Shown in pieces: positions 1 through 64,000 of a stretch of DNA of 64,000 nt. The notes beneath the pieces are model-generated. The model was not told where the DNA came from and did not search any database. It saw nothing but the letters and a program-made list of their open reading frames with translations. Source of the stretch: Planctomycetota bacterium (lineage in GTDB: Bacteria > Planctomycetota > UBA1135 > UBA2386). Location of the stretch: positions 7,040,001 through 7,104,000 of the forward strand of contig OZ245006.1 of NCBI GenBank assembly GCA_965223545.1, in the 5' to 3' direction. Made by a program: the position numbers and the translations under genes. Numbering within the stretch: the stretch's first letter is position 1; each line of letters starts with the position of its first letter.

Positions 1-863
1 CCGACCGCGAGGCCGAGCTGGCTGGCGAGCTTCTGCGCCATCGCGATCGCGTCGCCGTCCCACACGTCGACGATCTCGTCGAGGGCGGCGAGGTCGACGA
101 TCGACGGCACGAACTCGTCGCTGATGCCTTGGATCCGGTGCTGGCCGACTTTGTGACCAGTGCGGAGGGTCGGCGAGTTCGCCGGCTCGAGGGGGTGTAC
201 GGCAACGTCGGTGAACTGTTGCCGCAGCCAGCGGCCGGCGCCCATCACGGTGCCACCGGTGCCGACGCCGGCGACGAACGCGGTGGGGCGATGGCCGAGG
301 GCGGCGAGCTGTCGGCCGATTTCGGGGCCCGTGGTCGAGAAGTGGGCCTCGATGTTGGCCGGGCTCTCGAACTGTCTCGGGTGGAAGACACCGACGCCGG
401 CGGCGGCGAAGTCCTCGGCCCGCCGGATGGCGCCGACGAAGCCGCCTTCTTCGGCGGAGACCGGCACGACCGTCGCGCCGAAGCTGCGGATCAGCTGCAC
501 GCGCTCGCGGCTCATCCAGTCGGGCATGTAGATGCGCACCGGATGGCCCAGCGCCCGGCCGATCGCGGCCAGCGAGATGCCGGTGTTGCCGCTGGTGGCC
601 TCGACGATGACGTCGCCGGGGGCGATCTGCCCGTCGCGATAGGCGTCGGCGATGATGCGCAGCGCCATCCGGTCCTTGATGCTGCCGGTGAGGTTGGTGC
701 TCTCCAGCTTGGCGTGGACGCACACCGGCGTGCCGTCCACCGTGCAATGGACCGCGAGCAGAGGGGTGTTGCCGACCAGGGCATGCAGCGCCTGCAGGCG
801 CTTGCCGATCACCTCGGGGTTGGCGCAGCGGCTGCCGGGGCGCACTTCGGGGAACTCGGCCAT
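1..863 (-). CDS. PLP-dependent cysteine synthase (CysK/CysM family), runs off the window start
   Basis: Own translation from ATG 863 (absent from the ORF track): VGNTPLL, AKLESTNLTGSIKDR (PLP Lys), EATSGNTG, AGVGTGGT, HRIQGI. Confidence 0.93.
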   Translation of the reverse strand, partial: MAEFPEVRPGSRCANPEVIGKRLQALHALVGNTPLLAVHCTVDGTPVCVHAKLESTNLTGSIKDRMALRIIADAYRDGQIAPGDVIVEATSGNTGISLAAIGRALGHPVRIYMPDWMSRERVQLIRSFGATVVPVSAEEGGFVGAIRRAEDFAAAGVGVFHPRQFESPANIEAHFSTTGPEIGRQLAALGHRPTAFVAGVGTGGTVMGAGRWLRQQFTDVAVHPLEPANSPTLRTGHKVGQHRIQGISDEFVPSIVDLAALDEIVDVWDGDAIAMAQKLASQLGLAV

Positions 864-909
864 GGTGGCCTTGAATGTCCGGCCGGGGTCCGGTCTTTCG
901 CAGTGCTTC

Positions 910-2153
910 AGAACTGCAGCCCTTCCGTGGGCCTGGCTAGCTGAGAGACGCAGACCAAGACGTAACCGGAGCCCTCTTCCGAGTCACTGGAAGTGACGCA
1001 GGGCCAGCTGCGCAACGGTGCCCTTTTGGTCCCCCCGCGTTGTGTCCCGGAGGTCGCCGATGTTCGTTCCCCCGCGTTGCCCCAACTCAGCTTGCCCGCA
1101 CAACCGCAGCCCGCGGCCCGGCTTCTTCGTACGCCGTGGCTACTACTACCCCAAGTGCCGCGCCCAAGGCGTGCCGCGCTTCCGCTGCCGCCATTGCCGG
1201 CAGGGCTTCTCGCGGCAGACGTTCCGCATGGATTACCGCGACCACAAGCCCGACCGCAACGCCTGGATCGTCATGTTGCTCTGCTCTGGCCTGGGCCTGC
1301 GACAGACCGCACGCCTGGCCGGGCTCACGGCGCGCAACACCGAGATGAAGTTCCGCAAGATCGGTCGTCACGTCCGCCGCCTGAACAACAACTTACGGGG
1401 CGACCTCCCGGTGGGCTCGAGCTTGCAGTTCGACGAACTCGAGAGCTACGAGGGCCGCCGCAACACGCGGCCCCTGACGCTGCCTGTCCTGATCGAGCGC
1501 GGGAGCCGCTTCATCCTCGCAGCGCGGTCGGCCCCGATCCGCCCCGGTGGCCCCAAACCGACTGCGCGCCGGCGAGCGATAGAGGCCGACGCGCGGCGGT
1601 TTGGCCGGCGGCCGTCGCGGTCGCGCGCGGCAACGCGCAATGCGCTGTGCCGGGGCGCGCGCGCTTGCACTCGGTTGACCACCGTGTTGCTCGAAACGGA
1701 CGAGAAAACGACCTACTCAGGACTCGCGAGGGGCATTTTCGGCGCGCGGCTCGAGCACCGGCGAACACCGAGCACGCTGCCGCGCGAGACCTGGAACCCG
1801 CTGTTCGCGATCAACCATACCGAGGCAATGGCGCGCGACCTCAACGGTCGTCTGCGGCGCGAGTCCTGGCTGGTCAGCAAGAAGCGCTGTTTCCTCAACC
1901 TGCAGCTGCACATCTACATCGCGTACCGCAACTTCACGCGACCGCGCTTCAACTTCGACCGAGACACGCCGGCGATGCTGGTTGGCTGGCTGCCCCAGAA
2001 GTTGCGGCTGAACCAGGTGCTATCCTGGCGCCAGGACTGGGGCACGCGCAGCGGCCATCCGCTGGATCGAAACGCAAAACCGATCGAGAACTTCCTGAAG
2101 AGCTCTGCCTGAGTTTCTTGCGGCCGTGCCGGACCACGGAAGGGCTGCAGTTC
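910..2153 (+). mobile_element. Complete insertion sequence, IS1-like, about 1.24 kb
   Basis: Perfect 20-bp TIRs GAACTGCAGCCCTTCCGTGG (911-930 / 2134-2153); direct repeat GCAGTGCTTC at 900-909 and 2154-2163; single transposase inside. Confidence 0.88.
1060..2112 (+). CDS. IS1-like transposase (Zn ribbon, HTH, RNase-H-like core)
   Basis: CPNSAC...CRHC zinc ribbon, GLRQTARL HTH, FDELE and ETDEK acidic motifs; GGAGG RBS at 1049-1053 favours ATG 1060. Confidence 0.8.
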   Translation: MFVPPRCPNSACPHNRSPRPGFFVRRGYYYPKCRAQGVPRFRCRHCRQGFSRQTFRMDYRDHKPDRNAWIVMLLCSGLGLRQTARLAGLTARNTEMKFRKIGRHVRRLNNNLRGDLPVGSSLQFDELESYEGRRNTRPLTLPVLIERGSRFILAARSAPIRPGGPKPTARRRAIEADARRFGRRPSRSRAATRNALCRGARACTRLTTVLLETDEKTTYSGLARGIFGARLEHRRTPSTLPRETWNPLFAINHTEAMARDLNGRLRRESWLVSKKRCFLNLQLHIYIAYRNFTRPRFNFDRDTPAMLVGWLPQKLRLNQVLSWRQDWGTRSGHPLDRNAKPIENFLKSSA

Positions 2154-2237
2154 GCAGTGCTTCCGTCGCGCTATTCTGAAAGAGCGCCAGAGCGAGCGCG
2201 TTGCCTAGAGGAGACGGCAGCGTGACGAGGAAGTGCG

Positions 2238-2699
2238 ATGACGTTCCACATGCTCTTGACGACCGACTTGTCGGATGAGTCCGCGCGCTGCTTCGCGCAG
2301 GCGGCGACCCTGGTGCAGCGCATGGGGGGCAAGATCACGCTGTTGCACGCGTTGCTCGAGCCGACCGTGATGTCGTCGGGGTTTCCGTCGCTGCCGGGCC
2401 ACACCGCGCAGAACCGCGAGGAGTACTTGGCCGAGGCGGGGCAGGCGATGGCGAGGCTACGGGCGCAGCTGCCGGTCGAGCTGGAGGTCGACCTCGAGAT
2501 CGCAGAAGGCATGACGGTGGCCGCGATCCTCGACGACTACGCGACCGCGCACGGTGTCGATGTGATCGCGATGGCGACGCACGGCCGGTCGGGCGTGCGC
2601 CGCGTGCTGATGGGCAGCGTGGCCGAGGCGCTGCTGCGCCGCACACACACGCCGATCCTGCTGTTCCCGCCGCCATCGGAGGCGAAGCAGAGCGGTTGA
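2238..2699 (+). CDS. Universal stress protein (UspA domain)
   Basis: LTTDLSDES start; DVIAMATHGRSG...MGSVAEALLRR...PILL signature. Confidence 0.93.
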   Translation: MTFHMLLTTDLSDESARCFAQAATLVQRMGGKITLLHALLEPTVMSSGFPSLPGHTAQNREEYLAEAGQAMARLRAQLPVELEVDLEIAEGMTVAAILDDYATAHGVDVIAMATHGRSGVRRVLMGSVAEALLRRTHTPILLFPPPSEAKQSG

Positions 2700-2705
2700 C
2701 ACGGA

Positions 2706-3569
2706 GTGCGCGCGGCCTTTTCGGCGATCGCTGGTAAGCTCGCCGCGATGGTGCCCGCAGTCTTGTTCGTGCTCGCTACCGGCGCGGCGCTGGCCTGCGC
2801 CACCGCCGCCGGCCCCGGAGTCGGCCTGCTGCCGCCGGCAAAGCGACGGGCCTGGGCCGTCGCGGGCGTGCTGGCGCTCGCCGGGGTCGGCGTGGTGCTC
2901 GCGCGCTGGCCACTGACGAGTGTCGTGCACGAGCGGATCGCCATCGGCATCCTGGCGGTCGGAGCCGCGGCCTGTCTGCTCGGCGCCGCGCGTTCGGCGC
3001 GACCGCGCGGCGTCGGCGCCGCGGCAGTCGGCTTCGGCTTCGCGCTGGCGCTCGCTGGACTGGCGCAGGCCGTGGCCGTGGACGCGTTCGATCCCGGCGG
3101 AGACGCGGTGGAGCCGACCCTCGCGCAGGACGACCCGGGTGATCTGCTGCGGGCGCGGGCGGCGCAGCTGCAGCGCCGACTCGGTGAGGAGATCCCCGCC
3201 GCGCGGGGGCGCCTGCAGCAGCAGGTGGCCGAGGTCCGCGTGGCGCTGGGCGAGGCCAGCGAGGCCCAGCGCGTGCGTCTGCGCGACGAGTTGCGCGAGA
3301 TCGCCCGCACGCTGTTGGCACTCGACGTCGAGGAGCGCTCCACCGAGGAGCTGCGCCAGCGCGTCGCCCAGGAGCTGCGGCGGTTCGAGCGGCTGCGCGC
3401 GACCGAGCACCTCATCGAGGACGACCCCGAGCTGCGCGGCGAGCTGGAGCAGCTGGCCGCCGATGCCGGCCGGCGCCTCGGCGTCGCGGTCGATGGGCGG
3501 TTGGGCTCGGGCGCGATTGCCGAAGCGCGCGTCGACGCGCTGGTCGAGGAGTGGCTGGTCGGCCGTTGA
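2706..3569 (+). CDS. Hypothetical membrane protein with C-terminal coiled coil
   Basis: About 4 hydrophobic segments then an E/R/L heptad-rich region; directly follows usp. Confidence 0.6.
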   Translation: MRAAFSAIAGKLAAMVPAVLFVLATGAALACATAAGPGVGLLPPAKRRAWAVAGVLALAGVGVVLARWPLTSVVHERIAIGILAVGAAACLLGAARSARPRGVGAAAVGFGFALALAGLAQAVAVDAFDPGGDAVEPTLAQDDPGDLLRARAAQLQRRLGEEIPAARGRLQQQVAEVRVALGEASEAQRVRLRDELREIARTLLALDVEERSTEELRQRVAQELRRFERLRATEHLIEDDPELRGELEQLAADAGRRLGVAVDGRLGSGAIAEARVDALVEEWLVGR

Positions 3570-3594
3570 GTCCGCCGCGGCGCGGCGCGCCGGG

Positions 3595-4689
3595 CTATGG
3601 CGTCCCGGCCGGTTCGGCCGGCAGCGCGTCGAGGGCCTTGCGCCGCATGCCGTAGGCCATCGCCGCGAGCGAGCGCAGCCGTTGGTCGCGCCGCGTCAGC
3701 TGGGCTGGCTCGTCGCGCACGCGGCGGTCGACCGTCTCGATCAGCTGCGCGCGGTCGTCGAACTCACGCAGGCGCGCGGCCAGCGCTTCGGGGTCGTCGT
3801 CCGCGTCGTTCCACAGGTAGTGGAAGCGCGGTAGCAGCTCGTCGTAGGGGGCCTGCACCAGGGGCTTGACCGAGACGAACGCCACCGCCGCGGCTTCGCG
3901 CATCGTGCGGTAGATCCGGTTCTGCAGGGTCGCGCGGCGGATCTGCTGATAGAGCAACTGCCGGCGGTGATTGGCGGGGATCGGCGACCGGTACGATCGG
4001 TCGTCGAGGATGCCCACCGCGAACGGGATCGCGTCCACGTCCGGCACCTGCAGGACCCGGCCGCTGTACCAGGCCTGATACAAGGACACGCCTTCGTAGA
4101 CGTTGGCGTCGAGATCGGCGTACAGGTGGCCCAAGTACGCGGAGATGGTGCGTTGGTCGGGCTCGTCGTCGAGGGCCGCGAGGATGGCGGCGATGGCCTC
4201 GTCGGTGCCCGGCGGAAACCCGTGCAGGAGGTTTTCGTAGGTCTCGGCGGCGGTGAGGCGCTCGGTCCGGCGCACGATCTCGCCGCGCTGCCAGTCGTAC
4301 CACACCGCGCGGTTCAGGTTGTCGAGCGGCGCCGGGTTGGGGAACCGCTGCGCGACGGCGTCGTGCGCGGGCGCGCCGCGGGGCACGAGCGATCGCGCCG
4401 GCGCCACGCCGGGCGCCCATTGCCCCGGGTCGTGGAACGGCGGCGATGTCGACAGGGGATACGACTCGAAGGTGCGCCGGTAGGAGACGATCGTCTGCAC
4501 GCGTTCGTCGTCGTCGAGGAGCACCTCGCGCTCGAGGCGGCGCACGATCGACGTGCGTTGCTCCTCGGGCAGAGCGCGAAACCGGGAGATCGGATCGCCG
4601 GGCTTGGCCGGTCGCTGGCACCAGACCGCCGCCGGAGCGAAGGCAACTGCCCCGGTGAGGGCGGCGGCAAAAGCGTGGGTGAGCGTCAT
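3595..4689 (-). CDS. Hypothetical exported protein
   Basis: Signal-peptide-like N-terminus, natural composition, 364 aa; no motif recognised. Confidence 0.7.
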   Translation of the reverse strand: MTLTHAFAAALTGAVAFAPAAVWCQRPAKPGDPISRFRALPEEQRTSIVRRLEREVLLDDDERVQTIVSYRRTFESYPLSTSPPFHDPGQWAPGVAPARSLVPRGAPAHDAVAQRFPNPAPLDNLNRAVWYDWQRGEIVRRTERLTAAETYENLLHGFPPGTDEAIAAILAALDDEPDQRTISAYLGHLYADLDANVYEGVSLYQAWYSGRVLQVPDVDAIPFAVGILDDRSYRSPIPANHRRQLLYQQIRRATLQNRIYRTMREAAAVAFVSVKPLVQAPYDELLPRFHYLWNDADDDPEALAARLREFDDRAQLIETVDRRVRDEPAQLTRRDQRLRSLAAMAYGMRRKALDALPAEPAGTP

Positions 4690-4906
4690 GCCGGATTGCG
4701 GGGGACTCTGCGATTATCGCAGGTGCGCATCGGAAACTCCCGTATGCGGCACTTGTCTTGGCGGGATGGTCGCGGGGCCATGGACGCTGGGTCGTCCGGG
4801 AGGCCGCCACAAAAATCTGGATCGCGCCGCGAAACCCGGCGACGAGCATCCTCTAGAACCGGGTGCTCGCGACGGAGTCGGACTCCCGAGTGGGCAACAA
4901 ACCTGC

Positions 4907-4980
4907 GAGGCTCTCCACCTAGGGGTACGGAGCACGGTGCTCTTGACCCCGGGGGCGAGGTGGAGAGCCTTCGTTTTATT
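4907..4980 (+). terminator. Hairpin with T-rich tail (terminator-like), end of a structured intergenic region
   Basis: AGGCTCTCCACCT pairs with AGGTGGAGAGCCT, followed by TCGTTTTATT. Confidence 0.5.
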
Positions 4981-4999
4981 TAACGACCACGCAGCGCGG

Positions 5000-5089
5000 G
5001 ACGTACGGAGTCAGGCTCGATTTTCTCGCTTGGCGGCGGTGCATCCGCACCGCCGCCAAGCGAGAAAATCGAGCCTGACTCCGTACGTC
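5000..5089. repeat. Perfect 43-bp-arm palindrome (REPIN/MITE-like)
   Basis: 5000-5042 is the exact reverse complement of 5047-5089; 4-nt loop ATCC. Confidence 0.92.
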
Positions 5090-5096
5090 TGTTGCA

Positions 5097-5115
5097 AATG
5101 AGACGCAGTCTCATT
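5097..5115. promoter_or_regulatory. Fur-box-like palindrome
   Basis: AATGAGAC-GCA-GTCTCATT, 19 bp, 11 nt upstream of the ApbE-porin start; resembles AATGAGAATNATTCTCATT-type Fur boxes. Confidence 0.6.
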
Positions 5116-5126
5116 ACAGGGCGTGG

Positions 5127-7331
5127 ATGCGAATCGCTGAGGCCCTCGGGGCGATCTGTGGGTGCGTGGCGCTGGCGGGGTCGGCTGTCCCCGCGCAAAC
5201 CCCTTCGAACGTGCAGCGGTCGAGCACCCTGATGGGCACCTCGCTCGAGATGCAAGTCGAGGGGCACACCAGAGATGCGGCGATCGCCGCTTCCGAGGCC
5301 GCGCTGCGTGCCTGTGAGCGCGTCGAGGCCCGCTGGTCGACGTGGCGCGAGGACAGCGTGCTGGCGCGGATCAACGCGGCGTCGGTCGGGGTGGCGGTGC
5401 CGCATGACGCGGCGTTTGGCGCCGTGCTGGACCGGCTGGAGCACATCGTAGTCGAGACCGGCGGGGCGTTCGACCCGGGCGTGGGAGCGTTGGTCGACGT
5501 CTGGCAGCTGCGCGCGCCGGGCGAGGCGCCGCGGCCGCCACTGGAGCTGTGCGCGGGGCTGGCGGAGGTCGGCTGGGCGCAGCTGCGCCGCCAGCCCGGC
5601 GCCGTGCAGCGCGCGGATGCCCGGCTGCGGCTGGAGGAGGGCGGGTTTGCCAAGGGGTTGGCCCTCGACGCCGCCATCGGTGTCCTGCGCGAGGCAGGGG
5701 TAGTGCGCGCCCGGCTGGACTTTGGCGGGCAGGTCGCGGTCCTCGGTGAGCATCGGGTCGGGCTGGCCCACCCGGACGAGCGAGGCGTGGCCCTGGCCGA
5801 TGTCGTGGTGCGCGGGGGGTCGCTCGCCACCGCTGGCAACTCCGAGCGCGGGGTGCAGCGGGGCGGCGCGCGGTGGGGCCATCTGCTCGATCCGCACACC
5901 GGTGAGCCGGTGGAGGACTTCGGCAGCGTCACGGTTTGGGCCGAGAGTGCGCTTCGCGCCGACGCGCTGGCGACGGCGCTGTTCGTCATGGGGCCCGACG
6001 CCGCGTTGGCGTGGGGCGCGGGCCGGCCCGGCGTCGAGGTGCTCGTCGCCCGGCGCGAGGATGGCGGTGCGGTGCGGGTCGAGACGACGCCGGGCTGGCC
6101 CGCGGACCGCGCCGCGAGCGCGCCGCAGGATCCCGATCTGGCGGCGCGGGTGCGGCGGCTGGAGCAGGAGAACCAGGAGCTGCGCGCGCGGCAGGCCGCG
6201 CTGGAGGAGGGCTTCGAAGAGCTGACGCTCGGCGACGTCGTCCGCCCGCTGGGGGCGCCGCGGCCCGGCCTGGGCGCCGCTGCCGCGAAGGTCTACGAAG
6301 CGGACGGTCTGTCGGTCGGCGGCTACGGCGAGCTCTTGTTCGAGCAGCGCTCGGGCGGCACCGACATCCTCGATGCATTGCGCACGGTGTTGTACGTCGG
6401 CTACCGGTTCGACGAGCGATTCTTGGTCAACACCGAGATCGAGCTCGAGCACGGTTCGACGTCGTCGAGCTCGGAGACGACGAGCAGCGGAGGCGAGGTC
6501 TCGCTCGAGTTCGGCTATCTGGATTGGCTGTGCTGCGAGGCGTTCAATCTCCGCGCCGGCATGCTGCTGGTGCCGGTCGGCCTGATCAACGAGCGTCACG
6601 AGCCGCTGGCGTTTCCCGCCGCGCACCGACCGCAGACCGAGACCCGCATCATCCCGAGCACCTGGCGCGAGCTGGGCTTTGGCGCGCACGGCACCGTCGC
6701 CGGCCTGTCGTACCGCGCTTATGTCGTGGGCGGCATGAGCGGCGAGCGTTTCTCGGCGGCGGGCCTGCGCGGCGGTCGGCAGAAGGGCAACCGCGCCGCC
6801 GCTGACAGCTTCGCCGGCGTGCTGCGCGTCGACTGGGAGCGTCCCGGCTGGACGTTGGGGGGGGCGGTCTACCACGGTGGGGCCGGCCAGGATCGCCGCG
6901 TCGGCGGGGCGCCGATCGACGAGCTCGATGTGACCTTGGCCGAGGTGCACACGGAGCTCATGTGGCGCGGACTCTGGCTGCGGGGACTGTACGCGCACGC
7001 CTGGGTGGACGGCGCGCGCGCGCTCAACGCGGCCACGGGTGCGGGGGTGGCGTCTCGACTCACCGGTCACTACGTCGAGCTGGGTTACGATCTGCTGGCG
7101 GCGATCGACGAGCAGTCGAACCAGGCGCTGTACCCGTTCTGCCGCTACGAGCGGATCGACACCCAGGCTGGGTTGCCGGCGGGTGCCTCGCGGGTGCCGG
7201 GACAGGCCGACACCGTCTGGACCGTGGGTTTGCACTACCGGCCGATCGACTCCGTCGTGCTGAAGGCGGACTACGAGCTGCACGACGACCGCGACGACCG
7301 CTTTTCCGTGGTGGTGGGCTATGCGTTCTGA
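5127..7331 (+). CDS. apbE: Fusion of ApbE FAD:protein FMN transferase and an outer-membrane porin
   Basis: N-half: LMGT, TGGAFDPGVG, GGFAKGLALD, LATAG, HLLDPHTG, ADALATALFVMG. Coiled-coil linker. C-half: GGYGE, YVGYRF, TEIELEHG, IIPSTWRE, terminal VVVGYAF beta-signal. Confidence 0.85.
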   Translation: MRIAEALGAICGCVALAGSAVPAQTPSNVQRSSTLMGTSLEMQVEGHTRDAAIAASEAALRACERVEARWSTWREDSVLARINAASVGVAVPHDAAFGAVLDRLEHIVVETGGAFDPGVGALVDVWQLRAPGEAPRPPLELCAGLAEVGWAQLRRQPGAVQRADARLRLEEGGFAKGLALDAAIGVLREAGVVRARLDFGGQVAVLGEHRVGLAHPDERGVALADVVVRGGSLATAGNSERGVQRGGARWGHLLDPHTGEPVEDFGSVTVWAESALRADALATALFVMGPDAALAWGAGRPGVEVLVARREDGGAVRVETTPGWPADRAASAPQDPDLAARVRRLEQENQELRARQAALEEGFEELTLGDVVRPLGAPRPGLGAAAAKVYEADGLSVGGYGELLFEQRSGGTDILDALRTVLYVGYRFDERFLVNTEIELEHGSTSSSSETTSSGGEVSLEFGYLDWLCCEAFNLRAGMLLVPVGLINERHEPLAFPAAHRPQTETRIIPSTWRELGFGAHGTVAGLSYRAYVVGGMSGERFSAAGLRGGRQKGNRAAADSFAGVLRVDWERPGWTLGGAVYHGGAGQDRRVGGAPIDELDVTLAEVHTELMWRGLWLRGLYAHAWVDGARALNAATGAGVASRLTGHYVELGYDLLAAIDEQSNQALYPFCRYERIDTQAGLPAGASRVPGQADTVWTVGLHYRPIDSVVLKADYELHDDRDDRFSVVVGYAF

Positions 7332-7953
7332 GAAGCAGCACGGTTGGCGCCGCCATCGGCTGTGCTGGGCAGTGGTGGCGACAGTCCTCTTCGGCACGCC
7401 GGCAGCCAGCGCGCAGGCGCGGCTGAAGGTCGACGAGGCTCTGAAGCTGGCCTTTCCCGACGCTGAGGTGCGGCGGACGAGCGTGGTGCTCGACGACCGC
7501 CAGCGCGCCGCCGTGCGCGAGGCCGCCGGCACCGCGTTGCGCAGCAAGCTCGTGTTCCCCTACGTCGCCGAACGCGAGGGACGCCTCGTCGGCACCGCTT
7601 ACTTCGACGCGCACCGCGTGCGCACCAAGCGCGAGGTGCTGATGGTCGTCGTGACCCCGGCGCACACCATCGCGCGCATCGAAGTGGTCGCGTTTGCCGA
7701 GCCCGCCGAGTACTTGCCCGCCAAACCGTTCTACAGCCAGTTCGTCGGCGCCAAGCTGGGGCCGGAGCTCAGCCTCAAGCGCGGGATTCGCGGCGTGGCG
7801 GGCGCGACGCTGACCAGTCGGGCGACGCTGGAGGCAGCGCGCCGGGTGCTGGCGCTGCACCGCGTGTTGGCCGGCGAACCGCCGGAGCCGGGGGGCGGCG
7901 AGGGCGGCCCCGACCGCAGCCGTCCCGAGAGCGGGGGGAAGGCGCAGCGGTGA
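7321..7953 (+). CDS. Exported FMN-binding (flavinylation substrate) protein
   Basis: Signal peptide (AQA); GVAGATLTS variant of the [S/T]GA[S/T] motif; overlaps the apbE stop. Confidence 0.8.
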   Translation: MRSEKQHGWRRHRLCWAVVATVLFGTPAASAQARLKVDEALKLAFPDAEVRRTSVVLDDRQRAAVREAAGTALRSKLVFPYVAEREGRLVGTAYFDAHRVRTKREVLMVVVTPAHTIARIEVVAFAEPAEYLPAKPFYSQFVGAKLGPELSLKRGIRGVAGATLTSRATLEAARRVLALHRVLAGEPPEPGGGEGGPDRSRPESGGKAQR

Positions 7954-8531
7954 CGCGCGCTTGGGCGCTGTGCACGCACGCGGCCGTTGTCGCGGTCGGT
8001 GGCACCGGCCTGGTCTACGCGTGGATGCGCTATCTGTGCGCGCCCGCCGACGAGTTCGCGCTGACCAACCACCCCGCCGAGCCCGCATGGCAGGCGGCGC
8101 ACCTTTTGTCGGCGCCGCTCTTGCTGCTGCTGTTGGGTTGGCTCGGGGCCGTGCACGTCGCGCCGCGGCTGCGGTCGGTGGGCGGGCCGCGGCGGGGCAC
8201 CGGCTGGCTCCTCGTGGTCTTGGCCCCGCTGATGGTGTTCAGCGGCTACGGACTGCAGGTCGCGGTCGGCGAAGCACTGCGCGTCTTCTGCGTCTGGCTG
8301 CACGCGATCTCGAGCGGGCTCTGGTTGCTCGTCTATGGCCTGCACCTGACCGGCGGACGGCTGCCGGAGAGCGATCTCGAGGATTGGTCGCCGTCACTCG
8401 TGGCGCAGGGCCTCGACGGGATCCATGCTGGCGGCGCGCCAAGCGGGGTAGATGCCGAACACGACGCCGACGATGGCGGAGATGCTGAACGCCATCACCG
8501 GGTGCTGGATCAAGACGAGCGTGCGCAGTGA
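7950..8531 (+). CDS. 4-TM His-containing membrane protein, cytochrome-b-like (possibly DUF4405-like)
   Basis: TM helices with His (AAHLL, AVHV, WLHAI, GLHL); GTGA coupling; 3' end overlaps the convergent permease. Confidence 0.65.
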   Translation: MTRAWALCTHAAVVAVGGTGLVYAWMRYLCAPADEFALTNHPAEPAWQAAHLLSAPLLLLLLGWLGAVHVAPRLRSVGGPRRGTGWLLVVLAPLMVFSGYGLQVAVGEALRVFCVWLHAISSGLWLLVYGLHLTGGRLPESDLEDWSPSLVAQGLDGIHAGGAPSGVDAEHDADDGGDAERHHRVLDQDERAQ

Positions 8532-9653
8532 CGCGAAGTGCTCGACCGCGAACGGAATCGCCAAGCCCAGCGCGACACCGAGCAGGCCACCACAGCAGCT
8601 CAGCACCATGGTCTCGACCAAGAACTGCGAGACGATGTGCTTCTTCTTCGCGCCGAGTGCGCGCCGGATCCCGATCTCGCGCGTGCGTTCGGTCACCGTC
8701 GCCAGCATGACGTTCATGATGCCGATGCCGCCGACCAGCAGAGAGATGCCGGCGATCGAGGCCAGCACGATGCTCCAGATGCGCTGCTGCTCCTCGGCCT
8801 GGCGCAGCAGCTCGAGCGGCACCTTGTCGACCCAGTCCTTCTCGCGGTGCGATGCGTCGAGCAGGCCGCGCACGACGCGCGCGGTGTCCAGCACCTGGTC
8901 GGGGTGGCGGACGCGCACCACGATCTCGGCGAGCTCGACGTGCTTGATCTCGAAGGAACCGCCCGAACGGCGCACGTTGCGGTCGCCGAACCTGCTGCGC
9001 GACGTGGTCAGCGGCACGTAGACCGCTTCGTCCAGCGATGGCCCGAAGCCGCCGCTGACCCGGCCGAGGTAGTCCAGCACACCGACCACGGTGAAGCGCT
9101 CGCCCTCCGCGCTGATCGTCCTGCCCAACGGATCGACCAGCGGAAAGTGTCGCTGCGCGGCGATCGAACCCATCACCGCGATGTTGCTCTGGGTGGTCAG
9201 GTCGAGCGTCGAGAGCCACCGGCCGCGCTCGAGGTCGAGGCCGATGACGTCGTGGAACTCGGGCGTCGTGCCGATGACGATCCCCGGCGCAGGCTTGGTG
9301 ACGCCCGTGAGGTTCTTGGTGGTCTCGCGCACCGGCACCACCAGCTCGACCGCCGGCAGGGTGGCCGCGATCTGCGCGGCGTCGTTGTAGGTGAGCCCGA
9401 ACCGGCGTGCCTCCCACACGCTGGCGTTGTTGACCTCCGCCGGCGGCTCGACGGTGCGCACCAGGATGTTGTTCGAGCCCAGCGCCTTGATCTGCTCCTG
9501 CGCCTCGTAGCTGCCACCCTCGCCGATCGCCAGCATCGCGACCACCGAGGAGACGCCGAACAGCATGCCGAGCGTGGTCAGCGCCGCTCTCAGCTTGTGC
9601 AGCAGCAGACTCTTGATGCCGAACTGCACCATGCGCATCGATTCGCGCAGCAT
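8394..9653 (-). CDS. MacB/FtsX-family ABC permease
   Basis: LRAALTTLGMLFGVSSVVAM, VGGIGIMNVML, ERTREIGIRRALGA, PAWRAASMDPVEALR. Confidence 0.95.
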   Translation of the reverse strand: MLRESMRMVQFGIKSLLLHKLRAALTTLGMLFGVSSVVAMLAIGEGGSYEAQEQIKALGSNNILVRTVEPPAEVNNASVWEARRFGLTYNDAAQIAATLPAVELVVPVRETTKNLTGVTKPAPGIVIGTTPEFHDVIGLDLERGRWLSTLDLTTQSNIAVMGSIAAQRHFPLVDPLGRTISAEGERFTVVGVLDYLGRVSGGFGPSLDEAVYVPLTTSRSRFGDRNVRRSGGSFEIKHVELAEIVVRVRHPDQVLDTARVVRGLLDASHREKDWVDKVPLELLRQAEEQQRIWSIVLASIAGISLLVGGIGIMNVMLATVTERTREIGIRRALGAKKKHIVSQFLVETMVLSCCGGLLGVALGLAIPFAVEHFASLRTLVLIQHPVMAFSISAIVGVVFGIYPAWRAASMDPVEALRHE

Positions 9654-10453
9654 CAGTGGTTTTCCTCGATGCGCTCGATCACGCCGTCCCGCAGCCAGAC
9701 CGTGCGCTCGGCGCGCTCGGCGACCTTGGGGTTGTGGGTGACCATCACGATCGTCACGCCCTCGTCCTGCAGCTCTGCGAGCAGTTGCAGAATCTCCTCT
9801 TCGGTGCGGCTGTCGAGATTGCCCGTGGCCTCGTCCGCCAACAAGAACAACGGGTCGTTCATCAGCGCCCGCGCGATCGCGACGCGTTGCTGCTGGCCGC
9901 CGGACAGCTCGCTCGGCCGGTGGTCCAGCCGTCCCTCCAGGCCGACGCGCGCTGCCAGCCGCTCGGCCTTGGCGCGCGACTCGGCGCCGATGCGGTCCTG
10001 GTAGAACAGCGGCACTTCGAGATTCTCGAGGACCGTGAGCTGCGGGATCAGATTGAACGACTGGAAGATGAAGCCGATCTGGGTGCCGCGTACCTCGGAC
10101 AGCCGGTCGTCGTCCAGCTCGGCGGTGTTGTGTCCGCCGAGCAGGTAGCGGCCGCCGGTGGGCCGGTCGAGGCAGCCGAGGATATTGAGCATGGTGCTCT
10201 TGCCCGAGCCGCTGCGCCCCATGATCGCCAGGTACTCGCCGCGGCAGATGCGGAGGTCGACTCCGTCGAGGGCGCGGACGACGTTGTCGCCCATGCGATA
10301 GTGGCGTTCGAGACCGATCAGCTCGACGATCGGCGGCGCGCCGTCACCGGCCGGCGGCACGGTGGAGGCGCCGGCGGTGGACGGGTCAGCGGCGTTCGTC
10401 GGCACCCTGCCCTCCGCGCGTGCGCTCGCCGTCGCCGCCGCGACGCCGCCCAC
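9653..10453 (-). CDS. ABC ATP-binding protein (MacB/LolD type); true start may be about 50 nt further downstream
   Basis: GRSGSGKST, LSGGQQQRVAIARAL, LLADE, VTH. Confidence 0.95.
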   Translation of the reverse strand: MGGVAAATASARAEGRVPTNAADPSTAGASTVPPAGDGAPPIVELIGLERHYRMGDNVVRALDGVDLRICRGEYLAIMGRSGSGKSTMLNILGCLDRPTGGRYLLGGHNTAELDDDRLSEVRGTQIGFIFQSFNLIPQLTVLENLEVPLFYQDRIGAESRAKAERLAARVGLEGRLDHRPSELSGGQQQRVAIARALMNDPLFLLADEATGNLDSRTEEEILQLLAELQDEGVTIVMVTHNPKVAERAERTVWLRDGVIERIEENH

Positions 10454-12230
10454 CGAACCGGGCGCGCATTTCCTCGATCATCGCGTCGTAGGCCTCGCTG
10501 AGCTCGGGGTCCTGCTCGCGCGCAGTGGCGAACTCGTCCGACCGCCGCAGCGCGAACGGGCTCTCCTCGGCTTGCTTGGCCAGGTCGGGATACTTGCGCG
10601 CCAGCAGCTCTTGGAATGCGTCCGTCGCCGGGCCGCTCGGCATACCCCGACCGCCGCGCCGTTCGCCGCCGTCGGCCGACGACTCGACCGGCCGTCCGGC
10701 GAGCTCGGGACTGCCGTCGTCGACGGGCAGGCCGGCGCTGGGCGGCGGTTGTTCGAACTCGGGCTCGACCGCGCCCGGTGGCGGCGCCAGGTAGACCACG
10801 TCGTCCTCGTCGAGGCCGGCGACGATCTCGACGTAGGCGAGGTCGTGCAGACCGCGGTCGACGGGATGCGCGCGCGGTCCGGCGTCGGTGTGCAGCCACA
10901 CGTAGTTGACCCGCCCCTGCGTCTGCACGGCGTGGATCGGCACGAACAGCACGCCCTTCAGCTCGGCGACCAGGATCGTCACCGTCGCCGACATGCCGGG
11001 TTTGAGCAGGCGGTTGTCGCCATCGAGGTCGACCTGCGTCTTGTAGACCTTGAGGCTGTTGTTGCTCCAGCGCGAGCCCGAGTCCGCCACGGGGCTGACC
11101 CGGGTGACCTTGCCGCGGAACTCCAGCTGCTGGAACGCGTCGACCTTGATCTCGGCGCTCTGGTCGGGCTGAACCTTGTCGATGTCCGCCTCGTGCACCT
11201 TGAGCTGCGCCACCATCCGCGTCACGTCGGGGAGCTCGATCAGGGTCTGCCGCTCGCGCACGGTGGCGCCCTCCTCGACCACATCGCTCTGGCCGCGGCG
11301 GCCTTCTTCGGTGGCGTAGACCACCAGCCCCGCGGTCGGTGCGCGGATCACCGAGTTCTCGATCTGCTGGATCAGGTTCTGCAGGCGCTCGTACGCCAGC
11401 TCGTATTCCTTCTCCGAGGCGTCGAGGTCGGCCTCCGCCTGGGCGATGACCGCGTTGCCGCGGGCGATGACGCCCTCGAGCTCGGTCTTCGCCTCCATGA
11501 TCTGCTGATCGCGCTCGATGCGTACTTTGGGATGCTCGAACAGCTCCAGGATGTTGAGCTCGTTCTGCGCGACCCGCAGGTTCTTCTGCCGGCGCTGCAG
11601 CTCGATCTCGTCGCGCTCGAGGTCGTCCTTGGTGATGAAGCCGCGGTCGAACAGCTTGCGGCTCCACGCGAGCTTGTTCTCCGCCAGCTTGACCTCCGCG
11701 TTGGCCAGGTCGATGTCGGCGCGGGCCTCGATCAGGGCGGTTTCCTTCTCGCCCATGTCTCGGCTGCCGTCGGCATGCAATCGGCCGAGGAACTTCTCGA
11801 GCTCGATCTCCGCGATCCGCACCCGGTTCTCACCGCCGAGCTTGTCGGACTCGAACTCCTTGCGCCGGATCTCGAGCTCCTTGCGCGCCTGCAGCTGGTC
11901 GGCGTCGGCGCGGCTGACCTTGATCTCCTGCTCGGCGCGGCGCTCGAGTAGCTCGCTGGCGTCGAGCTCGACCAGCTTGTCGCCTTGCTGGACGAGCGAG
12001 CCCTCTTCGACCAAGAAGATGATGGTCGACTGTCCCTCCATCTCGCTCTTGATCCGCGTGCTCACCGCTGGCCGAATCTCCGCTTGCTCGGTCACCGAGA
12101 TGCTGAGGTCGCCCCGCGTGACGCGGTACAGGTCGGCGCGGTCGCCGGCCTCTTCACTCGACGCACAGCCGAACGCCAGGACCGCGCTCCCGAGCAGGAG
12201 GGGAAGGGGGTCGCGAGAAGGCCGTTTCAT
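10386..12230 (-). CDS. Periplasmic adaptor/membrane fusion protein (HlyD/MacA type) with a long coiled coil
   Basis: AFGC lipobox-like N-terminus, VEEGSLVQQGDKLVELD, IRAPTAGLV, LKPGMSATVTI. Confidence 0.9.
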   Translation of the reverse strand: MKRPSRDPLPLLLGSAVLAFGCASSEEAGDRADLYRVTRGDLSISVTEQAEIRPAVSTRIKSEMEGQSTIIFLVEEGSLVQQGDKLVELDASELLERRAEQEIKVSRADADQLQARKELEIRRKEFESDKLGGENRVRIAEIELEKFLGRLHADGSRDMGEKETALIEARADIDLANAEVKLAENKLAWSRKLFDRGFITKDDLERDEIELQRRQKNLRVAQNELNILELFEHPKVRIERDQQIMEAKTELEGVIARGNAVIAQAEADLDASEKEYELAYERLQNLIQQIENSVIRAPTAGLVVYATEEGRRGQSDVVEEGATVRERQTLIELPDVTRMVAQLKVHEADIDKVQPDQSAEIKVDAFQQLEFRGKVTRVSPVADSGSRWSNNSLKVYKTQVDLDGDNRLLKPGMSATVTILVAELKGVLFVPIHAVQTQGRVNYVWLHTDAGPRAHPVDRGLHDLAYVEIVAGLDEDDVVYLAPPPGAVEPEFEQPPPSAGLPVDDGSPELAGRPVESSADGGERRGGRGMPSGPATDAFQELLARKYPDLAKQAEESPFALRRSDEFATAREQDPELSEAYDAMIEEMRARFGGRRRGGDGERTRGGQGADERR

Positions 12231-12260
12231 GGCGGTTCCAGGGGCAATGGGGGGGCAGCT

Positions 12261-13931
12261 TCAGGGGGCCGGTTCCGGCGCCTCCGCGGCCGAGGTCTCG
12301 GTGCCGCGGTAGGGTGCCAACGGTCCCCGCGGAAGCGGAAGAGATGGATCGTAACGCAAGCCGCTGGGCTCCAGGGCCAGGCCCTCGAGATCCCGCAGCA
12401 GCTCCAGCCGGGCAATTGCGTAATCGACGATCGCACCGGTGAGATTGAGCTTGGATGCCAACAGCTCCTCCTGCGCGTCGAGCAGCGCCAGGGTGTCGCC
12501 GCGGCCAGCCTGTAGGAACAGCTCGGCGCGCTCGAGCCGGGTTTCGGCCACCTCGAGCGCGGCGCGCTGGATGCGGTGGCTGTTGATGGTGCGCTCCACC
12601 GAGCGCAACGCGTCGCGGATCTCGGCGACGATCTCGTCCTCGGCCTGCTCGCGGCCGCGCATGGCGGCGTCGAGGCCGATCAGGGCCGAGCGGTAGGCGT
12701 TGCGCTCCGGCAGGCGGTCGAGGGCGAGGTCGAGGTCGAAGCCGACCGCCCAGCCGATGTTCTCCCAATCGAAGGAGAACGGCTTGCTCGGCTCGGTCGG
12801 CACGTCGATCACGGCTGAGAAATCCAGGATCGTGCGCAGCGCGTCCTCGGCGACCAACACGCGGCGGCCGGCGTCCTCGACTTCGTCGACGGACACGCGG
12901 TAGTCGAGCCGCCGGGCCAGCGCCAGCTGCGCAGCCCGCTCGGGCGCGAGCTCGACCGCGATCACCGGCATGTCGCGCAGCGTCTCCAGCTCGGCGGCGT
13001 CGAGCCCGAGCTCGACCGTCACCGGCAGCCCGAGCGTCAGCTTGAAGCGGTCGAGGGTGGACTGCAGCCGCGTCTGCGCGCTGTTGAGGCGGTCCTCGGC
13101 GTCGAACTCCTGGCTGCGCGCGCGGTCGAGGTCGATGCCGGCGAGCTGACCGGCCTCGACCAGGGCCTCGACGCGCTCGCGGTTCTTGCGCGTTCCGTCG
13201 AGGTTGGCGGTCTCGCTGGCCAGGTCGTCGATGTCCTGCAGCACGCGGTAGTAGTCGGCGACGATGCGCACCGAGAACGTGGCGCGGAAGCGCTCGAAGT
13301 CGCGCATCGAGTAGATCACGTCGCGCTCGGCCTGCGTCAGCGGCTCGCGCGCGATGCGGCGGCCGGAGCTGCGCATCAGCGGCTGGGTGATCGCCAGGCT
13401 CAGCAGCGAGGTGCCGTTGAAGCTGCCGCCGCTGACGAGGTTCTTGAGAAACGTGTTGACGAAGCTGGCGACGACGCGGCCGCCGGCTTCGGTGTTCTTC
13501 GAGGCGGTCAGGTCGTTGCGCAGGCCGAACACCGCGCTGTCGTCGCCGACCCCGCTGACCTCGGGGGCGCTGCTGAAGCCGAAACGCACGGCGAAGTCGT
13601 GCTGTTCGCGCGTCAGCGCGAGTGCCGCCAGGTAGAGCGACTCCTTCTGCCGCTGGAAATCCCGGCTGTTCTCGGCGGCGACGTCGAGGGCCTCGGGCAG
13701 GCTGAGCTGCACCGGGGTCGGGGACGCGATGAGCCGCTGCCGCAGGGTGTCGCTGGCGCGTTCGACCTGCATGCCGAGCGGCCGGCCGGTGACGTGCTCG
13801 GCGGCGACGTCCAGGATGTCGTAGACCTGGGCGTCGGCGTCGTCGCGGTAGTCCGCCGCCGAGCACGCGCCGAGTGCCAGCAGGACGGGGACGGAGAGGG
13901 GGCGTGCGCACAACGCCGGGGACGACGACAT
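12261..13931 (-). CDS. TolC-family outer-membrane efflux lipoprotein
   Basis: LGAC lipobox, LSLPEALDVAAENS, LLDAQEELL OEP repeats; first gene of the exporter operon. Confidence 0.88.
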   Translation of the reverse strand: MSSSPALCARPLSVPVLLALGACSAADYRDDADAQVYDILDVAAEHVTGRPLGMQVERASDTLRQRLIASPTPVQLSLPEALDVAAENSRDFQRQKESLYLAALALTREQHDFAVRFGFSSAPEVSGVGDDSAVFGLRNDLTASKNTEAGGRVVASFVNTFLKNLVSGGSFNGTSLLSLAITQPLMRSSGRRIAREPLTQAERDVIYSMRDFERFRATFSVRIVADYYRVLQDIDDLASETANLDGTRKNRERVEALVEAGQLAGIDLDRARSQEFDAEDRLNSAQTRLQSTLDRFKLTLGLPVTVELGLDAAELETLRDMPVIAVELAPERAAQLALARRLDYRVSVDEVEDAGRRVLVAEDALRTILDFSAVIDVPTEPSKPFSFDWENIGWAVGFDLDLALDRLPERNAYRSALIGLDAAMRGREQAEDEIVAEIRDALRSVERTINSHRIQRAALEVAETRLERAELFLQAGRGDTLALLDAQEELLASKLNLTGAIVDYAIARLELLRDLEGLALEPSGLRYDPSLPLPRGPLAPYRGTETSAAEAPEPAP

Positions 13932-14043
13932 CGTGGAGGATCTCTACGGCAAAGGGTCCGCCCCGCGCGAGCAGTTTTTGCAGGCAACCCGGGCGCGTGA
14001 CTCAGTAAGCTCGTCCGTTCTGGCGGTTTGTCACACGGGGGTA

Positions 14044-14694
14044 ATGACTGCGGTCCTGATCACGGCCGGTCCGACCCGGGAGCACCTGGACGACGTTCGA
14101 TTCCTGAGCAACGCGAGCAGCGGGCGGATGGGGTACGCCCTCGCCGCCGCCGCGCAGCGGGCGGGACACGACGTCGTCTTGGTGTCGGGCCCGACCCACT
14201 TGCCGGCGCCGCGCGGCGTGCGCACCGAGCACGTCGTCTCGGCGCTCGAGATGCAGGCCGCGGTGCAGCGCTGTCTGGAGCAGGATGCGTTGGTGTTCGG
14301 CGTCGCCGCGGTCGTCGACGCGCGGCCGCGGCAGCGCTGGCCGGGCAAGCCGCCGAAGGACGCGGTCAAAGGCCCGATCGAGCTGGTGCCCAATCCGGAC
14401 ATCATCGCCGGAGTGGCGGACGCCGGCCGGGCGCGCGCGGTCGTCGGCTTCGCGCTGCAGGCCGAGGGCGACGGCGGCCTCGAGGCGGCGCTCGCCCGCG
14501 GGCGGCAGAAGATGCAACAAAAGCGTCTCGACGCCATCGCGGTCAACACCGCGGCGGCGCTCGGGGCGGACCGCAGCGAGGTCTGGGTGCTGCGCGCGGA
14601 CGGCGGCGAGGAGCGCCTGCCGCCGCAGAGCAAGGACCTGACTGCGGCGCGGCTCTGTGAGTTGGGGATCGAGATATGGCAAGCGAAGCGGTAG
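14044..14694 (+). CDS. coaB: Phosphopantothenate-cysteine ligase (stand-alone CoaB domain)
   Basis: VLITAGPTREHLDDVRFLSNASSGRMG, PNPDII, VVGFAL, K..LDAIAVN. Confidence 0.9.
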   Translation: MTAVLITAGPTREHLDDVRFLSNASSGRMGYALAAAAQRAGHDVVLVSGPTHLPAPRGVRTEHVVSALEMQAAVQRCLEQDALVFGVAAVVDARPRQRWPGKPPKDAVKGPIELVPNPDIIAGVADAGRARAVVGFALQAEGDGGLEAALARGRQKMQQKRLDAIAVNTAAALGADRSEVWVLRADGGEERLPPQSKDLTAARLCELGIEIWQAKR

Positions 14695-17372
14695 CCCGGC
14701 GCAATCGGCGCCACTTCGTCCCCGTCGACGAGGCACCCGGGCCGGGGCTGTCGAGCCGCGCGCGCGAGGTGGTGGCGCTGCTGGTCATCGGCGTTTGCCT
14801 GTACTTGGTGTTGTCGCTGTCCACGTTCGTGCTACCGGCGCCGATGGAGACCGCCGTCCCGCGCGGCGGTCTGCGCAACACCGGCGGCGTCGTGGGGCAC
14901 TACCTGGCCCACGGTCTGCTGTTCGTCTTCGGCTTCGCCGCCTACTTGCTCGTCGGCTTCGGCCTCCTCTACGGGATGCTGCTGATCTTGCAGCGGCCGC
15001 TGCGGTCGCCGCAGCTGAAAGCGCTCGGCGCAGTCGCGTTCACCGCGTTGGTCGCACTCTTGTTGGCCGGGCCGAGCGGCTTGGCGGGGCTCTGCGACGC
15101 CGCGCCCTACGGGGCCGGCGGCCGGCTCGGCGCCAACCTGTCACCCAAGTTGCAGGCCGCGTTCGGCGGGGCGGGTCGGTTGCTGTTGCTGATCTTCGGC
15201 GCGCTGGTGTCGCTCATGCTGGCGACCGAGTGGCTGCTGACCGGCATGGTGCGAGAGGGGGTCGGTGGCGTGGGCGCCGGCGTCGGGCAGCTGCGCGCGC
15301 GATTGGCGGAGCGGCGTGGCGAGGCCGATGTGGCGGTAGCTGAGGACGAGGAGGAGCACGAGGGCGAAGACGAAGACGAAGACGAAGAGGACGAGGAAGA
15401 CGAGGCTGACGAGGAGGACGAGGAAGACGAAGACGAGGAATACGAAGAGGACGAGGAAGAGGAGGAAGACGAGGAGTACGAGGACGAAGACGAAGAAGAC
15501 GAGGAAGACGAAGAGGAAGGCGAGGAGGAAGATGATCCCGGCGACGTCGAGGAAACCGGCGAGGACGCCGACGGCGTGCCGGAACCCGCTGCCGAGGCGC
15601 CGCCGCCGGCGAAGCCGGCGCGCCGCCGGGCGGAGACGGGGCGCGCAGCCGCGGCGCGCTCCGGCGCCGCGCCCGCCCGGCGGGCGGTCCCGGTGCGCAA
15701 GCCGCAGCCCCGCCGGCGCAAGGGCCCGGCGATGCTCCCCTTCGTCGACGCCGACTACCCGTTCCCGCCCCACGAGCTGTTCCGCGAGCCGGTCGAGGTC
15801 GACGACTCGGCGGCGCGGTCGGTGATCGAGCAGAATGCCCGCGCCATCGAGCGGCGGCTGGGGTCGTTCAAGATCGGCGCAGCGGTGGTGGGGGTCAGCC
15901 AGGGGCCGGCGGTGACCCAGTACGAGCTCCGCCTAGAGGAGGGCATCAAGGTCAGCCGCATCAACAGCTACGAGGCCGACTTGGCGGCGGCGCTGCGCGC
16001 GGTCTCGGTGCGCGTGGTGGCGCCGATCCCGGGCCGCGACACGATCGGCATCGAAGTGCCGAACGAGGAGCGGCAGATGGTGGTCATGCGCGAGCTGCTC
16101 GACCTGTTCGGCCGCGCCGAAGACCAGGCGATCCCGTTGTTCCTCGGCAAGGACGTCGCCGGCGAGCCCATCGTCGAGGACCTGGCCCGCATGCCCCACT
16201 TGCTGATCGCCGGCACCACCGGGTCGGGCAAGTCGGTGTGCATCAACGCCATTTTGCTGTCCGTTTTGATGACGCGCACGCCGCGGCAGGTGCGGCTGGT
16301 GCTGATCGACCCCAAGATGGTCGAGCTGCAGCACTTCAAGGCGGTGCCCCACCTCGCGTGCGAGGTGGTGACCAACATGAAGAAGGCGCCCGGCGTGCTC
16401 GAGTGGGCGGTCGAGGAGATGGAGAAGCGCTACGCGCTGTTCAGCAGCGTCGGCGTCAACCACATCCGCTCCTACAACAAGCTCGGCCAGGCCGAGCTCG
16501 AGCGCCGGCTGCAACGACCGGTGGAGCCGGCCGACGTCACCCTGCCCTACCAAGTGGTGGTCATCGACGAGCTGGCCGATCTGATGGCCGTCGCGCACAA
16601 GGAGGTCGAGGAGTCGATCCAGCGCCTGGCGCAGAAGTCGCGGGCGGTGGGGCTGCACGTGATCCTGGCGACCCAGCGGCCGTCGACCGACGTCATCACC
16701 GGCGTGATCAAGGCCAACCTGCCGTGCCAGATCGCGTTCAAGGTCAACCGGAAGATCGACTCGCGGGTGATTCTCGACAGCAACGGCGCCGAGAAGCTGC
16801 TCGGGCACGGCGACATGCTCTACGTGCCGCCCGGTGCCCACCGCGTGCTGCGCGCGCAGGGTGCGTTCGTTTCGGACGAGGAGATGCTGGCAGTCGTGGC
16901 CTACCTCGAGCAGCACGGGCCGCCGCCCGCCTTCATCCCCGACTTGGTGCAGAGCAAGACCGGCAGCAAGCGGGGGCCGCGCGACCGCGACGACCTGTAC
17001 GACAAGGCTGCCGAGGTGGTTCTCGGCCAGCAGCGCGGCTCGGCGACCCTGCTGCAGCGCGCGCTGTCGGTGGGCTACACCCGGGCGACGCGGCTGCTGG
17101 AGATGATGGAGGAGGACGGCATCGTCGGGCCGTTCGTCGGCTCCAAGTCGCGTGACGTGCTGTTGACCCTGGAGGAGTGGCAGGAGCGCGAGGCCGCCAT
17201 CGAAGCCGAGATGGACGAGATGGACGCCGAAGACCAGGCCGGCGGGGGCGAGTGGTCGGACGGGGCGGAGGCCGCGGCCGACGACGAGGGCCTGGACGAG
17301 GATCCGGGCGCGGGCGACGAGCCCCCGTGGGAGCCCGCGGACGCCGGCGAATCCGCGCCGCGCGCGCCGTAG
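14676..17372 (+). CDS. ftsK: DNA translocase FtsK with acidic linker
   Basis: N-terminal TMs, PHLLIAGTTGSGKS, LIDPK, VVIDELADL, ATQRPS, GAEKLLGHGDML, gamma domain SATLLQRAL.VGYTRA. Confidence 0.96.
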   Translation: MASEAVARRNRRHFVPVDEAPGPGLSSRAREVVALLVIGVCLYLVLSLSTFVLPAPMETAVPRGGLRNTGGVVGHYLAHGLLFVFGFAAYLLVGFGLLYGMLLILQRPLRSPQLKALGAVAFTALVALLLAGPSGLAGLCDAAPYGAGGRLGANLSPKLQAAFGGAGRLLLLIFGALVSLMLATEWLLTGMVREGVGGVGAGVGQLRARLAERRGEADVAVAEDEEEHEGEDEDEDEEDEEDEADEEDEEDEDEEYEEDEEEEEDEEYEDEDEEDEEDEEEGEEEDDPGDVEETGEDADGVPEPAAEAPPPAKPARRRAETGRAAAARSGAAPARRAVPVRKPQPRRRKGPAMLPFVDADYPFPPHELFREPVEVDDSAARSVIEQNARAIERRLGSFKIGAAVVGVSQGPAVTQYELRLEEGIKVSRINSYEADLAAALRAVSVRVVAPIPGRDTIGIEVPNEERQMVVMRELLDLFGRAEDQAIPLFLGKDVAGEPIVEDLARMPHLLIAGTTGSGKSVCINAILLSVLMTRTPRQVRLVLIDPKMVELQHFKAVPHLACEVVTNMKKAPGVLEWAVEEMEKRYALFSSVGVNHIRSYNKLGQAELERRLQRPVEPADVTLPYQVVVIDELADLMAVAHKEVEESIQRLAQKSRAVGLHVILATQRPSTDVITGVIKANLPCQIAFKVNRKIDSRVILDSNGAEKLLGHGDMLYVPPGAHRVLRAQGAFVSDEEMLAVVAYLEQHGPPPAFIPDLVQSKTGSKRGPRDRDDLYDKAAEVVLGQQRGSATLLQRALSVGYTRATRLLEMMEEDGIVGPFVGSKSRDVLLTLEEWQEREAAIEAEMDEMDAEDQAGGGEWSDGAEAAADDEGLDEDPGAGDEPPWEPADAGESAPRAP

Positions 17373-17502
17373 CCCGACCCGCTCCGCGCCGTGTCACTGT
17401 TGCGGTGGCGCGCACGCGCCGCTACACTGCGCCGGCCGGCGGTAGTCCGCGCACGGTCAGAACAGCCGCGGAGCCGCTCTGGCACCTGCCTGGGAGGGCA
17501 AC

Positions 17503-19293
17503 ATGTCTGTGCAGACCTTCGCGGAGCCGGCGCGTGGCTCCAATCCTCGTCTGGGCTGGGCTTGGCCCATGCTCCCCGCCACGGTGGCGATGTTCTGCTT
17601 GACGTCGCTGATCTGCTACCACGTGTGGTGGGACGGCGCGGTCGAAGCCAGCGGCCTCTGGCAGTCGTTGACCGTCGGGATCTACCGATTCTTCGGCTTC
17701 GCGCCCGCCGTCGTGCTGTCGCTCATGGTGTTGGTGTGGAGCACCATCTGGTACGTCAGCGGCGCCATCGAGCGGCCGCTCGCACGCGTGCTCAAGGTGC
17801 TCGCGCTGACGCTGAGTCTGGCGATCGTCACCAGCCTGCGCGCCGACCCGTCCGAGGTCGTGCAGGGTGGCGTGATCGGCGAGTTCTTGGCCGTCCGGCT
17901 GCAGAGCGTGGTCGGGCACACGGTGAGCCTCGTGCTCATCGTGCCGGCCGTGGTGTGTTCGTTCCTGCTGGCGACGGACTTCCTGTTCCACCGCTACTTC
18001 GAGGACGCCACCGTGGACGGCGGCGAAGAGGCTGGTGTCGAGGCCGAGGCGGTTGCCGAGATGCAGGCGTTGCGGCTGGATGGTGCGGGTGCCGCCGTGC
18101 TGGAGCGTCCGGCGCCGGCGCGTCCGCAGGTGGTCGGTGCCGCCGGGGACGAGGAGGAGCGCGCCGAAGAACGTGCCGAAGAGGGCGCCGGCCAGGTCGA
18201 CCGGGAGGAGGCCCTCGGAGACGAGGACGAAGCCGCGGACGGAGACGCCGACGGCGTGATCGAGATGGCGGACGACTCGCCCTACCGGCGGCGCCGATGG
18301 CGCCGCTACGCGCACCTCGTCGTCGACTCGGAGCGGCTCCGCCGACACCCGCGCGGGGATGCCGACGACGAGGACGAGGCCAGCACTGGTGCACCGGCAG
18401 GGCTCGAACGAGAGCAAGCCACCGAGACGGTGACCGTGCTGGGGCGGCGCCGCGCGGCGGCCCTCGACCGGGACGTCGAGGACGTCGAAGACACCGACGA
18501 GCCGGTCGGGATCGCCGAGGTGGGCGAATTGGAGGAAGAGGAGACCGTCGTGCTGGCGGATGGCGATGCGACCGACAGTGAGCTCGGCGAGGGCGAGCTG
18601 GTTGAAGAGGAGCTCGAGGAAGACGTCGAGGACGAAGCCGAAGAGGCGGAAGGCGACGACTACGAGGACGAGGAGTACGAAGAGGAAGAGGACGAAGAGG
18701 AAGACGAGGACGTCGACGACGAGGACGAGGTCGACGAGGAAGACGAGGAAGAATACGAAGACGAAGAGGAAGCCGAAGAGGAAGGCGCCGAGGACGAGCA
18801 GGACGTCGAGCTGAGCTACGAAGAGGATGCCGAGGACGCGGATGAAGAAGACGCGGACGCGGACGACGAGGAGTACGAAGAGGACGAAGACGAGGAAGAG
18901 GCCGAAGTCGAGGACGAAGACGAGTACGAAGAGGACGCCACCGAAGAGGACGCCAGCGACGAGGACGACGTCGACGTCCCACAGGATCCGCGCGCCGGGG
19001 CCGGCACCCCGCGGACCGTCGAAGTGCCCAAGCCAGAGTGGCGCGTCGGTGGTCAGCCGGCCTCGCGGCAGGGCACGCTGTTCGAGGCCGCTGGCGAGGA
19101 CGCGGGGCTGCTGGAGGATGCCACCGACCTCGTCGTGAGCGCCCGGCGCGCCAGCGTTACCCTGCTCCAGCGCCGGCTTCGGCTGAGCTACGTCGATGCC
19201 CGCGATCTGTTGGATGCCCTGCGTGCGCGGGGCGTGGTGGGCGGCGAGCGCGGCGCCCCGCAGGGTGAGGTGCTGGTGGAGTCGGCCTCATAG
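17503..19293 (+). CDS. FtsK-like protein lacking the motor: TM domain, long D/E tract, gamma (winged-helix) domain
   Basis: FtsK-4TM-like N-terminus (GGVIGEFL, LLATDFLF versus MLATEWLL in ftsK); C-terminal RRASVTLLQRRLRLSY.DARDLLDAL..RGVVG; no Walker motifs. Confidence 0.82.
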   Translation: MSVQTFAEPARGSNPRLGWAWPMLPATVAMFCLTSLICYHVWWDGAVEASGLWQSLTVGIYRFFGFAPAVVLSLMVLVWSTIWYVSGAIERPLARVLKVLALTLSLAIVTSLRADPSEVVQGGVIGEFLAVRLQSVVGHTVSLVLIVPAVVCSFLLATDFLFHRYFEDATVDGGEEAGVEAEAVAEMQALRLDGAGAAVLERPAPARPQVVGAAGDEEERAEERAEEGAGQVDREEALGDEDEAADGDADGVIEMADDSPYRRRRWRRYAHLVVDSERLRRHPRGDADDEDEASTGAPAGLEREQATETVTVLGRRRAAALDRDVEDVEDTDEPVGIAEVGELEEEETVVLADGDATDSELGEGELVEEELEEDVEDEAEEAEGDDYEDEEYEEEEDEEEDEDVDDEDEVDEEDEEEYEDEEEAEEEGAEDEQDVELSYEEDAEDADEEDADADDEEYEEDEDEEEAEVEDEDEYEEDATEEDASDEDDVDVPQDPRAGAGTPRTVEVPKPEWRVGGQPASRQGTLFEAAGEDAGLLEDATDLVVSARRASVTLLQRRLRLSYVDARDLLDALRARGVVGGERGAPQGEVLVESAS

Positions 19294-19616
19294 CCGCCCG
19301 TCCGGCGGCGCACCGAGGGCATTGCCGGCGCGGCCGCGCGGAGATCCGGCGGCTTTGCCCGGCCGGTGGCGACTTTCTTGGCTGCCGGTTCTCGTTGTCC
19401 GGCAGTGGTTTGTCCCGGTCTCCACAAGTTGCTCAACTCTCGCCCACAGGGCACCGGCTTGTCTGCCATCGCCGATCGGCTACGACACAGAAGAACGGTG
19501 TTGCGCGCTCTCCGACACCGTCCGTCATGCCGCCGGTGGGCGCTGTTTGAGGCGGGCGGTGTGTGGGCGGAGTGGCGCTCAAGGTTGGGTGCTCCCCAGG
19601 TTGTCGAGGGTGGCGG

Positions 19617-20969
19617 ATGGTGGATTTCAGTGCGGGGCCCGAAGGGCGTGGTGTGCCGCGGAACATGGAGGCGGAGCGCTCGGTGCTGGGTGCGCTCATG
19701 CTGCACAGCTCGGCCGTGGCGGACGTCAGCCACGTCGTCAAACCGGAGGATTTTTACCATCCACCGCATCAGCTGATCTTCCGCGCCATCGTCGAGACCT
19801 ACGACCGTGCTTCGCACACGGACGTGATCTCGGTGGAGGAGGACCTCGACCGCAAGGGGGAGCTGGTCGAGGCGGGGGGGCGCGATGCCCTCCTCGACCT
19901 GGCGCAGTCCGTCGTGTCGGCGGCCGCGGTCAGCTACCACGCCGAGATCGTGCGCGAGAAGGCGATCGCGCGGCGGCTGCTGGAGACGTGTCTGGACCTG
20001 TCGCGCCGCGCCTACGAGAACAGCGCGACCCCCGCCGAGCTCCTCGATGAAGCCGAGCGGCGCATCTTCGAGATCGCCCGGGTCAAGACCGCGGCCGATG
20101 CTGCCTCGATCTCCGAGCTGATCCAGCAGACCTTCGACAAGCTGGAGAAGCTGCGCGACCGCGCAGGGCGGATCACCGGTGTGCCGAGCGAGTACTTCGA
20201 TCTCGACGACATGACGTCGGGTTTCCAGCCCGGCGAGCTGGTGATCCTGGCGGCGCGGCCGTCGATGGGCAAGACCTCGTTCGCGCTGAATCTCACCGAA
20301 CGCGCCTCGACGCGCGGCTACGGTGTCGCGCTGTTCAGCCTCGAGATGTCCAGCCAGCAAATCATCCAGAACATGCTGTGCGCGCGCGCCCAGATCGATG
20401 GCCAGGCGCTGCGGCGAGGCGCAATTACGGTCGATCAGCTGGCGCACCTGCAGGACATGGCGAGCGCTCTGTACGAGGCGCCGATCTTCATCGACGACAC
20501 CGCCGGCCTCACCGTCAGCGCGGTGCGGGCCAAGTGCCGGCGGCTGAAGCAGAAGCACGACATCAAGATGGTGGTGATCGACTACTTGCAGCTGCTGACC
20601 ACCGGCGGCAGAGTGGAGAGCCGACAGCAGGAGATCTCGACGATCTCCCGCACGTTGAAGGCGGTGGCGCGCGAACTCGAGGTGCCGGTCATCGCCCTTT
20701 CTCAGCTCAACCGCGACGTCGAGGCGCGCGACAACAACCGGCCGAGGATGAGCGATCTGCGCGAGTCGGGCGCCATCGAGCAGGACGCGGACGTGATCAT
20801 GCTGTTGCACCGCGAGGAGTACTTCAAACCGACCGAGGACAACCGCGGGCTGGCGCAGGTGATCATCGCCAAGCAGCGCAACGGCCCGACCGGAGAGGTG
20901 ACGTTGCGCTTCTTCCGGCAGTTCATGCGTTTCGAGAACTTCCAGCGCCGGCCGGAGCCGGTGGGTTAG
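19617..20969 (+). CDS. dnaB: Replicative DNA helicase
   Basis: EAERSVLGALM, LAARPSMGKT, FSLEMS, IDYLQL, LSQLNR, DLRESGAIEQDAD, AKQRNGPTG. Confidence 0.97.
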   Translation: MVDFSAGPEGRGVPRNMEAERSVLGALMLHSSAVADVSHVVKPEDFYHPPHQLIFRAIVETYDRASHTDVISVEEDLDRKGELVEAGGRDALLDLAQSVVSAAAVSYHAEIVREKAIARRLLETCLDLSRRAYENSATPAELLDEAERRIFEIARVKTAADAASISELIQQTFDKLEKLRDRAGRITGVPSEYFDLDDMTSGFQPGELVILAARPSMGKTSFALNLTERASTRGYGVALFSLEMSSQQIIQNMLCARAQIDGQALRRGAITVDQLAHLQDMASALYEAPIFIDDTAGLTVSAVRAKCRRLKQKHDIKMVVIDYLQLLTTGGRVESRQQEISTISRTLKAVARELEVPVIALSQLNRDVEARDNNRPRMSDLRESGAIEQDADVIMLLHREEYFKPTEDNRGLAQVIIAKQRNGPTGEVTLRFFRQFMRFENFQRRPEPVG

Positions 20970-20978
20970 AGATCGAGC

Positions 20979-23522
20979 ATGGCGCAGGTGGTGGGCGGGG
21001 CGTTCCTGCCGGCGCTCGGCTTGGCGATGGCGGTGCTGGGCGCGCCGCTTCGCGCGCAGCCGGTTCCTGCACAACCGACCCCGCCGGCGGCGGGCCAGCA
21101 GGATCCCCGCCAGCAGGTCGAGGGGCTGCCGATCCGCTCGATCCGCATCGAGGGGGCGCGCGACGAGGAGGCCGTCCGCCGCCTGTTCCAAACCAGGGTG
21201 GGTGAGCCGCTGCGGGGTGCGGTGGTCGCCGAGGATCTGCGCAATCTGTGGAAGCAGCAGCGCTACCAGGTGACCGCGTGGGCGGCACCGACGCCGGACG
21301 GCGGCGTGGCCGTCACCTTCGAGGTGGTCGAGCCGTTCAGCTACGAGAACGTCGAGTTCTTGGGCATGGAGCGCTACACCGAGCAGGAAGCGCGCCAGAT
21401 GATCGACATCATCGGCGCGCAGCGCACCACCAGCACCGATGCGGACGACCACCGGCGCATCCTGTTGCAGCGCTACCGGCGCGACGGCTACCACTACGTC
21501 AGCATCCAGCTCGAGAAGGACGAGGAGACCAGCACGCTGCGCTTCGTCATCGACGAGGGGCCCGAGGTCGTCGTCCGCGAGGTCCACATCATCGGCAACA
21601 CCGCGTTTCCGGCCGACGCGCTGTGGGGACCCGACCTGATCGGCGGCGCCGAGCTGGAGAGCAAGCCGGCCAACTTGATCCGCGGCGTGCCCTTCAGCGA
21701 GGAGGTCGTCGACGAGGACGTGCAGCGCTTGCAGTGGTTCTACCGGGCGCGCGGCTACCGGGATGCGCGCGCGTTCCTCGCCGCGGTCGAGTTCACGCAA
21801 GCCCAGGACGAGGTCGATCTGACCCTTCGCGTCATCGAAGGACCGCGCTACAAGGTGCGCAGCGTGTCCATCGAGCACTTCGACGGGCTCGAGCCGACGG
21901 CGGAGCACCTGTATCCGCCCGAAGAGATCCTCGCCCGGCTCCAGCTCAAGCCCGGCGACGATTACGACCGCGACCTCGTCAACCGCGACAAGCGCGAGAT
22001 CGAGCGCTACTACGGCGAGCGCGGCCATCCGATGCAGGGTCGCTACGGCGCGGCGCCGTTGGTCGACGCGTTCGAGTGGGCGACGCAGAACTGGATGCAG
22101 CCGCGGGAGACGTTCGTCGAAGGCGCCGCCGAGATCGACCTGGTCTATCAGATCGTCGAGGGGTCGCCCAAGACGCTGCGCGACGTCACCATTCGCGGCA
22201 ACACCGACACCCAGGACCGGGTGGTGCGGCGCCGCGTGCAGGTGCGGCCCGGCGAGCAGCTGGACCTGAGCCAGGTCGACCGCTCGATCCAGCTGCTGTC
22301 GTCGCTGCGCTACTTCAACGACCCCGACACTCTGGTCGGGCCGCGCTTCGAGCTGCGGCCGGTGAGTGGCTCGCCCGATGTCGTCGACCTCGAGATCGAG
22401 GTGGCGGAGGGTGACACCGGCTCCTTCATCTGGGGAGCCGGTGTCAGCACCGGCGCCGGCGTGCAGGCGCGGTTCCAGCTGACCAAGCGCAACTTCGACC
22501 TGTTCCGCCTGCCCAGCTCTCCGGGCCTGTTCACCCTGTTCGACGAGATCACCACCAACAAGGCCTTCCACGGCGCCGGCCAGGAGCTCGAGCTGCTGGC
22601 GGCGCCCGGTACCGAGATCAGCACGTTCCGGCTGTCGTTCTACGAGCCGGACTTGTTCCGCGATCACGTCGACACCATCGGGCTGCGCGTGCAGGGGTTT
22701 CGCAGCATCCGCATCCTCGACTCGTTCGACAGCGACTCGCGCGGCCTGATCGTCGGCCTGCAACGCAACTTCACCGAGTCGGTGTCCCTCGGCGTCTCGC
22801 TGCGGCAGGAAACCACCGAGGTCGAGAGCGTCGACGCCAACGCCCCGGGCATCGTCTTCGACGCCGAGGGCCAGACCGAGATCCGCAGCGGCGCCATCCA
22901 GCTGTCGCTCCGGGACCTCGACGACTTCTTGTTTCCCAGCACCGGGTACGACGTTCTCGCCAGCGCCGAGATCGCCGGCGGACTGCTCGGCGGCGAAGAG
23001 GATTTCTACAAGCTGCGGTTGCGCGGTGAGTGGTTCCACCGCCTGGCGGTCGACGAACTCGAGCGGCCGCACGTGCTGCACCTGCGGCAGGACTTCGAGT
23101 ACGGCCACGCCTACTCGAACACCGACGATCTGTTCCTGACCGAGCGCTTCTACATGGGCGGCACCAATCTCCGTGGCTTCGACCAGCGCCGCGCCGGCCC
23201 GACGCAGTTCGGCCGTCCCCTGGGCGGCGAGGCCATGCTGCTGCTGCGCTCCGAGTACCTGTTCCCGCTGGTGTCCACCAGACAACAGCGCGCCATCCGC
23301 GAGGTCGAGCTCCTGCGCGGCGTGGTGTTCGCCGACGCGGGCCTGCTCGGCACCGGCATCGACGACGCCAGCTTCGGCGAGCTGCGCGCCAGCGTCGGAT
23401 TCGGGTTGCGGATCCACGTGCCGATTCTCGGTGTCCCCATCGCCCTCGACTTCGGCTTCCCGATCTCCTACGAGGGCACCGACGACCGGCAGGTGTTCAG
23501 CTTCTCGCTTTCGTCGCGCTGA
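20979..23522 (+). CDS. bamA: Outer-membrane protein assembly factor (BamA/Omp85)
   Basis: Signal peptide, POTRA repeats (IRGNTDTQDRVVRR), ERFYMGG.NLRGF, ASVGFGLR, PIALDFGFP. Confidence 0.92.
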   Translation: MAQVVGGAFLPALGLAMAVLGAPLRAQPVPAQPTPPAAGQQDPRQQVEGLPIRSIRIEGARDEEAVRRLFQTRVGEPLRGAVVAEDLRNLWKQQRYQVTAWAAPTPDGGVAVTFEVVEPFSYENVEFLGMERYTEQEARQMIDIIGAQRTTSTDADDHRRILLQRYRRDGYHYVSIQLEKDEETSTLRFVIDEGPEVVVREVHIIGNTAFPADALWGPDLIGGAELESKPANLIRGVPFSEEVVDEDVQRLQWFYRARGYRDARAFLAAVEFTQAQDEVDLTLRVIEGPRYKVRSVSIEHFDGLEPTAEHLYPPEEILARLQLKPGDDYDRDLVNRDKREIERYYGERGHPMQGRYGAAPLVDAFEWATQNWMQPRETFVEGAAEIDLVYQIVEGSPKTLRDVTIRGNTDTQDRVVRRRVQVRPGEQLDLSQVDRSIQLLSSLRYFNDPDTLVGPRFELRPVSGSPDVVDLEIEVAEGDTGSFIWGAGVSTGAGVQARFQLTKRNFDLFRLPSSPGLFTLFDEITTNKAFHGAGQELELLAAPGTEISTFRLSFYEPDLFRDHVDTIGLRVQGFRSIRILDSFDSDSRGLIVGLQRNFTESVSLGVSLRQETTEVESVDANAPGIVFDAEGQTEIRSGAIQLSLRDLDDFLFPSTGYDVLASAEIAGGLLGGEEDFYKLRLRGEWFHRLAVDELERPHVLHLRQDFEYGHAYSNTDDLFLTERFYMGGTNLRGFDQRRAGPTQFGRPLGGEAMLLLRSEYLFPLVSTRQQRAIREVELLRGVVFADAGLLGTGIDDASFGELRASVGFGLRIHVPILGVPIALDFGFPISYEGTDDRQVFSFSLSSR

Positions 23523-23614
23523 GCGTCGGGGGCCGAGGATGTTCGAGCGGCGAGCGGCACAACCTGTCGGAAGGCTCGATGCCGCTGGAACTTCGACAAC
23601 GCAACTCCCGGAGG

Positions 23615-23982
23615 CTTCCATGAGAGGGGCGATCCCGTCAACAGCTCTTTGTCTGTGGATCTGTTCTTCTTGAGAATCTGGGCGCCTTGGCGCCGCCCTG
23701 CGCGACAAGCTTCGGACTCCGCAGGCTTCCATACGCACTCTGATGGCCTCGTCCGAGACCGGTGCACGATGAGATCCGTCCGACCCGGCGCAGCTTTCTT
23801 CCATGAGAGGGGCGATCCCGTCAACAGCTCTTTGTCTGTGGATCTGTTCTTCTTGAGAATCTGGGCGCCTTGGCGCCGCCCTGCGCGACAAGCTTCGGAC
23901 TCCGCAGGCTTCCATACGCACTCTGATGGCCTCGTCCGAGACCGGTGCACGATGAGATCCGTCCGACCCGGCGCAGCTTTCT
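23615..23982. repeat. 183-bp tandem duplication of the IS1111 right end
   Basis: 23615-23797 repeated at 23798-23980. Confidence 0.93.
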
Positions 23983-24060
23983 CGATAACGGCCTCGAGGG
24001 CCAAGCCTCCGGTCGCTGTCGCCGGGATCGGGCGGTGAGTCTTCAGCAGTGCAGGAGCGG
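23830..24060 (-). ncRNA. Putative bridge/seek RNA of the IS1111 element (ends approximate)
   Basis: Guide-like segments matching target flanks (24004-24012, 23981-23989) and element ends (23955-23958, 23909-23915), each pair separated by a hairpin. Confidence 0.7.
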
Positions 24061-25068
24061 CATCACGCCAGGTTCCTCCACGGTATTCGGTTGGTTGGGG
24101 GTGGGGCGATCATGGTTGGGTCATACCGCGGTGTGGGCAGCTACGCGGTCGCTGTTGTGGAGTGGGTCGTAGACCAAGCCATGACGCCACAGCCGATGCA
24201 GCAGTAGCGCGAGCTTGCGGGCAACCGCGACCGCCGCGCGTTTCCTCGCGCCGCGGCCGCCGCGGGCGATCAGGCGTTGCCCGAAGCGCCGGAGGTCACA
24301 GTCCTTGCCGAACGGGCCGAGGATGTAGTGCGCACACTGCACCAGAAGCCGTCTCAGATAGCCGTCGCCAGCCTTGCTGATCGACAGCTCCGGATTGCTG
24401 TCGCCCGACGCGAAGCTCTTTGGGCACAAGCCGAGCCAGGAGCCCACGCGGCGGCTTTCGGCGAATCGTGTCGGATCCTCGATCGTCAGCACGAACGCGG
24501 TCGCTGTGACCGGCCCCACGCCGTTGACTTGCTGCACGACGGCGACCTCGGGGTATCGCTCGCGGCTCGCCTCGACGAGCGCCTTGTCGAGCTCGTCGAT
24601 CCGGCGGGACAGGTCGGCGATCAAGTCCAGCAGCGGCTCCGCCGCAGTGAGTAGCAGGACCGGCATGGACTCGCGAGCTCGCTTCGGGAACGCCGCGGTC
24701 GATGCCGACGGCAGCCGGACGCCGAAGCCCTTCGCCAGGCTCCGGACCTGCTGCACTGCCATCGTCCGCATCCTCACCAGCAGGTCGCGCGCACGAATGA
24801 CCGACAGGTCGGCCTGTGCCTGCTCGCTGCGGTGGTGGATCGTGCCGAGCAACTCGGGCATCCCTGCCTCCAGGCGAGCCAGGGTCTCGGCATCGCGCCG
24901 GTCGGTCTTGCGAGGATCCTTGGCGATCAGCTGCACTCGGCGCGGGTCCACGACGTGAACGTCGTAGCCCTCCGAGCGCAACCGCCGAGACATCCAGGCC
25001 GACTGCGAGCCGTAACTGTTCCGGCAACCACGTCTGCAAACGCTCGAGTCGTTCGCCACGATGCGGCC

Positions 25069-25398
25069 ATGTCGAAGCGAGCAAGTCGTCGCCGTGAGAT
25101 CCGGCAGGTTCTCGCGCTCCGCGAGCAGGAAGGGTTTTCGCTGCGTGCGCTCTCGGAGCGGTTCGGTATCCCGATCGGGACGCTGAGTTGGTGGTCGCAT
25201 CGGTTGCGATCGGAGGAGAGCACTGGGTTCGCGGAGGTCCGAGTCGTCGATCGCGATGGTCGGGGCCGGACGAGTAACGACGAGGGCGAGAGCTCGAGCC
25301 TTGTGCGGCTCAGGTTCCCGGCGGGCGTCGTCGCGGAGTTCGAGGGCGCGATTGCTCAAGACATCGCGTACCGCTTGCTGGACTCTGTGGCCGACTGA
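25069..25398 (+). CDS. tnpA: IS66 accessory protein TnpA
   Basis: HTH (SLRALSERFGIPIGTLSWW), FAEV motif; stop overlaps the next start. Confidence 0.82.
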   Translation: MSKRASRRREIRQVLALREQEGFSLRALSERFGIPIGTLSWWSHRLRSEESTGFAEVRVVDRDGRGRTSNDEGESSSLVRLRFPAGVVAEFEGAIAQDIAYRLLDSVAD

Positions 25399-25811
25399 TG
25401 CTGGCCTTCCCAGCGGGCGTGCGCGTGTACGTCGCCAACGAGCCAACCGACATGAGGAAGTCGTTCGACGGGCTGAGCGCGATCGTCCAGCACAGCTTTC
25501 ATCGGGATCCGTTCGATGGCGACGTCTTCGCGTTCTTCAACCGGCGTCGCGATCGCGTGAAGATCTTGTTCTGGGATCGCAACGGTTTCTGGATCTCGAT
25601 GAAGCGACTCGAGCGCGGCACGTTTGACAGTTGGCGTCCCAAGAGCGGCGACGCCACACATGTCGAAGTCGAGCGCGCACAGCTCGTGATGTTGCTCGAA
25701 GGGATTGATCTGAAATCCGCCAAGTTTCGTCGGCATTACTCGCGCTCTGTTCGTATCAATGGTCGCGATGGGCGGTCGCAAGCAAACGGTCAACGTCGAC
25801 GCACTGGATGA
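25398..25811 (+). CDS. tnpB: IS66 accessory protein TnpB
   Basis: PTDMRKSFDGL, FFNRRRDRVKILFWD.NGF...KRLERG. Confidence 0.95.
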   Translation: MLAFPAGVRVYVANEPTDMRKSFDGLSAIVQHSFHRDPFDGDVFAFFNRRRDRVKILFWDRNGFWISMKRLERGTFDSWRPKSGDATHVEVERAQLVMLLEGIDLKSAKFRRHYSRSVRINGRDGRSQANGQRRRTG

Positions 25812-27381
25812 GGCGCAGCTACGTGCCTTGATCCCGGATCTGCTCACGCAGATCTCGTCGCTGAAGTCGCAGATGTCCGACCTTCAGCGCATGCTGTTCG
25901 GTCGCCGCTCGGAGAAGAGCCGCTACATCGACCCGCGACAGCTGCTGCCGTTCGCGCAAGAGGCTGTAGAGGAAGCGGGAGCCGACGCCAAGGCGGCCGA
26001 AGAAGAGGCCGAAGAGATCACCGTCCCCGAGCACAAGCGCAAGCGCACCAAGCGACGCAAGGACTTCCCAGAGCATCTTCCGCGGCAACGCTCCGTATTC
26101 ACGATCGAGGGCGAGGACCTGCTGTGCCCTTGCTGCGGCAACGGCCGTCGGGAGTTCGGCGAAGAGGTCTCGCAGGAGCTCGAGCGCATCGAGCTCTCGT
26201 TCGTCCACCAGATCGTGAGGAAGAAGTACTCCTGCGCGACCTGTCAGGGCTACGTCGTCGTCGCCGCGGGCCCCACCCGAGTCCTCGACAAAAGCATCCT
26301 CGGCCCCGGCTTCCTTGCGCAGATCATCTTCGACCGCTTTGCCAACCACATGCCGTACGCGCGGTTGGAGAAGAAGTACGCAGCCGAGGGGCTCAGCCTG
26401 TCGCGTAGCGTCCTATGCACTTCGGCGATGCGCTGTGCCGAGCTCCTGAAGCCCGTGTTCGATGCCCATGTCGAGCAAGTTCTCGAGAGCCTCGACACCT
26501 CCGTCCTGCAGGTGGACGACACCTACGGCAACCAGCGCAACGGCCGAAACCCCGGACAGAAAAAGATCCACGTGTGGGCGTGGCGCGATCAACACGCCGG
26601 GGTTTTCTACACCGCTACGGACTCACGCAATCGCGGCAGCCCCAAAGAGGTCTTGGGCGACCGCGGTGGTCGGTTGCAGTGCGATGGCCATGACTGCTAC
26701 AGCGATCTCGATCCAACCAGCATCGCGCGCATCGGATGCTGGGCACACCTTCGTCGCTACTTCGTGAATGCGCGGAAGCTCGGCGACTCGACCACGGAGA
26801 AGGCTCTGGGCTGGATCGGCAAGCTGTTCGCGATCGAGAGCGTCGCCAAGAAGGGCAAAGATGGTCGACCCTTCACGGATGACGAGCTGGTCGAGGTCCG
26901 TCAGCGCGACTCTCGCCCGATTGCGAACGCGCTCAAGGCTTGGCTCGAGCAGATGCACATCGACCAGCCGAGCCTCCCGAAGGGGCCGCTCATGGAGGGA
27001 GTTCGCTACGGGCTCAACCAGTGGCCTGCTCTCGAGCGCTTCCTGACCGATGGCCGCATCCGCGAGATCTCGAACAACGGTTGCGAGCGTGCTCTGCGTG
27101 CAGTCGTGATCGGCAAGAAGAACTGGCTCTTCTTCGGATCCGAGGACGGCACCCAAGCTTCACTCATCCTCTTGAGTCTCGTCCAGTCGTGTCGAGAGCA
27201 TGGCATCAGCCCGCTGCTCTACCTGCGGGATGTGCTTCACGCGATCTCGACCACTCCTGCCTCCCAGGTCGGTCAGCTGACTCCGCGTGGCTGGATGCTG
27301 GGACGGCAACGGCGTGCCCAGATCGCCAAAGCCGACAACGCGATCGACAACATCGTGCGTCAGTTGTTCGTGGGCTCGTAG
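25759..27381 (+). CDS. tnpC: IS66 DDE transposase TnpC
   Basis: LFGRRSEK, CPCC...CATC, LQVDDT, LQCDG, GCWAHLRRYF, ISNNGCERALR, KKNWLFFGS. Confidence 0.95.
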   Translation: MVAMGGRKQTVNVDALDEAQLRALIPDLLTQISSLKSQMSDLQRMLFGRRSEKSRYIDPRQLLPFAQEAVEEAGADAKAAEEEAEEITVPEHKRKRTKRRKDFPEHLPRQRSVFTIEGEDLLCPCCGNGRREFGEEVSQELERIELSFVHQIVRKKYSCATCQGYVVVAAGPTRVLDKSILGPGFLAQIIFDRFANHMPYARLEKKYAAEGLSLSRSVLCTSAMRCAELLKPVFDAHVEQVLESLDTSVLQVDDTYGNQRNGRNPGQKKIHVWAWRDQHAGVFYTATDSRNRGSPKEVLGDRGGRLQCDGHDCYSDLDPTSIARIGCWAHLRRYFVNARKLGDSTTEKALGWIGKLFAIESVAKKGKDGRPFTDDELVEVRQRDSRPIANALKAWLEQMHIDQPSLPKGPLMEGVRYGLNQWPALERFLTDGRIREISNNGCERALRAVVIGKKNWLFFGSEDGTQASLILLSLVQSCREHGISPLLYLRDVLHAISTTPASQVGQLTPRGWMLGRQRRAQIAKADNAIDNIVRQLFVGS

Positions 27382-28347
27382 CCCAGCCAGCTACGGACGG
27401 TCACCGTCGTGGCCGGCGCCGGTGCCGACACCCGGTGGCCGAAGTTTCTGTTCATGCGCCGGTTCGGCGCGGCGCGAAGAACGTGCGTGCCGGAACAGTT
27501 ACTGCGAGCCGGCCTCGAGAGCGACTCTGGCGCCCGGGAAGTCGCTCAGCGCCTTCGAGAGCGCTGTCGGCGTCGTCGGGAAACTGCCCCGCGCAACGAC
27601 CGTCCGCGACGCGTCCAGTGCGCAGTAGTGGATGTTCCGATCGCCAATGTCGAGACCGATGGTCACGGGGGAGGTCTGAGCGGTAACTTTGGTCATGGGT
27701 CGATCTGCTCCTTTGATTTTGCAGCGCCATTGTGTGGCGACTGCGTCGGAGGGATCGACCCTCTCATCCCATCTCGAAAGCAACACTGGCGTCTGCGCTC
27801 AGCGCGGCCGCCGGCGACCGCGGGACCCGCGACCGACGCTCGGGTCGCGGAATGCTTCGTGTTTGGTTGCGGCCTCGGCCGCGCTGAGCCTCCGGCGCCT
27901 CGAATCTTCGAGCTTCGACAACATTTTCGAGGCGACGCCGCTGACATGGCAACGTCGCCGCCGCGCCGGAGGCTCGGAGAGACAGTGCCTCCTGGCTCAG
28001 CGCGGCGGCGGATGTGTCCGGCCTTCCAATCCGCTCCGGCAAGAGCGGCATCCGAGTTTGGTTGCGGCCGTGGCCGCGCTGAGCCTCGGGGTCCGCAAAT
28101 CTTCGCGCGGCGACAACCTTTCGGAAGGCTCGATGCCGCTGGAACTTCGACAACGCAGCTCCCGGAGGCTCGAAGACAACACTGGCCTCCGGGCTCAGCG
28201 CGGCCGCCGGCGCCGGCGACCGCGGGACCCGCGACCGACGCTCGGGTCGCGGAATGCTCGGTGTTTGGTTGCGGCCTCGGCCGCGCTGAGCCTCGGGGTC
28301 AGCTGCCTGAGCTGCCGCGCTGAAGTGCGCGGGCGTCGCCATCCAAG

Positions 28348-30315
28348 CTAATGCGGTGAGACCTCAACAGAATCGAGTCGCCAGAGCCGACGCGCGGCAA
28401 CATTCGCGGTCGTCCACAAGCTGACCAACAACCGTGGATCATCTGGAAGGTCCTTTGGCAGTCGAGCCTCGATAGAGAACTCCCCGGTTGAAGGCAGCCG
28501 ACATGCCGAGATCTCCCGATCGCCAACCGAGAATCGGTTGATCCGCACGCTCACGTGCGCCCCCGGCAACCCCTGCGCCATGCCCCGAATCCGCAAGACG
28601 TCACTCGACACTGGCCGCCGCAGTATGACTCGCGCAAAAGCATCCTCGACCCAAAACCCGCGGTCGTCATCTTCGATACCCCACATCAGCTCCGGTCGTG
28701 GCGGTGCGCTGTTGCGGTCGAGTGCCGAGCGCAAATGGACACGCCCTTTCCGCCGCGCGAAGGTCAATGTCCAACGCGACGGGCGGCGATCAGGAAGATC
28801 GAACTCGTAGTCGTAGTTCGCTCGAAAGAACTTCGACGCAAAGTACGGCTCGAGACACCAGCGGGTATCCGAAGACATCTCTATGCCACCATCGGCACCT
28901 CGCCAATAACCGTGAGTAACAATGACATCGGGCAAGCGCGATAATACAAAATCGCGCGAGGCACGGAGCGCATCATGCAGCGGGTAGTACTTGTGTGTTC
29001 GAGCCACTTCGCGCTGACACAAGCCCATGATATCCAACACTGGGGCATCGACATGATACGCGACGTAGCCAAGTTCGCTGCAAGCATAGAGAGAGTCTCC
29101 CGATCCCAAGTCCTGGCGGAGACGATCGACTGCTTCGATGTACGCCAGGCTTGTCCCATCATCTCCGGGGCGGTGCTCTGCACCGTAGTCGATGTCGTAA
29201 ACTCCGATAGCAATAACCACCATCGGCAACCCGGCCAAGAGACGAACTTTGAACGTAGGTCCGTAGCGGTCAACCAACTCCTTGCCGATCCATGCGGCAC
29301 TGGCTACGACGAACGCGTGCGCCGGCGTCAGATAGCGAAATTGATCGGACGCATCCCCACCGGAGTACCATGCGACGAAGACGTGCAGGCTGCCAAAAGA
29401 ACAAATAACAAGCGGCGTCACGATATCGCGCACCTGGTCGGATGCGGGAGCCAGCAGTCTGCGTACTGCGATGCCTAGCAGCACCAGAATGCTGCCAAGA
29501 GAAACGGCCGTGGCGAGCCACCCTATCAAATTTGCGTATTCCGCCAAGTAGCCCCATCCGTCACGCCAAACACGTAGTGCACCCTTGACGAGATATGGGT
29601 TCGGTCGCACATCACCGAAGTAGACCTCCTTCCAGATCAGCAACGCCAAAACCAGGCCGGCAAAGAGCATCCCGCCAGGCAAAGCAAGCCACAACCATTT
29701 CCTGATATGGCTGTTGCGGCAGCAGTGCACTACGCCCCCAATGGCAAATGCCATTCCTACAGCCAGAACCCCCTCAGGGCGAGTGTTGAGCAAGAGGAAT
29801 CCGGTGACGCCGACGATTGCCCAGCATCGAGCCCGCTCTTTGACCGCCGCAACTGCTGTTGCCCGGGCCAACAGGACTACCAAGAGCACATAGAGCGGGG
29901 TTTCCAATCCACTCGTTACCCATACGCTCGACGCAGTTGACGCTCCGAGTCCTAGCACTACCCACACGAGGGAGTCCAAACCTTGCCCTCGAGAAAGCCA
30001 CCGACCGTTGGTCAGCGCGGCAATGGCAAGGATACTAGAGAGATGCGCAACAATTCCGATGCAATGCGCAACCACGACCGGTGACAGTCCCAGCCAGTAG
30101 CCCGGAACCAATAGCAAGACCCACAAGAGGTCAGAGTAACCTTCATCCGGAGGTCCTCCTGGATATGACACCAGCCCATGGCCTTCAGCCACGTTGCGGG
30201 CGTAACGAAAACAGATCCAGGAATCCTCGTACGTCCGCCCCCAAACTCGGGCCAAGTTGGCAAGCAGCGGCGTCGATGCTAGGGCAACTACGGCCAAGCG
30301 CAACGCGAGTGGCAT
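28348..30315 (-). CDS. Polytopic membrane protein, GT-C (arabinofuranosyl/mannosyl-transferase-like)
   Basis: EDSWICFRYARNVAEGHGL..EGYS.LLW, SGLETPLY, TRPEG, PNPYLVK, GGD...FRYL, LDIMGL; lower-GC codon usage. Confidence 0.75.
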   Translation of the reverse strand: MPLALRLAVVALASTPLLANLARVWGRTYEDSWICFRYARNVAEGHGLVSYPGGPPDEGYSDLLWVLLLVPGYWLGLSPVVVAHCIGIVAHLSSILAIAALTNGRWLSRGQGLDSLVWVVLGLGASTASSVWVTSGLETPLYVLLVVLLARATAVAAVKERARCWAIVGVTGFLLLNTRPEGVLAVGMAFAIGGVVHCCRNSHIRKWLWLALPGGMLFAGLVLALLIWKEVYFGDVRPNPYLVKGALRVWRDGWGYLAEYANLIGWLATAVSLGSILVLLGIAVRRLLAPASDQVRDIVTPLVICSFGSLHVFVAWYSGGDASDQFRYLTPAHAFVVASAAWIGKELVDRYGPTFKVRLLAGLPMVVIAIGVYDIDYGAEHRPGDDGTSLAYIEAVDRLRQDLGSGDSLYACSELGYVAYHVDAPVLDIMGLCQREVARTHKYYPLHDALRASRDFVLSRLPDVIVTHGYWRGADGGIEMSSDTRWCLEPYFASKFFRANYDYEFDLPDRRPSRWTLTFARRKGRVHLRSALDRNSAPPRPELMWGIEDDDRGFWVEDAFARVILRRPVSSDVLRIRGMAQGLPGAHVSVRINRFSVGDREISACRLPSTGEFSIEARLPKDLPDDPRLLVSLWTTANVAARRLWRLDSVEVSPH

Positions 30316-30517
30316 GACTATGGCGCTAACGTGTCAGGTTGGCCGGGAGGTGGGAGCGGACGGCGCGAGGCATGGCAAGTTCGGGGCCCGTCATAGTCAT
30401 CGCACCCGATCCATCGCCGGGTCCAGGAGTCGGCATGGATGGCACCTGGGATCAGCACCGGCCTCGTTACTCCAACAAGCCCGGCAAACGCCTGCTCTAC
30501 GCCAAGCGGACTAGCAG

Positions 30518-31655
30518 CTACTGCTGCCATGTCGACACCGTGTCAACATCAAGCACCTGGCTCGGCCCACTCGACGTGCCCCGAATTCGCAAGACCACAT
30601 TAGCGGTGCTCGGGGACAGAGATACTCTCCAGCTGCCGACCGTGCCCAAGTAGCTCTGCCAAGTGCTTGCGCTCGGTGACAAGATCGATGGGCCTACAGT
30701 CAGTGTTCCTTCGCCACTCTGAGGGAGCTGGAACACCTCTAGGCGAACGTTTGCCATGTCAGATCTGACATAGAAGTTCACATAGAGGTCTTTGGCTGGG
30801 CTTACGGCGAATGCGCTAGACTTGACTCCCATATCTCCGGCGACTACCGAGGTCATGCGCGCAAACCATGAGTTCGAAGCCGGGGCCGCGCTTGAAGCAG
30901 TGAGCACGCCATCTGCGCCGCCGATACCGAACGGAGCCCAAGCAACGGGGATTCCTGACGACACGGTTTCCATATCTCCATTTGCCGCAATGCCATTAGC
31001 AACTGAAAGGCCTCCCAACGCATGCTTGGGGTCGCCCGGCTCTCCGACAACCCCCTCCCGACTCTGCCAGTTCGGAGCGAAATCCGAGTGGAACCAAATC
31101 GCGGTAAAGGGAACCGCGCGCGTCTGCGCTTCAGCCAACGTTCCCAGGATCCATGATTGCTGCGAAGCCTCCTCGGTCGGTGAGGTATTGGGGCAGGAAT
31201 TATTGGGGATGGTTGTACACGTCCCCGCAGCCCCGGTCCCCCGGCCATACTCGCCCAAGACAATTGTCGAATTGGGGAAGGATGCCTGCATACCCTGGAT
31301 CGCGGTGGCCATATTGGGGTTGATCCCAACCTCTCCGTTATTCATATGGAAGTCGGCGTAATCAAGCCTGCGGCCCTGCAGTTCCTGGGCGAGGTCAGGT
31401 GCATCCGGGCCAACCGCCAGAATCGAATTCCCTCTCTTGCCACGCGGAACTCCAGCGCCGTCGTAAACCGCGCGAATATAATCGCCAGCGATCGGGCCAC
31501 TTGCCCCAGCGAAGGCGTCGAAGTCCACGCTATACTCTGATTGGTAGTCGTAGTAAAGGACGCCATTTTGGGCAGGCGCGGCCTCCATTGCCTGCACAAT
31601 ACCACTTACCCAGGCAACTAAATCCGAAAGAAACGCGGCTTTTCCTGAGAAGGCA
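30518..31655 (-). pseudogene. 5'-truncated clan GH-A-like glycoside hydrolase with CBM-like C-domain
   Basis: YYDYQSE, DYADFH, IVLGEYG, AIW; NGDME...P.AW CBM-like start; N-terminus replaced by transposase sequence. Confidence 0.55.
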
Positions 31656-31659
31656 GGAG

Positions 31660-32050
31660 TCGACGTCGCTGTCCGGCATGCACCCGCAACGGAGCGTGTG
31701 CAGGCCCGCACCCTCGGCGTCGTGCAGGGTGATGGTTGCGCAGTGGCCCATCCGGAAGTTGCGCTCCACGGGACGCTTCGGCGCGTTCTTGCGCGGTCGG
31801 CCCACTCGACGCTTCTTGGGCTCCTCCATCGGCACGGACACGCGATCCACTGCCACGCTCATCGCGGCGGCCTGCTCCGGGGTGTCGGACACTGCGCAAA
31901 GCTGGTCCTCGATGTCCGTGTGTTCGCGCAGCCAGTGCTCGCCGACAAGGTGCGCGACGCACTCGAAGCTCGCTCGAGAGTACGGGAAACGACATCCTTG
32001 TCTCGCCGCAGCCTCTGCCTCGCGCGAAGGCCTTGCTGGAGGTCGTTCGC
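31660..32050 (-). pseudogene. ISKra4-like transposase fragment
   Basis: YSRASFECVAH...SVAVDRVSVPMEEP...RPVERNFRMGHCATITLHDAEG; no start or ends found. Confidence 0.65.
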
Positions 32051-32190
32051 CATGCACTGAGCGGTCAACGGAAGCCAGCCTCGGCCGTAGGCTCCCGTCC
32101 GTCTCTGGATCGGGTCGAGGAGTGGCTCGTTGCGCACTCGACTTCGCTGTCCTCACGCTGAGCGTCGCAGCGCCAAGAGCAGTACGGACA

Positions 32191-33402
32191 TCAGAAACTG
32201 GCGTTGAAGTCGACGCGCAACCGCCACAACGCGGTGTCCCCTTGTGGCGCCTCGGCGTCGTGCTGCTGGCTGGCGAGTGCCCAGACGTGCAGGTTCGCGT
32301 TGTCGAGGATTCGATAGACCACTCCGGCGATGTGGCTGCGGTGGTTCGTGGCCAGCGGAAGGTCGTCCTGCGCGAACGGGGAGAACACGGCGTCGCGCTC
32401 GATGACCTGCCATTGGTAGTAGGCGCGCACGCCTCCGGGCTGGTTGGTCGACCCGAGGCCGATGCCGGCTGCCCAGCCGATGTCACCAACGCCGCGCGCG
32501 CGTGCGTTGTAGATGACCTCGGCACCGAGCTGCCACGGCAGGCCGTTGCCGTCCCCGGTGAGGCCGACCACCCCGTGCCACAGGCCGAAGTCGGACTGAA
32601 ACGCGTCTGGGGTGCCGTCGCCGTCGAGGTCGGCGGTTGCGTTGCCCGTGTTGTGGCGCAGCGCCGCGCGCGATGTCCCCGGCGTCGGGTTGCCGTAGTG
32701 GTAGTAGGCCGCGGCGGCTTCGGCGCGCACCGGCGCGGTCGCAGCCGTCGCGGCGGCGAGCTGCGCGAAGCCCATGGCCACGTCGGCGCCGGCGCCGCGT
32801 TCGGACAGCCGGTAGCCGCCGGCGACGAGCCGCACCCCTTCGTCGCCGGCGACCGGTAGGTGCAGCGCGCCGGCGATGCCCTCGGGCTGCACGTCGGCGT
32901 CCCAGACGAGCTCGCCGTAGATCGGGTTGCGGGCCGCGGGGTGTGCGAACTTGCCGGCCGCGATCCAGCTGTCCGCCCAGCCCGGCCGGTAGCGGACGAA
33001 CGCGCGGTCGAGGCTGATCTCGAATGACTCGAAGAGCTCGCCGAACGTCACGTGGGGTGAGTTGGGATCCTCGGGGTCACCGGTCGTCAGGCGGGCACCG
33101 AGGTCGAGCTGTTCGTGCAATGCACAGCCAATCTCGATACGCAGCCGCAGCCGCTCGCGAAAGCGATCGGGTTGGCCGTGTGCGCCCCAGTTGCTCTCGT
33201 GCCGCAGGCGGACGTCTCCTCCGATCGTCCAGTCCGGCCCGGCGGGCTGCGCGCCGCGCGCGTCTCGCTCGGCCAGGGCGCGTTCGACGGCGCGGGCCAG
33301 CTGCTCGTCGGTCCATGGCGGGTCCTGGCCCGCAAGCGGGCCGCTCAGGGCGCCGGCGACCGCGGTCGCACCGGCGAGGAGGCGGAGGATGCGGGGGCGC
33401 AT
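32191..33402 (-). CDS. Putative outer-membrane porin
   Basis: Signal peptide, GDVRLRHE, R.R.RLR, RLTTG, SLDRAF, LVWDADVQPEG, terminal RVDFNASF. Confidence 0.82.
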   Translation of the reverse strand: MRPRILRLLAGATAVAGALSGPLAGQDPPWTDEQLARAVERALAERDARGAQPAGPDWTIGGDVRLRHESNWGAHGQPDRFRERLRLRIEIGCALHEQLDLGARLTTGDPEDPNSPHVTFGELFESFEISLDRAFVRYRPGWADSWIAAGKFAHPAARNPIYGELVWDADVQPEGIAGALHLPVAGDEGVRLVAGGYRLSERGAGADVAMGFAQLAAATAATAPVRAEAAAAYYHYGNPTPGTSRAALRHNTGNATADLDGDGTPDAFQSDFGLWHGVVGLTGDGNGLPWQLGAEVIYNARARGVGDIGWAAGIGLGSTNQPGGVRAYYQWQVIERDAVFSPFAQDDLPLATNHRSHIAGVVYRILDNANLHVWALASQQHDAEAPQGDTALWRLRVDFNASF

Positions 33403-33475
33403 GGGTGGATTGTGGGCGGCCCCCGGCGACCGACAAGTGGTGCGATGCGATCGTCGCTAACGGTGCCGCGGCGCC

Positions 33476-33499
33476 GAACGTCCAACCCCCCGTGTCGTT
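33476..33499 (+). promoter_or_regulatory. Possible ECF-type promoter (autoregulatory?)
   Basis: GAAC-N16-CGTT upstream of the ECF sigma gene. Confidence 0.3.
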
Positions 33500-33557
33500 G
33501 GGCCGAAGTCTGGCGGTTGCGCCGCCGCGGCCGCCGGTGACGATGGGGCCGCCGGCG

Positions 33558-34172
33558 ATGGCCATCATGTCTTCCTCTCGCCGAACCGAGGGCGGCGCTG
33601 CCGGTGCCGGCGCGCGCCCCCCGCATTCCGACCCGGTGGAGGCGGACCGCGCCCTGCTGCAGGCCGCGGTGGCCGGCGATCGCGGCGCCTGGGCGGCGTT
33701 GTTCGAGCGCTATGCGGCGGTCGTGCACGGCATCGTGCTCTGCCACGCGGGGCCGGCGGAAGCCGAGGACACAACGCAGGACGTATTCGTCACCGCGTAT
33801 CGGCGGCGTGCATCGGTGCGCGACCCAAAGACGCTGCCGGCCTGGCTGTGCGCGATCGCGCGGCACCGCGCGATCGACAGCCGGCGGCGCCGCCGCCGCC
33901 GGCCCGCGCCGGTCTCCGCCGACGAGCTGGCGGCGGCGACGGCGTCGCCGCCGGCGCAGAGCGAAGCCCGGGAGCTCGCCGCGCGGGTGCTCGAGCTCGT
34001 CCGTGGCCTCCCTGAGGCCTACCGGGAAACGTTGGTGTTGCGGTTGGTCGAGGGCCTGGACGGACCGGCGATCGCGCGCTGCACCGGCCTGACGCCGGGG
34101 TCGGTGCGGGTCAACCTGTGCCGGGGAATGGCCTTGCTGCGTCCGCTGCTGCGGGCGGAGGGTTGGTCGTGA
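33558..34172 (+). CDS. ECF sigma-70 factor (start uncertain)
   Basis: AEDTTQDVF, AWL..IARHRAID..RR, LPEAYRETLVL, IA...G.TPGSVRVNL.RG. Confidence 0.92.
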   Translation: MAIMSSSRRTEGGAAGAGARPPHSDPVEADRALLQAAVAGDRGAWAALFERYAAVVHGIVLCHAGPAEAEDTTQDVFVTAYRRRASVRDPKTLPAWLCAIARHRAIDSRRRRRRRPAPVSADELAAATASPPAQSEARELAARVLELVRGLPEAYRETLVLRLVEGLDGPAIARCTGLTPGSVRVNLCRGMALLRPLLRAEGWS

Positions 34173-35146
34173 GCCGCGAGCGCGAACCGCGGCCGCCGGC
34201 CGATGACGGCTACCTGTGGCAGGGAAGCGAACCGGTCGATGCCGATGTCGAGACCTTCGAGCGGCTGCTCGCACCGCTGCGACACGCGGCCGGGGCGCGG
34301 CCGCCGGAGCTGGCTCGCGCGCGCGGGCCTGTCGGCGGCACCGGGGCCCGCTGGGCGCTGGCGGCGGTGCTGTGCATCTCGCTCGCCAGCGCGGCTGCGG
34401 GCTGGCTTTGGCTCACGAGTGGGCGCATCGCGGTGACAGTCGACGGCGAGCGGGTCGCGTGGCGGGTCGGTGAGCGGTGGGTGGCGGACGGTACCCGCAC
34501 CGTCGCGCTGGGCGGCGTCGGCCGCTTCGAGGTCGAGGCCGGGACGGAGCTGCGGCTCGAGCAGTGCGACCGCGCTCGCAGCAGCTTCTTCCTGGAGCGC
34601 GGAGCACTGACCGCATTCGTGTTCCCCTCGGTCGAGGCGCGCTACTTCCAGGTCGGCACGCCGGCCGTGCGCTGTGTCGATCTCGGCTGCCGCTACCGGC
34701 TCGAGGTCGACGACGAGGGTGCGGCCCGCGTGCACGTGACCCTCGGTGAGGTGGCCTTCGAGGAGGCGCGCCGCGCGGTGCGGGTTCCCCGCGGCAACGT
34801 CTGCCGGGCCTCGGTCGGCGACGGGGTGTGCACGCCGCGCGCCGCCGTCGATGCCGGGACGCGGTTCGCCGCGCTGGTCGACACCTACGACCGCGCCCTG
34901 GCGGCCGGTGGGGCGCGGGCGGGCGCGGCCGCGGCGCTGCTGTCGGCAGCGACCGAGGCCCGACACTCGCTGGTCGTCTGGCACCTGCTGCAGGATTCCG
35001 ATGCCGCGGTGCAAGCCGCGGGGTGGCGTTGGCTGGTCGCCCGCTACGGCATCGCGCCGGGCCAGCGACGCGAACCCCCGGCGTCAACGAGCCTTGCGCA
35101 GCGGGAGGCCTGGCGGCTGCGCATCCAGGGCGACTGGTATCTCTGA
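34169..35146 (+). CDS. Anti-sigma factor, FecR-like
   Basis: GTGA coupling to sigma; single TM; LERGAL, FQVGTP, DLGC.Y, VTLGEVAF. Confidence 0.75.
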   Translation: MSREREPRPPADDGYLWQGSEPVDADVETFERLLAPLRHAAGARPPELARARGPVGGTGARWALAAVLCISLASAAAGWLWLTSGRIAVTVDGERVAWRVGERWVADGTRTVALGGVGRFEVEAGTELRLEQCDRARSSFFLERGALTAFVFPSVEARYFQVGTPAVRCVDLGCRYRLEVDDEGAARVHVTLGEVAFEEARRAVRVPRGNVCRASVGDGVCTPRAAVDAGTRFAALVDTYDRALAAGGARAGAAAALLSAATEARHSLVVWHLLQDSDAAVQAAGWRWLVARYGIAPGQRREPPASTSLAQREAWRLRIQGDWYL

Positions 35147-35340
35147 TCGGCGGCGCGGCGTCGGTGGGCGGGCGCGCGCGGCGCCATCCGGGGCACCGAT
35201 TTTCGTGGTCTCCGGCGTCCACTGGGGCCATGTTGCCGATAACAGTGGTGGCCTCTGCGTTGCCTAGGCCCCGAGTCCGAGGCCGACCGCCGCCGTTACT
35301 GCCCGCAACACCGCCCCCGGGCTCCAATCCGTCCGTGTCC

Positions 35341-36096
35341 ATGTTCCGTTCCCGCAAGTCCGCGCCGCAAGAGCCCGAAGAGGGCGACGAGATGCTGGTG
35401 CTCGTCGACAAGGCGGTGCACCCGTTCATGGTGCTGCTGCACGACCCCGCCGGGTTCCGCGCCGAGCAGGTGCGTGGGTTGCGCAACAAGCTGATCGCCA
35501 TGAACCCCGACGGTGCGCCGAAGACGCTGGTCGTCACCTCGGCGATTCGCGGCGAGGGCAAGAGCGTCACGGCGATCAATCTGGCGATGGCGTTCGCCGA
35601 GATGGAGCGCATGCCGGTGCTGCTCGTCGATGGGGACCTGCGGGCGCCGTCGGTCGAGCGCTACCTCAACCTCAACGAGCAGGCGGGGTTGTCCGACATC
35701 CTCATGGGGCGCGCCGGCCTCGAGCACGTCGTGCGCGAGTCGGTGTACCGCAACCTCGCGGTGATGGGCGCCGGCACCCGGCTCACCGGCCCGTCGGAGC
35801 TGTTGACGGCACCGCGTTTCGAGGAGCTGCTGCTGCGCCTCAAGGAGCGCTACCAGTACGTGATCGTCGACACGCCACCCGTGCTGCCGTCGACCGACGC
35901 CAGCGTCATGGCGGCGCGGGCGGACGGCTGCCTTTTGGTCGTGCGCTTGGAACGTTCGTCGAAGGCGCTGACGCGCGAGGCCATCAAGAACCTGACCGAC
36001 CTAGGCGCCAACATGCTCGGCACGTTCGTCACCGAAGTCCGCGGTGCCGATCCCGAGGCCGATCCGAGGCTCGGCGACAGTCAGGAGGAGTACTGA
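35341..36096 (+). CDS. CpsD/CapB-family (BY-kinase-like) P-loop ATPase without a Tyr cluster
   Basis: AEQVRGLR, VTSAIRGEGKS, LLVDGDLRAP, GLSDIL, PSELL, VIVDTPP; ends ...QEEY. Confidence 0.88.
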   Translation: MFRSRKSAPQEPEEGDEMLVLVDKAVHPFMVLLHDPAGFRAEQVRGLRNKLIAMNPDGAPKTLVVTSAIRGEGKSVTAINLAMAFAEMERMPVLLVDGDLRAPSVERYLNLNEQAGLSDILMGRAGLEHVVRESVYRNLAVMGAGTRLTGPSELLTAPRFEELLLRLKERYQYVIVDTPPVLPSTDASVMAARADGCLLVVRLERSSKALTREAIKNLTDLGANMLGTFVTEVRGADPEADPRLGDSQEEY

Positions 36097-36891
36097 GTGG
36101 CATCGCTCGGTCAGAGCCTGAAGGAGTCGCTGCGCAAGCTTGCGTACAGCACGTCGGTCGACCAGTTGCGCAAGAAGGGCGTCAAGAACGTCAAGGTGGT
36201 TGGTCTCGACCGCATCGTCGGGCTGATCGAGGAGGCCGTGCACCGGAGCCTGCGCAACAAGCTCATGGGGCTCGAGCGCGAGCGCATCGTCGGCGACACC
36301 TCGGAGGAGTTCCTGCGGCTGCTGAAGAGCAACGAGGAGCTCGAGCGCTTGCGCAGCGAAGCGATGCGCGAGAAGCACCGCGCGGAGGAGGAGATCGACG
36401 AGCTGCGCCGGCAGATCGAGCAGGGACACCGCGAGCTCAGCGAGCGCCTCGAAGAGGGTGAGCGCGAGATGCAGGCCCAGTACGAGGGCCAAAACGCGGT
36501 CATCGCCGAGAAGCTCAACGTGGTGTTTCGCGAGCTGGTGCAGACGCCGGGCGGCGATCTCTCCGGCCTGCGCGAGCGCATGTTCGAGGTCGTCCTCAAC
36601 CTGGTCGATGAAGAGCGTCGGGCCACGGCGCACGCGCAGCAGGCGGCCCGCGACGGCGAGATCGACCGTTTGCAGCGGCGCTTGAGCAAGCTCAAGAGCT
36701 CGCTCGAGGAATCCGAAGCGCGGCTGCTGGATGCCAGCAGTACACCGACCGTCGACGCCGGCATCTCCAGCGTCTATCGGACCGTGCAGGGCATCGACCA
36801 GGGCGACTCGCAGTTCGATCGCAAGCGGGAGCTGATGGCCGACATCTTTCGGGCAAACGTTGCCCTGCAGAAGGGCGATGCGGGATCGTGA
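36097..36891 (+). CDS. Soluble coiled-coil protein of unknown function
   Basis: GTG immediately after the upstream stop with AGGAGG RBS; long E/R/L heptads; no signal or TM. Confidence 0.82.
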   Translation: MASLGQSLKESLRKLAYSTSVDQLRKKGVKNVKVVGLDRIVGLIEEAVHRSLRNKLMGLERERIVGDTSEEFLRLLKSNEELERLRSEAMREKHRAEEEIDELRRQIEQGHRELSERLEEGEREMQAQYEGQNAVIAEKLNVVFRELVQTPGGDLSGLRERMFEVVLNLVDEERRATAHAQQAARDGEIDRLQRRLSKLKSSLEESEARLLDASSTPTVDAGISSVYRTVQGIDQGDSQFDRKRELMADIFRANVALQKGDAGS

Positions 36892-36989
36892 CGCGGAGCG
36901 TCTTTGGCCCGCGCATCGCGGCACGCGTGCCGCCGGCCCAGCGAACCAAACGACTGAACCACTACGCAACCGATTCGAGGAACTGAAGC

Positions 36990-38063
36990 ATGACCGAGGG
37001 TGAAGCCGCAGCGGCGGGTAAGGACGGAGCGAAGGATCACGGTGTCCTGTACATCGGCATGGACTTGGGGACGTCGCGGACGGCGATCTCTGCCAGCAAC
37101 GGCGTCCGCGAGTCGATGTTCTCCGCCGTGGGCTACCCCAAGGACGTGGTCAGCCAGAAGCTGCTGAAGAAGAGCGTGTTGTTCGGCAAGGAAGCGCTGG
37201 AGAAGCGGTTGTCGCTCAACCTCTACCAGCCGCTGCAGCACGGTGTCCTGAAGCACAGCGAGGGTGGCGGAGACGAGGCCGATGCCAATGTGCGCGCCGC
37301 GCGCGACCTGATCCGCGCCGCGACCGACATGGCGCAGGCGCGCAAGGACGAGCTGGTCTACTGCGTCATCGGCGCGCCGGCCCAGGCTTCCATCCGCAAC
37401 AAGGAGGCGATCATCGAAGCCGCGCGGGAGACCGTCGATTCGGTGATGCTGTGCAGCGAGCCGTTCGCCGTCGCGTACGGGCTCGACATGCTGGAGGATG
37501 TGCTCGTCGTCGACATCGGCGCGGGCACCACCGACTTGTGCCGGATGCACGGCACGATGCCGGAGGAGTCGGATCAGATCACGACGACTGCAGCGGGTGA
37601 TGCGGTGGATGCCGAGCTCGCCCGGCTGATCGGCGAAACCTGCCCGGGTGCGCAGTTCACCACCCAGATGATCAAGGACATCAAGGAGCGCTTCTCCTAC
37701 CTCGGCGATCCGCTCGGCCGCTGCACGGTGGACCTGCCGGTGAACGGCAAGCCGACCAGCTTCGACCTCACCGATCAGGTCAAGGCCGCGTGCTCGATCC
37801 TGATCCAGCCGATCGTCGATGGGATCAACAAGCTGATCTCGTCCTTCGATCCGGAGTTCCAGGAGCGGCTGCGCCGGCGCGTTCTGCTCGCCGGTGGCGG
37901 TTCGCTGATCAAGGGCTTGGACAACGCGATCGAAGAGGCGATGCAGCGCGACCTCGGCGGTGGCAAGGTGATGCGCATCGAAGAGCCCATCTACGGCGGC
38001 GCCAACGGTGCGCTGAAGATCGCGCACGACATGCCCGAGGAGTACTGGGAGAAGCTCAAGTAG
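36990..38063 (+). CDS. mamK: MamK-like bacterial actin
   Basis: IGMDLGTSRT, VGYPKDVV, PLQHGVL, VIGAPAQAS, SEPFAVAYGLD, VDIGAGTTD, DQ.T...AG..VD, LAGGGS, GALKIA..MP..YW; matches MamK as recalled rather than MreB. Confidence 0.85.
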   Translation: MTEGEAAAAGKDGAKDHGVLYIGMDLGTSRTAISASNGVRESMFSAVGYPKDVVSQKLLKKSVLFGKEALEKRLSLNLYQPLQHGVLKHSEGGGDEADANVRAARDLIRAATDMAQARKDELVYCVIGAPAQASIRNKEAIIEAARETVDSVMLCSEPFAVAYGLDMLEDVLVVDIGAGTTDLCRMHGTMPEESDQITTTAAGDAVDAELARLIGETCPGAQFTTQMIKDIKERFSYLGDPLGRCTVDLPVNGKPTSFDLTDQVKAACSILIQPIVDGINKLISSFDPEFQERLRRRVLLAGGGSLIKGLDNAIEEAMQRDLGGGKVMRIEEPIYGGANGALKIAHDMPEEYWEKLK

Positions 38064-38116
38064 CGCGGGCCGGGGGTACAGACGGCTCGCCGGTCACGGC
38101 GGCCGACCGGCGCCCC

Positions 38117-38836
38117 CTATAGACCGAACTCGCCGCTCAGGATCTCGCGCAGCTCGTAGAAGTCGCGGATCACGTAGTTCGGCTCGGTCGCGCCCTGGTG
38201 CGAGGCGTAGCGCCCGGAGCGCTGGCTGCGCACCGTGATCAGACCCTCGGCGTTGGCGGGGTCGATGTCGTGCGTCGGGTTGTCGCCGACGTAGACGACT
38301 CTGGCCGGATCGAGCTCCAGGTCGGATACCACGCGCCGATACAGCTTGGGGTTGGGCTTGCTGATGCCGATCTGCTCGGTGAAGTAGATCGCGTTGGGGG
38401 TGAGGAAGTCGTAGATCTTCAGCCGGATCAGCTTCTCGGCCTGTTTGATGGTCCAGCCGGCGGAGACGATCCCGCGCAGCACGGGCTTGTCGGCCAGCCA
38501 GCTGAGGACCTCGTAGACGTCGTCGTAGACCTGCAGCTCGCGCCACTTGGTCTCGTGGTAGGCGACCACGCCGGCGGCGACGACCACCGCGGGGTTGACC
38601 CCCCGGCTGGCCTGCCCCGGCAGGCGCTGCACCACCTTGTCGAAGTGCGACGAGTGGTTGCTCGAGAACTCGGTGATGACCTCGGTCAGCTCCTTGAGGC
38701 ACGCCTCACGGCTGGCCTTGAGGCCGGCACGAATCATCGCGTCGACGGCGGCGCGGCGCGCCTTGTCCGCGAACACCGTCGTCGAAAACAGCGTGTCGTC
38801 GATGTCGAAGAAGACCGCTTGGATCTTGCGCGCCAT
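38117..38836 (-). CDS. HAD-superfamily hydrolase
   Basis: FFDIDDTL, SKPNP, YVGDNPTHDI. Confidence 0.92.
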   Translation of the reverse strand: MARKIQAVFFDIDDTLFSTTVFADKARRAAVDAMIRAGLKASREACLKELTEVITEFSSNHSSHFDKVVQRLPGQASRGVNPAVVVAAGVVAYHETKWRELQVYDDVYEVLSWLADKPVLRGIVSAGWTIKQAEKLIRLKIYDFLTPNAIYFTEQIGISKPNPKLYRRVVSDLELDPARVVYVGDNPTHDIDPANAEGLITVRSQRSGRYASHQGATEPNYVIRDFYELREILSGEFGL

Positions 38837-38859
38837 CGACGACTCGGGGGGGCTGCCGG

Positions 38860-41364
38860 TCAGCGCGACAGCTGGTCGGCGACCTCGGTCAGCTCGGTGA
38901 TGGTCGCGGTGACCAGCACGGACAGCGAGGTGTTCTCGTCCGAGACGCCCTCTTGCTTGAACAGGAAGGAGATCAGCGGAATCTTGCTGAGCAGCGGCAC
39001 CTCGGCGCGGCGCTCACGGCTGAGCACCTCGCGCAGGCCGCCGATCAGCACCGAGCCACCGTCCGGCACCGACGCGCTGGTGGCGAACGAGCGCACCGTC
39101 ATCGTCGGCAGCTGCAGGATGACCGGCAGGGTGGTGCCCGCCAGCGACGTGGTGAACGTCGGGATCGGGCGGGTGAGCTCGGCCACCGTGGGCTGCAGGC
39201 TCAACATGATGTTCTTGCGGTCGTGCGCGATGGTCGGGCGCACGTCGAGCACGATGCCGTCTTGGATCACGTCGACCTTGGGGTCGGCGATGAACGACGC
39301 CTGCGCCACCTCGACGTCGAAGTCGCGGATGTAGGAGGTCTGGTTGATCACCGCCATGTTCGCGCGCTCGTTGTTGAGCACGGTCAGCATCTGGCTGTTG
39401 ACCACCTGGATGTCCTCTTGCTTCTCGATCGCCTGGATCAGCGCCTGCAGCTCGAGGTCGTCGAGCAGCGAGAACGCCGCGGTGAAGCCGCCGTTGGCGG
39501 TCAGCGCTTGACCCAGGGGGGCACCGAAGAAGTTCTCGGTGCGCGCCCGCACGTCGCCGTCGCCACCGTCGTTGAAGAACGCACCGGCGCTCGGGTTGCT
39601 GGCGGCGTCGCCCGAGCCCTGGTTGTCGAGCCCGCGCGACGCGGAGTCGTCCAACGCGTTGGTCACGTCGTCCAGAGTGGCCTCGGTGCCCTTGTTGCCC
39701 GAGCCGCCGAGCCCGCGGAAGTCCACGCCGATCTCCTGCAGGTAGTTCTGCGTGATCGTCAGGAACTTGGTCTCGATGGTCACCACGCTGGTGGCGAACC
39801 GACGTTGGTCCTCGATGAAGCGCCGCACGCGCTCCTGCATCTCGGGCGAGGCGTGGCAGAGCAGGTAGCCGCTCTCCACGTAGTCCATCCGGCCGCCGCC
39901 GTCGGCTTCCCAGTAGGTGTCGCCGCCGGTCGCGCTCTCGATGTTGGTCTTCAGCACGTCGGCTTCGATGTAGGCGACCTTCTCGTCACCCTCGCTGCCG
40001 ATGCGCGGGCCCGACAGGCCGATGTCGCCACTGGGGATGTCACGGATGATCGGCGGCAAGAACGTGGTGCGGGGGAACACCAAGTCGCGCACGTCGTGGC
40101 TGATCATGATGTCGGCGCCACCGGACTTGGCCTTGGTGGTGATCTCGACCACGCCGTTGCGGACCGTCCAGGCCAGGGTCTCGCTCTTGTCGACCATCAG
40201 GTCGAGGAAGTTGGCCAGCGAGATCGGCGCGGCGATGTCGATCTCCATCACCAGACCTTCGCCGTCGACCGCGTCGCGCGCTTCCTGCGACATCATGATC
40301 GGCACGTTGGTCATGCTGCGCAGCAGCCGGATGACGTCGCCGTAGTCACCGGTCTCCTCGGTGAACTGTACCTTCGGCACCTGCTTGGAGCGCACCAGCT
40401 CGCGCACCGCGCGGTCGTCCGGGTCGGTGGCGTCGGCCGGCACCACTCCCTGGTCGCGCATGCTGGCGCGCTTCCAGGTCGCGCGGTCGACGCGCAGAAT
40501 GTCGGATTGGGGCACCCGCAGATCCTGGTCCTGTTCGAGCATCCGCTTGAACTGCTCGCGCTTGGAGCGGCGGTAGCGCTCGGTGCTCTCGGTGCGCTGC
40601 GCCTTGGTGGCGGTGTCGTGGATCTCGCGCGCGAGGTGGTTGGTCTGGTCGAGAGTCATGGCGTCGAACGCGAGGTCGCGCGCCAGCTCGTAGTGACCGC
40701 CGTCGAACGCGCGCACCGCCTTGTCGAGCAGGTTGTCCACCCGCGCGGTGAGCCGCGCAGCGCGGGCCTCTTCGGCCAGTCGCTGCTCGCGGTAGATCTC
40801 GTCCTCGATCGCCGCCTGCTTCTCGGCGGCGTGCCGGTCGTGCAGCTCCTGCGCGCGCGCCCGCATCTCGTTGGCGCGGTCGCCGATGTCTTGCCAGTCG
40901 ATGTCTGGGGCGACGTCGATGCGCAGCAGCACCGCGTCGAGGTCGGCGATCGCGGCTTCGTAGTCCTCGTTGGTGATGGAGCGCTCCGCGGCTTCCATGC
41001 GCTGCAGGGCGTCCTGGCGCGCGCGCTGCTCGCGGATCTGCCACAGCCGCTGCATCTGCTCGGCGAAGCTCTGCCCGGTTCCCGGGTGGCCGGGTTGCAA
41101 CGCGGACTGCACCTCGGCGAGCGCGCTCAACACGTCCTGATTGGCGGGCGACAGCTCCTTCGCGCGCAGCAGCAGGGACAGCGCCTCCTCGTTGCGTCCG
41201 GAGCTGCGCAGCTCGCGGGCGTCTTGGAGGTAGCGTTCGGTGAGGAACTTGGCGCGCTCGGCCTTGAGGCTCTGCCCCTGAGGAGCCGCGGTGAGCGCGG
41301 CGGTGGAGATCAGGAGCAGGGAGAGGGCCGATGCGAGGACGCGGCGCGTCAGGACTTCGAACAT
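38860..41364 (-). CDS. Secretin-family protein with N-terminal TPR-like helices (secretin B)
   Basis: Signal peptide; HDVRDL N-domain motif; VTIETKFL, LTVLNNERA, GIVLDVRPTI, VPDGGSVLIGGL, VPLLSKIPLISFLF. Confidence 0.88.
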   Translation of the reverse strand: MFEVLTRRVLASALSLLLISTAALTAAPQGQSLKAERAKFLTERYLQDARELRSSGRNEEALSLLLRAKELSPANQDVLSALAEVQSALQPGHPGTGQSFAEQMQRLWQIREQRARQDALQRMEAAERSITNEDYEAAIADLDAVLLRIDVAPDIDWQDIGDRANEMRARAQELHDRHAAEKQAAIEDEIYREQRLAEEARAARLTARVDNLLDKAVRAFDGGHYELARDLAFDAMTLDQTNHLAREIHDTATKAQRTESTERYRRSKREQFKRMLEQDQDLRVPQSDILRVDRATWKRASMRDQGVVPADATDPDDRAVRELVRSKQVPKVQFTEETGDYGDVIRLLRSMTNVPIMMSQEARDAVDGEGLVMEIDIAAPISLANFLDLMVDKSETLAWTVRNGVVEITTKAKSGGADIMISHDVRDLVFPRTTFLPPIIRDIPSGDIGLSGPRIGSEGDEKVAYIEADVLKTNIESATGGDTYWEADGGGRMDYVESGYLLCHASPEMQERVRRFIEDQRRFATSVVTIETKFLTITQNYLQEIGVDFRGLGGSGNKGTEATLDDVTNALDDSASRGLDNQGSGDAASNPSAGAFFNDGGDGDVRARTENFFGAPLGQALTANGGFTAAFSLLDDLELQALIQAIEKQEDIQVVNSQMLTVLNNERANMAVINQTSYIRDFDVEVAQASFIADPKVDVIQDGIVLDVRPTIAHDRKNIMLSLQPTVAELTRPIPTFTTSLAGTTLPVILQLPTMTVRSFATSASVPDGGSVLIGGLREVLSRERRAEVPLLSKIPLISFLFKQEGVSDENTSLSVLVTATITELTEVADQLSR

Positions 41365-41742
41365 CTGGCTTCGGAGCTTGCTGTAGGGAATCGAGAGGGC
41401 ACCCCGCGGCCGGTACGTCACGCGGACGATCGGCCGCTGCGAGAGGGTGTCGCCGACAACTCGGGGGGACGGTCTCCGGCGATCCGGGAGGCGCAGAAAC
41501 TAGCTGTCATGGGGGGGATCCGCCACCACAATCTTCTTCGCTTTGGCGCCCCTCCACGCTGTGCGGCTGGCCGCGGAACGCGGGTTCCGCGAAGGACTTC
41601 GTGCGGTTCCCCGTAGCCGATCGGGCCGGTTCGGGGCGCGCACACGGCGGTCCGCACGGGCCGCCGGCGGAGGGGGGGCGAACCCCTGGCGCCGAGTCGA
41701 CAACGACTCGGCTGGCCGACGCGCCGGCGGCCGGCTCGTTGG

Positions 41743-42318
41743 CTACTCGCCGCTGCGGGCGCCTCGGGCGCCGCGGGCGCCGAGGCCGCCGCCGAAGCTG
41801 ATGTCTTCGAAGCCCGCCTCGCGGACCGCGTCCAGCGTGGTGGCGACGTCGCCGTAGGTCGTGTCCGGGCCGGGCTCGATGACCACGCTCATCGGCTTGA
41901 GCTCGCCGGTTTCCTTGTCTCGCTGGAAGCGGCTCGTGTCGGTGGCGATCTTGCGCAGCGCCTCGAGCAGCGCGTCCGAGCTCTGGAACGGCGTCGGTCC
42001 GATCTTCCACCGGACCTGGTGGCCCTCGAGCCGGTACGACGGTTCGATCCCGGCCTCCGCCTCCTGCGCGGTCGCCTGACGGCGCGGGATCTTGGTGCCG
42101 AAGTTGTCGCAGATGATCATGATGTTGAGCTTTTCCTGCGGCTCGACCTCGGTCGTGTGCGCGCCCACATCCTTCGGCAGGTAGGCCGGTAGCTTGGCTT
42201 CCAAGATGCGGAAGTCGATGCAGAGGAAGAAGATGATGAGCAGGAACACGACGTCGATCATCGGCGTCATGTCCATCTTGGCCTCTTCCTCGATGGTTTC
42301 TCGCAGTCGTTCCTTCAT
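41743..42318 (-). CDS. ExbD/TolR-family protein
   Basis: MDMTPMIDVVFLLIIFF; VVIEP...TYGDVATTLDAV..AG. Confidence 0.9.
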   Translation of the reverse strand: MKERLRETIEEEAKMDMTPMIDVVFLLIIFFLCIDFRILEAKLPAYLPKDVGAHTTEVEPQEKLNIMIICDNFGTKIPRRQATAQEAEAGIEPSYRLEGHQVRWKIGPTPFQSSDALLEALRKIATDTSRFQRDKETGELKPMSVVIEPGPDTTYGDVATTLDAVREAGFEDISFGGGLGARGARGARSGE

Positions 42319-42329
42319 CGCATCGCCCT

Positions 42330-42875
42330 CTACTGAGCCTGCCTGGCCAACATGCGCACTTCCTTGTCCTCTTCGCTGAGCGCGAGCTCCAGCTTCCAGA
42401 ACGCGGCCTCGGGGAAAGTGCAGGCCTCCATGAACTTGCCGACGTAGTGCCACTCGGTCCACTTGTCGGCGCGCACCAGGACGGGATCCTCGATCGTGGT
42501 CATCCGCATGCCGCCGCCGACGACTTCGCTCTTGATGCTGTCGGGGTCGGCGACGGTCTGCTTCCACAACAGGAGGAGCGGACGGATGTTCTCGATGATC
42601 TTCTTGGGATCGTGTCCGTCGACCAATGGGTCGTAGTAGGCGTTCTTCTTGTAGATCATCTCACCGGACTGGGTGATGTTGATCACCGGCCGGTTCTCCG
42701 GCGGCTTCTCGTCCGGCACCGCGAACTCCGCCTTCGGCAGGATCAGGTCCTCGAGCTCTTGCTGGCTCAAGTCGATCACGAGCACGAAGAAGATCATCAG
42801 CAGGAAGACGCAGTCGATCATCGGCGTCATGTCCATCTGAATCTCTTGCTGGGCGCGTTTGGTTTGTTTCGACAT
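42330..42875 (-). CDS. ExbD/TolR-family protein
   Basis: MDMTPMIDCVFLLMIFF, LILPKA, VLVRADK. Confidence 0.9.
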   Translation of the reverse strand: MSKQTKRAQQEIQMDMTPMIDCVFLLMIFFVLVIDLSQQELEDLILPKAEFAVPDEKPPENRPVINITQSGEMIYKKNAYYDPLVDGHDPKKIIENIRPLLLLWKQTVADPDSIKSEVVGGGMRMTTIEDPVLVRADKWTEWHYVGKFMEACTFPEAAFWKLELALSEEDKEVRMLARQAQ

Positions 42876-42943
42876 CGGTTGCTCCCGGTCTGCGGTCGGC
42901 TTGCCGCACTCCAACGAGCGCGGCGGGGGGCCGGATCAGTCGG

Positions 42944-43666
42944 TCACTCGCCCGCGCTCTTCGGACGGAAGCGCTCGAACATGTCCTCGGCGAGGGCGTT
43001 GACCTCGATGGTCGCGCGCACCACGCGGTTGCGGAACACGAAGAAGAACGCGCCGACCGGGATCGCCACGACCAGGCCGAAGATGGTGGTCGTCAGCGCC
43101 AGCTTGATGCCGCCCGCCAGCTGCGCCGGGCTGACCGAGCCGCCGGCCGCCGCGATCTCGCCGAACGTGACGAACATGCCCGTCACCGTGCCGAGCAGGC
43201 CCATCATCGGCGCCGTGGCACTGATCAGGGACAGCCAGCCGATCTTCTGGAACAGCTTGACCGACTCCTCGTCCTCCATCTCGCGGACCGCGGTCTGGAT
43301 GGTTTCGAACGGGTGCCCGAGCTTGGACAGCCCCGCGGCGACCACGTTGGTGAGGTAGGTGCGCTCGTTCTCGCAGAGCTCCAGGGCGTCCTGGAAGTTC
43401 TCTTCGTCGAACAGGGCCTCGAGCTCGTCGACCAGGTCGGGCGGCGCGAGCTTGTCGCGCTTGATCGTCATGAAGTTCTCGATGATCAGCGCCAGCGAGA
43501 TCACCGAGATGATGACGATCACCCAGCCGACGATGCCCGCGTTCTCGAACATGTCGGCGAGCGCGCTCTTCTGCTCGGTGGCTTCTTGCGCGAGCAACGA
43601 GCTGGTCAGCAGCAGAGTGGACAGGGCCGGGAGGCAGGGGAAGCGGTTCAGAAAAGTCAGCTTCAT
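42944..43666 (-). CDS. MotA/TolQ/ExbB proton-channel protein
   Basis: APMMGLLGTVTGM..TF, LAGGI..AL.TT..GLVVAIP. Confidence 0.93.
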   Translation of the reverse strand: MKLTFLNRFPCLPALSTLLLTSSLLAQEATEQKSALADMFENAGIVGWVIVIISVISLALIIENFMTIKRDKLAPPDLVDELEALFDEENFQDALELCENERTYLTNVVAAGLSKLGHPFETIQTAVREMEDEESVKLFQKIGWLSLISATAPMMGLLGTVTGMFVTFGEIAAAGGSVSPAQLAGGIKLALTTTIFGLVVAIPVGAFFFVFRNRVVRATIEVNALAEDMFERFRPKSAGE

Positions 43667-43864
43667 CGATCTAAGCCGTCGGCGCGACGGCGCGAGAGTG
43701 GAGGGACCGAGGGCTGGTCCACGAGAGTGCGAATGCCGCCGCGGCGGAGGCAAAGGCCACGGCAGCGCCAGAGTGTGCGTGAGGGGGGGCGGAGACGAAA
43801 GCCCCTGCCGCGCCCACAGGCGAGAAAATCGTCCGGGGTTGCCCGGTCGTGACCACCGGTCGCG

Positions 43865-45019
43865 TCACCGCTGGGTCTCGCCGCGGGCCTGCTCGGCCCA
43901 ATCGGTGGTGGGGTATTGATCCGTGACCAGGTCGAAATAGGTCAGCGCGCGGTTGCGCGCGTCGCGCTCGCGCTCCTCGCCGAGGGCGAGCAGCACCTTG
44001 CCGAAGAAGTACAGCGACTTGGCCGAAGTCTCGGCGTTGCTGGTGTCGCGCGCCATCGCGCGCGCCAACGCCATCTGCGCCTCGCGCAGGGTGGCGGCCT
44101 CGCCACTGCCTTCGGTCGACAGAAACAGGGCCTGCCCCACCCCGGCCAGGGCGGCGGCCTGCACGCTGCGGGTACCGCTGTCCGCGTGCCGGCGGAAGTA
44201 CTGCAGCGCCTGCTGCCAATCCTTCTCGACGATGTAGGTCTCGCCCTGCGCGATCAGCGCGCGTTCCTTGAGCTCGCCCAGCTCCGCATCGGCGCCCTCG
44301 GTGCTGATGGCGCCGTCGACGGCGGTCGCGACCGACTGGAACGCGCTGCGCGCCTGGCCGGCTTCGCCGGCGGCGGCGAGGGCGACGCCGCGGTGGTACT
44401 TGGCGTGCGCGGCCCAGGTCATGCCCCAGCCGTCGGTGACGGTGCGCGACTCCAAGCTCTGCAGCGCGGAGGCGGCTTCGGTCGGCTGACCCTGCAGCAG
44501 CAGCGCGCGGGCGAGCAGCAGGTTGGCCTCGGCGACGCGCAGCCCGTCGGGGTGGTCGTTGATGTACTCCTGCAGGCGGTCGGCCGCCGCCTCGGCGGTG
44601 GCCGCGTCGGTGTCGGCCGCGCGCAGCGCGGCGCGCGCTCCGCGGAAGGTCGCCTCCGCCTTGGTCAGGTCGCGCAGCGCCTCCTTGGCGGCCTCGAGGT
44701 ATTGCGTCGCAGCCTCGCCGAACTGCCCGTTCTCGGCCAGGTTCTCGGCCAGCCGGAACGTCTCGGGCATACTGTGCCACTCGATGGCGCGCACCGTGGC
44801 CGACGGGACCTTCTTGTCGCCGTCCGGCGAGGTGTAGGTCACCTCGGCGGCGGTTGCGGCGGTCACCTCACCGCCGCGCAGGGTGGCGCCGTCGCGCAGG
44901 TGCACGACGTCGGTCTGCGCGTGGGAGGTCGCGGCGCCGGTGAGCGCGACGGCGGTCACCGCCAGTGCGCGCCACGCGGAGAGGGCGGCCGGCAGGATGG
45001 TGGTCGTGGGAGCGCTCAT
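43865..45019 (-). CDS. Exported TPR protein
   Basis: Signal peptide (SHAQ), DVVHLRDG beta N-domain, TPR helices, YPTTDWA terminus. Confidence 0.8.
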   Translation of the reverse strand: MSAPTTTILPAALSAWRALAVTAVALTGAATSHAQTDVVHLRDGATLRGGEVTAATAAEVTYTSPDGDKKVPSATVRAIEWHSMPETFRLAENLAENGQFGEAATQYLEAAKEALRDLTKAEATFRGARAALRAADTDAATAEAAADRLQEYINDHPDGLRVAEANLLLARALLLQGQPTEAASALQSLESRTVTDGWGMTWAAHAKYHRGVALAAAGEAGQARSAFQSVATAVDGAISTEGADAELGELKERALIAQGETYIVEKDWQQALQYFRRHADSGTRSVQAAALAGVGQALFLSTEGSGEAATLREAQMALARAMARDTSNAETSAKSLYFFGKVLLALGEERERDARNRALTYFDLVTDQYPTTDWAEQARGETQR

Positions 45020-47916
45020 CGCGGGTCGTTCTCCAGGAACATGTCTCTCAGGTTGCGGCCCTCGAGGCCGAACTTCTCCAGCTGGGCGAACTCGTCGAAC
45101 GAGCGCGCCTTGTTGAACAGCGTCACGGCGTACTGCTGGTACTTGCTGTCCTTCTTCGCCGCCTCGCGCGCGAAGTGCAGCAGCTCGAAGTGGAACCGGT
45201 ACCAGTCGAGCGAGTGGTCTTCGAACGCCTTGGTCGAGTCCAGGGCGTAGGTCTTGTACTCGCCCCAGTACTTCTCGTAGGCCTCCACCGGCTTCTCGAG
45301 GCCCAAGAAGGACACGATGCGGCCGGTGCGCTCATCGACCTCTTGCCAGCCGCCGAGAGCCAGCGCGACCAGGCGCTTGAGCGGGTAGTCGTTGGGCCGG
45401 GCCGCCTCGGCCGCGGTCAGCATCTCGTGGGCCTCGCGGTACTTGTGCTGGCGCAGGACGGCGTCGCCGATCACCGGCCGGATCTGCCGGTCGAGGTTGG
45501 TGGCGAGCTCGGCGTCCTCGCCGAAGCGCTCCAGCGTGTCGTTGCCGAGCTTCTCGACCAGCGGCCAGTCGCGCAGATCCTGGGCGTGCTTGATGGTGTG
45601 GTAGGCGATCGTGTACTGCGGGTCGCCGGAGTCCCGCAAGTACGCCTGGCCGATGGCCACCGTCTTGCGCCGCAGGGTGTCGAGGGCCTCGCGGGCCGCC
45701 TCGGCGTCCTCGCCACGGGTCTCGATGGCGGCGACCTCGGTCTCCTGGGCGCCGACCTTGTCGTGGTAGGCGCCGAAGATCGCGCTGGCCAGAATCGGCA
45801 CCGTGGTGTCGCGCGGCGCCAGCTCGATCAGCTGGCGCTGCTTCTCTTCGGCCTTGTCGAGGTTGCCGAGTGCGATGTAGCAACGCCCCTGGTAGTAGAT
45901 CGCGCGCGGCACCATCGCCGGCACCGCCTCGCCGTGGGACGCCTCGAACTCACCCAGAGCGCGGATCGCCTCGGGGATCTTGGTGGCGTCGGCCTCGCGG
46001 TTGTCGCCGCCGGTGCCCTCCTCGTAGAGCATCGCTCCCTCGGCGAAGGCGATCTCGCCCTCGGCGATGCGCCGCACCTGCTCCGCCGCGTTGTCGTCGT
46101 CGGGCAGATTGGCGTCCTTGGTCTGGCGATAGGCGCGGTAGTCCGCGATCGCCTTGCGCGCCGCGTCGAAGTCCCCCATCCGGTGGTGGCACATCGCGAT
46201 GCGCGCCTGCGCCCACTCGTAGTAGAGCTCGCCCTTGGGGATCGAGCGCAGCTGGCGCAGCGCCCCCTCGTAGTTGCGCTTGCCGAACTCGCGCAGCGCT
46301 TCGTTCCAGATCCGCTTGGTGGCGTCCTCGGCCGAGCCGAAGCGGACGACCAGTCCGTTGACGTCGTCACCCAGGCTGTTGAAGAACGCGTCGTTCTTGG
46401 CGTTGCTGCGCACCTGGTTGAGGGTCTTCTGGATCATGTCCGCGGCGCGGCTGACGTGGTTCTTGTCCTCGCCGTCGCCAAAGCGCTCGAGTCCTTCCTT
46501 GAGCGCCATGGTGGCCTCCAGCACGCGGCCCTGCAGGGCCATGCTATGGCCGATGACGAAGTGCGCCTCCATGCCGTGCTCGGCGAGCTCGGCGTCGGTC
46601 ATCATCGACAGCGCGTGGTGGATGCCGGTGATCGCGCGCTCGTAGTTCTTGGCGATGTAGTCGCCCTTGGCGACCTCGAGCAGCAGGCCGCCGCTGACGC
46701 GCTGCGACTGCGCTTCGAGAATGTCCTTCAACGCCGATTTGGCGCGCAGGCCGACGAAGTCATTGCCGTGCCAATCGTTGATCGCCTGCACGATGGTCAA
46801 CGCGCGGTTGAGCTCTTCGTCGCTGCCGCCGTCGGCGAGCGCCTGGGCGTAGGCGAGGTACATGCCGTGACCGAAGCGCTCGTCCTCTTTGCCCTCGTCC
46901 TCGACCGGCTGCTCGAGATTGGTGAGCGGGACGCCGTAGCCGCCGAGGCGGTTGCGGTAGTCGTCGACCAGCGTCATCACCTCGGCGCGCTTGCCCTGCT
47001 GGAGCAGCACCAGCGCAGCGCGCTCGTAGGCTTCTTCCATGGTGACGACCATGAGCTCGCGGACGTCCGAGGACAGCTGCAGGGACTCGTCGGTGAGCAC
47101 GGTGTCGGCGGACTGGATCACGCCCTGGTAATTGGCGACGGCGTCGTCGAGCTCGCCGACCACCTCGTCGTTCTGCGCGTATTCGAACAGGGCGCGCTGG
47201 CCGAGGGCGGTCTCTTCACCGACCTCGAAGATCAGCTCCTCCAGCTCCGAGCGCGAGCGCTCGGCGAGATAGCTGCGGTCCTTGGCCACCGCGCGGGCGT
47301 GCTCGCGCAGCAGGATGCCCTTGCGCATCCACGCCAGGTGGTAGTCGGTCCACAGCCGCGGGTTGTCGTCCTTGCGCGACTCGAGCGCCTGCTTCACCGC
47401 GTCGCACGCGTCCTCACCGGCGCGGAAAACGGCGGCGGCATCTTCCTCGAGCTCCGGCACCTTCGCCGGCTCGTCGGCGCGGGCCAGCTCGAGCTCCTCG
47501 GCGAGAAACCGGCCGAACTCGAGCGACGCGTTGGCGAGCGTCATGCGCGCCGCATCGGCGGCTTGGCCGTCCGAGTAGCGGCTCAGGAAGTCGCGGACCT
47601 TGTCGAGCGCCTCTTTGTAGAGCGTGCGGCGCTCGGCCCGGTTGCCCTCCAGCTGGGCGCCGATCAGCGAGATCTCGATGCCGAGCTGCGCGACGCTCTG
47701 GAAGTCCTCGCCGTCCTTGTAGCGCAGCTTCAGCCGGTCGACCTCCGACTGCGCCAACGAGATGAAGCGCAGCTTGGTCGCCAGATCGCGGACGAACGTC
47801 AGATCGCGTTCGAGGCGGCTCTGTTGGGCGACGAGGGGCACCGAAACGGTGCCCGCCGCGAGGATTGCGAGGGCCGCGGGGTACGCGCTGCGCCGGAGGA
47901 AAAAGCGTGCCGTCAT
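45016..47916 (-). CDS. Large exported TPR/alpha-solenoid protein
   Basis: Signal peptide from MTARFFLRR, all-helical repeats; ATGA coupling to the next gene. Confidence 0.8.
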   Translation of the reverse strand: MTARFFLRRSAYPAALAILAAGTVSVPLVAQQSRLERDLTFVRDLATKLRFISLAQSEVDRLKLRYKDGEDFQSVAQLGIEISLIGAQLEGNRAERRTLYKEALDKVRDFLSRYSDGQAADAARMTLANASLEFGRFLAEELELARADEPAKVPELEEDAAAVFRAGEDACDAVKQALESRKDDNPRLWTDYHLAWMRKGILLREHARAVAKDRSYLAERSRSELEELIFEVGEETALGQRALFEYAQNDEVVGELDDAVANYQGVIQSADTVLTDESLQLSSDVRELMVVTMEEAYERAALVLLQQGKRAEVMTLVDDYRNRLGGYGVPLTNLEQPVEDEGKEDERFGHGMYLAYAQALADGGSDEELNRALTIVQAINDWHGNDFVGLRAKSALKDILEAQSQRVSGGLLLEVAKGDYIAKNYERAITGIHHALSMMTDAELAEHGMEAHFVIGHSMALQGRVLEATMALKEGLERFGDGEDKNHVSRAADMIQKTLNQVRSNAKNDAFFNSLGDDVNGLVVRFGSAEDATKRIWNEALREFGKRNYEGALRQLRSIPKGELYYEWAQARIAMCHHRMGDFDAARKAIADYRAYRQTKDANLPDDDNAAEQVRRIAEGEIAFAEGAMLYEEGTGGDNREADATKIPEAIRALGEFEASHGEAVPAMVPRAIYYQGRCYIALGNLDKAEEKQRQLIELAPRDTTVPILASAIFGAYHDKVGAQETEVAAIETRGEDAEAAREALDTLRRKTVAIGQAYLRDSGDPQYTIAYHTIKHAQDLRDWPLVEKLGNDTLERFGEDAELATNLDRQIRPVIGDAVLRQHKYREAHEMLTAAEAARPNDYPLKRLVALALGGWQEVDERTGRIVSFLGLEKPVEAYEKYWGEYKTYALDSTKAFEDHSLDWYRFHFELLHFAREAAKKDSKYQQYAVTLFNKARSFDEFAQLEKFGLEGRNLRDMFLENDPR

Positions 47917-48261
47917 TGTCTTCAGTGGGATGTCCTGGGCCGTGCCACCCGTGGTCGCTAGAGCCGGTGTGATCGCCGGTTCGGCTGCCGGGATGAGGTC
48001 GTGGCCGGGGTTTGAAACTGAAATGGCGAGCAAACCTCGGAGAGGGCGGCCGAGGTTCTTTGGGGAGGAGGAACGGGGAGTATAGCGAGGGGTTCAGCGG
48101 CTGCACGCATCGCCTTGACGCGGCGGTGCGCGGCTGGCGAACGGCCCGGACCGGCCAAGACGCTCGGTGCCGCAGGGCCGCGGCGCCCGGGCGGCGCTCA
48201 CCGCCGCGGGGGGCGGGGGGGGACGGCGCGCGCCTCGGGGCGTGGGCGCGCCGCCGGCGGC

Positions 48262-50901
48262 TCAGCCGTTGCCCTCACCCATGAGGGTGAGGGTGAGATC
48301 GTCGGGACCGATCTCCGGCAGGTTCTCGTCCGGCATCACCACCTTGGCCCGGATCAGGATGACGATCTTCTTGTTCTGCACGAACGTGCCCTTGCGGCTG
48401 AAGAAGAACGACAGGCCGGGCAGATTGCCGAGCAACGGCACGCGCGACTCTTGGTACTGCTTTTGGGCGAGCTTCATTCCGCCCAGCATCAGCGTGCCGC
48501 CGTCGGGCATCGTCACCGTGGTGCGCACGCGCTGCAGAGTGACGCTGGGCAGCTGGATCGACACCGGCTGACCGACGCCGAGAGTGGTGGTGAACGTCGG
48601 GATCGGCAGATCCAGGGTCATCACGGTCGGGCGCAGCTCCATGGTGATGAAGCGACGGTCGGCGGAGACCACAGGCCGCACGTCCAGCACCACGCCGTCG
48701 CGCACGACGTCGACGACCGGGTTGGCCACCGCCGCCGCCTGCGCGATCTCGACGTCGAAGTCGCGGATGTACGACGTGTGCCGCAGCACCGACATGCTGG
48801 CGCGCGTGTTGTTGTAGATCACCAGGCGCGGCGCCGTGATCAGCTGGCTGCGCTCCTGCTTGTCGACCGCGCGGAGCACGATCTCCAGCTCGGCGTCGCC
48901 GAGGAACGCGTACTGCAGCGCCAAACCGCCGCTGCCTTCCAGCGTGCCGTCGCCGCCCAGGGCGCGGTCGAACAGGTTCTCCGACCGGGCCATGATGTCG
49001 CCATCACCGCCGTCGTCGTAGAAGAAGCCGGGCTCGGTGCCGGTGCCGATCGACCCCGGCGTCGCCGGGTTGATGACGCTGCGCTGGCCGAAGTCGTCGA
49101 AGCCGGCGTTCTGCCGGTTGTTCCGCTCCAAGCCGCGGCCGGGCACGCCGCTCGCCGCTTGGTTGCCCAGGCCGCGGATGTCGACGCCGATGTCCTCGAG
49201 GAACTGGTCCTCGACCTGCAGGAAGCGCGACTCGACGTCCACCTGGATGCCGACCGCTTGGCGGAGGTCGGCCAGGAGGCTCTCGATCTGCTCGTGGACC
49301 AGGCGGTTGTGCCGCACCAGCAGTACGCCGCGCTGCGGGTTGATGCTGGTGCCGTTCACGTCCCAGGAGTCGGGCTCGATGTTCACCTGGATGATGTCCA
49401 TCAGCTTGTCGGCGTCCACGACGGTGGGGGCCGGCTCCTCGTCCTCCTCGAGGGCGAACTCGTCCTCGTCACCGGGCGCACGCAGCTTCAGCTCGACGCC
49501 CGGGCGGTCGGGAACGCCCTGCACGATGTCGCGCACGTCGTACTGGACCAGGTAGATGCGGCCGCCCGCGTTCTCCTCGGTGACCAGCTGGACGATGCCG
49601 TTCTCGACCTTCCACTTGACGTTGGTCAAGTTGCCGATGACGTCCAGTGCCTGCGACACCGAGGTCGGCGGCAGGCTGAAGTCGGTCAGCGTGGTCTGGT
49701 CGGGATCCATCTCCTTGACCGGCGTGGTGACCAGGAACGTGACGTCGGTCACGCGGGAGTAGTAGTCGGCCCAATCCTGCACCGCGGCGCTGGAGAAGTT
49801 GTGCTCGACCTTGGTCGACTCGAGCTTGGCGTAGATCGCCTTCTCTTCCGGGGTCTCGAGATCGCCGTCCGGCGTGAACTGCAGCGGTTCGCGCGACTGG
49901 ATCTTCGCCCAGTGCTCCACGTCGTACTGGACGACGTCGAGCTGCGGCAGGTCGAGCGAGTTCAGGTCGTCGAACGTCTTCGCCCACTCGCCGTTCCAAT
50001 CGTTGCGCAGCACGTCGAGGCGGTTCTCGTGGCGCGCCCGCTCGGCGAGGTCGCGCAAGGCCAGCGCGTTGCCGTTGTTGGGCTCCTGCGTCAGCGCCTC
50101 GTCCAGAGTCGTCACCGCGCTCTCGTAGTTGCCGTTCTGGAAGTCGAAGTTGGCCTGCTCGAGCAGTCGCTTGACGCGCTCGCCGCGCCGGATGCGTGCC
50201 GCGCGCTCGGCCCGCGCCAGCTCGGCGCGCGACGCCGCTTCGGCCTCGGCGGTCTCGGCTTCGTCGGCCTGCATCTTGGCCTGCCGCGCGTCGTCGAGCT
50301 TCTGCGCCAGCGTGCGCTCGGTCTGCGAACCGGGCATCGCGTAGGGCGACGATTGCAGCAACAACAAGCCGCGTTCGTAGGCGTCGATGGCGTCGCCGTA
50401 GCGTCCCTCGGCGTAGTGGGCGTCGCCGACGGACAGCGCGGTGCGCACGTCGAAGTCGAGCTTTTGACGGGCGGCCTCGGACTCGCGCACCATCTCGACG
50501 AACTGGCGCTCGACATTGGCGCCGGTGTTGCCGAGGGCTGCTTGCGCGTCGTTCAAGATGCTGCGCGCCGCCTGATTGGTCGGGTCGATCTCGAGGACCT
50601 CGGCCGCGATCTGGGCGGCGTCCTGGAACAAGCGCAGCTCCAGCGATCGGCGCGCCTCGTTGATCGAGTTGGTGATCAAGAACTGTCGCCGCTGAGCGGC
50701 GGGGTCCTGGGCCGGGTCTTGGCTGGGCGCGGCGGCAGCGGGGGTCTCGGCCGCGGCAGCGGCCGTCGGCGCGCTCTCGGCCGGCTCCGCCGCGGCGGGC
50801 GCCGAGGAGTCGTCCGCGGGCGCGCCGGTGCTGCAGGCTGCGACCCACGCGAGCGCGACCACACCCAGGCTGCGCAGAAGGAACGTCGGGACCATCTTCA
50901 T
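48262..50901 (-). CDS. Secretin-family lipoprotein with TPR-like N-region (secretin A)
   Basis: VAAC lipobox; YDVRDI; QVDVESRFL, APRL..YNN, GVVLDVRPVVS, MPDGGTLMLGG, VPLLGNLPGLSFFF. Confidence 0.88.
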   Translation of the reverse strand: MKMVPTFLLRSLGVVALAWVAACSTGAPADDSSAPAAAEPAESAPTAAAAAETPAAAAPSQDPAQDPAAQRRQFLITNSINEARRSLELRLFQDAAQIAAEVLEIDPTNQAARSILNDAQAALGNTGANVERQFVEMVRESEAARQKLDFDVRTALSVGDAHYAEGRYGDAIDAYERGLLLLQSSPYAMPGSQTERTLAQKLDDARQAKMQADEAETAEAEAASRAELARAERAARIRRGERVKRLLEQANFDFQNGNYESAVTTLDEALTQEPNNGNALALRDLAERARHENRLDVLRNDWNGEWAKTFDDLNSLDLPQLDVVQYDVEHWAKIQSREPLQFTPDGDLETPEEKAIYAKLESTKVEHNFSSAAVQDWADYYSRVTDVTFLVTTPVKEMDPDQTTLTDFSLPPTSVSQALDVIGNLTNVKWKVENGIVQLVTEENAGGRIYLVQYDVRDIVQGVPDRPGVELKLRAPGDEDEFALEEDEEPAPTVVDADKLMDIIQVNIEPDSWDVNGTSINPQRGVLLVRHNRLVHEQIESLLADLRQAVGIQVDVESRFLQVEDQFLEDIGVDIRGLGNQAASGVPGRGLERNNRQNAGFDDFGQRSVINPATPGSIGTGTEPGFFYDDGGDGDIMARSENLFDRALGGDGTLEGSGGLALQYAFLGDAELEIVLRAVDKQERSQLITAPRLVIYNNTRASMSVLRHTSYIRDFDVEIAQAAAVANPVVDVVRDGVVLDVRPVVSADRRFITMELRPTVMTLDLPIPTFTTTLGVGQPVSIQLPSVTLQRVRTTVTMPDGGTLMLGGMKLAQKQYQESRVPLLGNLPGLSFFFSRKGTFVQNKKIVILIRAKVVMPDENLPEIGPDDLTLTLMGEGNG

Positions 50902-51151
50902 GAGTCTTTGCGATCCTGATGAGGTGTCAGGAGATGGGGCGAGCGTCGTGGCGGGGCGACCGAAAGGGGGACGTGCTCTTCAGTGCGGGAGGGACGAACC
51001 GCCGACGTGGCGGGCGGACGGTAGCCGTCGTCCCGGCGAGGGTCAAGCGCGGAGGAGCATTGCTCTGAAGCCCGCCTGCTTCGGGCTAACGACGCCGGGG
51101 CAGGGAGGTTTCGACGACGGTCGCCGGCGGACGGCGACCGCGCGCGCGGGT

Positions 51152-51988
51152 TCAACGGCCGGGAACTTCCGGTGCGCCGAGCAGGCGGTTGACCCGCTTG
51201 ATGTCTTCCCACGTGTCGGCCTTCGCCGATGGTTGGCGCAGCAGATAGGCGGGGTGCCAGGTCGCCACCACCGGGATGCCCTCGTAGCGCAGGTCTTGGC
51301 CGCGGAGGCGCCGCATCGGTGCGGTGCTCGCCAGCAAGTTGTGGGCGGCGATTCGCCCGAGCGTGACGATCACCTCGGGCTGCAGAATGCGGACCTGTGC
51401 GCGCAGATTGGGCAGGCAGGCCGCCACCTCGTCCGGCTGCGGGTCGCGGTTGTCGGGCGGCCGGCACTTGTTGACGTTGGCGATGTACACGTCGGCGCGG
51501 CGCAGCCCCATCGCGTTCTCGATGATGCGATCGAGCAACTGGCCGGCCTTGCCCACGAAGGGCCGCCCCTTGCGGTCCTCGTGGAAGCCGGGTGCTTCGC
51601 CGATGAACATCACCCTGGGGCGTGGGTTGCCCTCGCCGAACACCACCTGGGTGCGGCCCTGCGCCAGCTTGCACGCGCCGCAGTCGGCGAGCTCGGCCGC
51701 CAGGCGTTCGAGCGCCACCTCGGGCTCGGTGGTCTCGGGAGCGGTCTCGGGAGCAGGCGTTTCGGGTGTGCGCGTCTCGGCCGTGGTCCCGCCCGCGGCC
51801 CGCCCCGACGGTGCGTCGGAAGTGGGGCCGGGCAGAGGAGATGCGACCGAGCCGGTGGAGGCGGCGGGCGCCGGTTTCGCGAGCGCGCGGTCGACGCCGA
51901 CCGGCAGATCGGCGCCGTACGCCTCGATGGCCTGGTCGAGCCAGAACCGCGCCGCCCTGCCGCAGTGGCGCCCGTTTAGAAGGCCCAT
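51152..51988 (-). CDS. Uracil-DNA glycosylase, family 4 (Fe-S)
   Basis: [34 protein letters not shown]; start uncertain. Confidence 0.93.
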
Positions 51989-53028
51989 CCTGCGGTCAAC
52001 AGCCAGCGGTTGTCGATCCGGTCGCGGCCGGGGGCCGGCGTGTTGTCGTAGTCCATGACCCACTGCAGCTGGGCGAACATCGCCTCGGTCAAGGAGGTGC
52101 GCAGGCGCGAGTCCTTGATCAGGAAGATGTCGTCGGAGTGCTCGAGGCTGGGAAACGCCTGCACGTCCTGCAGGAAGATCGTGGTCTCGGTGATCGCCCA
52201 GCGCAGGCTGTACGCCACCCGCGCCGCCAGCGTGTCGGTGTCCGGCGTCGTGTCCCGGTAGGACTCCGAGATGTAGCTCACGCCGGCCTCGCCCGACAGC
52301 GCGAACTCCTCGGTGTCGTAAAACTGGTAGCCGAGGCCGGAGCCGACGGTGTAGCGCAGGTCGATGTTGGCGAGGGTGTCGCCGAGCGCGGTGGTGTTGG
52401 CGTAGACGTACAACCGCTCCGAAATGAAGTAGTCGTATTGCAGTTCGCCGTAAGTGCGCCGCTGACTCAGGTTCCAGGTGCGGGTCGCGTCTCTCTCTTC
52501 GGAGTAGTCCCACGTGGCCTTCAGGCTCATGCGGTCGAGGTCGGTGCGACGCTCGGCGTCGAACGCGGCGAACGCGCTGCGCCGGTTCGTGTTGCCCTCG
52601 GTGAGCGCCAGCCCGAGGTTCAGGGATCCGGTCCACCGTACTGGATCTTCGGGTGGGTTGATCGCATCGAGGTCGTCGATGGTGATCGACAGCCCGCTGG
52701 GACCGGCGGCCGGGTCGGCGAGCACCAGCTGACCATCATCGATGCCCGTCACGGTGCGCTCGTAGGTTTCACCCGCGGTCGTCCGCAGGCGCAGCGGCCG
52801 CGCGCTGACCAGATTCGCGATGTCGGCCAGCTTGATCTCGACGGTGCCCAAGGGACCGGTTTCGACGGTGACGACCCCCTCGGCCATGGTTTGGATCGTG
52901 CCGGTAATGCGGTCGCCATTGGTCAGCACGATCTCGTCCGGACTCGCAGCCTGCGCGGCCAACGGCGGTGAGACGAGGGAGAGAGCGGCCAGCAACGCCG
53001 CTGACAGGGGGATCTTGCGATCGATCAT
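51976..53028 (-). CDS. DUF481/YdiY-like outer-membrane beta-barrel
   Basis: Signal peptide, [30 protein letters not shown], terminal AGWAF. Confidence 0.85.
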
Positions 53029-53162
53029 GAATGGTATGAGGACAGGCGGGAGCCACCCAGGTCTTAGCGAGCCCCACGCCGGGGGGCGAGCGAAACTCGC
53101 CGGGCAGCGCGCGCGGAGCGGCGCAACTCGTGCGGCCCGGCGCGGTATATTCCGCCGCCCTC

Positions 53163-55910
53163 ATGGACTCCCGACCGCAGCTCGCCGGGGTGCCCGCCTT
53201 GCTCGCCCTGTTCGCTCTGGTCGCCTGTGTGTACGGGGGGCGCGCGTGGCAGGCAGAGTTCGCCAATTTCGACGACAACCTCTTCTTCGGCGCCGAAGCG
53301 CAGGCGTTTCGGGCGGCCGACCGCGGCGACGCGGGCGCCCTGCTCGATCCCGGCCGACCGATCGCCAACGCATTCCTTCCCGTCAGCCACGTGTCGCTCT
53401 ACCTCGACCACTGGCTGGGGCGCGGCACCGGCCACACCAGCCGGTGGGCGCATTTGCACTCCGTGCTGTTGCACGGGCTGGCGGTCTTCGCCTTGGCGCG
53501 GCTGCTCGGTCGGCTGGGGGCCCGCCGCCGGGTCGCGGTCGCGGCGGCCGCCGTGTTTGCCGTCCACCCGGCGCTGGCGGAGTCCGTCGCCTGGGTGGCC
53601 AGCCGCAAGGACGTGCTGTCGGGGCTGTTCTCCTTCCTGTGTCTGAGCGCGGTCGCCGAGGCGGCGGCCGTGGGGCGTTCGCGGGCGGTGTTGGCGGCGG
53701 TGCTGTTCGCCGTCCTCGCCCTGTACTCGAAGGGCACTGCCGTCGTGTTGGGCTTGTTGGCCCCGGTGGTCTTCGCGCTGTGCCGGCGCACCCGGGGTGC
53801 CGCCGGCATCGCTGCCGTGGGGGGAGTGCTGCTGGCCGTCTTGCTCGTCGGGTGGCAGCACGCCGGGATCGCGGCCGCGCAGGGCACGATGGTGGCGGGC
53901 GGCGGGCGGCTGGCGCAGGCGCCCGGGGCGCTTTGGCACTACGCGGCGACGCTGTTCTGGCCGACGGGGCTCAACGTCCTCTATCCCGAAGTGGACACGT
54001 TGGCGCGATTTGCCGCGCAATGGTGGCGGGGTGCGCTGGTGGCCCTGGCCGGCGGCGCGTTGGCCGTTTGGCTGTGGCGCCGCGGCGATCGGTTGGCGGT
54101 GGCCGGCCTGGTCATGGCGGCGGCGGCCTGGCTGCCGTTCAACACGGTCTGGCCGGCGTCGTCGATCGCGGCGGCGGATCGCTACCTCTACCTCGTCACT
54201 CCGTGGGTCGCGTTGGCCATCATCGCGGCGCTGCGGCGGTGGGGACCCGTGGTCGCGCTGCCAGTGGTCGCCGGGCTGGCGGCGATGGCGTTCGCGCGGG
54301 CCGGCGACTTCCGCGACAGCGAGGCCCTGTGGACCGCCAGCCTGCGGGTCGACCCCGGCAACGCCGTGGCGCGGATCAACCTGGCCGTCGACACCCTGCC
54401 GCGCGATGCCGCCGCGGCGCGCACGCTGGTCGAGGAGGCGCTGGGGGACGCGCGCTATCCACAGCACCGGCTGCGCGCGCACGCGTTCCTCCGCGACTTG
54501 GCGTGGAGTGCCGGCCGCGGCGAGGAGGCCGGCCGGCACGCGCGTGGAGTGATCGACGCCGCCGCGGCCCTGCCCCCCTCTCCGGCGGCGGCAGCCGCGA
54601 TGCTGCAAGCGCAGCTCACCGCCGCGACCATCCTGCGCAGCAGTGGCGATCTCGATGGCGCGCGCGCAGCGCTGGCCGCCGCGCAGGGTCTGGCACCCGA
54701 CGACCCCGGAGTGCTGGCCTACGCGGCCGACGCCCTGCGCGTCGACCACATGGCGGCCGACGGCAGTGTCGATGCGGACAGCGAGGCCTCGCGCCAAGCG
54801 CGCGAGTGGCTGGACCGCGCCATGCGCATCGCCGGCGAGCCACCGCCCTACGACGTGCTGCTGGCGCGCGCTCGGTGGCAGCAGGCGCGCGGCGAGCTGA
54901 TGTCGGCGATGGCGCATTTTCGCCGCGCACGGGAGCTGCAGCCCGGACGCGCCGATGCGCATCTCGGCCTGGCGGACTTGTTCTTGGCGACCGAGGACTA
55001 CGCGGCGGCCGAGGAGACCGCGCGCGCCGGCATCGCCGCCGACGTGCGGGACCCCAACTTGCTGTTGCGGTTGGGGCTGGCGATGACCGGCCGCGGCCGA
55101 TTGCAGGATGCGCGGCAGTACTACGAGAGCTACCTGCGCAACCGACCGCGCGACGCGGCGGTGCGGCGCGCGCTGGCCGCGGTGATCGCCGCCGACACCA
55201 CCCGGCAGCTGTACCAGCTGTCACCGGACGAGCTGCAGACCGCCGCCGCGCGCATCGTCGAGCTCGACCCCGACAACCCCAAGGCGTTGCTGCTGCGTGG
55301 ATTGGCCGCTCGCCTGCAACGGCGCTTGCCGGCCGCCATCGTCCACCTCGAGCAGGCGCGCGAGCGGTTGCCCGACAGCGAGGACGCCTGGAAGCTCTTG
55401 GCCGAGTGTCTGCGCGACCGTGGCTACGAGCTGTTGCGCGACGGTGAGCAGCGCGCCGCGTTGGACCACTTCCGCCGCTTCGTCGATCAAGCCGCTCCCG
55501 GCATCGACACCGTCAGCGCGCTGGGCATCCTGCGCACGCACTGGGAGCAGATCGAGAAGCGCGGCGTGGAGGCGTTCTCCGCCGAGGATTTCGCCGCCGC
55601 CGAAGCCGCCTTCCGCCGCTGCCTCGCGCTGGTCCCCAGCGAGACCAGCGCGTGCCTGCAGCTCGGTTTGGCGATCCTGCAGCAGGCCGACGACCGCGCG
55701 GAAGAGGCGTTGGCCCTGTTCGAGCGCGCCGAGCGCGGCCAGGTGCAAGCCCAGCGCGACGCGTCGCTGCCCGTACTCTGGCAGCTGCACGCGCTGATGC
55801 GCCTGGGCCGCGCGGACGAGGCGCGCGCTCGCGGTGAGCGCTACCTCGCCGAGGTGAGGGTGGCGCGGCCATCGGTGCTCGAGCGCATCCGTGCGCTGAT
55901 CGAGGGCTGA
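53163..55910 (+). CDS. TMTC-like GT-C membrane glycosyltransferase with C-terminal TPRs
   Basis: NFDD, LLHGL, FAVHP...ESVAWV..RKDVL, LALYSK, ADRYLYL, LW..SL..DP then TPRs. Confidence 0.82.
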   Translation: MDSRPQLAGVPALLALFALVACVYGGRAWQAEFANFDDNLFFGAEAQAFRAADRGDAGALLDPGRPIANAFLPVSHVSLYLDHWLGRGTGHTSRWAHLHSVLLHGLAVFALARLLGRLGARRRVAVAAAAVFAVHPALAESVAWVASRKDVLSGLFSFLCLSAVAEAAAVGRSRAVLAAVLFAVLALYSKGTAVVLGLLAPVVFALCRRTRGAAGIAAVGGVLLAVLLVGWQHAGIAAAQGTMVAGGGRLAQAPGALWHYAATLFWPTGLNVLYPEVDTLARFAAQWWRGALVALAGGALAVWLWRRGDRLAVAGLVMAAAAWLPFNTVWPASSIAAADRYLYLVTPWVALAIIAALRRWGPVVALPVVAGLAAMAFARAGDFRDSEALWTASLRVDPGNAVARINLAVDTLPRDAAAARTLVEEALGDARYPQHRLRAHAFLRDLAWSAGRGEEAGRHARGVIDAAAALPPSPAAAAAMLQAQLTAATILRSSGDLDGARAALAAAQGLAPDDPGVLAYAADALRVDHMAADGSVDADSEASRQAREWLDRAMRIAGEPPPYDVLLARARWQQARGELMSAMAHFRRARELQPGRADAHLGLADLFLATEDYAAAEETARAGIAADVRDPNLLLRLGLAMTGRGRLQDARQYYESYLRNRPRDAAVRRALAAVIAADTTRQLYQLSPDELQTAAARIVELDPDNPKALLLRGLAARLQRRLPAAIVHLEQARERLPDSEDAWKLLAECLRDRGYELLRDGEQRAALDHFRRFVDQAAPGIDTVSALGILRTHWEQIEKRGVEAFSAEDFAAAEAAFRRCLALVPSETSACLQLGLAILQQADDRAEEALALFERAERGQVQAQRDASLPVLWQLHALMRLGRADEARARGERYLAEVRVARPSVLERIRALIEG

Positions 55911-56067
55911 CCGGGGGAGGCCATGGTGGGCCGGAGCGCGACTTCGTGGTGATGCATGCTCTCGTCGCGCCGGATGCGCTGGTGAGCGCGGTGCGGGTTG
56001 GATCGCAACCACCACGAGTGCACGAAGGACACGAAGACGCGGGCGTCCTGCACGGCAGCGAGTCGGT

Positions 56068-57221
56068 CTAGAAGAACTCGGTCACCGGTACGGTCTGGCT
56101 GACGGTGCCGGTGGGCGAGTTGTTGTCGCTGCCGTGGGCGATGCGCACCGCGGCGATCGGCACCGCGCCCAGCGGCGGTGGCGTGACCACGCTGCCGTCG
56201 GAGAGCGTGACGCCGTTGACCGGGTGGCCGGAGGCCACCTGGACGTAGAAGCGCGCGCCGATCGGCAGCGTGGTCGCGGCGGTCAGCGTGCCGCTCCAAT
56301 GGCCGGTCTGGTTGTTGCTGCCCGGCAGCGGGTAGACCTCGGTCGGCTGCACCAGGAGCTGGCAGCTCGGCGTGATCGAGATCGGCTGGCTGCTGGCTTG
56401 CAGGCCGACCAGCAGCGCGCTCAGGCCCGCGCCGGACGGATCGGTCGGCATTCCGTAGCGGGCGTCGACGTCCAGCTCCATCGCCACCGGCGTGTGCCGC
56501 AGGGTCAGGTTGGCGTACGCCTCGGTCGAGGTTCCGGGCGCGGCACAGCCCTGTCCGAACCGGTAGCCCGGCTGCTCGCAAGTGCCGTCGTCGAACAGCT
56601 CGTGCGCGTCCTGGTAGGCGGTGAAGTTGGCGTTGATGCCGTTCGGCCCGTCGTTGCCGTAGACGGTCGTGTCGAGGCAGATCGTGGTGCCGTTGCCGGG
56701 GTAGGCGAACGGCGTCGTGTACGGAACGCGCAGCTCGAACTGCGGCGCGGGCGCGCCGCCCGGCCGCGTGGTCGCCGGCATGCTGACCCAGGTGCGCGGC
56801 AGTACCACCACCGGGGTGCCGGCGTTGTTGGCAAAGGTCCGCGACGCCTGATCGGGCGTGACCGCGGCCAGCGAGATCGCGACCGACATCTCGACGCGAT
56901 AGCCGTTGAGGTTGCCGCGCTGCGAGATGGCGTCGCGGCGGTAGGAATGGCCGGCGAGGGTGGCCGGGGCGTCGCCCAGATCGGCGTGCAGCTGCTGCAG
57001 CCGGCAGTTGTGCCGGCCGAGGGGGTAGCTGGTGCTGCTGCTGCCCTCGAGTGCCTTGCGATCGGCGGGCGACACCGCGACGTTCTGCGCGGTTGCCGGT
57101 CCGGCGATGCCGAGGGCGGCCGCGGTGGCGATCAGCGCCGCGCGCGCGCCGAGCGCGGCGGTCTGGGCGGCGGGTCGGGTGACGGGACGGGGGGACGAAC
57201 GAGAGTCTGCGTGGTCTGCAA
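56068..57221 (-). CDS. Exported beta-rich hypothetical protein; 5' end ambiguous (possible frameshift)
   Basis: Signal-like ...GPATAQ, YRRD, FGQGC motif, FYVQ; AAGGAGG-TTG start is out of frame with the long ORF. Confidence 0.65.
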
Positions 57222-57445
57222 AGTGATCCTCCTTGGTTGTGGTCGCCGGCGGCGTGATCCGCCGGCACTCCTGCAGGAGCGGGCGCTCGCGTTTCGATCG
57301 CAAAAAGCGCGCTTGCCGCGACGCACGGTTGATCGCCCCACCCCGTTTCACTATGGTCCCCCGCCACCTCTCGAGGAGGTGGCGTTTGGAACGGTTCTTT
57401 GTCTCGGACGAATCGCGCGACGGCACCCGTCCCGCGCCCACGTAG

Positions 57446-57718
57446 ATGGTTTCGGCAGGGCCTGTTGCCCACGCCGGCGGGGCGGCGTTGACCTGGGTGG
57501 CGTCGGTGGCTCTGTTCGCCTACGCCGGGCATTGGCTCGACCAGTCGTGGGCCACCTCTCCGTGGCTGCTCGTGGTCGGTGCCGTCTTGGGCACGGTGGG
57601 CGGGTTCATCCACTTCTTGAGCGCGGTGGCTCCGGACATGTTGCCGTTCGGTCGTGACGGCCGAGCGCAATCCGACGACGCCCCGCCGAGCGACGCCGAT
57701 CAAGATGACTCCCGCTGA
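57446..57718 (+). CDS. AtpZ/AtpI-family small membrane protein
   Basis: G.WLD....TSPWLLVVG..LG motif; first gene of the atp operon. Confidence 0.8.
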   Translation: MVSAGPVAHAGGAALTWVASVALFAYAGHWLDQSWATSPWLLVVGAVLGTVGGFIHFLSAVAPDMLPFGRDGRAQSDDAPPSDADQDDSR

Positions 57719-58205
57719 CTCCCCTGCGCCCGCTGCATCCGACCGTGCCATGGTGCGCGCGGCGACGGGGTGCGCGCTGCTGCGGGGCATGGCCGCCGGC
57801 GCCGCCCTCTGGTCGGTCGCCGCTGGCGCGATGTGGATCGCCGGCCTGCCCAGCGATCCGGCGTTGGCGCGCTGGATCGGAATCGGCGCCGCCGCAGGCG
57901 CGCTGACCACCGCGGTGGGAACCGTGGTGCAAGGCGTCTTGACGCTGTCGCCGACCGACCCCGCGTTGGCTGCCGGGCGCATGCTGGCCGGCGTATTGGC
58001 ACACTTCGCGCTGCTGGCCGGTGGCGTGTTGGCCGCGGTGCTGATCATGGCCGCCGCGGAAGTGAAATTCGCCGCCGTGGCAGCGTTTTGCCTGGCCTTC
58101 GCGGCGACGGCAACGGTCATTCACTTGGTTTCGGTTTGGTCGATGTCGCGCAGCCTGCAACGAAGAAGCAAACCGGCCGCACCACACGACGAGAAGGCAC
58201 GATGA
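57705..58205 (+). CDS. 4-TM AtpI-like protein
   Basis: Hydrophobic; lies between atpZ-like gene and atpB, coupled to atpB. Confidence 0.6.
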   Translation: MTPADSPAPAASDRAMVRAATGCALLRGMAAGAALWSVAAGAMWIAGLPSDPALARWIGIGAAAGALTTAVGTVVQGVLTLSPTDPALAAGRMLAGVLAHFALLAGGVLAAVLIMAAAEVKFAAVAAFCLAFAATATVIHLVSVWSMSRSLQRRSKPAAPHDEKAR

Positions 58206-59149
58206 CACACGCGCGCGTTGTTCTGGCGATGGTGGTGCTGCTCGCCGGCCTGTTGGCCGCACCGGTCGGTGCGCAGGGTAGTCAGGCTGGGGGTAGTGCG
58301 GCTCCGGCAAGCGAACCGGGCCATGCCCCGGCGCAGTCGACGATGGAGATGGACAACGGCGCCTTCTTCATCGAGCAATTCAAGCACCTGCACCCGCACG
58401 CCAAGGCGCACCCCGAGCTCAGCACCGACCCCGCGACCAACGCGTGGTTGGTGTTCTACGACGTCAACCTCTACCAGCTCGGCGCCGTGCTCTTCCTCGC
58501 CGTGCTGTTCACGCTGGTGCTGACCAGCTTCAACTCGGGGAGAGCCCCGTGGCTGTTCCGCGTGCTGCGCGGCTGGTGCCACTGGTTGCGCGACGAGGTC
58601 GTGATCGCGGTGATGGGCAAGGAGGAGGGCGAGCGCTGGGCGCCGTTCTTCATCTACCTGTTCTTCTTCATCGCCGCGCTCAACCTGGTCGGCCTGGTGC
58701 CGCACCAAGTCACCGCGACCGCCTGCGTGTTCGTCACCGGCGGTCTCGCGGTGGTGATCCTGGCCATCATGATCGGCGGTGGCATGCTGCGGCAGGGCCC
58801 GCTGGCCTTCTGGAAGAACCTGCTACCGCACGGGCTGCCGCCGGCGCTGATCCCGCTGATGGCGGTGGTCGAGGTGGTCGGCCTGTTCGTCAAGCCGTTC
58901 GCGTTGATGATTCGTCTGTTCGCGAACATGCTCGCCGGCCACCTCCTCATCTACTCGTTCATCGGCCTGATGTTCGTGTTCGCCAAGATGCTCGAGCTGA
59001 GCGCGGCGAGCTACCTGACGGCGCTGCCGGTCTACGGCATGGCGCTGTTCATCAACATCATCGAGGCGCTGGTGGTCCTGCTCCAGGCCTACATCTTCAC
59101 CTATCTGAGCGTGCTGTTCGTGCAGGCATCCCTGCACCCGGAACACTGA
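58202..59149 (+). CDS. atpB: ATP synthase subunit a
   Basis: NLVGLVP, KPFALMIRLFANMLAGH, LQAYIFTYLS. Confidence 0.96.
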   Translation: MTHARVVLAMVVLLAGLLAAPVGAQGSQAGGSAAPASEPGHAPAQSTMEMDNGAFFIEQFKHLHPHAKAHPELSTDPATNAWLVFYDVNLYQLGAVLFLAVLFTLVLTSFNSGRAPWLFRVLRGWCHWLRDEVVIAVMGKEEGERWAPFFIYLFFFIAALNLVGLVPHQVTATACVFVTGGLAVVILAIMIGGGMLRQGPLAFWKNLLPHGLPPALIPLMAVVEVVGLFVKPFALMIRLFANMLAGHLLIYSFIGLMFVFAKMLELSAASYLTALPVYGMALFINIIEALVVLLQAYIFTYLSVLFVQASLHPEH

Positions 59150-59210
59150 TCCACGGGCCGCACGCAAGCCAAAAGCGACGCAAAACTCTCTCCACGAAAA
59201 GGAACGAATC

Positions 59211-59462
59211 ATGCTCAGTCTGATCCAGGAAACCGCGACCAACTTCGGGGCCGGCATCGGCGCCGGCATCGCGGTGTTGGGTGCGGCCCTCGGCGCCGGC
59301 CTCGGCATTGGCCAGATCGGCGGCGGCGCCGCGCAAGGCATCGCGCGCCAGCCGGACGCGGTCGACAAGATCCGCGGCGCGGGCATCATCTTCGCCGCGC
59401 TGATCGAGGGCGTCGCCCTGTTCGGCCTGGTCATCGGCCTGCTGCTCTGGCTCAACAGCTGA
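59211..59462 (+). CDS. atpE: ATP synthase subunit c
   Basis: GLGIG, ARQP, LIEGVALF. Confidence 0.96.
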   Translation: MLSLIQETATNFGAGIGAGIAVLGAALGAGLGIGQIGGGAAQGIARQPDAVDKIRGAGIIFAALIEGVALFGLVIGLLLWLNS

Positions 59463-59473
59463 AGGCCTGAGCG

Positions 59474-60049
59474 ATGGCATCCATCAGCGGCTCGCTGGCC
59501 CTGCTCACCACCGCGATCGCGGACGAGGGCGGTGACTTCAATCCGTTCGAGTTCGCGCCGGGCGCGACGTTTTGGACTTGGGTGATCTTCCTCGGCTCGC
59601 TGCCGCTGATGTGGAAGTTCGTCTTCGGCCCGATCACCCGAGCGCTCGCCGATCGGGATCAGGCGGTGGTCGACGCGGCTCGGGCCGCCGACGACGCACG
59701 GCTGAAGGCCGAGGAGGCGGTCGCCCAGGCGCGCGAGGAGCGCGAGCAGGCGCGCGCCGAAGCGCGCAAGATGGTGGCCGAGGCCACCGCCCGCGCCGAG
59801 CGGCAGGCGCAGGAAGCGCAGAAGACCGCGCAGGCCGAGGCCGATCGGATGCTGCAGAAGGCGCGTGAGGACATCGATGGCGAGAAGCGCCGCGCGTTGG
59901 TCGAGATCCGGCGCGAAGTGGTCGAGTTGACCATCGCCTCGACGGGACGCCTCCTGCAAAAGGAGGTCGACGACGACGCCCACCGCGAGCTGGTCAACCG
60001 GTTCTTGGGTGAGCTCGGCGGCAACCGCGGCACCGGCGGGAGCAACTGA
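59474..60049 (+). CDS. atpF: ATP synthase subunit b
   Basis: FWTWVIF...KFVFGPI...L..R then coiled coil. Confidence 0.94.
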   Translation: MASISGSLALLTTAIADEGGDFNPFEFAPGATFWTWVIFLGSLPLMWKFVFGPITRALADRDQAVVDAARAADDARLKAEEAVAQAREEREQARAEARKMVAEATARAERQAQEAQKTAQAEADRMLQKAREDIDGEKRRALVEIRREVVELTIASTGRLLQKEVDDDAHRELVNRFLGELGGNRGTGGSN

Positions 60050-60585
60050 TGATTGCGCTCGCCCGTCGCTACGCGCGCGCCTTGTTCGAGGTCGCCGAGG
60101 AGCAGGGGGCGACCGATGCGGTCGCCGCCGACCTCGAGGCGCTCGCCCAGGGGTTCGCGGACGGCGCGGCGCGCGACGTGCTGTCTGATCCGACCGTGCC
60201 GCGCAACGCTCTGGCGGAAGCGCTGAGCAAGCTCGCCGCCGACGCGCACCCGCTGACCCGCAACACCCTGGGCGTCGTGCTCGAGCGGCGGCGCGAGGCC
60301 TTGCTGCCGGAGTTGCACGGCGCCTTCGCCGCGCTGGTGCGTGCCGCGCGGGGCCAGATGGTCGGCGTCTTGGAGAGCGCACAGCCGCTCGACCCGGCTG
60401 CCGTCGCCGAGATCGAGAAGAAGACCGGCGCTGCCCTCGGCGCGGCGGTATCGCTGACCTTGCGCGTGGCGCCCGAGTTGATCGGTGGCGTGCGCGTGCG
60501 CGTCGGCAACACGCTCTACGACGGCTCGGTGAAGACCGCGCTCGAAGAGCTCGAGCGCAAGCTGATGGAAGCTCCGCTTCCCTAG
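60049..60585 (+). CDS. atpH: ATP synthase subunit delta
   Basis: ARRYARALF, PELIGGV.VRVG...YDGSV. Confidence 0.94.
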   Translation: MIALARRYARALFEVAEEQGATDAVAADLEALAQGFADGAARDVLSDPTVPRNALAEALSKLAADAHPLTRNTLGVVLERRREALLPELHGAFAALVRAARGQMVGVLESAQPLDPAAVAEIEKKTGAALGAAVSLTLRVAPELIGGVRVRVGNTLYDGSVKTALEELERKLMEAPLP

Positions 60586-60657
60586 AGAAGGACGGTGGCG
60601 CGCAAGGCGTCCCCGCCCTCTGAAAACGAACACTTTGTCACAGCCAAACTGATCGCC

Positions 60658-62199
<1,542 letters not shown>

Positions 62200-62252
62200 G
62201 GCAGAAGCCTCCTCCGCGGTAGCTACGACGACCACCGAACAGCAAACGACCC

Positions 62253-63131
62253 ATGGCAAACGTCAAGGAACTGCGCGGCCGCATCAAGTCGGTGTCCAAC
62301 ATCGCCCAGATCACCAAGGCGATGGAGATGGTGGCGTCGATGAAGCTGCGCAAGGTGCAGGCCAAGGCGCTCGCCAGCCGTCCCTACGCGGAGGAGATCC
62401 GCGCGTTGGGGCGCCACCTGTCGGACTGTGTCGGCAACGACGCGGAGTTGCCGTTGTTCACCAAGCGCGAAGTGAAGACCACCGGCGTCTTTCTGGTGAC
62501 TTCCGACCGCGGGTTGTGCGGTGCCTACAACGCCAACATGCTGGCGCGCACCCACAAGGCGATCGACGCGATGCGCGCCGAGGGCCGCAACGTGCTGTTG
62601 TTCGTCTACGGCCGGAAGGGCTACACCTACTTCTACCGCCGCAACTACGAGGTCGAGAAGTTCTTCGTCGAGCCGCCGCTCGACAAGATGGACTTCTCCT
62701 CCGCACGGTTGGTGGTGAAGGAGCTGGTCGAGGCCTTCGAGAGCGGGCGGGTCGACGAGGTGCGGGTGTTCCACACGCAGTTCTTGTCGCCGGCCAAGTT
62801 CGCGCCGACCGACATTCCGTTCTTGCCGGTGCCGACCACCGAGTTCGAGGACGACATCGATCACAGTCTGGAGTTCGACTACTTGCTGGAGCCGAACCCC
62901 GAGACCCTGCTCAACCATCTGGTGCCGCGCTATCTCGAGGTCGTGGTCTACGACGCCATGCTGCAGTCGCTGGCGGCCGAGCACGCTTCGCGCCGCATGG
63001 CGATGAAGGGCGCGACCGATGCCGCCAGCCGGATGAGCAAGGAGCTGCGCCGGATCTACAACCGCGCGCGGCAAGAGAGCATTACCAAGGAGCTGCTCGA
63101 CATCGTCGGTGGCTCGGCCGCCGTGTCTTGA
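62253..63131 (+). CDS. atpG: ATP synthase subunit gamma
   Basis: ITKAMEMVA, SDRGLCGAYN, YNRARQESIT.EL. Confidence 0.98.
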   Translation: MANVKELRGRIKSVSNIAQITKAMEMVASMKLRKVQAKALASRPYAEEIRALGRHLSDCVGNDAELPLFTKREVKTTGVFLVTSDRGLCGAYNANMLARTHKAIDAMRAEGRNVLLFVYGRKGYTYFYRRNYEVEKFFVEPPLDKMDFSSARLVVKELVEAFESGRVDEVRVFHTQFLSPAKFAPTDIPFLPVPTTEFEDDIDHSLEFDYLLEPNPETLLNHLVPRYLEVVVYDAMLQSLAAEHASRRMAMKGATDAASRMSKELRRIYNRARQESITKELLDIVGGSAAVS

Positions 63132-63193
63132 GCCAACGAGTCTCGAGCCATCGTCCGCACTCCGCATTCAATTGAATCCGACCCACGAATTGA

Positions 63194-64000
<807 letters not shown>

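Follow-up and report, generated by a model that had tools for sequence, protein, structure and literature searches.

Does the non-coding region 3' of a DEDD transposase gene template an RNA that could pair with both the ends of its own element and the site into which that element inserts? The gene lies on the minus strand of a 64,000-nucleotide stretch of DNA (the window), and the predicted RNA region follows it on the 3' side. An earlier note had read this locus as the template of a bridge or seek RNA in an IS1111-type element, and every string that it quoted was recovered at its position. Comparison with relatives indicates that this reading largely holds: the locus is the predicted template of a bridge/seek RNA in a 1476-bp IS1111-type element with an AG core. 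The RNA region is also overlapped by an exact 183-bp tandem repeat (23615-23797 and 23798-23980) that the note did not mention, and whose origin is a second question. The element is laid out as follows.

23615..27772, minus strand: whole window copy of the IS1111-type element, 4158 bp
27751..27767, minus strand: left sub-terminal inverted repeat, 17 bp, 7 bases from the left junction with the core counted
24121..27696, minus strand: DEDD recombinase gene, split by IS66 (358 aa in the intact copies)
25012..27502, plus strand: IS66 element, 2491 bp, inside the recombinase gene
25004-25011 and 27503-27510: 8-bp duplication GGCTCGCA flanking IS66

The genome (8.1 Mb, two contigs) carries three further copies besides the one in the window. 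These are 1476 bp each and mutually identical, with an open frame of 358 aa, 76 bases upstream of the gene and 323 downstream. Their ends read AG ATGGG, a 17-bp inverted repeat, the body of the element, the same repeat and GGA AG, so that the sub-terminal repeats (one mismatch) are extended by AG+ATGGG on the left and GGA on the right. The window copy equals the intact copies except for IS66 and 183 additional bases, and its length decomposes into 1476 bp, 2499 bp (IS66 with one target duplication) and the 183-bp duplication. Apart from these four copies and the duplicated unit, a profile search of this genome turned up neither a solo RNA nor a mini-element.

The IS66 element interrupts the gene within an 8-bp target duplication whose two flanks were both located, and the window copy is dead in cis owing to it. 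The earlier note was right about this insertion, but removing IS66 and one target duplication would not restore a wild-type element, because the right end is duplicated and the 183 extra bases would stay. Reconstruction of the recombinase, which the note had proposed, is unnecessary since three intact identical copies exist in the genome. IS66 itself is present in seven full-length copies and therefore was recently active; one copy (G000:C1:7684212-7689121) is split by about 2.4 kb. Two inverted IS66 copies (G000:C1:1795342-1812690) have swapped their 8-bp flanks, as an inversion of the intervening 12 kb would leave them. Beside the element, bamA (TIGR03303) has its stop about 90 bases before the element's edge, and the same interval (window 19563-23522) holds a gene that we take, from its sequence, to be a DnaB-like helicase gene; both are directed towards the element. 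Elsewhere in the window lies a perfect 43-bp inverted repeat with a 4-base loop (5000-5089).

The recombinase matches NF033542 with 230 bits (cut-off 140), as well as PF01548 and PF02371. The catalytic positions D16, E61, D99 and D102 are D/E/D/D in 58/58 of the compared proteins, and S264 is S or T in 58/58 (one S>T). By its domains the protein classes as an IS110/IS1111 DEDD recombinase, with a RuvC-like DEDD domain and a C-terminal PF02371 domain carrying the serine. Its closest named relatives come from Planctomycetota plus other MAGs and metagenomes. Annotated plasmid IS110 proteins share 32-34% identity with it, and IS621 (E 5e-8) and ISCro4 (E 3e-8) are distant matches. The clade is large (5,669 proteins or more at E<=1e-60), and no member named in ISfinder was found for it; the searched part of the PMC11208160 supplements returned one passage that looks unrelated.

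All four element copies occupy the same base, in the same orientation, of one dispersed REP-like repeat.

27773..27781, minus strand: left target half GCTTTCG plus left core AG, within the REP-like repeat
23608..23614, minus strand: right target half CCTCCGG, running on into the REP-like repeat

The expectation of the earlier note that other copies would sit in TCGAGCCTCCGG-like sites was borne out by 3/3 of the other genomic copies. The repeat is hairpin-rich and has 106 matches to a 131-bp unit, 94 of them of at least 80 bp; the genome contains 14 Y1_Tnp matches. Contig C1 holds 61 empty exact TCGAGCCTCCGG sites, all inside the repeat by inspection. When the 788,004 AG sites of C1 were scored against the two target guides, the best score was 12/14, reached by 64 sites, 61 of which lie in the repeat. 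Every site in C1 differs from the guide-derived 16-mer at two or more positions, and the left-target guide has a mismatch at one covarying position in all four real targets. Hairpin-rich REP-like units also cluster round the element (window 27780-28330 and 23530-23614); an empty target lies among them at about 28160-28180. A further, distant IS110-family transposase (35% over 69 aa) is present in 11 copies in C1, for example at G000:C1 8012259-8012465, 7272037-7272243, 7013706-7013912 and 6848761-6848967. Several of these copies are 1-2 kb or less from sites of the same repeat family, so this second element may use that repeat.

The predicted RNA has two loops, for which we use the guide names of earlier work (PMC11187229, PMC11208160, PMC11208158, PMC13626964, PMC12288879, PMC13604230, bioRxiv 10.1101/2025.10.25.684509).

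23895..24040, minus strand: predicted bridge RNA, conserved core, ends inferred from the alignment
24004..24012, minus strand: right-target guide CCGGAGG-CU, CCGGAGGCU, z 19
23990..24002, minus strand: inner hairpin (GGCC) of the target-binding loop
23981..23989, minus strand: left-target guide GUUAUCGAG, covarying part UAUCG plus core AG
23979..23980, minus strand: predicted handshake dinucleotide of the target loop, AA
23951..23956, minus strand: right-donor guide CUCAU-C, z 9.6
23909..23915, minus strand: left-donor guide AUGGAAG, same sense as the right-end terminus plus core
23907..23908, minus strand: predicted handshake dinucleotide of the donor loop, CC, as at right target +1,+2

Whether these segments are guides was judged by covariation with their DNA partners across relatives. 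The 134 loci examined include 120 with a transposase match and 78 with both ends called, and a profile search recovered the RNA near full length in 104/117 downstream regions. These 104 aligned RNAs gave 58 distinct guide sets, this element included, once 36 with no end, flank or anchor and 4 with unequal cores were left out and 6 duplicates were collapsed. In agreement with the proposal of a bispecific RNA 3' of the gene with an AG core, the guides covary with their DNA partners. The right-target guide CCGGAGGCU is, as had been noted, the exact complement of AG+CCTCCGG and pairs with the top strand of the core plus right target; it averages 5.74 matches versus 3.20 permuted (z 19; best of four offsets on both sides). 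The left-target guide scores 4.97/7 versus 2.13 permuted (z 18) and the left-donor guide AUGGAAG, also correctly identified in the note, 4.98/5 versus 4.70 (z 11). For each of these three guides 0/5000 permutations scored as high, and swapped-slot controls gave z -1.2 and -0.5. The assignment of GUUAUCGAG as left-target guide also stands, since the segment covaries, but its first two bases do not (0.43 versus 0.42 and 0.28 versus 0.25), and the guide is thus effectively 5 nt plus core.

Where the right end or the core departs from the consensus, the left-donor guide departs with it in 8/8 cases, including the cores CG and GG, and one row of the 58 sets is discordant (L106). The natural core variants CG and GG belong to L091 and L084, whose guides are changed to match. 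Eight registers were tried for the right-donor guide. CUCAU (23952-23956) gives z 9.6, the runner-up 3.0, and the covarying register lies five bases further 3' than the AUCU chosen in the earlier note. CUCAU-C pairs with the left-end start ATGGG and core G; its signal stems from left-end bases 3-5, while left-end bases 1-2 and the core A show no covariation with it across the 58 sets. After clustering into 43 and 26 groups (70% and 60% protein identity), z remains 12-16 for the target guides, 7-8 for the right-donor guide and 7-9 for the left-donor guide. At the level of sequence, covariation is established for all four guides and for the stems.

The stems were assessed on 30 of the 104 RNAs, picked by eye as the closer ones. 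Two-sided changes occur in 17/25 stem pairs, and 93% of stem cells are paired, versus 82% in shuffled and 27-45% in slid alignments. The stems thus covary, and the guides lie in the loops. When this RNA is folded alone, however, only about half of the target-guide positions stay open (unpaired 0.49-0.53), and the fold defines the donor loop poorly. The single-sequence fold of the whole region is not exceptional (z -0.9), and a search of Rfam returned only a chance P10 match (17.6 bits versus 37).

Some relatives depart from this layout. L042 (1599-1620) has only 18 bases from the stop codon to the right inverted repeat and no RNA profile match downstream; its RNA may be elsewhere or be supplied in trans. 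In L060, the template after the transposase stop ends inside the left-target guide rather than at AG and runs into unrelated coding-like sequence, which may be a chimera. In L135 (about 930-1110), some 180 bp bounded by a 7-bp direct repeat interrupt the template within its right-donor guide; we considered this split RNA as a second duplication and rejected it, as it is an unrelated insertion of about 180 bp. L136 (1518-1700) and L137 (1375-1530) retain remnants consisting of the 3' half of the donor loop and the right end only, with no related transposase in the stretch examined.

The bases that follow the guides carry a further signal. In IS621, the two bases after each loop's 3' guide pair with partner DNA once strands have been exchanged (PMC11208158, PMC13626964). 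In our set, the target-loop handshake is AT in 45/58, matching the left-end start. Of the two bases behind the left-target guide, the first is the same as the first base of the left end in 52/58 (z 6.8); the second is nearly invariant and uninformative. In the donor loop, the dinucleotide 3' of the left-donor guide varies with right-target +1 and +2 (z 2.8 and 4.3), and its two bases jointly give z 4.8 in 43 groups and 3.2 in 26; the control positions +3,+4 give z 0.1 and -0.6. The bases that follow the left-donor guide resemble the right target at 6/7; this was set aside, as only the first two covary and the remainder is coincidence. Handshake pairs average 0.38 of 4 before exchange and 2.76 after it, and are more numerous after exchange in 52/58 sets; for this element the counts are 0 and 3. 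The left-donor-guide template with its next bases (23902-23915, minus strand) matches the real right junction at 13/14, making it a second internal junction mimic.

These signals bear on the reversed guide order of IS1111, which PMC11187229 suggests may mean different mechanics. Read on the opposite strand, target and donor show a CT core in place of AG and the guide order of IS621, which suggests that the reversed order likely reflects an interchange of strands without a change in chemistry. Since it is the bottom-strand guides that precede the handshakes, that strand is predicted to be cut and exchanged first. The handshake signal makes this point testable, with the same mechanics predicted. 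We found no handshake analysis of IS1111 in the parts of the literature searched, though PMC11208160 Extended Data Fig. 10c or two Science 2026 papers could show one.

We conclude that the predicted bridge RNA very probably matches the repeat with its target loop and the element ends with its donor loop, and likely steers the DEDD recombinase to their shared AG. By analogy with IS621 and ISEc11, the element would circularise, and a promoter formed at the junction would drive recombinase and RNA. The conserved TTGAC of this putative promoter occurs within the last 40 bases of 51/58 right ends and 27-28 bases from the end in 43. The target loop would open the repeat, with the right-target guide on the top strand and the left-target guide on the bottom, and the donor loop would open the circle junction. 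The handshake bases 3' of the left-target and left-donor guides would then favour the exchanged state. The mechanism would be that of IS621 with the strands swapped, acting on a CT core of the opposite strand. No circle-junction joint was seen in 4/4 aligned contig sets, and such contigs drop rare forms. Of 17 runs listed, none is an RNA holder, which speaks neither for nor against expression.

The 183-bp repeat adds a second right end to the window copy.

23798..23980, minus strand: first 183-bp unit, with the 3' stem strand, donor loop, predicted -35, inner right inverted repeat and inner core AG
23819-23824, minus strand: predicted -35, in the first unit
23803-23819, minus strand: inner right inverted repeat, within the first unit
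23615..23797, minus strand: second, identical 183-bp unit, with a second donor loop, outer right inverted repeat and outer core AG
23620-23636, minus strand: outer right inverted repeat, within the second unit
23788..23808, minus strand: duplication junction ...CATGGA AG AAAGCTG, right-end core joined to the bases after the left-target guide

The extra unit starts just after the AG (23981-23982) that ends the left-target-guide template and stops at the right-end core. That start is the most target-like of the 85 AGs on the strand (7+2 of 14), its left score being perfect by construction. No inverted repeat lies beside the left-target-guide template. The junction occurs once in the genome, from which the reciprocal deletion is absent.

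On balance we favour, by a narrow preference, a duplication made by the recombinase. In the simplest route, the true right junction would undergo an excision-type exchange with the left-target-guide template, a mimic of a left junction. Such an exchange between sister copies, or by way of a 183-bp circle, would yield the observed tandem. Since guide, core and handshake copy the left junction, the exchange would satisfy the left-target, right-target and left-donor guides and would dispense only with the right-donor guide, the weakest of the four. An insertion-type self-targeting followed by collapse of a long repeat would give the same junction; it was ranked lower because it offers 2/7 right-target pairs and an adverse handshake. 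The literature searched, much of it in excerpt, yielded no report of self-targeting or tandem duplication with IS110/IS1111 elements. The nearest precedent in it is ISPpu9, which forms alternative circles at shared AGs (PMC12288879). Like the present copy, ISPpu9 has an internal extra end sharing an AG, from which alternative circles are possible. Its extra module is multicopy and mobile with its own left and right boxes and does not need Ssr9, whereas the extra unit here begins at a guide template, lacks a left end and is found a single time. Work on CazIS110-1 (bioRxiv 10.1101/2025.10.25.684509) shows that a junction (LD to new right target) can form on its own, a possible duplication route. 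Those assays used cognate targets, whereas the junction here is natural and lies where the element's own guide is encoded.

Replication slippage or repair at the 2-bp AG microhomology, without a recombinase, is a less probable origin that we regard as somewhat unlikely. In its favour, the duplication is seen as one event only, and C1 contains six other perfect tandem duplications of 195-621 bp. Analogues were also not found elsewhere. No second RNA match is present in 108 related loci with an RNA match; a junction pattern searched in 401 genomes gave 2 one-mismatch matches versus 1 for a reversed control, none near a related transposase or RNA; and viral contigs gave 0. The pattern fits the clade consensus only and would miss this genome's own junction. 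Against slippage, both ends of the unit fall on functional cores, one the exact right-end core and the other 1 of 85 internal AGs, and the homology that they share is AG alone.

It is improbable that the repeat is an assembly artefact, or reflects free 183-bp circles instead of a chromosomal repeat. The locus sits in a four-copy repeat, and the read-derived contigs that we aligned to an intact copy (runs X1, X2 and X3) come from a single study that may be the assembly's source. The contig of X3, from the same sample as X1, runs through without a break, and no joint across the duplication is listed. However, the contigs of X1 and X2, two different samples, break at that AG. Depth there in X2 is 70.5 versus 57.6, a ratio of 1.22 that fits one extra unit per four copies. 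X1 also contains a 213-nt record with 183 aligned, as a closed loop of 31-mers would be expected to give. Our reading of the repeat remains a chromosomal duplication, likely made by the recombinase.

For the RNA, a narrower role is quite improbable, in which a short target-loop RNA (seekRNA) acts alone, the protein reads the ends through the inverted repeats and the donor matches are inherited likeness. In the available text of PMC11187229, the predominant RNAs of ISEc11, ISPa11 and ISKpn4 are 82-96 nt and contain the target matches, and for CazIS110-1 a target-loop-only RNA is given as 90% of transcripts (bioRxiv 10.1101/2025.10.25.684509). Ends and donor loop are also inherited together within an element, and the donor loop of this one folds weakly. 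Yet the donor complementarity is tied to one register (z 9.6, against 3.0 or less at the seven other offsets), rare end and core variants are mirrored in 8/8 cases, and the donor-loop handshake tracks the target, a sequence outside the element. We can hardly credit the register of the earlier note, AUCU (23955-23958) as right-donor guide: AUCU is the exact complement of AGAT in this element and covariation of short donor guides would be hard to see, but the slot has z 1.0 (0.8-1.0 clustered), reads ACCC in 24/58 sets and holds an exact 4-nt complement in 8/58. A two-loop bridge RNA with the CUCAU register thus remains our preferred reading.

Judged by its sequence, the locus appears to work like the IS621 bridge system while showing every IS1111 feature tested. 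The IS1111 features are the 7- and 3-base extensions, a long 3' non-coding region, a top-strand match 5' of the bottom-strand match and a single target and orientation; those of an IS621-type RNA are two loops, four covarying guides and handshakes that favour the exchanged state. PMC11187229 defines IS1111 by sub-terminal inverted repeats with 7- and 3-base terminal extensions. Its ISEc11, ISPa11, ISKpn4 and ISPst6 share with this element these ends, the long 3' non-coding region, the order of strand matches and the GL-P----SG motif, and ISPa11 likewise has a repeat as target. The present element differs in belonging to another sequence clade; its best relatives among annotated plasmid proteins share 32-34% identity. 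Covariation makes both donor guides and the handshakes readable here, which the sections consulted of PMC11187229 do not report.

IS621 and ISCro4 (PMC11208160, PMC11208158, PMC13626964; PDB 8wt6, 9t56) similarly have two loops, four guides, a dinucleotide core, handshake bases after each loop's 3' guide and D-E-D-D plus serine, and IS621 has a REP-type target. Unlike in those elements, the RNA here lies in the right end instead of the left, the inverted repeats are 17 bp and 7 non-core bases lie on the arm of the 5' target guide. The guide order of IS621 appears only with target and donor read on the opposite strand, and the proteins are only distantly related (E 3e-8 to 5e-8). ISPpu9/ssr9 (PMC12288879) also combines an AG core with a REP target.

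The basic bridge RNA system is already known, hence the surprise is moderate; the additions are the corrected right-donor register, the handshake signal and the self-joined duplication. The system is fully specified and recently active, with three identical intact copies and 61 empty exact target sites. Its relatives offer natural AG, CG and GG cores, and the clade is large and far from characterised enzymes. We tentatively suggest, at somewhat under even chances, that this clade runs the IS621 mechanism on the opposite strand and that the RNA's own template, since guide, core and handshake copy a junction, is a latent recombination site that was used naturally here. If the duplication was made by the recombinase, such an enzyme can act on the very gene that encodes its bridge RNA. 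Self-recombination would then offer a way to arrive at multi-loop RNAs and mini-elements, and any bridge construct used in cis would carry an inherent off-target.

Follow-up and report, generated by a model that had tools for sequence, protein, structure and literature searches.

The locus described here raises the question of what an actin of the MamK family does in a planctomycete when it is encoded outside any magnetosome cluster. The window, by which we mean the whole stretch of 64,000 nucleotides that was analysed, contains three co-oriented open reading frames, with the following features.

35341..36096, + strand: soluble BY-kinase-like P-loop ATPase, 251 aa (profile and motif searches; motif definition from the text of PMC4007543)
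36097..36891, + strand: coiled-coil protein, putative adaptor, 264 aa, abutting the ATPase gene (no Pfam or NCBIfam family matched in profile searches)
36118..36336, + strand: N-terminal domain of the adaptor, about residues 8-80, common to the adaptor of a volactin-family actin
36634..36876, + strand: C-terminal domain of the adaptor, roughly residues 180-260, found at MamK-like loci but not at volactin loci
36990..38063, + strand: MamK-family actin, probably of the saltatorellin type, 357 aa (profile scores, intact ATPase motifs, tree)

The coordinates agree with the arrangement given by the first-pass annotation, in which the TGA stop of the ATPase gene abuts the GTG start of the adaptor gene; AGGAG lies just upstream of this start, and a gap of 98 bp, with GAGGA before the ATG of the actin, separates the adaptor and actin genes. 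No sigma-70 promoter or terminator consensus was found within 35000-38300. The triad was found in 21/21 fetched family loci and is thus not a product of chance. It is not, however, obligate: the gene order is conserved, but the adaptor tail occurs at 79/80 loci and the kinase at only 54/80. A Pfam scan of the window gives the neighbours of the ATPase gene as a FecR-like protein, an ECF sigma factor, the adaptor and a HAD hydrolase and, in keeping with the earlier reading, no MreC, MreD or Mam-type family was matched among 63 window ORFs, a chosen part of those present. A convergent HAD hydrolase gene is present at 38/80 loci; the hydrolase was considered as a phosphatase and rejected, being encoded on the opposite strand with secretin genes and not seen at order-level loci. 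The host genome (91% complete; contig of 8.07 Mb) encodes MreB elsewhere (TIGR00904, 442.8 against a cut-off of 365.75), and FtsZ was not found in it, the positive control having matched in 13/14.

The actin scores 407 bits against the MamK model NF040964, a narrow margin over the cut-off of 400, and 62 bits against the MreB model (cut-off 293). The MamK-type motifs attributed to it from the sequence (VGYPKDV, SEPFAVAYGLD and GALKIAHDMPEEYW) were all found; the phosphate-1, connect-1 (E157), phosphate-2 and adenosine motifs are intact, and D25, E157, D175 and G302-G304 are invariant across 57 aligned rows. Phylogeny, proposed at the outset as a check, does not group the actin with MreB, the split having 100% local support. 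The best PDB matches (5ljw, 5jyg and 5ljv, at 262-263 bits) are to what we take to be MamK structures. The actin is present in 35/40 relatives and MamK-like genes in 151/401 Planctomycetota genomes (about 38% of the sample); a homologue search found no relative on plasmids or phages. One locus (L164) carries two MamK-like genes in tandem.

The role of such proteins had been described as unclear. This remains so in that a cellular role can only be inferred, but the actin type has already been named, as saltatorellin, and a filament assay exists: saltatorellin forms filaments in E. coli and Magnetospirillum gryphiswaldense, and has been proposed to act in shape change (10.1101/817700). The window actin is probably saltatorellin, an assignment in which it was compared with the Poly30 protein by primer-encoded ends alone; the reverse primer of that study specifies YWEQLK as the terminus, which is also that of many fetched relatives, and the window actin has YWEKLK there. 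Only planctomycete-type names, and no named Saltatorellus record, appeared among the matches listed in the homologue searches.

The coiled-coil protein had been put forward as the partner of the actin, and complex prediction favours this, with a score of 0.80 for the adaptor-actin pair against 0.01 for the best control; the mark applied is reached by 116/157 solved and 2/215 mismatched pairs. At least 53% of the contacts are common to the runs, and the partner pLDDT is at least 61. The predicted actin-binding surface spans adaptor residues 221-259, including M247, I250, F251 and N254; in actin and adaptor alike, the predicted contact residues vary little or not at all. It should be noted that the binding is a model prediction of moderate partner confidence, which could echo solved groove-binding complexes. 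The adaptor is modelled as all-helical. Foldseek gave no match for it at E 0.001, profile searches of Pfam and the PDB gave none either, and the best ESM Atlas value was 0.85 (low recognition); none of this shows that it is a new fold. Its C-terminal domain directly precedes the actin in 79 of the 80 named loci, and 12 of the 30 top-scoring MamK-like loci of the phylum sample have no match to this tail (type 1) within 1.5 kb.

The core of the module is the adaptor-actin pair, and the kinase is a variable input. Of the 75 loci at which a kinase gene could have been seen, 21 have none, and the N-terminal domain of the adaptor is present at all 54 that have one. At 12 other loci, a degenerate GGDEF domain is fused to the adaptor in place of the kinase; all 12 fusions keep RxxD and have lost GG[DE]EF, and none adjoins a kinase (10 with room to show one). 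The one conserved tyrosine of the adaptor, Y227 (96/106), lies in a motif that is seen in kinase-less lineages too.

The N-terminal domain, or head, connects this locus with a second actin. Among the 80,202 ORFs obtained from the genome in six frames, its profile matches only two, the next having E 0.5; the other gene lies directly upstream of a volactin-family actin outside the window (G000:C1:1460054-1461127), which passes PF25216 with 283.8 bits against a cut-off of 35, the positive control having matched in Haloferax volcanii. A head gene occurs directly upstream of volactin in 23/23 order-level and 15/20 phylum-level volactin loci, and the volactin family in 133/401 Planctomycetota genomes (33%). 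The tails are actin-specific: type 1 gave 112 matches, all at MamK-like loci, and type 2 gave 40, all at volactin loci, with no crossover. All 171 genomes with the head carry MamK-like and/or volactin genes and none of the 200 genomes lacking both actins has it; 30 of the 201 actin-positive genomes show no head, nor was it found in a more remote volactin subfamily (0/80 metagenome loci). These counts are not independent, because the genomes are mutually related, and the profiles were built from the same lineages. In one region (G353), the two actins lie 22 kb apart. The second actin also carries the Mad28-type motif changes (PMC10653835), SxGxG in phosphate-2 and xExx in connect-1, and is likened to Mad28 by these motifs alone; among the papers listed in a literature search, none treats both volactin and Mad28.

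We think it rather probable that the whole represents a non-magnetosome actin cytoskeleton unit of Planctomycetota, composed of a filament, a dedicated adaptor and a variable input; the best reading is of a modular family of adaptors that serves to anchor two actin systems. The MamK-family actin would form ATP-dependent filaments, as its intact motifs and the saltatorellin assay suggest. The upstream protein would be its dedicated adaptor, with a stalk bearing the C-terminal domain, the last helix of which is predicted to bind actin. The predicted face, made up of the N-terminal strand, connect-1 region and C-terminal helix of the actin, would correspond to the groove of subdomains IA/IIA that ParR occupies on ParM and arcadin-2 on crenactin, so that an adaptor bound in this way would cap, nucleate or end-track filaments. 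Head sharing between the MamK-type and volactin adaptors is evident from sequence and gene order, and the most likely role of the shared domain is to link the two filament systems with each other or with a common place in the cell. The BY-kinase-like ATPase, which co-occurs with the adaptor, may act on it as a lineage-variable regulatory input, for which sister lineages would use the fused c-di-GMP-type sensor instead. In FtsZ-less cells, with MreB as a separate system, the likeliest job would be to change cell shape or remodel the envelope, although the choice between this and internal cargo positioning or division is about evenly balanced. A broader proposal, which we consider possible but rather doubtful, is that of an old two-actin cytoskeleton (MamK-type plus volactin/Mad28-type) joined by one modular adaptor family, in which a shared head, a coiled coil and an actin-specific tail go with an exchangeable signal input, either a tyrosine-kinase-type ATPase or a c-di-GMP sensor. 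Such a cytoskeleton would drive shape change or FtsZ-free division, and the chain system of deep-branching magnetotactic bacteria, with its MamK, Mad28 and coiled-coil proteins, would have been recruited from it.

Other explanations have been weighed against the cytoskeletal unit. The layout of head, stalk and actin-binding helix resembles that of ParR (PMC5173319), the head of the window adaptor is basic, and haloarchaeal salactin aids DNA partitioning (PMC10869688), all of which would suit ParMRC-like segregation, with the head on DNA, the tail in the actin groove and the filament moving chromosomal loci. However, no DNA-binding Pfam family is consistent over 64 heads (the best, DUF760, matches 4/64), and the actin has no relatives on plasmids or phages. 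A ribbon-helix-helix head is not supported, the head model being helical with no ribbon strand; its best structural match (Z 6.4) is within the common range. DNA segregation is, in our judgement, unlikely. Internal cargo positioning, in which the adaptor would fasten its cargo (an invagination of the membrane, a granule or a large protein complex) to a track of the MamK type, shares its first three steps (filament, adaptor and shared head) with the preferred explanation, and has precedents in the alignment of magnetosomes by MamK and in the coiled-coil Mad proteins that act with MamK and Mad28 in deep-branching magnetotactic bacteria (PMC12748827). Yet the fetched loci have no conserved cargo genes beside the operon beyond family-level synteny, and shape change was proposed for saltatorellin, while volactin acts in a shape transition (PMC10869688); published work accords with a role in shape no less than with one in positioning, and cargo positioning as the explanation seems improbable.

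The ATPase invites a further alternative. It had been described as BY-kinase-like, with BY-kinases placed in the MinD/ParA clan, and proves to be of the BY-kinase type rather than the MinD/ParA type. It passes TIGR01007 (133.8 against 108.05) and has the motifs that define BY-kinases in the text of PMC4007543 (Walker A GK, A' DxDxR and B DxxP), namely GK at 73-74, DxDxR at 97-101 and DTPP at 177-180. Its PDB matches are BceF and CapAB (E 1e-31 to 1e-28). In MinD and ParA, the deviant Walker A with its signature lysine reads KGGxGK; the segment here is SAIRGEGKS, and a MinD/ParA positioning ATPase was rejected because this lysine is absent and the MinD and ParA models score far below cut-off. 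Nor is there a tyrosine cluster: the last 30 residues hold a single, terminal tyrosine, and only 5/59 kinase rows have at least three there. The locus Pfam scan shows no transmembrane activator fused to or beside the ATPase, the 251 aa being catalytic domain only. Since its best-matching families are exopolysaccharide kinases and so many loci lack it, it might be a polysaccharide-export kinase, its adjacency an inherited synteny with no link to actin. This we regard as very unlikely: no polysaccharide genes lie beside it in the Pfam scan of window ORFs, its stop abuts the adaptor start, and its adjacency to the actin locus survives inversion in several families. In addition, a 97/97 branch separates the actin-linked kinases, whether co-oriented or divergent, from six further kinase-like rows taken from the genome, the branch of the window kinase lying apart from the fused Wzc-like kinases of the host.

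The genome search for mam genes proposed with the first-pass annotation gave no magnetosome cluster. Best scores in the genome, 91% complete as it is, are 119 bits for MamB, 95 for MamM, 77 for MamQ, 68 for MamA and 29 for MamP; MamI had no match, although its control itself matched nowhere, and MamE was covered only by comparison with L163. This planctomycete contig resembles a true mam cluster (MamB 240, MamM 246, MamA 136 and MamQ 107 bits), yet its proteins also fail the NCBIfam cut-offs, and therefore the cut-offs alone do not exclude a magnetosome island. The best genome matches to its MamB-, MamA-, MamQ- and MamM-like proteins show 21-30% identity and are dispersed along the 8.07 Mb contig, and a metagenome scan with its MamB-like protein found nothing. 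No mam genes surround the tandem pair of L164 or the two-actin region of G353. Relatives of a candidate magnetotactic genome yielded nothing beyond MreB and a further three MamK-like genes from planctomycetes, and four candidate genomes gave no volactin match. The view that the actin works for a magnetosome island, or is left over from one, has in its favour the MamK model and the existence of magnetotactic Planctomycetota (PMC7602337), but it is largely refuted, and highly improbable, with MamB over cut-off in 0/401 genomes of a phylum in which the actin is so widespread. Because these genes are so common there, a mamK match alone is no marker of magnetotaxis in Planctomycetota.

What is new here is the head common to MamK-type and volactin-type adaptors. 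It suggests that a cytoskeleton of two actins is widespread, a proposal open to testing in cultured relatives. Through this head, the MamK-type actin is connected with a second actin family, known hitherto from work on haloarchaea. Saltatorellin, an orphan since 2019, would now have a specific partner with a predicted interface. To our knowledge, few regulators of bacterial actins are known, and two alternative signal inputs, kinase-type and GGDEF-type, may be added to them. The cell organisation of FtsZ-less, shape-changing planctomycetes and the origin of the magnetosome skeleton thereby become testable.

Among known systems, saltatorellin, from Saltatorellus ferox Poly30 and relatives, is likewise a MamK-like actin of deep-branching, FtsZ-less planctomycetes with MreB; those strains have two actin homologues each (10.1101/817700), and the present host has three. 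The words 'operon', 'kinase', 'coiled' and 'upstream' do not occur in the main text of that paper, so that no partners are described there, although its Fig. S6 and Table S4 may list neighbours or homologues. BeeR of Verrucomicrobiota (PMC11929497) is similarly a MamK-related actin of non-magnetotactic bacteria, reported there as of unknown function; the window actin, at 204 bits against the NF053558 cut-off of 530, is not a member. The BY-kinases CapB, CpsD, PtkA and the catalytic domain of Wzc share the Walker A, A' and B motifs and TIGR01007 with the window ATPase, whose family differs in having no tyrosine cluster, and which adjoins neither a gene for a membrane activator nor a polysaccharide locus. 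A precedent for activation by a soluble protein is that of PtkA by SalA (PMC5035731). In ParM-ParR and crenactin-arcadin-2, the partner sits in the hydrophobic groove of the actin, as described for ParR (PMC5173319) and as predicted here for the last helix of the adaptor, which differs in being chromosomal, with a long coiled coil and no sequence or fold match to these partners. The systems of MamK with MamJ in Magnetospirillum, or with Mad28 and coiled-coil Mad proteins in deep-branching magnetotactic bacteria, are alike in passing the MamK model and in having the adaptor gene upstream of the actin, and the second actin of the host shares the motif changes of Mad28, but they differ by the magnetosome genes, which the host operon is without. 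Finally, volactin (VolA) of H. volcanii belongs to the same Pfam family, PF25216, as this second actin. The main text of PMC10869688 mentions neither 'Planctomycet' nor 'MamK'; the host version is bacterial, and its partner is a coiled-coil adaptor with a head in common with the adaptor of the MamK-type actin.

Three co-oriented ORFs, the first two abutting as the first-pass annotation had described them, make up the operon and were found again at the following positions.

Operon in the window
35341-36096, + strand: BY-kinase-like ATPase ORF, first gene; passes TIGR01007
36097-36891, + strand: coiled-coil adaptor ORF, second gene; abuts the first
36990-38063, + strand: MamK-like actin ORF, third gene; passes the NCBIfam MamK model

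The actin passes its model narrowly (407 bits; cut-off 400) and falls under the cut-offs of the BeeR (204 vs 530 bits) and MreB (62 vs 293 bits) models. The closest solved structures are 5ljw, 5jyg and 5ljv (262-263 bits), which we take to be MamK, followed by 8r2n (134 bits), presumably BeeR, and MreB at 48 bits or less; the PDB titles of the matched structures merely read ‘actin-like ATPase’ or ‘actin family protein’. The actin had been described as MamK-like, and the tree agrees, splitting MamK-like rows from MreB with 100% local support; MreB is a separate gene elsewhere in the host genome. No FtsZ was found in the host genome, the control being positive in 13 of 14 genomes. Named homologues come nearly throughout from Planctomycetota, and the profile scan gave no family match for the adaptor. 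The window actin is of an already known kind. In the OM190/UBA1135 group, three cultured strains that change shape and lack FtsZ carry MreB together with a MamK-like actin, saltatorellin, filaments of which were seen in E. coli and M. gryphiswaldense (10.1101/817700). The saltatorellin reverse primer of that study encodes YWEQLK, and many fetched relatives end in the same six residues; the window actin ends in YWEKLK. Judged by this primer-encoded end, saltatorellin and the window actin are likely orthologous. The words ‘operon’, ‘kinase’, ‘coiled’ and ‘upstream’ are absent from the main text of that source.

Around the operon, a putative porin, an ECF sigma factor and a FecR-like anti-sigma factor lie upstream (32191-35146), an adjacency not kept in related loci. 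On the minus strand, 38117-50901 holds two secretins, TPR proteins, ExbB, two ExbD and a HAD hydrolase, convergent toward the actin gene; the HAD hydrolase gene is adjacent in 38 of 80 loci. Elsewhere in the window are a full FtsK gene (14676-17372), a second FtsK-like gene (17503-19293) with 4TM and gamma domains matched and the motor domain unmatched, and adjoining IS110 and IS66 transposase genes (24121-27381).

Within the host genome (8.1 Mb, two contigs, 91% complete), the best magnetosome-model scores were MamB 119, MamM 95, MamQ 77, MamA 68 and MamP 29 bits, and the profile search gave zero matches for MamI, for which the control was likewise without a match. In another planctomycete, contig L163 (G411:C145) carries consecutive mamE-, B-, A-, Q- and M-like genes, all under the NCBIfam cut-offs, which we read as a true mam cluster fragment. 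The NCBIfam Mam cut-offs are set too high for clusters of deep-branching lineages, and the host genome was therefore searched with the Mam-like proteins of L163; the best matches of its B-, A-, Q- and M-like proteins had 21-30% identity and were scattered over the chromosome. MamB was above cut-off in 0/401 phylum genomes. These low scores, scattered matches and missing MamB support, at this completeness, the view that the actin lies outside any magnetosome cluster. The MamK-like actin itself occurs in 35 of 40 relatives (one copy split across two contigs) and in 151/401 phylum genomes at E 1e-30, 98 of them above the model cut-off. A further planctomycete contig, L162 (G053:C8), has mamE/M/B-like genes and feoB, again below the NCBIfam cut-offs; the genomes holding L163 and L162 gave no match to MamK or volactin.

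The conserved core is the adaptor with the actin. Among 80 named genome loci, the adaptor C-terminal domain lies upstream of the actin in 79, and the full triad is present in 21/21 fetched family loci and 5/8 order-level loci, drawn from the 30 best loci of the search among relatives. The proposed conservation of the triad holds for the tail-actin pair and within the family, but not for the kinase, which adjoins in 54/80 loci (53 co-oriented, 1 divergent) and is absent from 21 with room to see it; five short contigs are unseeable. In 12/80 loci the type-1 tail is fused to a GGDEF domain, which Pfam confirmed in five of eight scanned proteins (one not among the twelve). In all twelve fusions RxxD is intact and GG[DE]EF is gone, the pattern of a c-di-GMP receptor. 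The adaptor-actin link loosens with distance from the window lineage: a tail match lies within 1.5 kb of the actin in 18 of the 30 top-scoring phylum loci, contig ends cutting some others. The adaptor family comprises 789 clusters at 50% identity reaching E 1e-10. At three loci (L083, L089, L109) a short adaptor lies upstream of the actin and a second type-1-tail gene some 6-7 kb downstream; two others (L245, L246) are second MamK-like paralogues (47-49% identity), each preceded by a gene that contains the head but gave no type-1 tail match. L164:5063-8642 holds a MamK-like gene and, after it, the gene of a 764 aa protein in which a hydrophobic stretch at the N-terminus, a long acidic Thr/Pro linker and a degenerate MamK-like domain occur.

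The coiled-coil protein had been named as partner of the actin, and complex prediction with actin residues 14-357 and adaptor residues 160-264, each as an alignment, favours this, scoring 0.80 against 0.01 for the best control. The score mark, roughly valid for these alignments, is reached by 116/157 solved complexes and 2/215 mismatched pairs; at least 53% of contacts agree between runs, with partner pLDDT of at least 61. Predicted contacts involve adaptor residues 221-259 and actin residues 17-21, 35-39, 116-124, 135-142, 153-155, 163-168, 188-190 and 344-356. Across 106 adaptors N254 does not vary and F251, K243, L257 and Y227 hardly vary; on the other side, all 57 aligned actins share Y163, D347, M348, P349 and W353. 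The prediction supports binding of the adaptor tail to actin, putatively at the IA/IIA groove, where we place the contact surface from the fold and not from model coordinates. ParR and arcadin-2 use this groove on their respective actins (PMC5173319).

The kinase carries all three Walker motifs (A, A' and B) by the BY-kinase definition of PMC4007543. The C-terminal tyrosine cluster was not found in the kinase family: among 59 rows, which include one doubtful long ORF and one locus twice, the last 30 residues hold one Tyr in 45, two in 4, at least three in 5 and none in 5. The signature lysine of the MinD/ParA ATPases is also absent. A 97/97 branch separates the actin-linked kinases, whether co-oriented or divergent, from six further kinase-like rows of the host genome, three of which sit on very long branches. 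Adjacency is kept through inversion in several families. The adaptor head is present at all 54 kinase loci and is therefore the first candidate for the kinase contact site.

The head profile has two matches in 80,202 six-frame ORFs of the host genome (next at E 0.5). The single paralogue immediately precedes a 358 aa gene (L190:8052-9128, on a fetched stretch) whose product passes Pfam Volactin at 283.8 bits.

L190:8052-10987 (chromosome contig G000:C1, ~1460050-1462990), - strand: volactin-family actin and preceding adaptor

This adaptor, a coiled-coil protein of ~547 aa, combines the shared head and an Ala/Pro-rich linker with a conserved tail of its own. Volactin-type genes occur in 33/40 relatives and 133/401 phylum genomes, and in 0/19 genomes of the two families of the host order showing GGDEF fusions. 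At order level 23 of 33 loci were fetched, and in all 23 the gene upstream of volactin has the head; at phylum level this holds for 15 of the 20 top loci. The tails do not cross over: all 112 type-1 matches are at MamK-like loci and all 40 type-2 matches at volactin loci. The head occurs in 171/401 genomes, all within the 201 carrying one or both actins (30 of which are without it), and in 0/200 genomes with neither, counts that come from related, not independent, genomes and from a profile built on the same lineages. Across 80 metagenome loci of a more distant volactin subfamily the head is absent from all and a weak type-2 tail is present in 8. Profile and structure comparison gave no recognisable fold or family for the head.

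Family membership, gene order, the shared head, actin-specific tails and alternative inputs can be read at the level of sequence. Beyond these, we consider probable, if not strongly so, a modular adaptor-actin unit in which the actin would form filaments, the tail would bind them as predicted, the head would anchor the filament system and the kinase would regulate the unit, with a role in cell shape or the envelope. For the cellular task we favour shape change or envelope remodelling, because of the biology of the saltatorellin hosts and because volactin, which has tip-anchored filaments, acts in shape transition (PMC10869688). Cargo positioning, as the first-pass annotation proposed, and DNA segregation remain as alternative tasks. 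The adaptor family, its predicted actin interface, the swappable inputs and the link to a second actin appear to be new here, no prior description having been found in the literature searched.

In deep-branching magnetotactic bacteria, MamK, Mad28 and coiled-coil Mad proteins act jointly, and MamK and Mad28 cross-interact (PMC12748827, PMC12713370, PMC10653835). Compared by motif, the host's second actin has the same SxGxG and xExx changes as Mad28 (PMC10653835). If Mad28 is volactin-type, then, tentatively and with considerable doubt, the planctomycetes considered here might hold a non-magnetic counterpart of the MamK/Mad28/Mad system.
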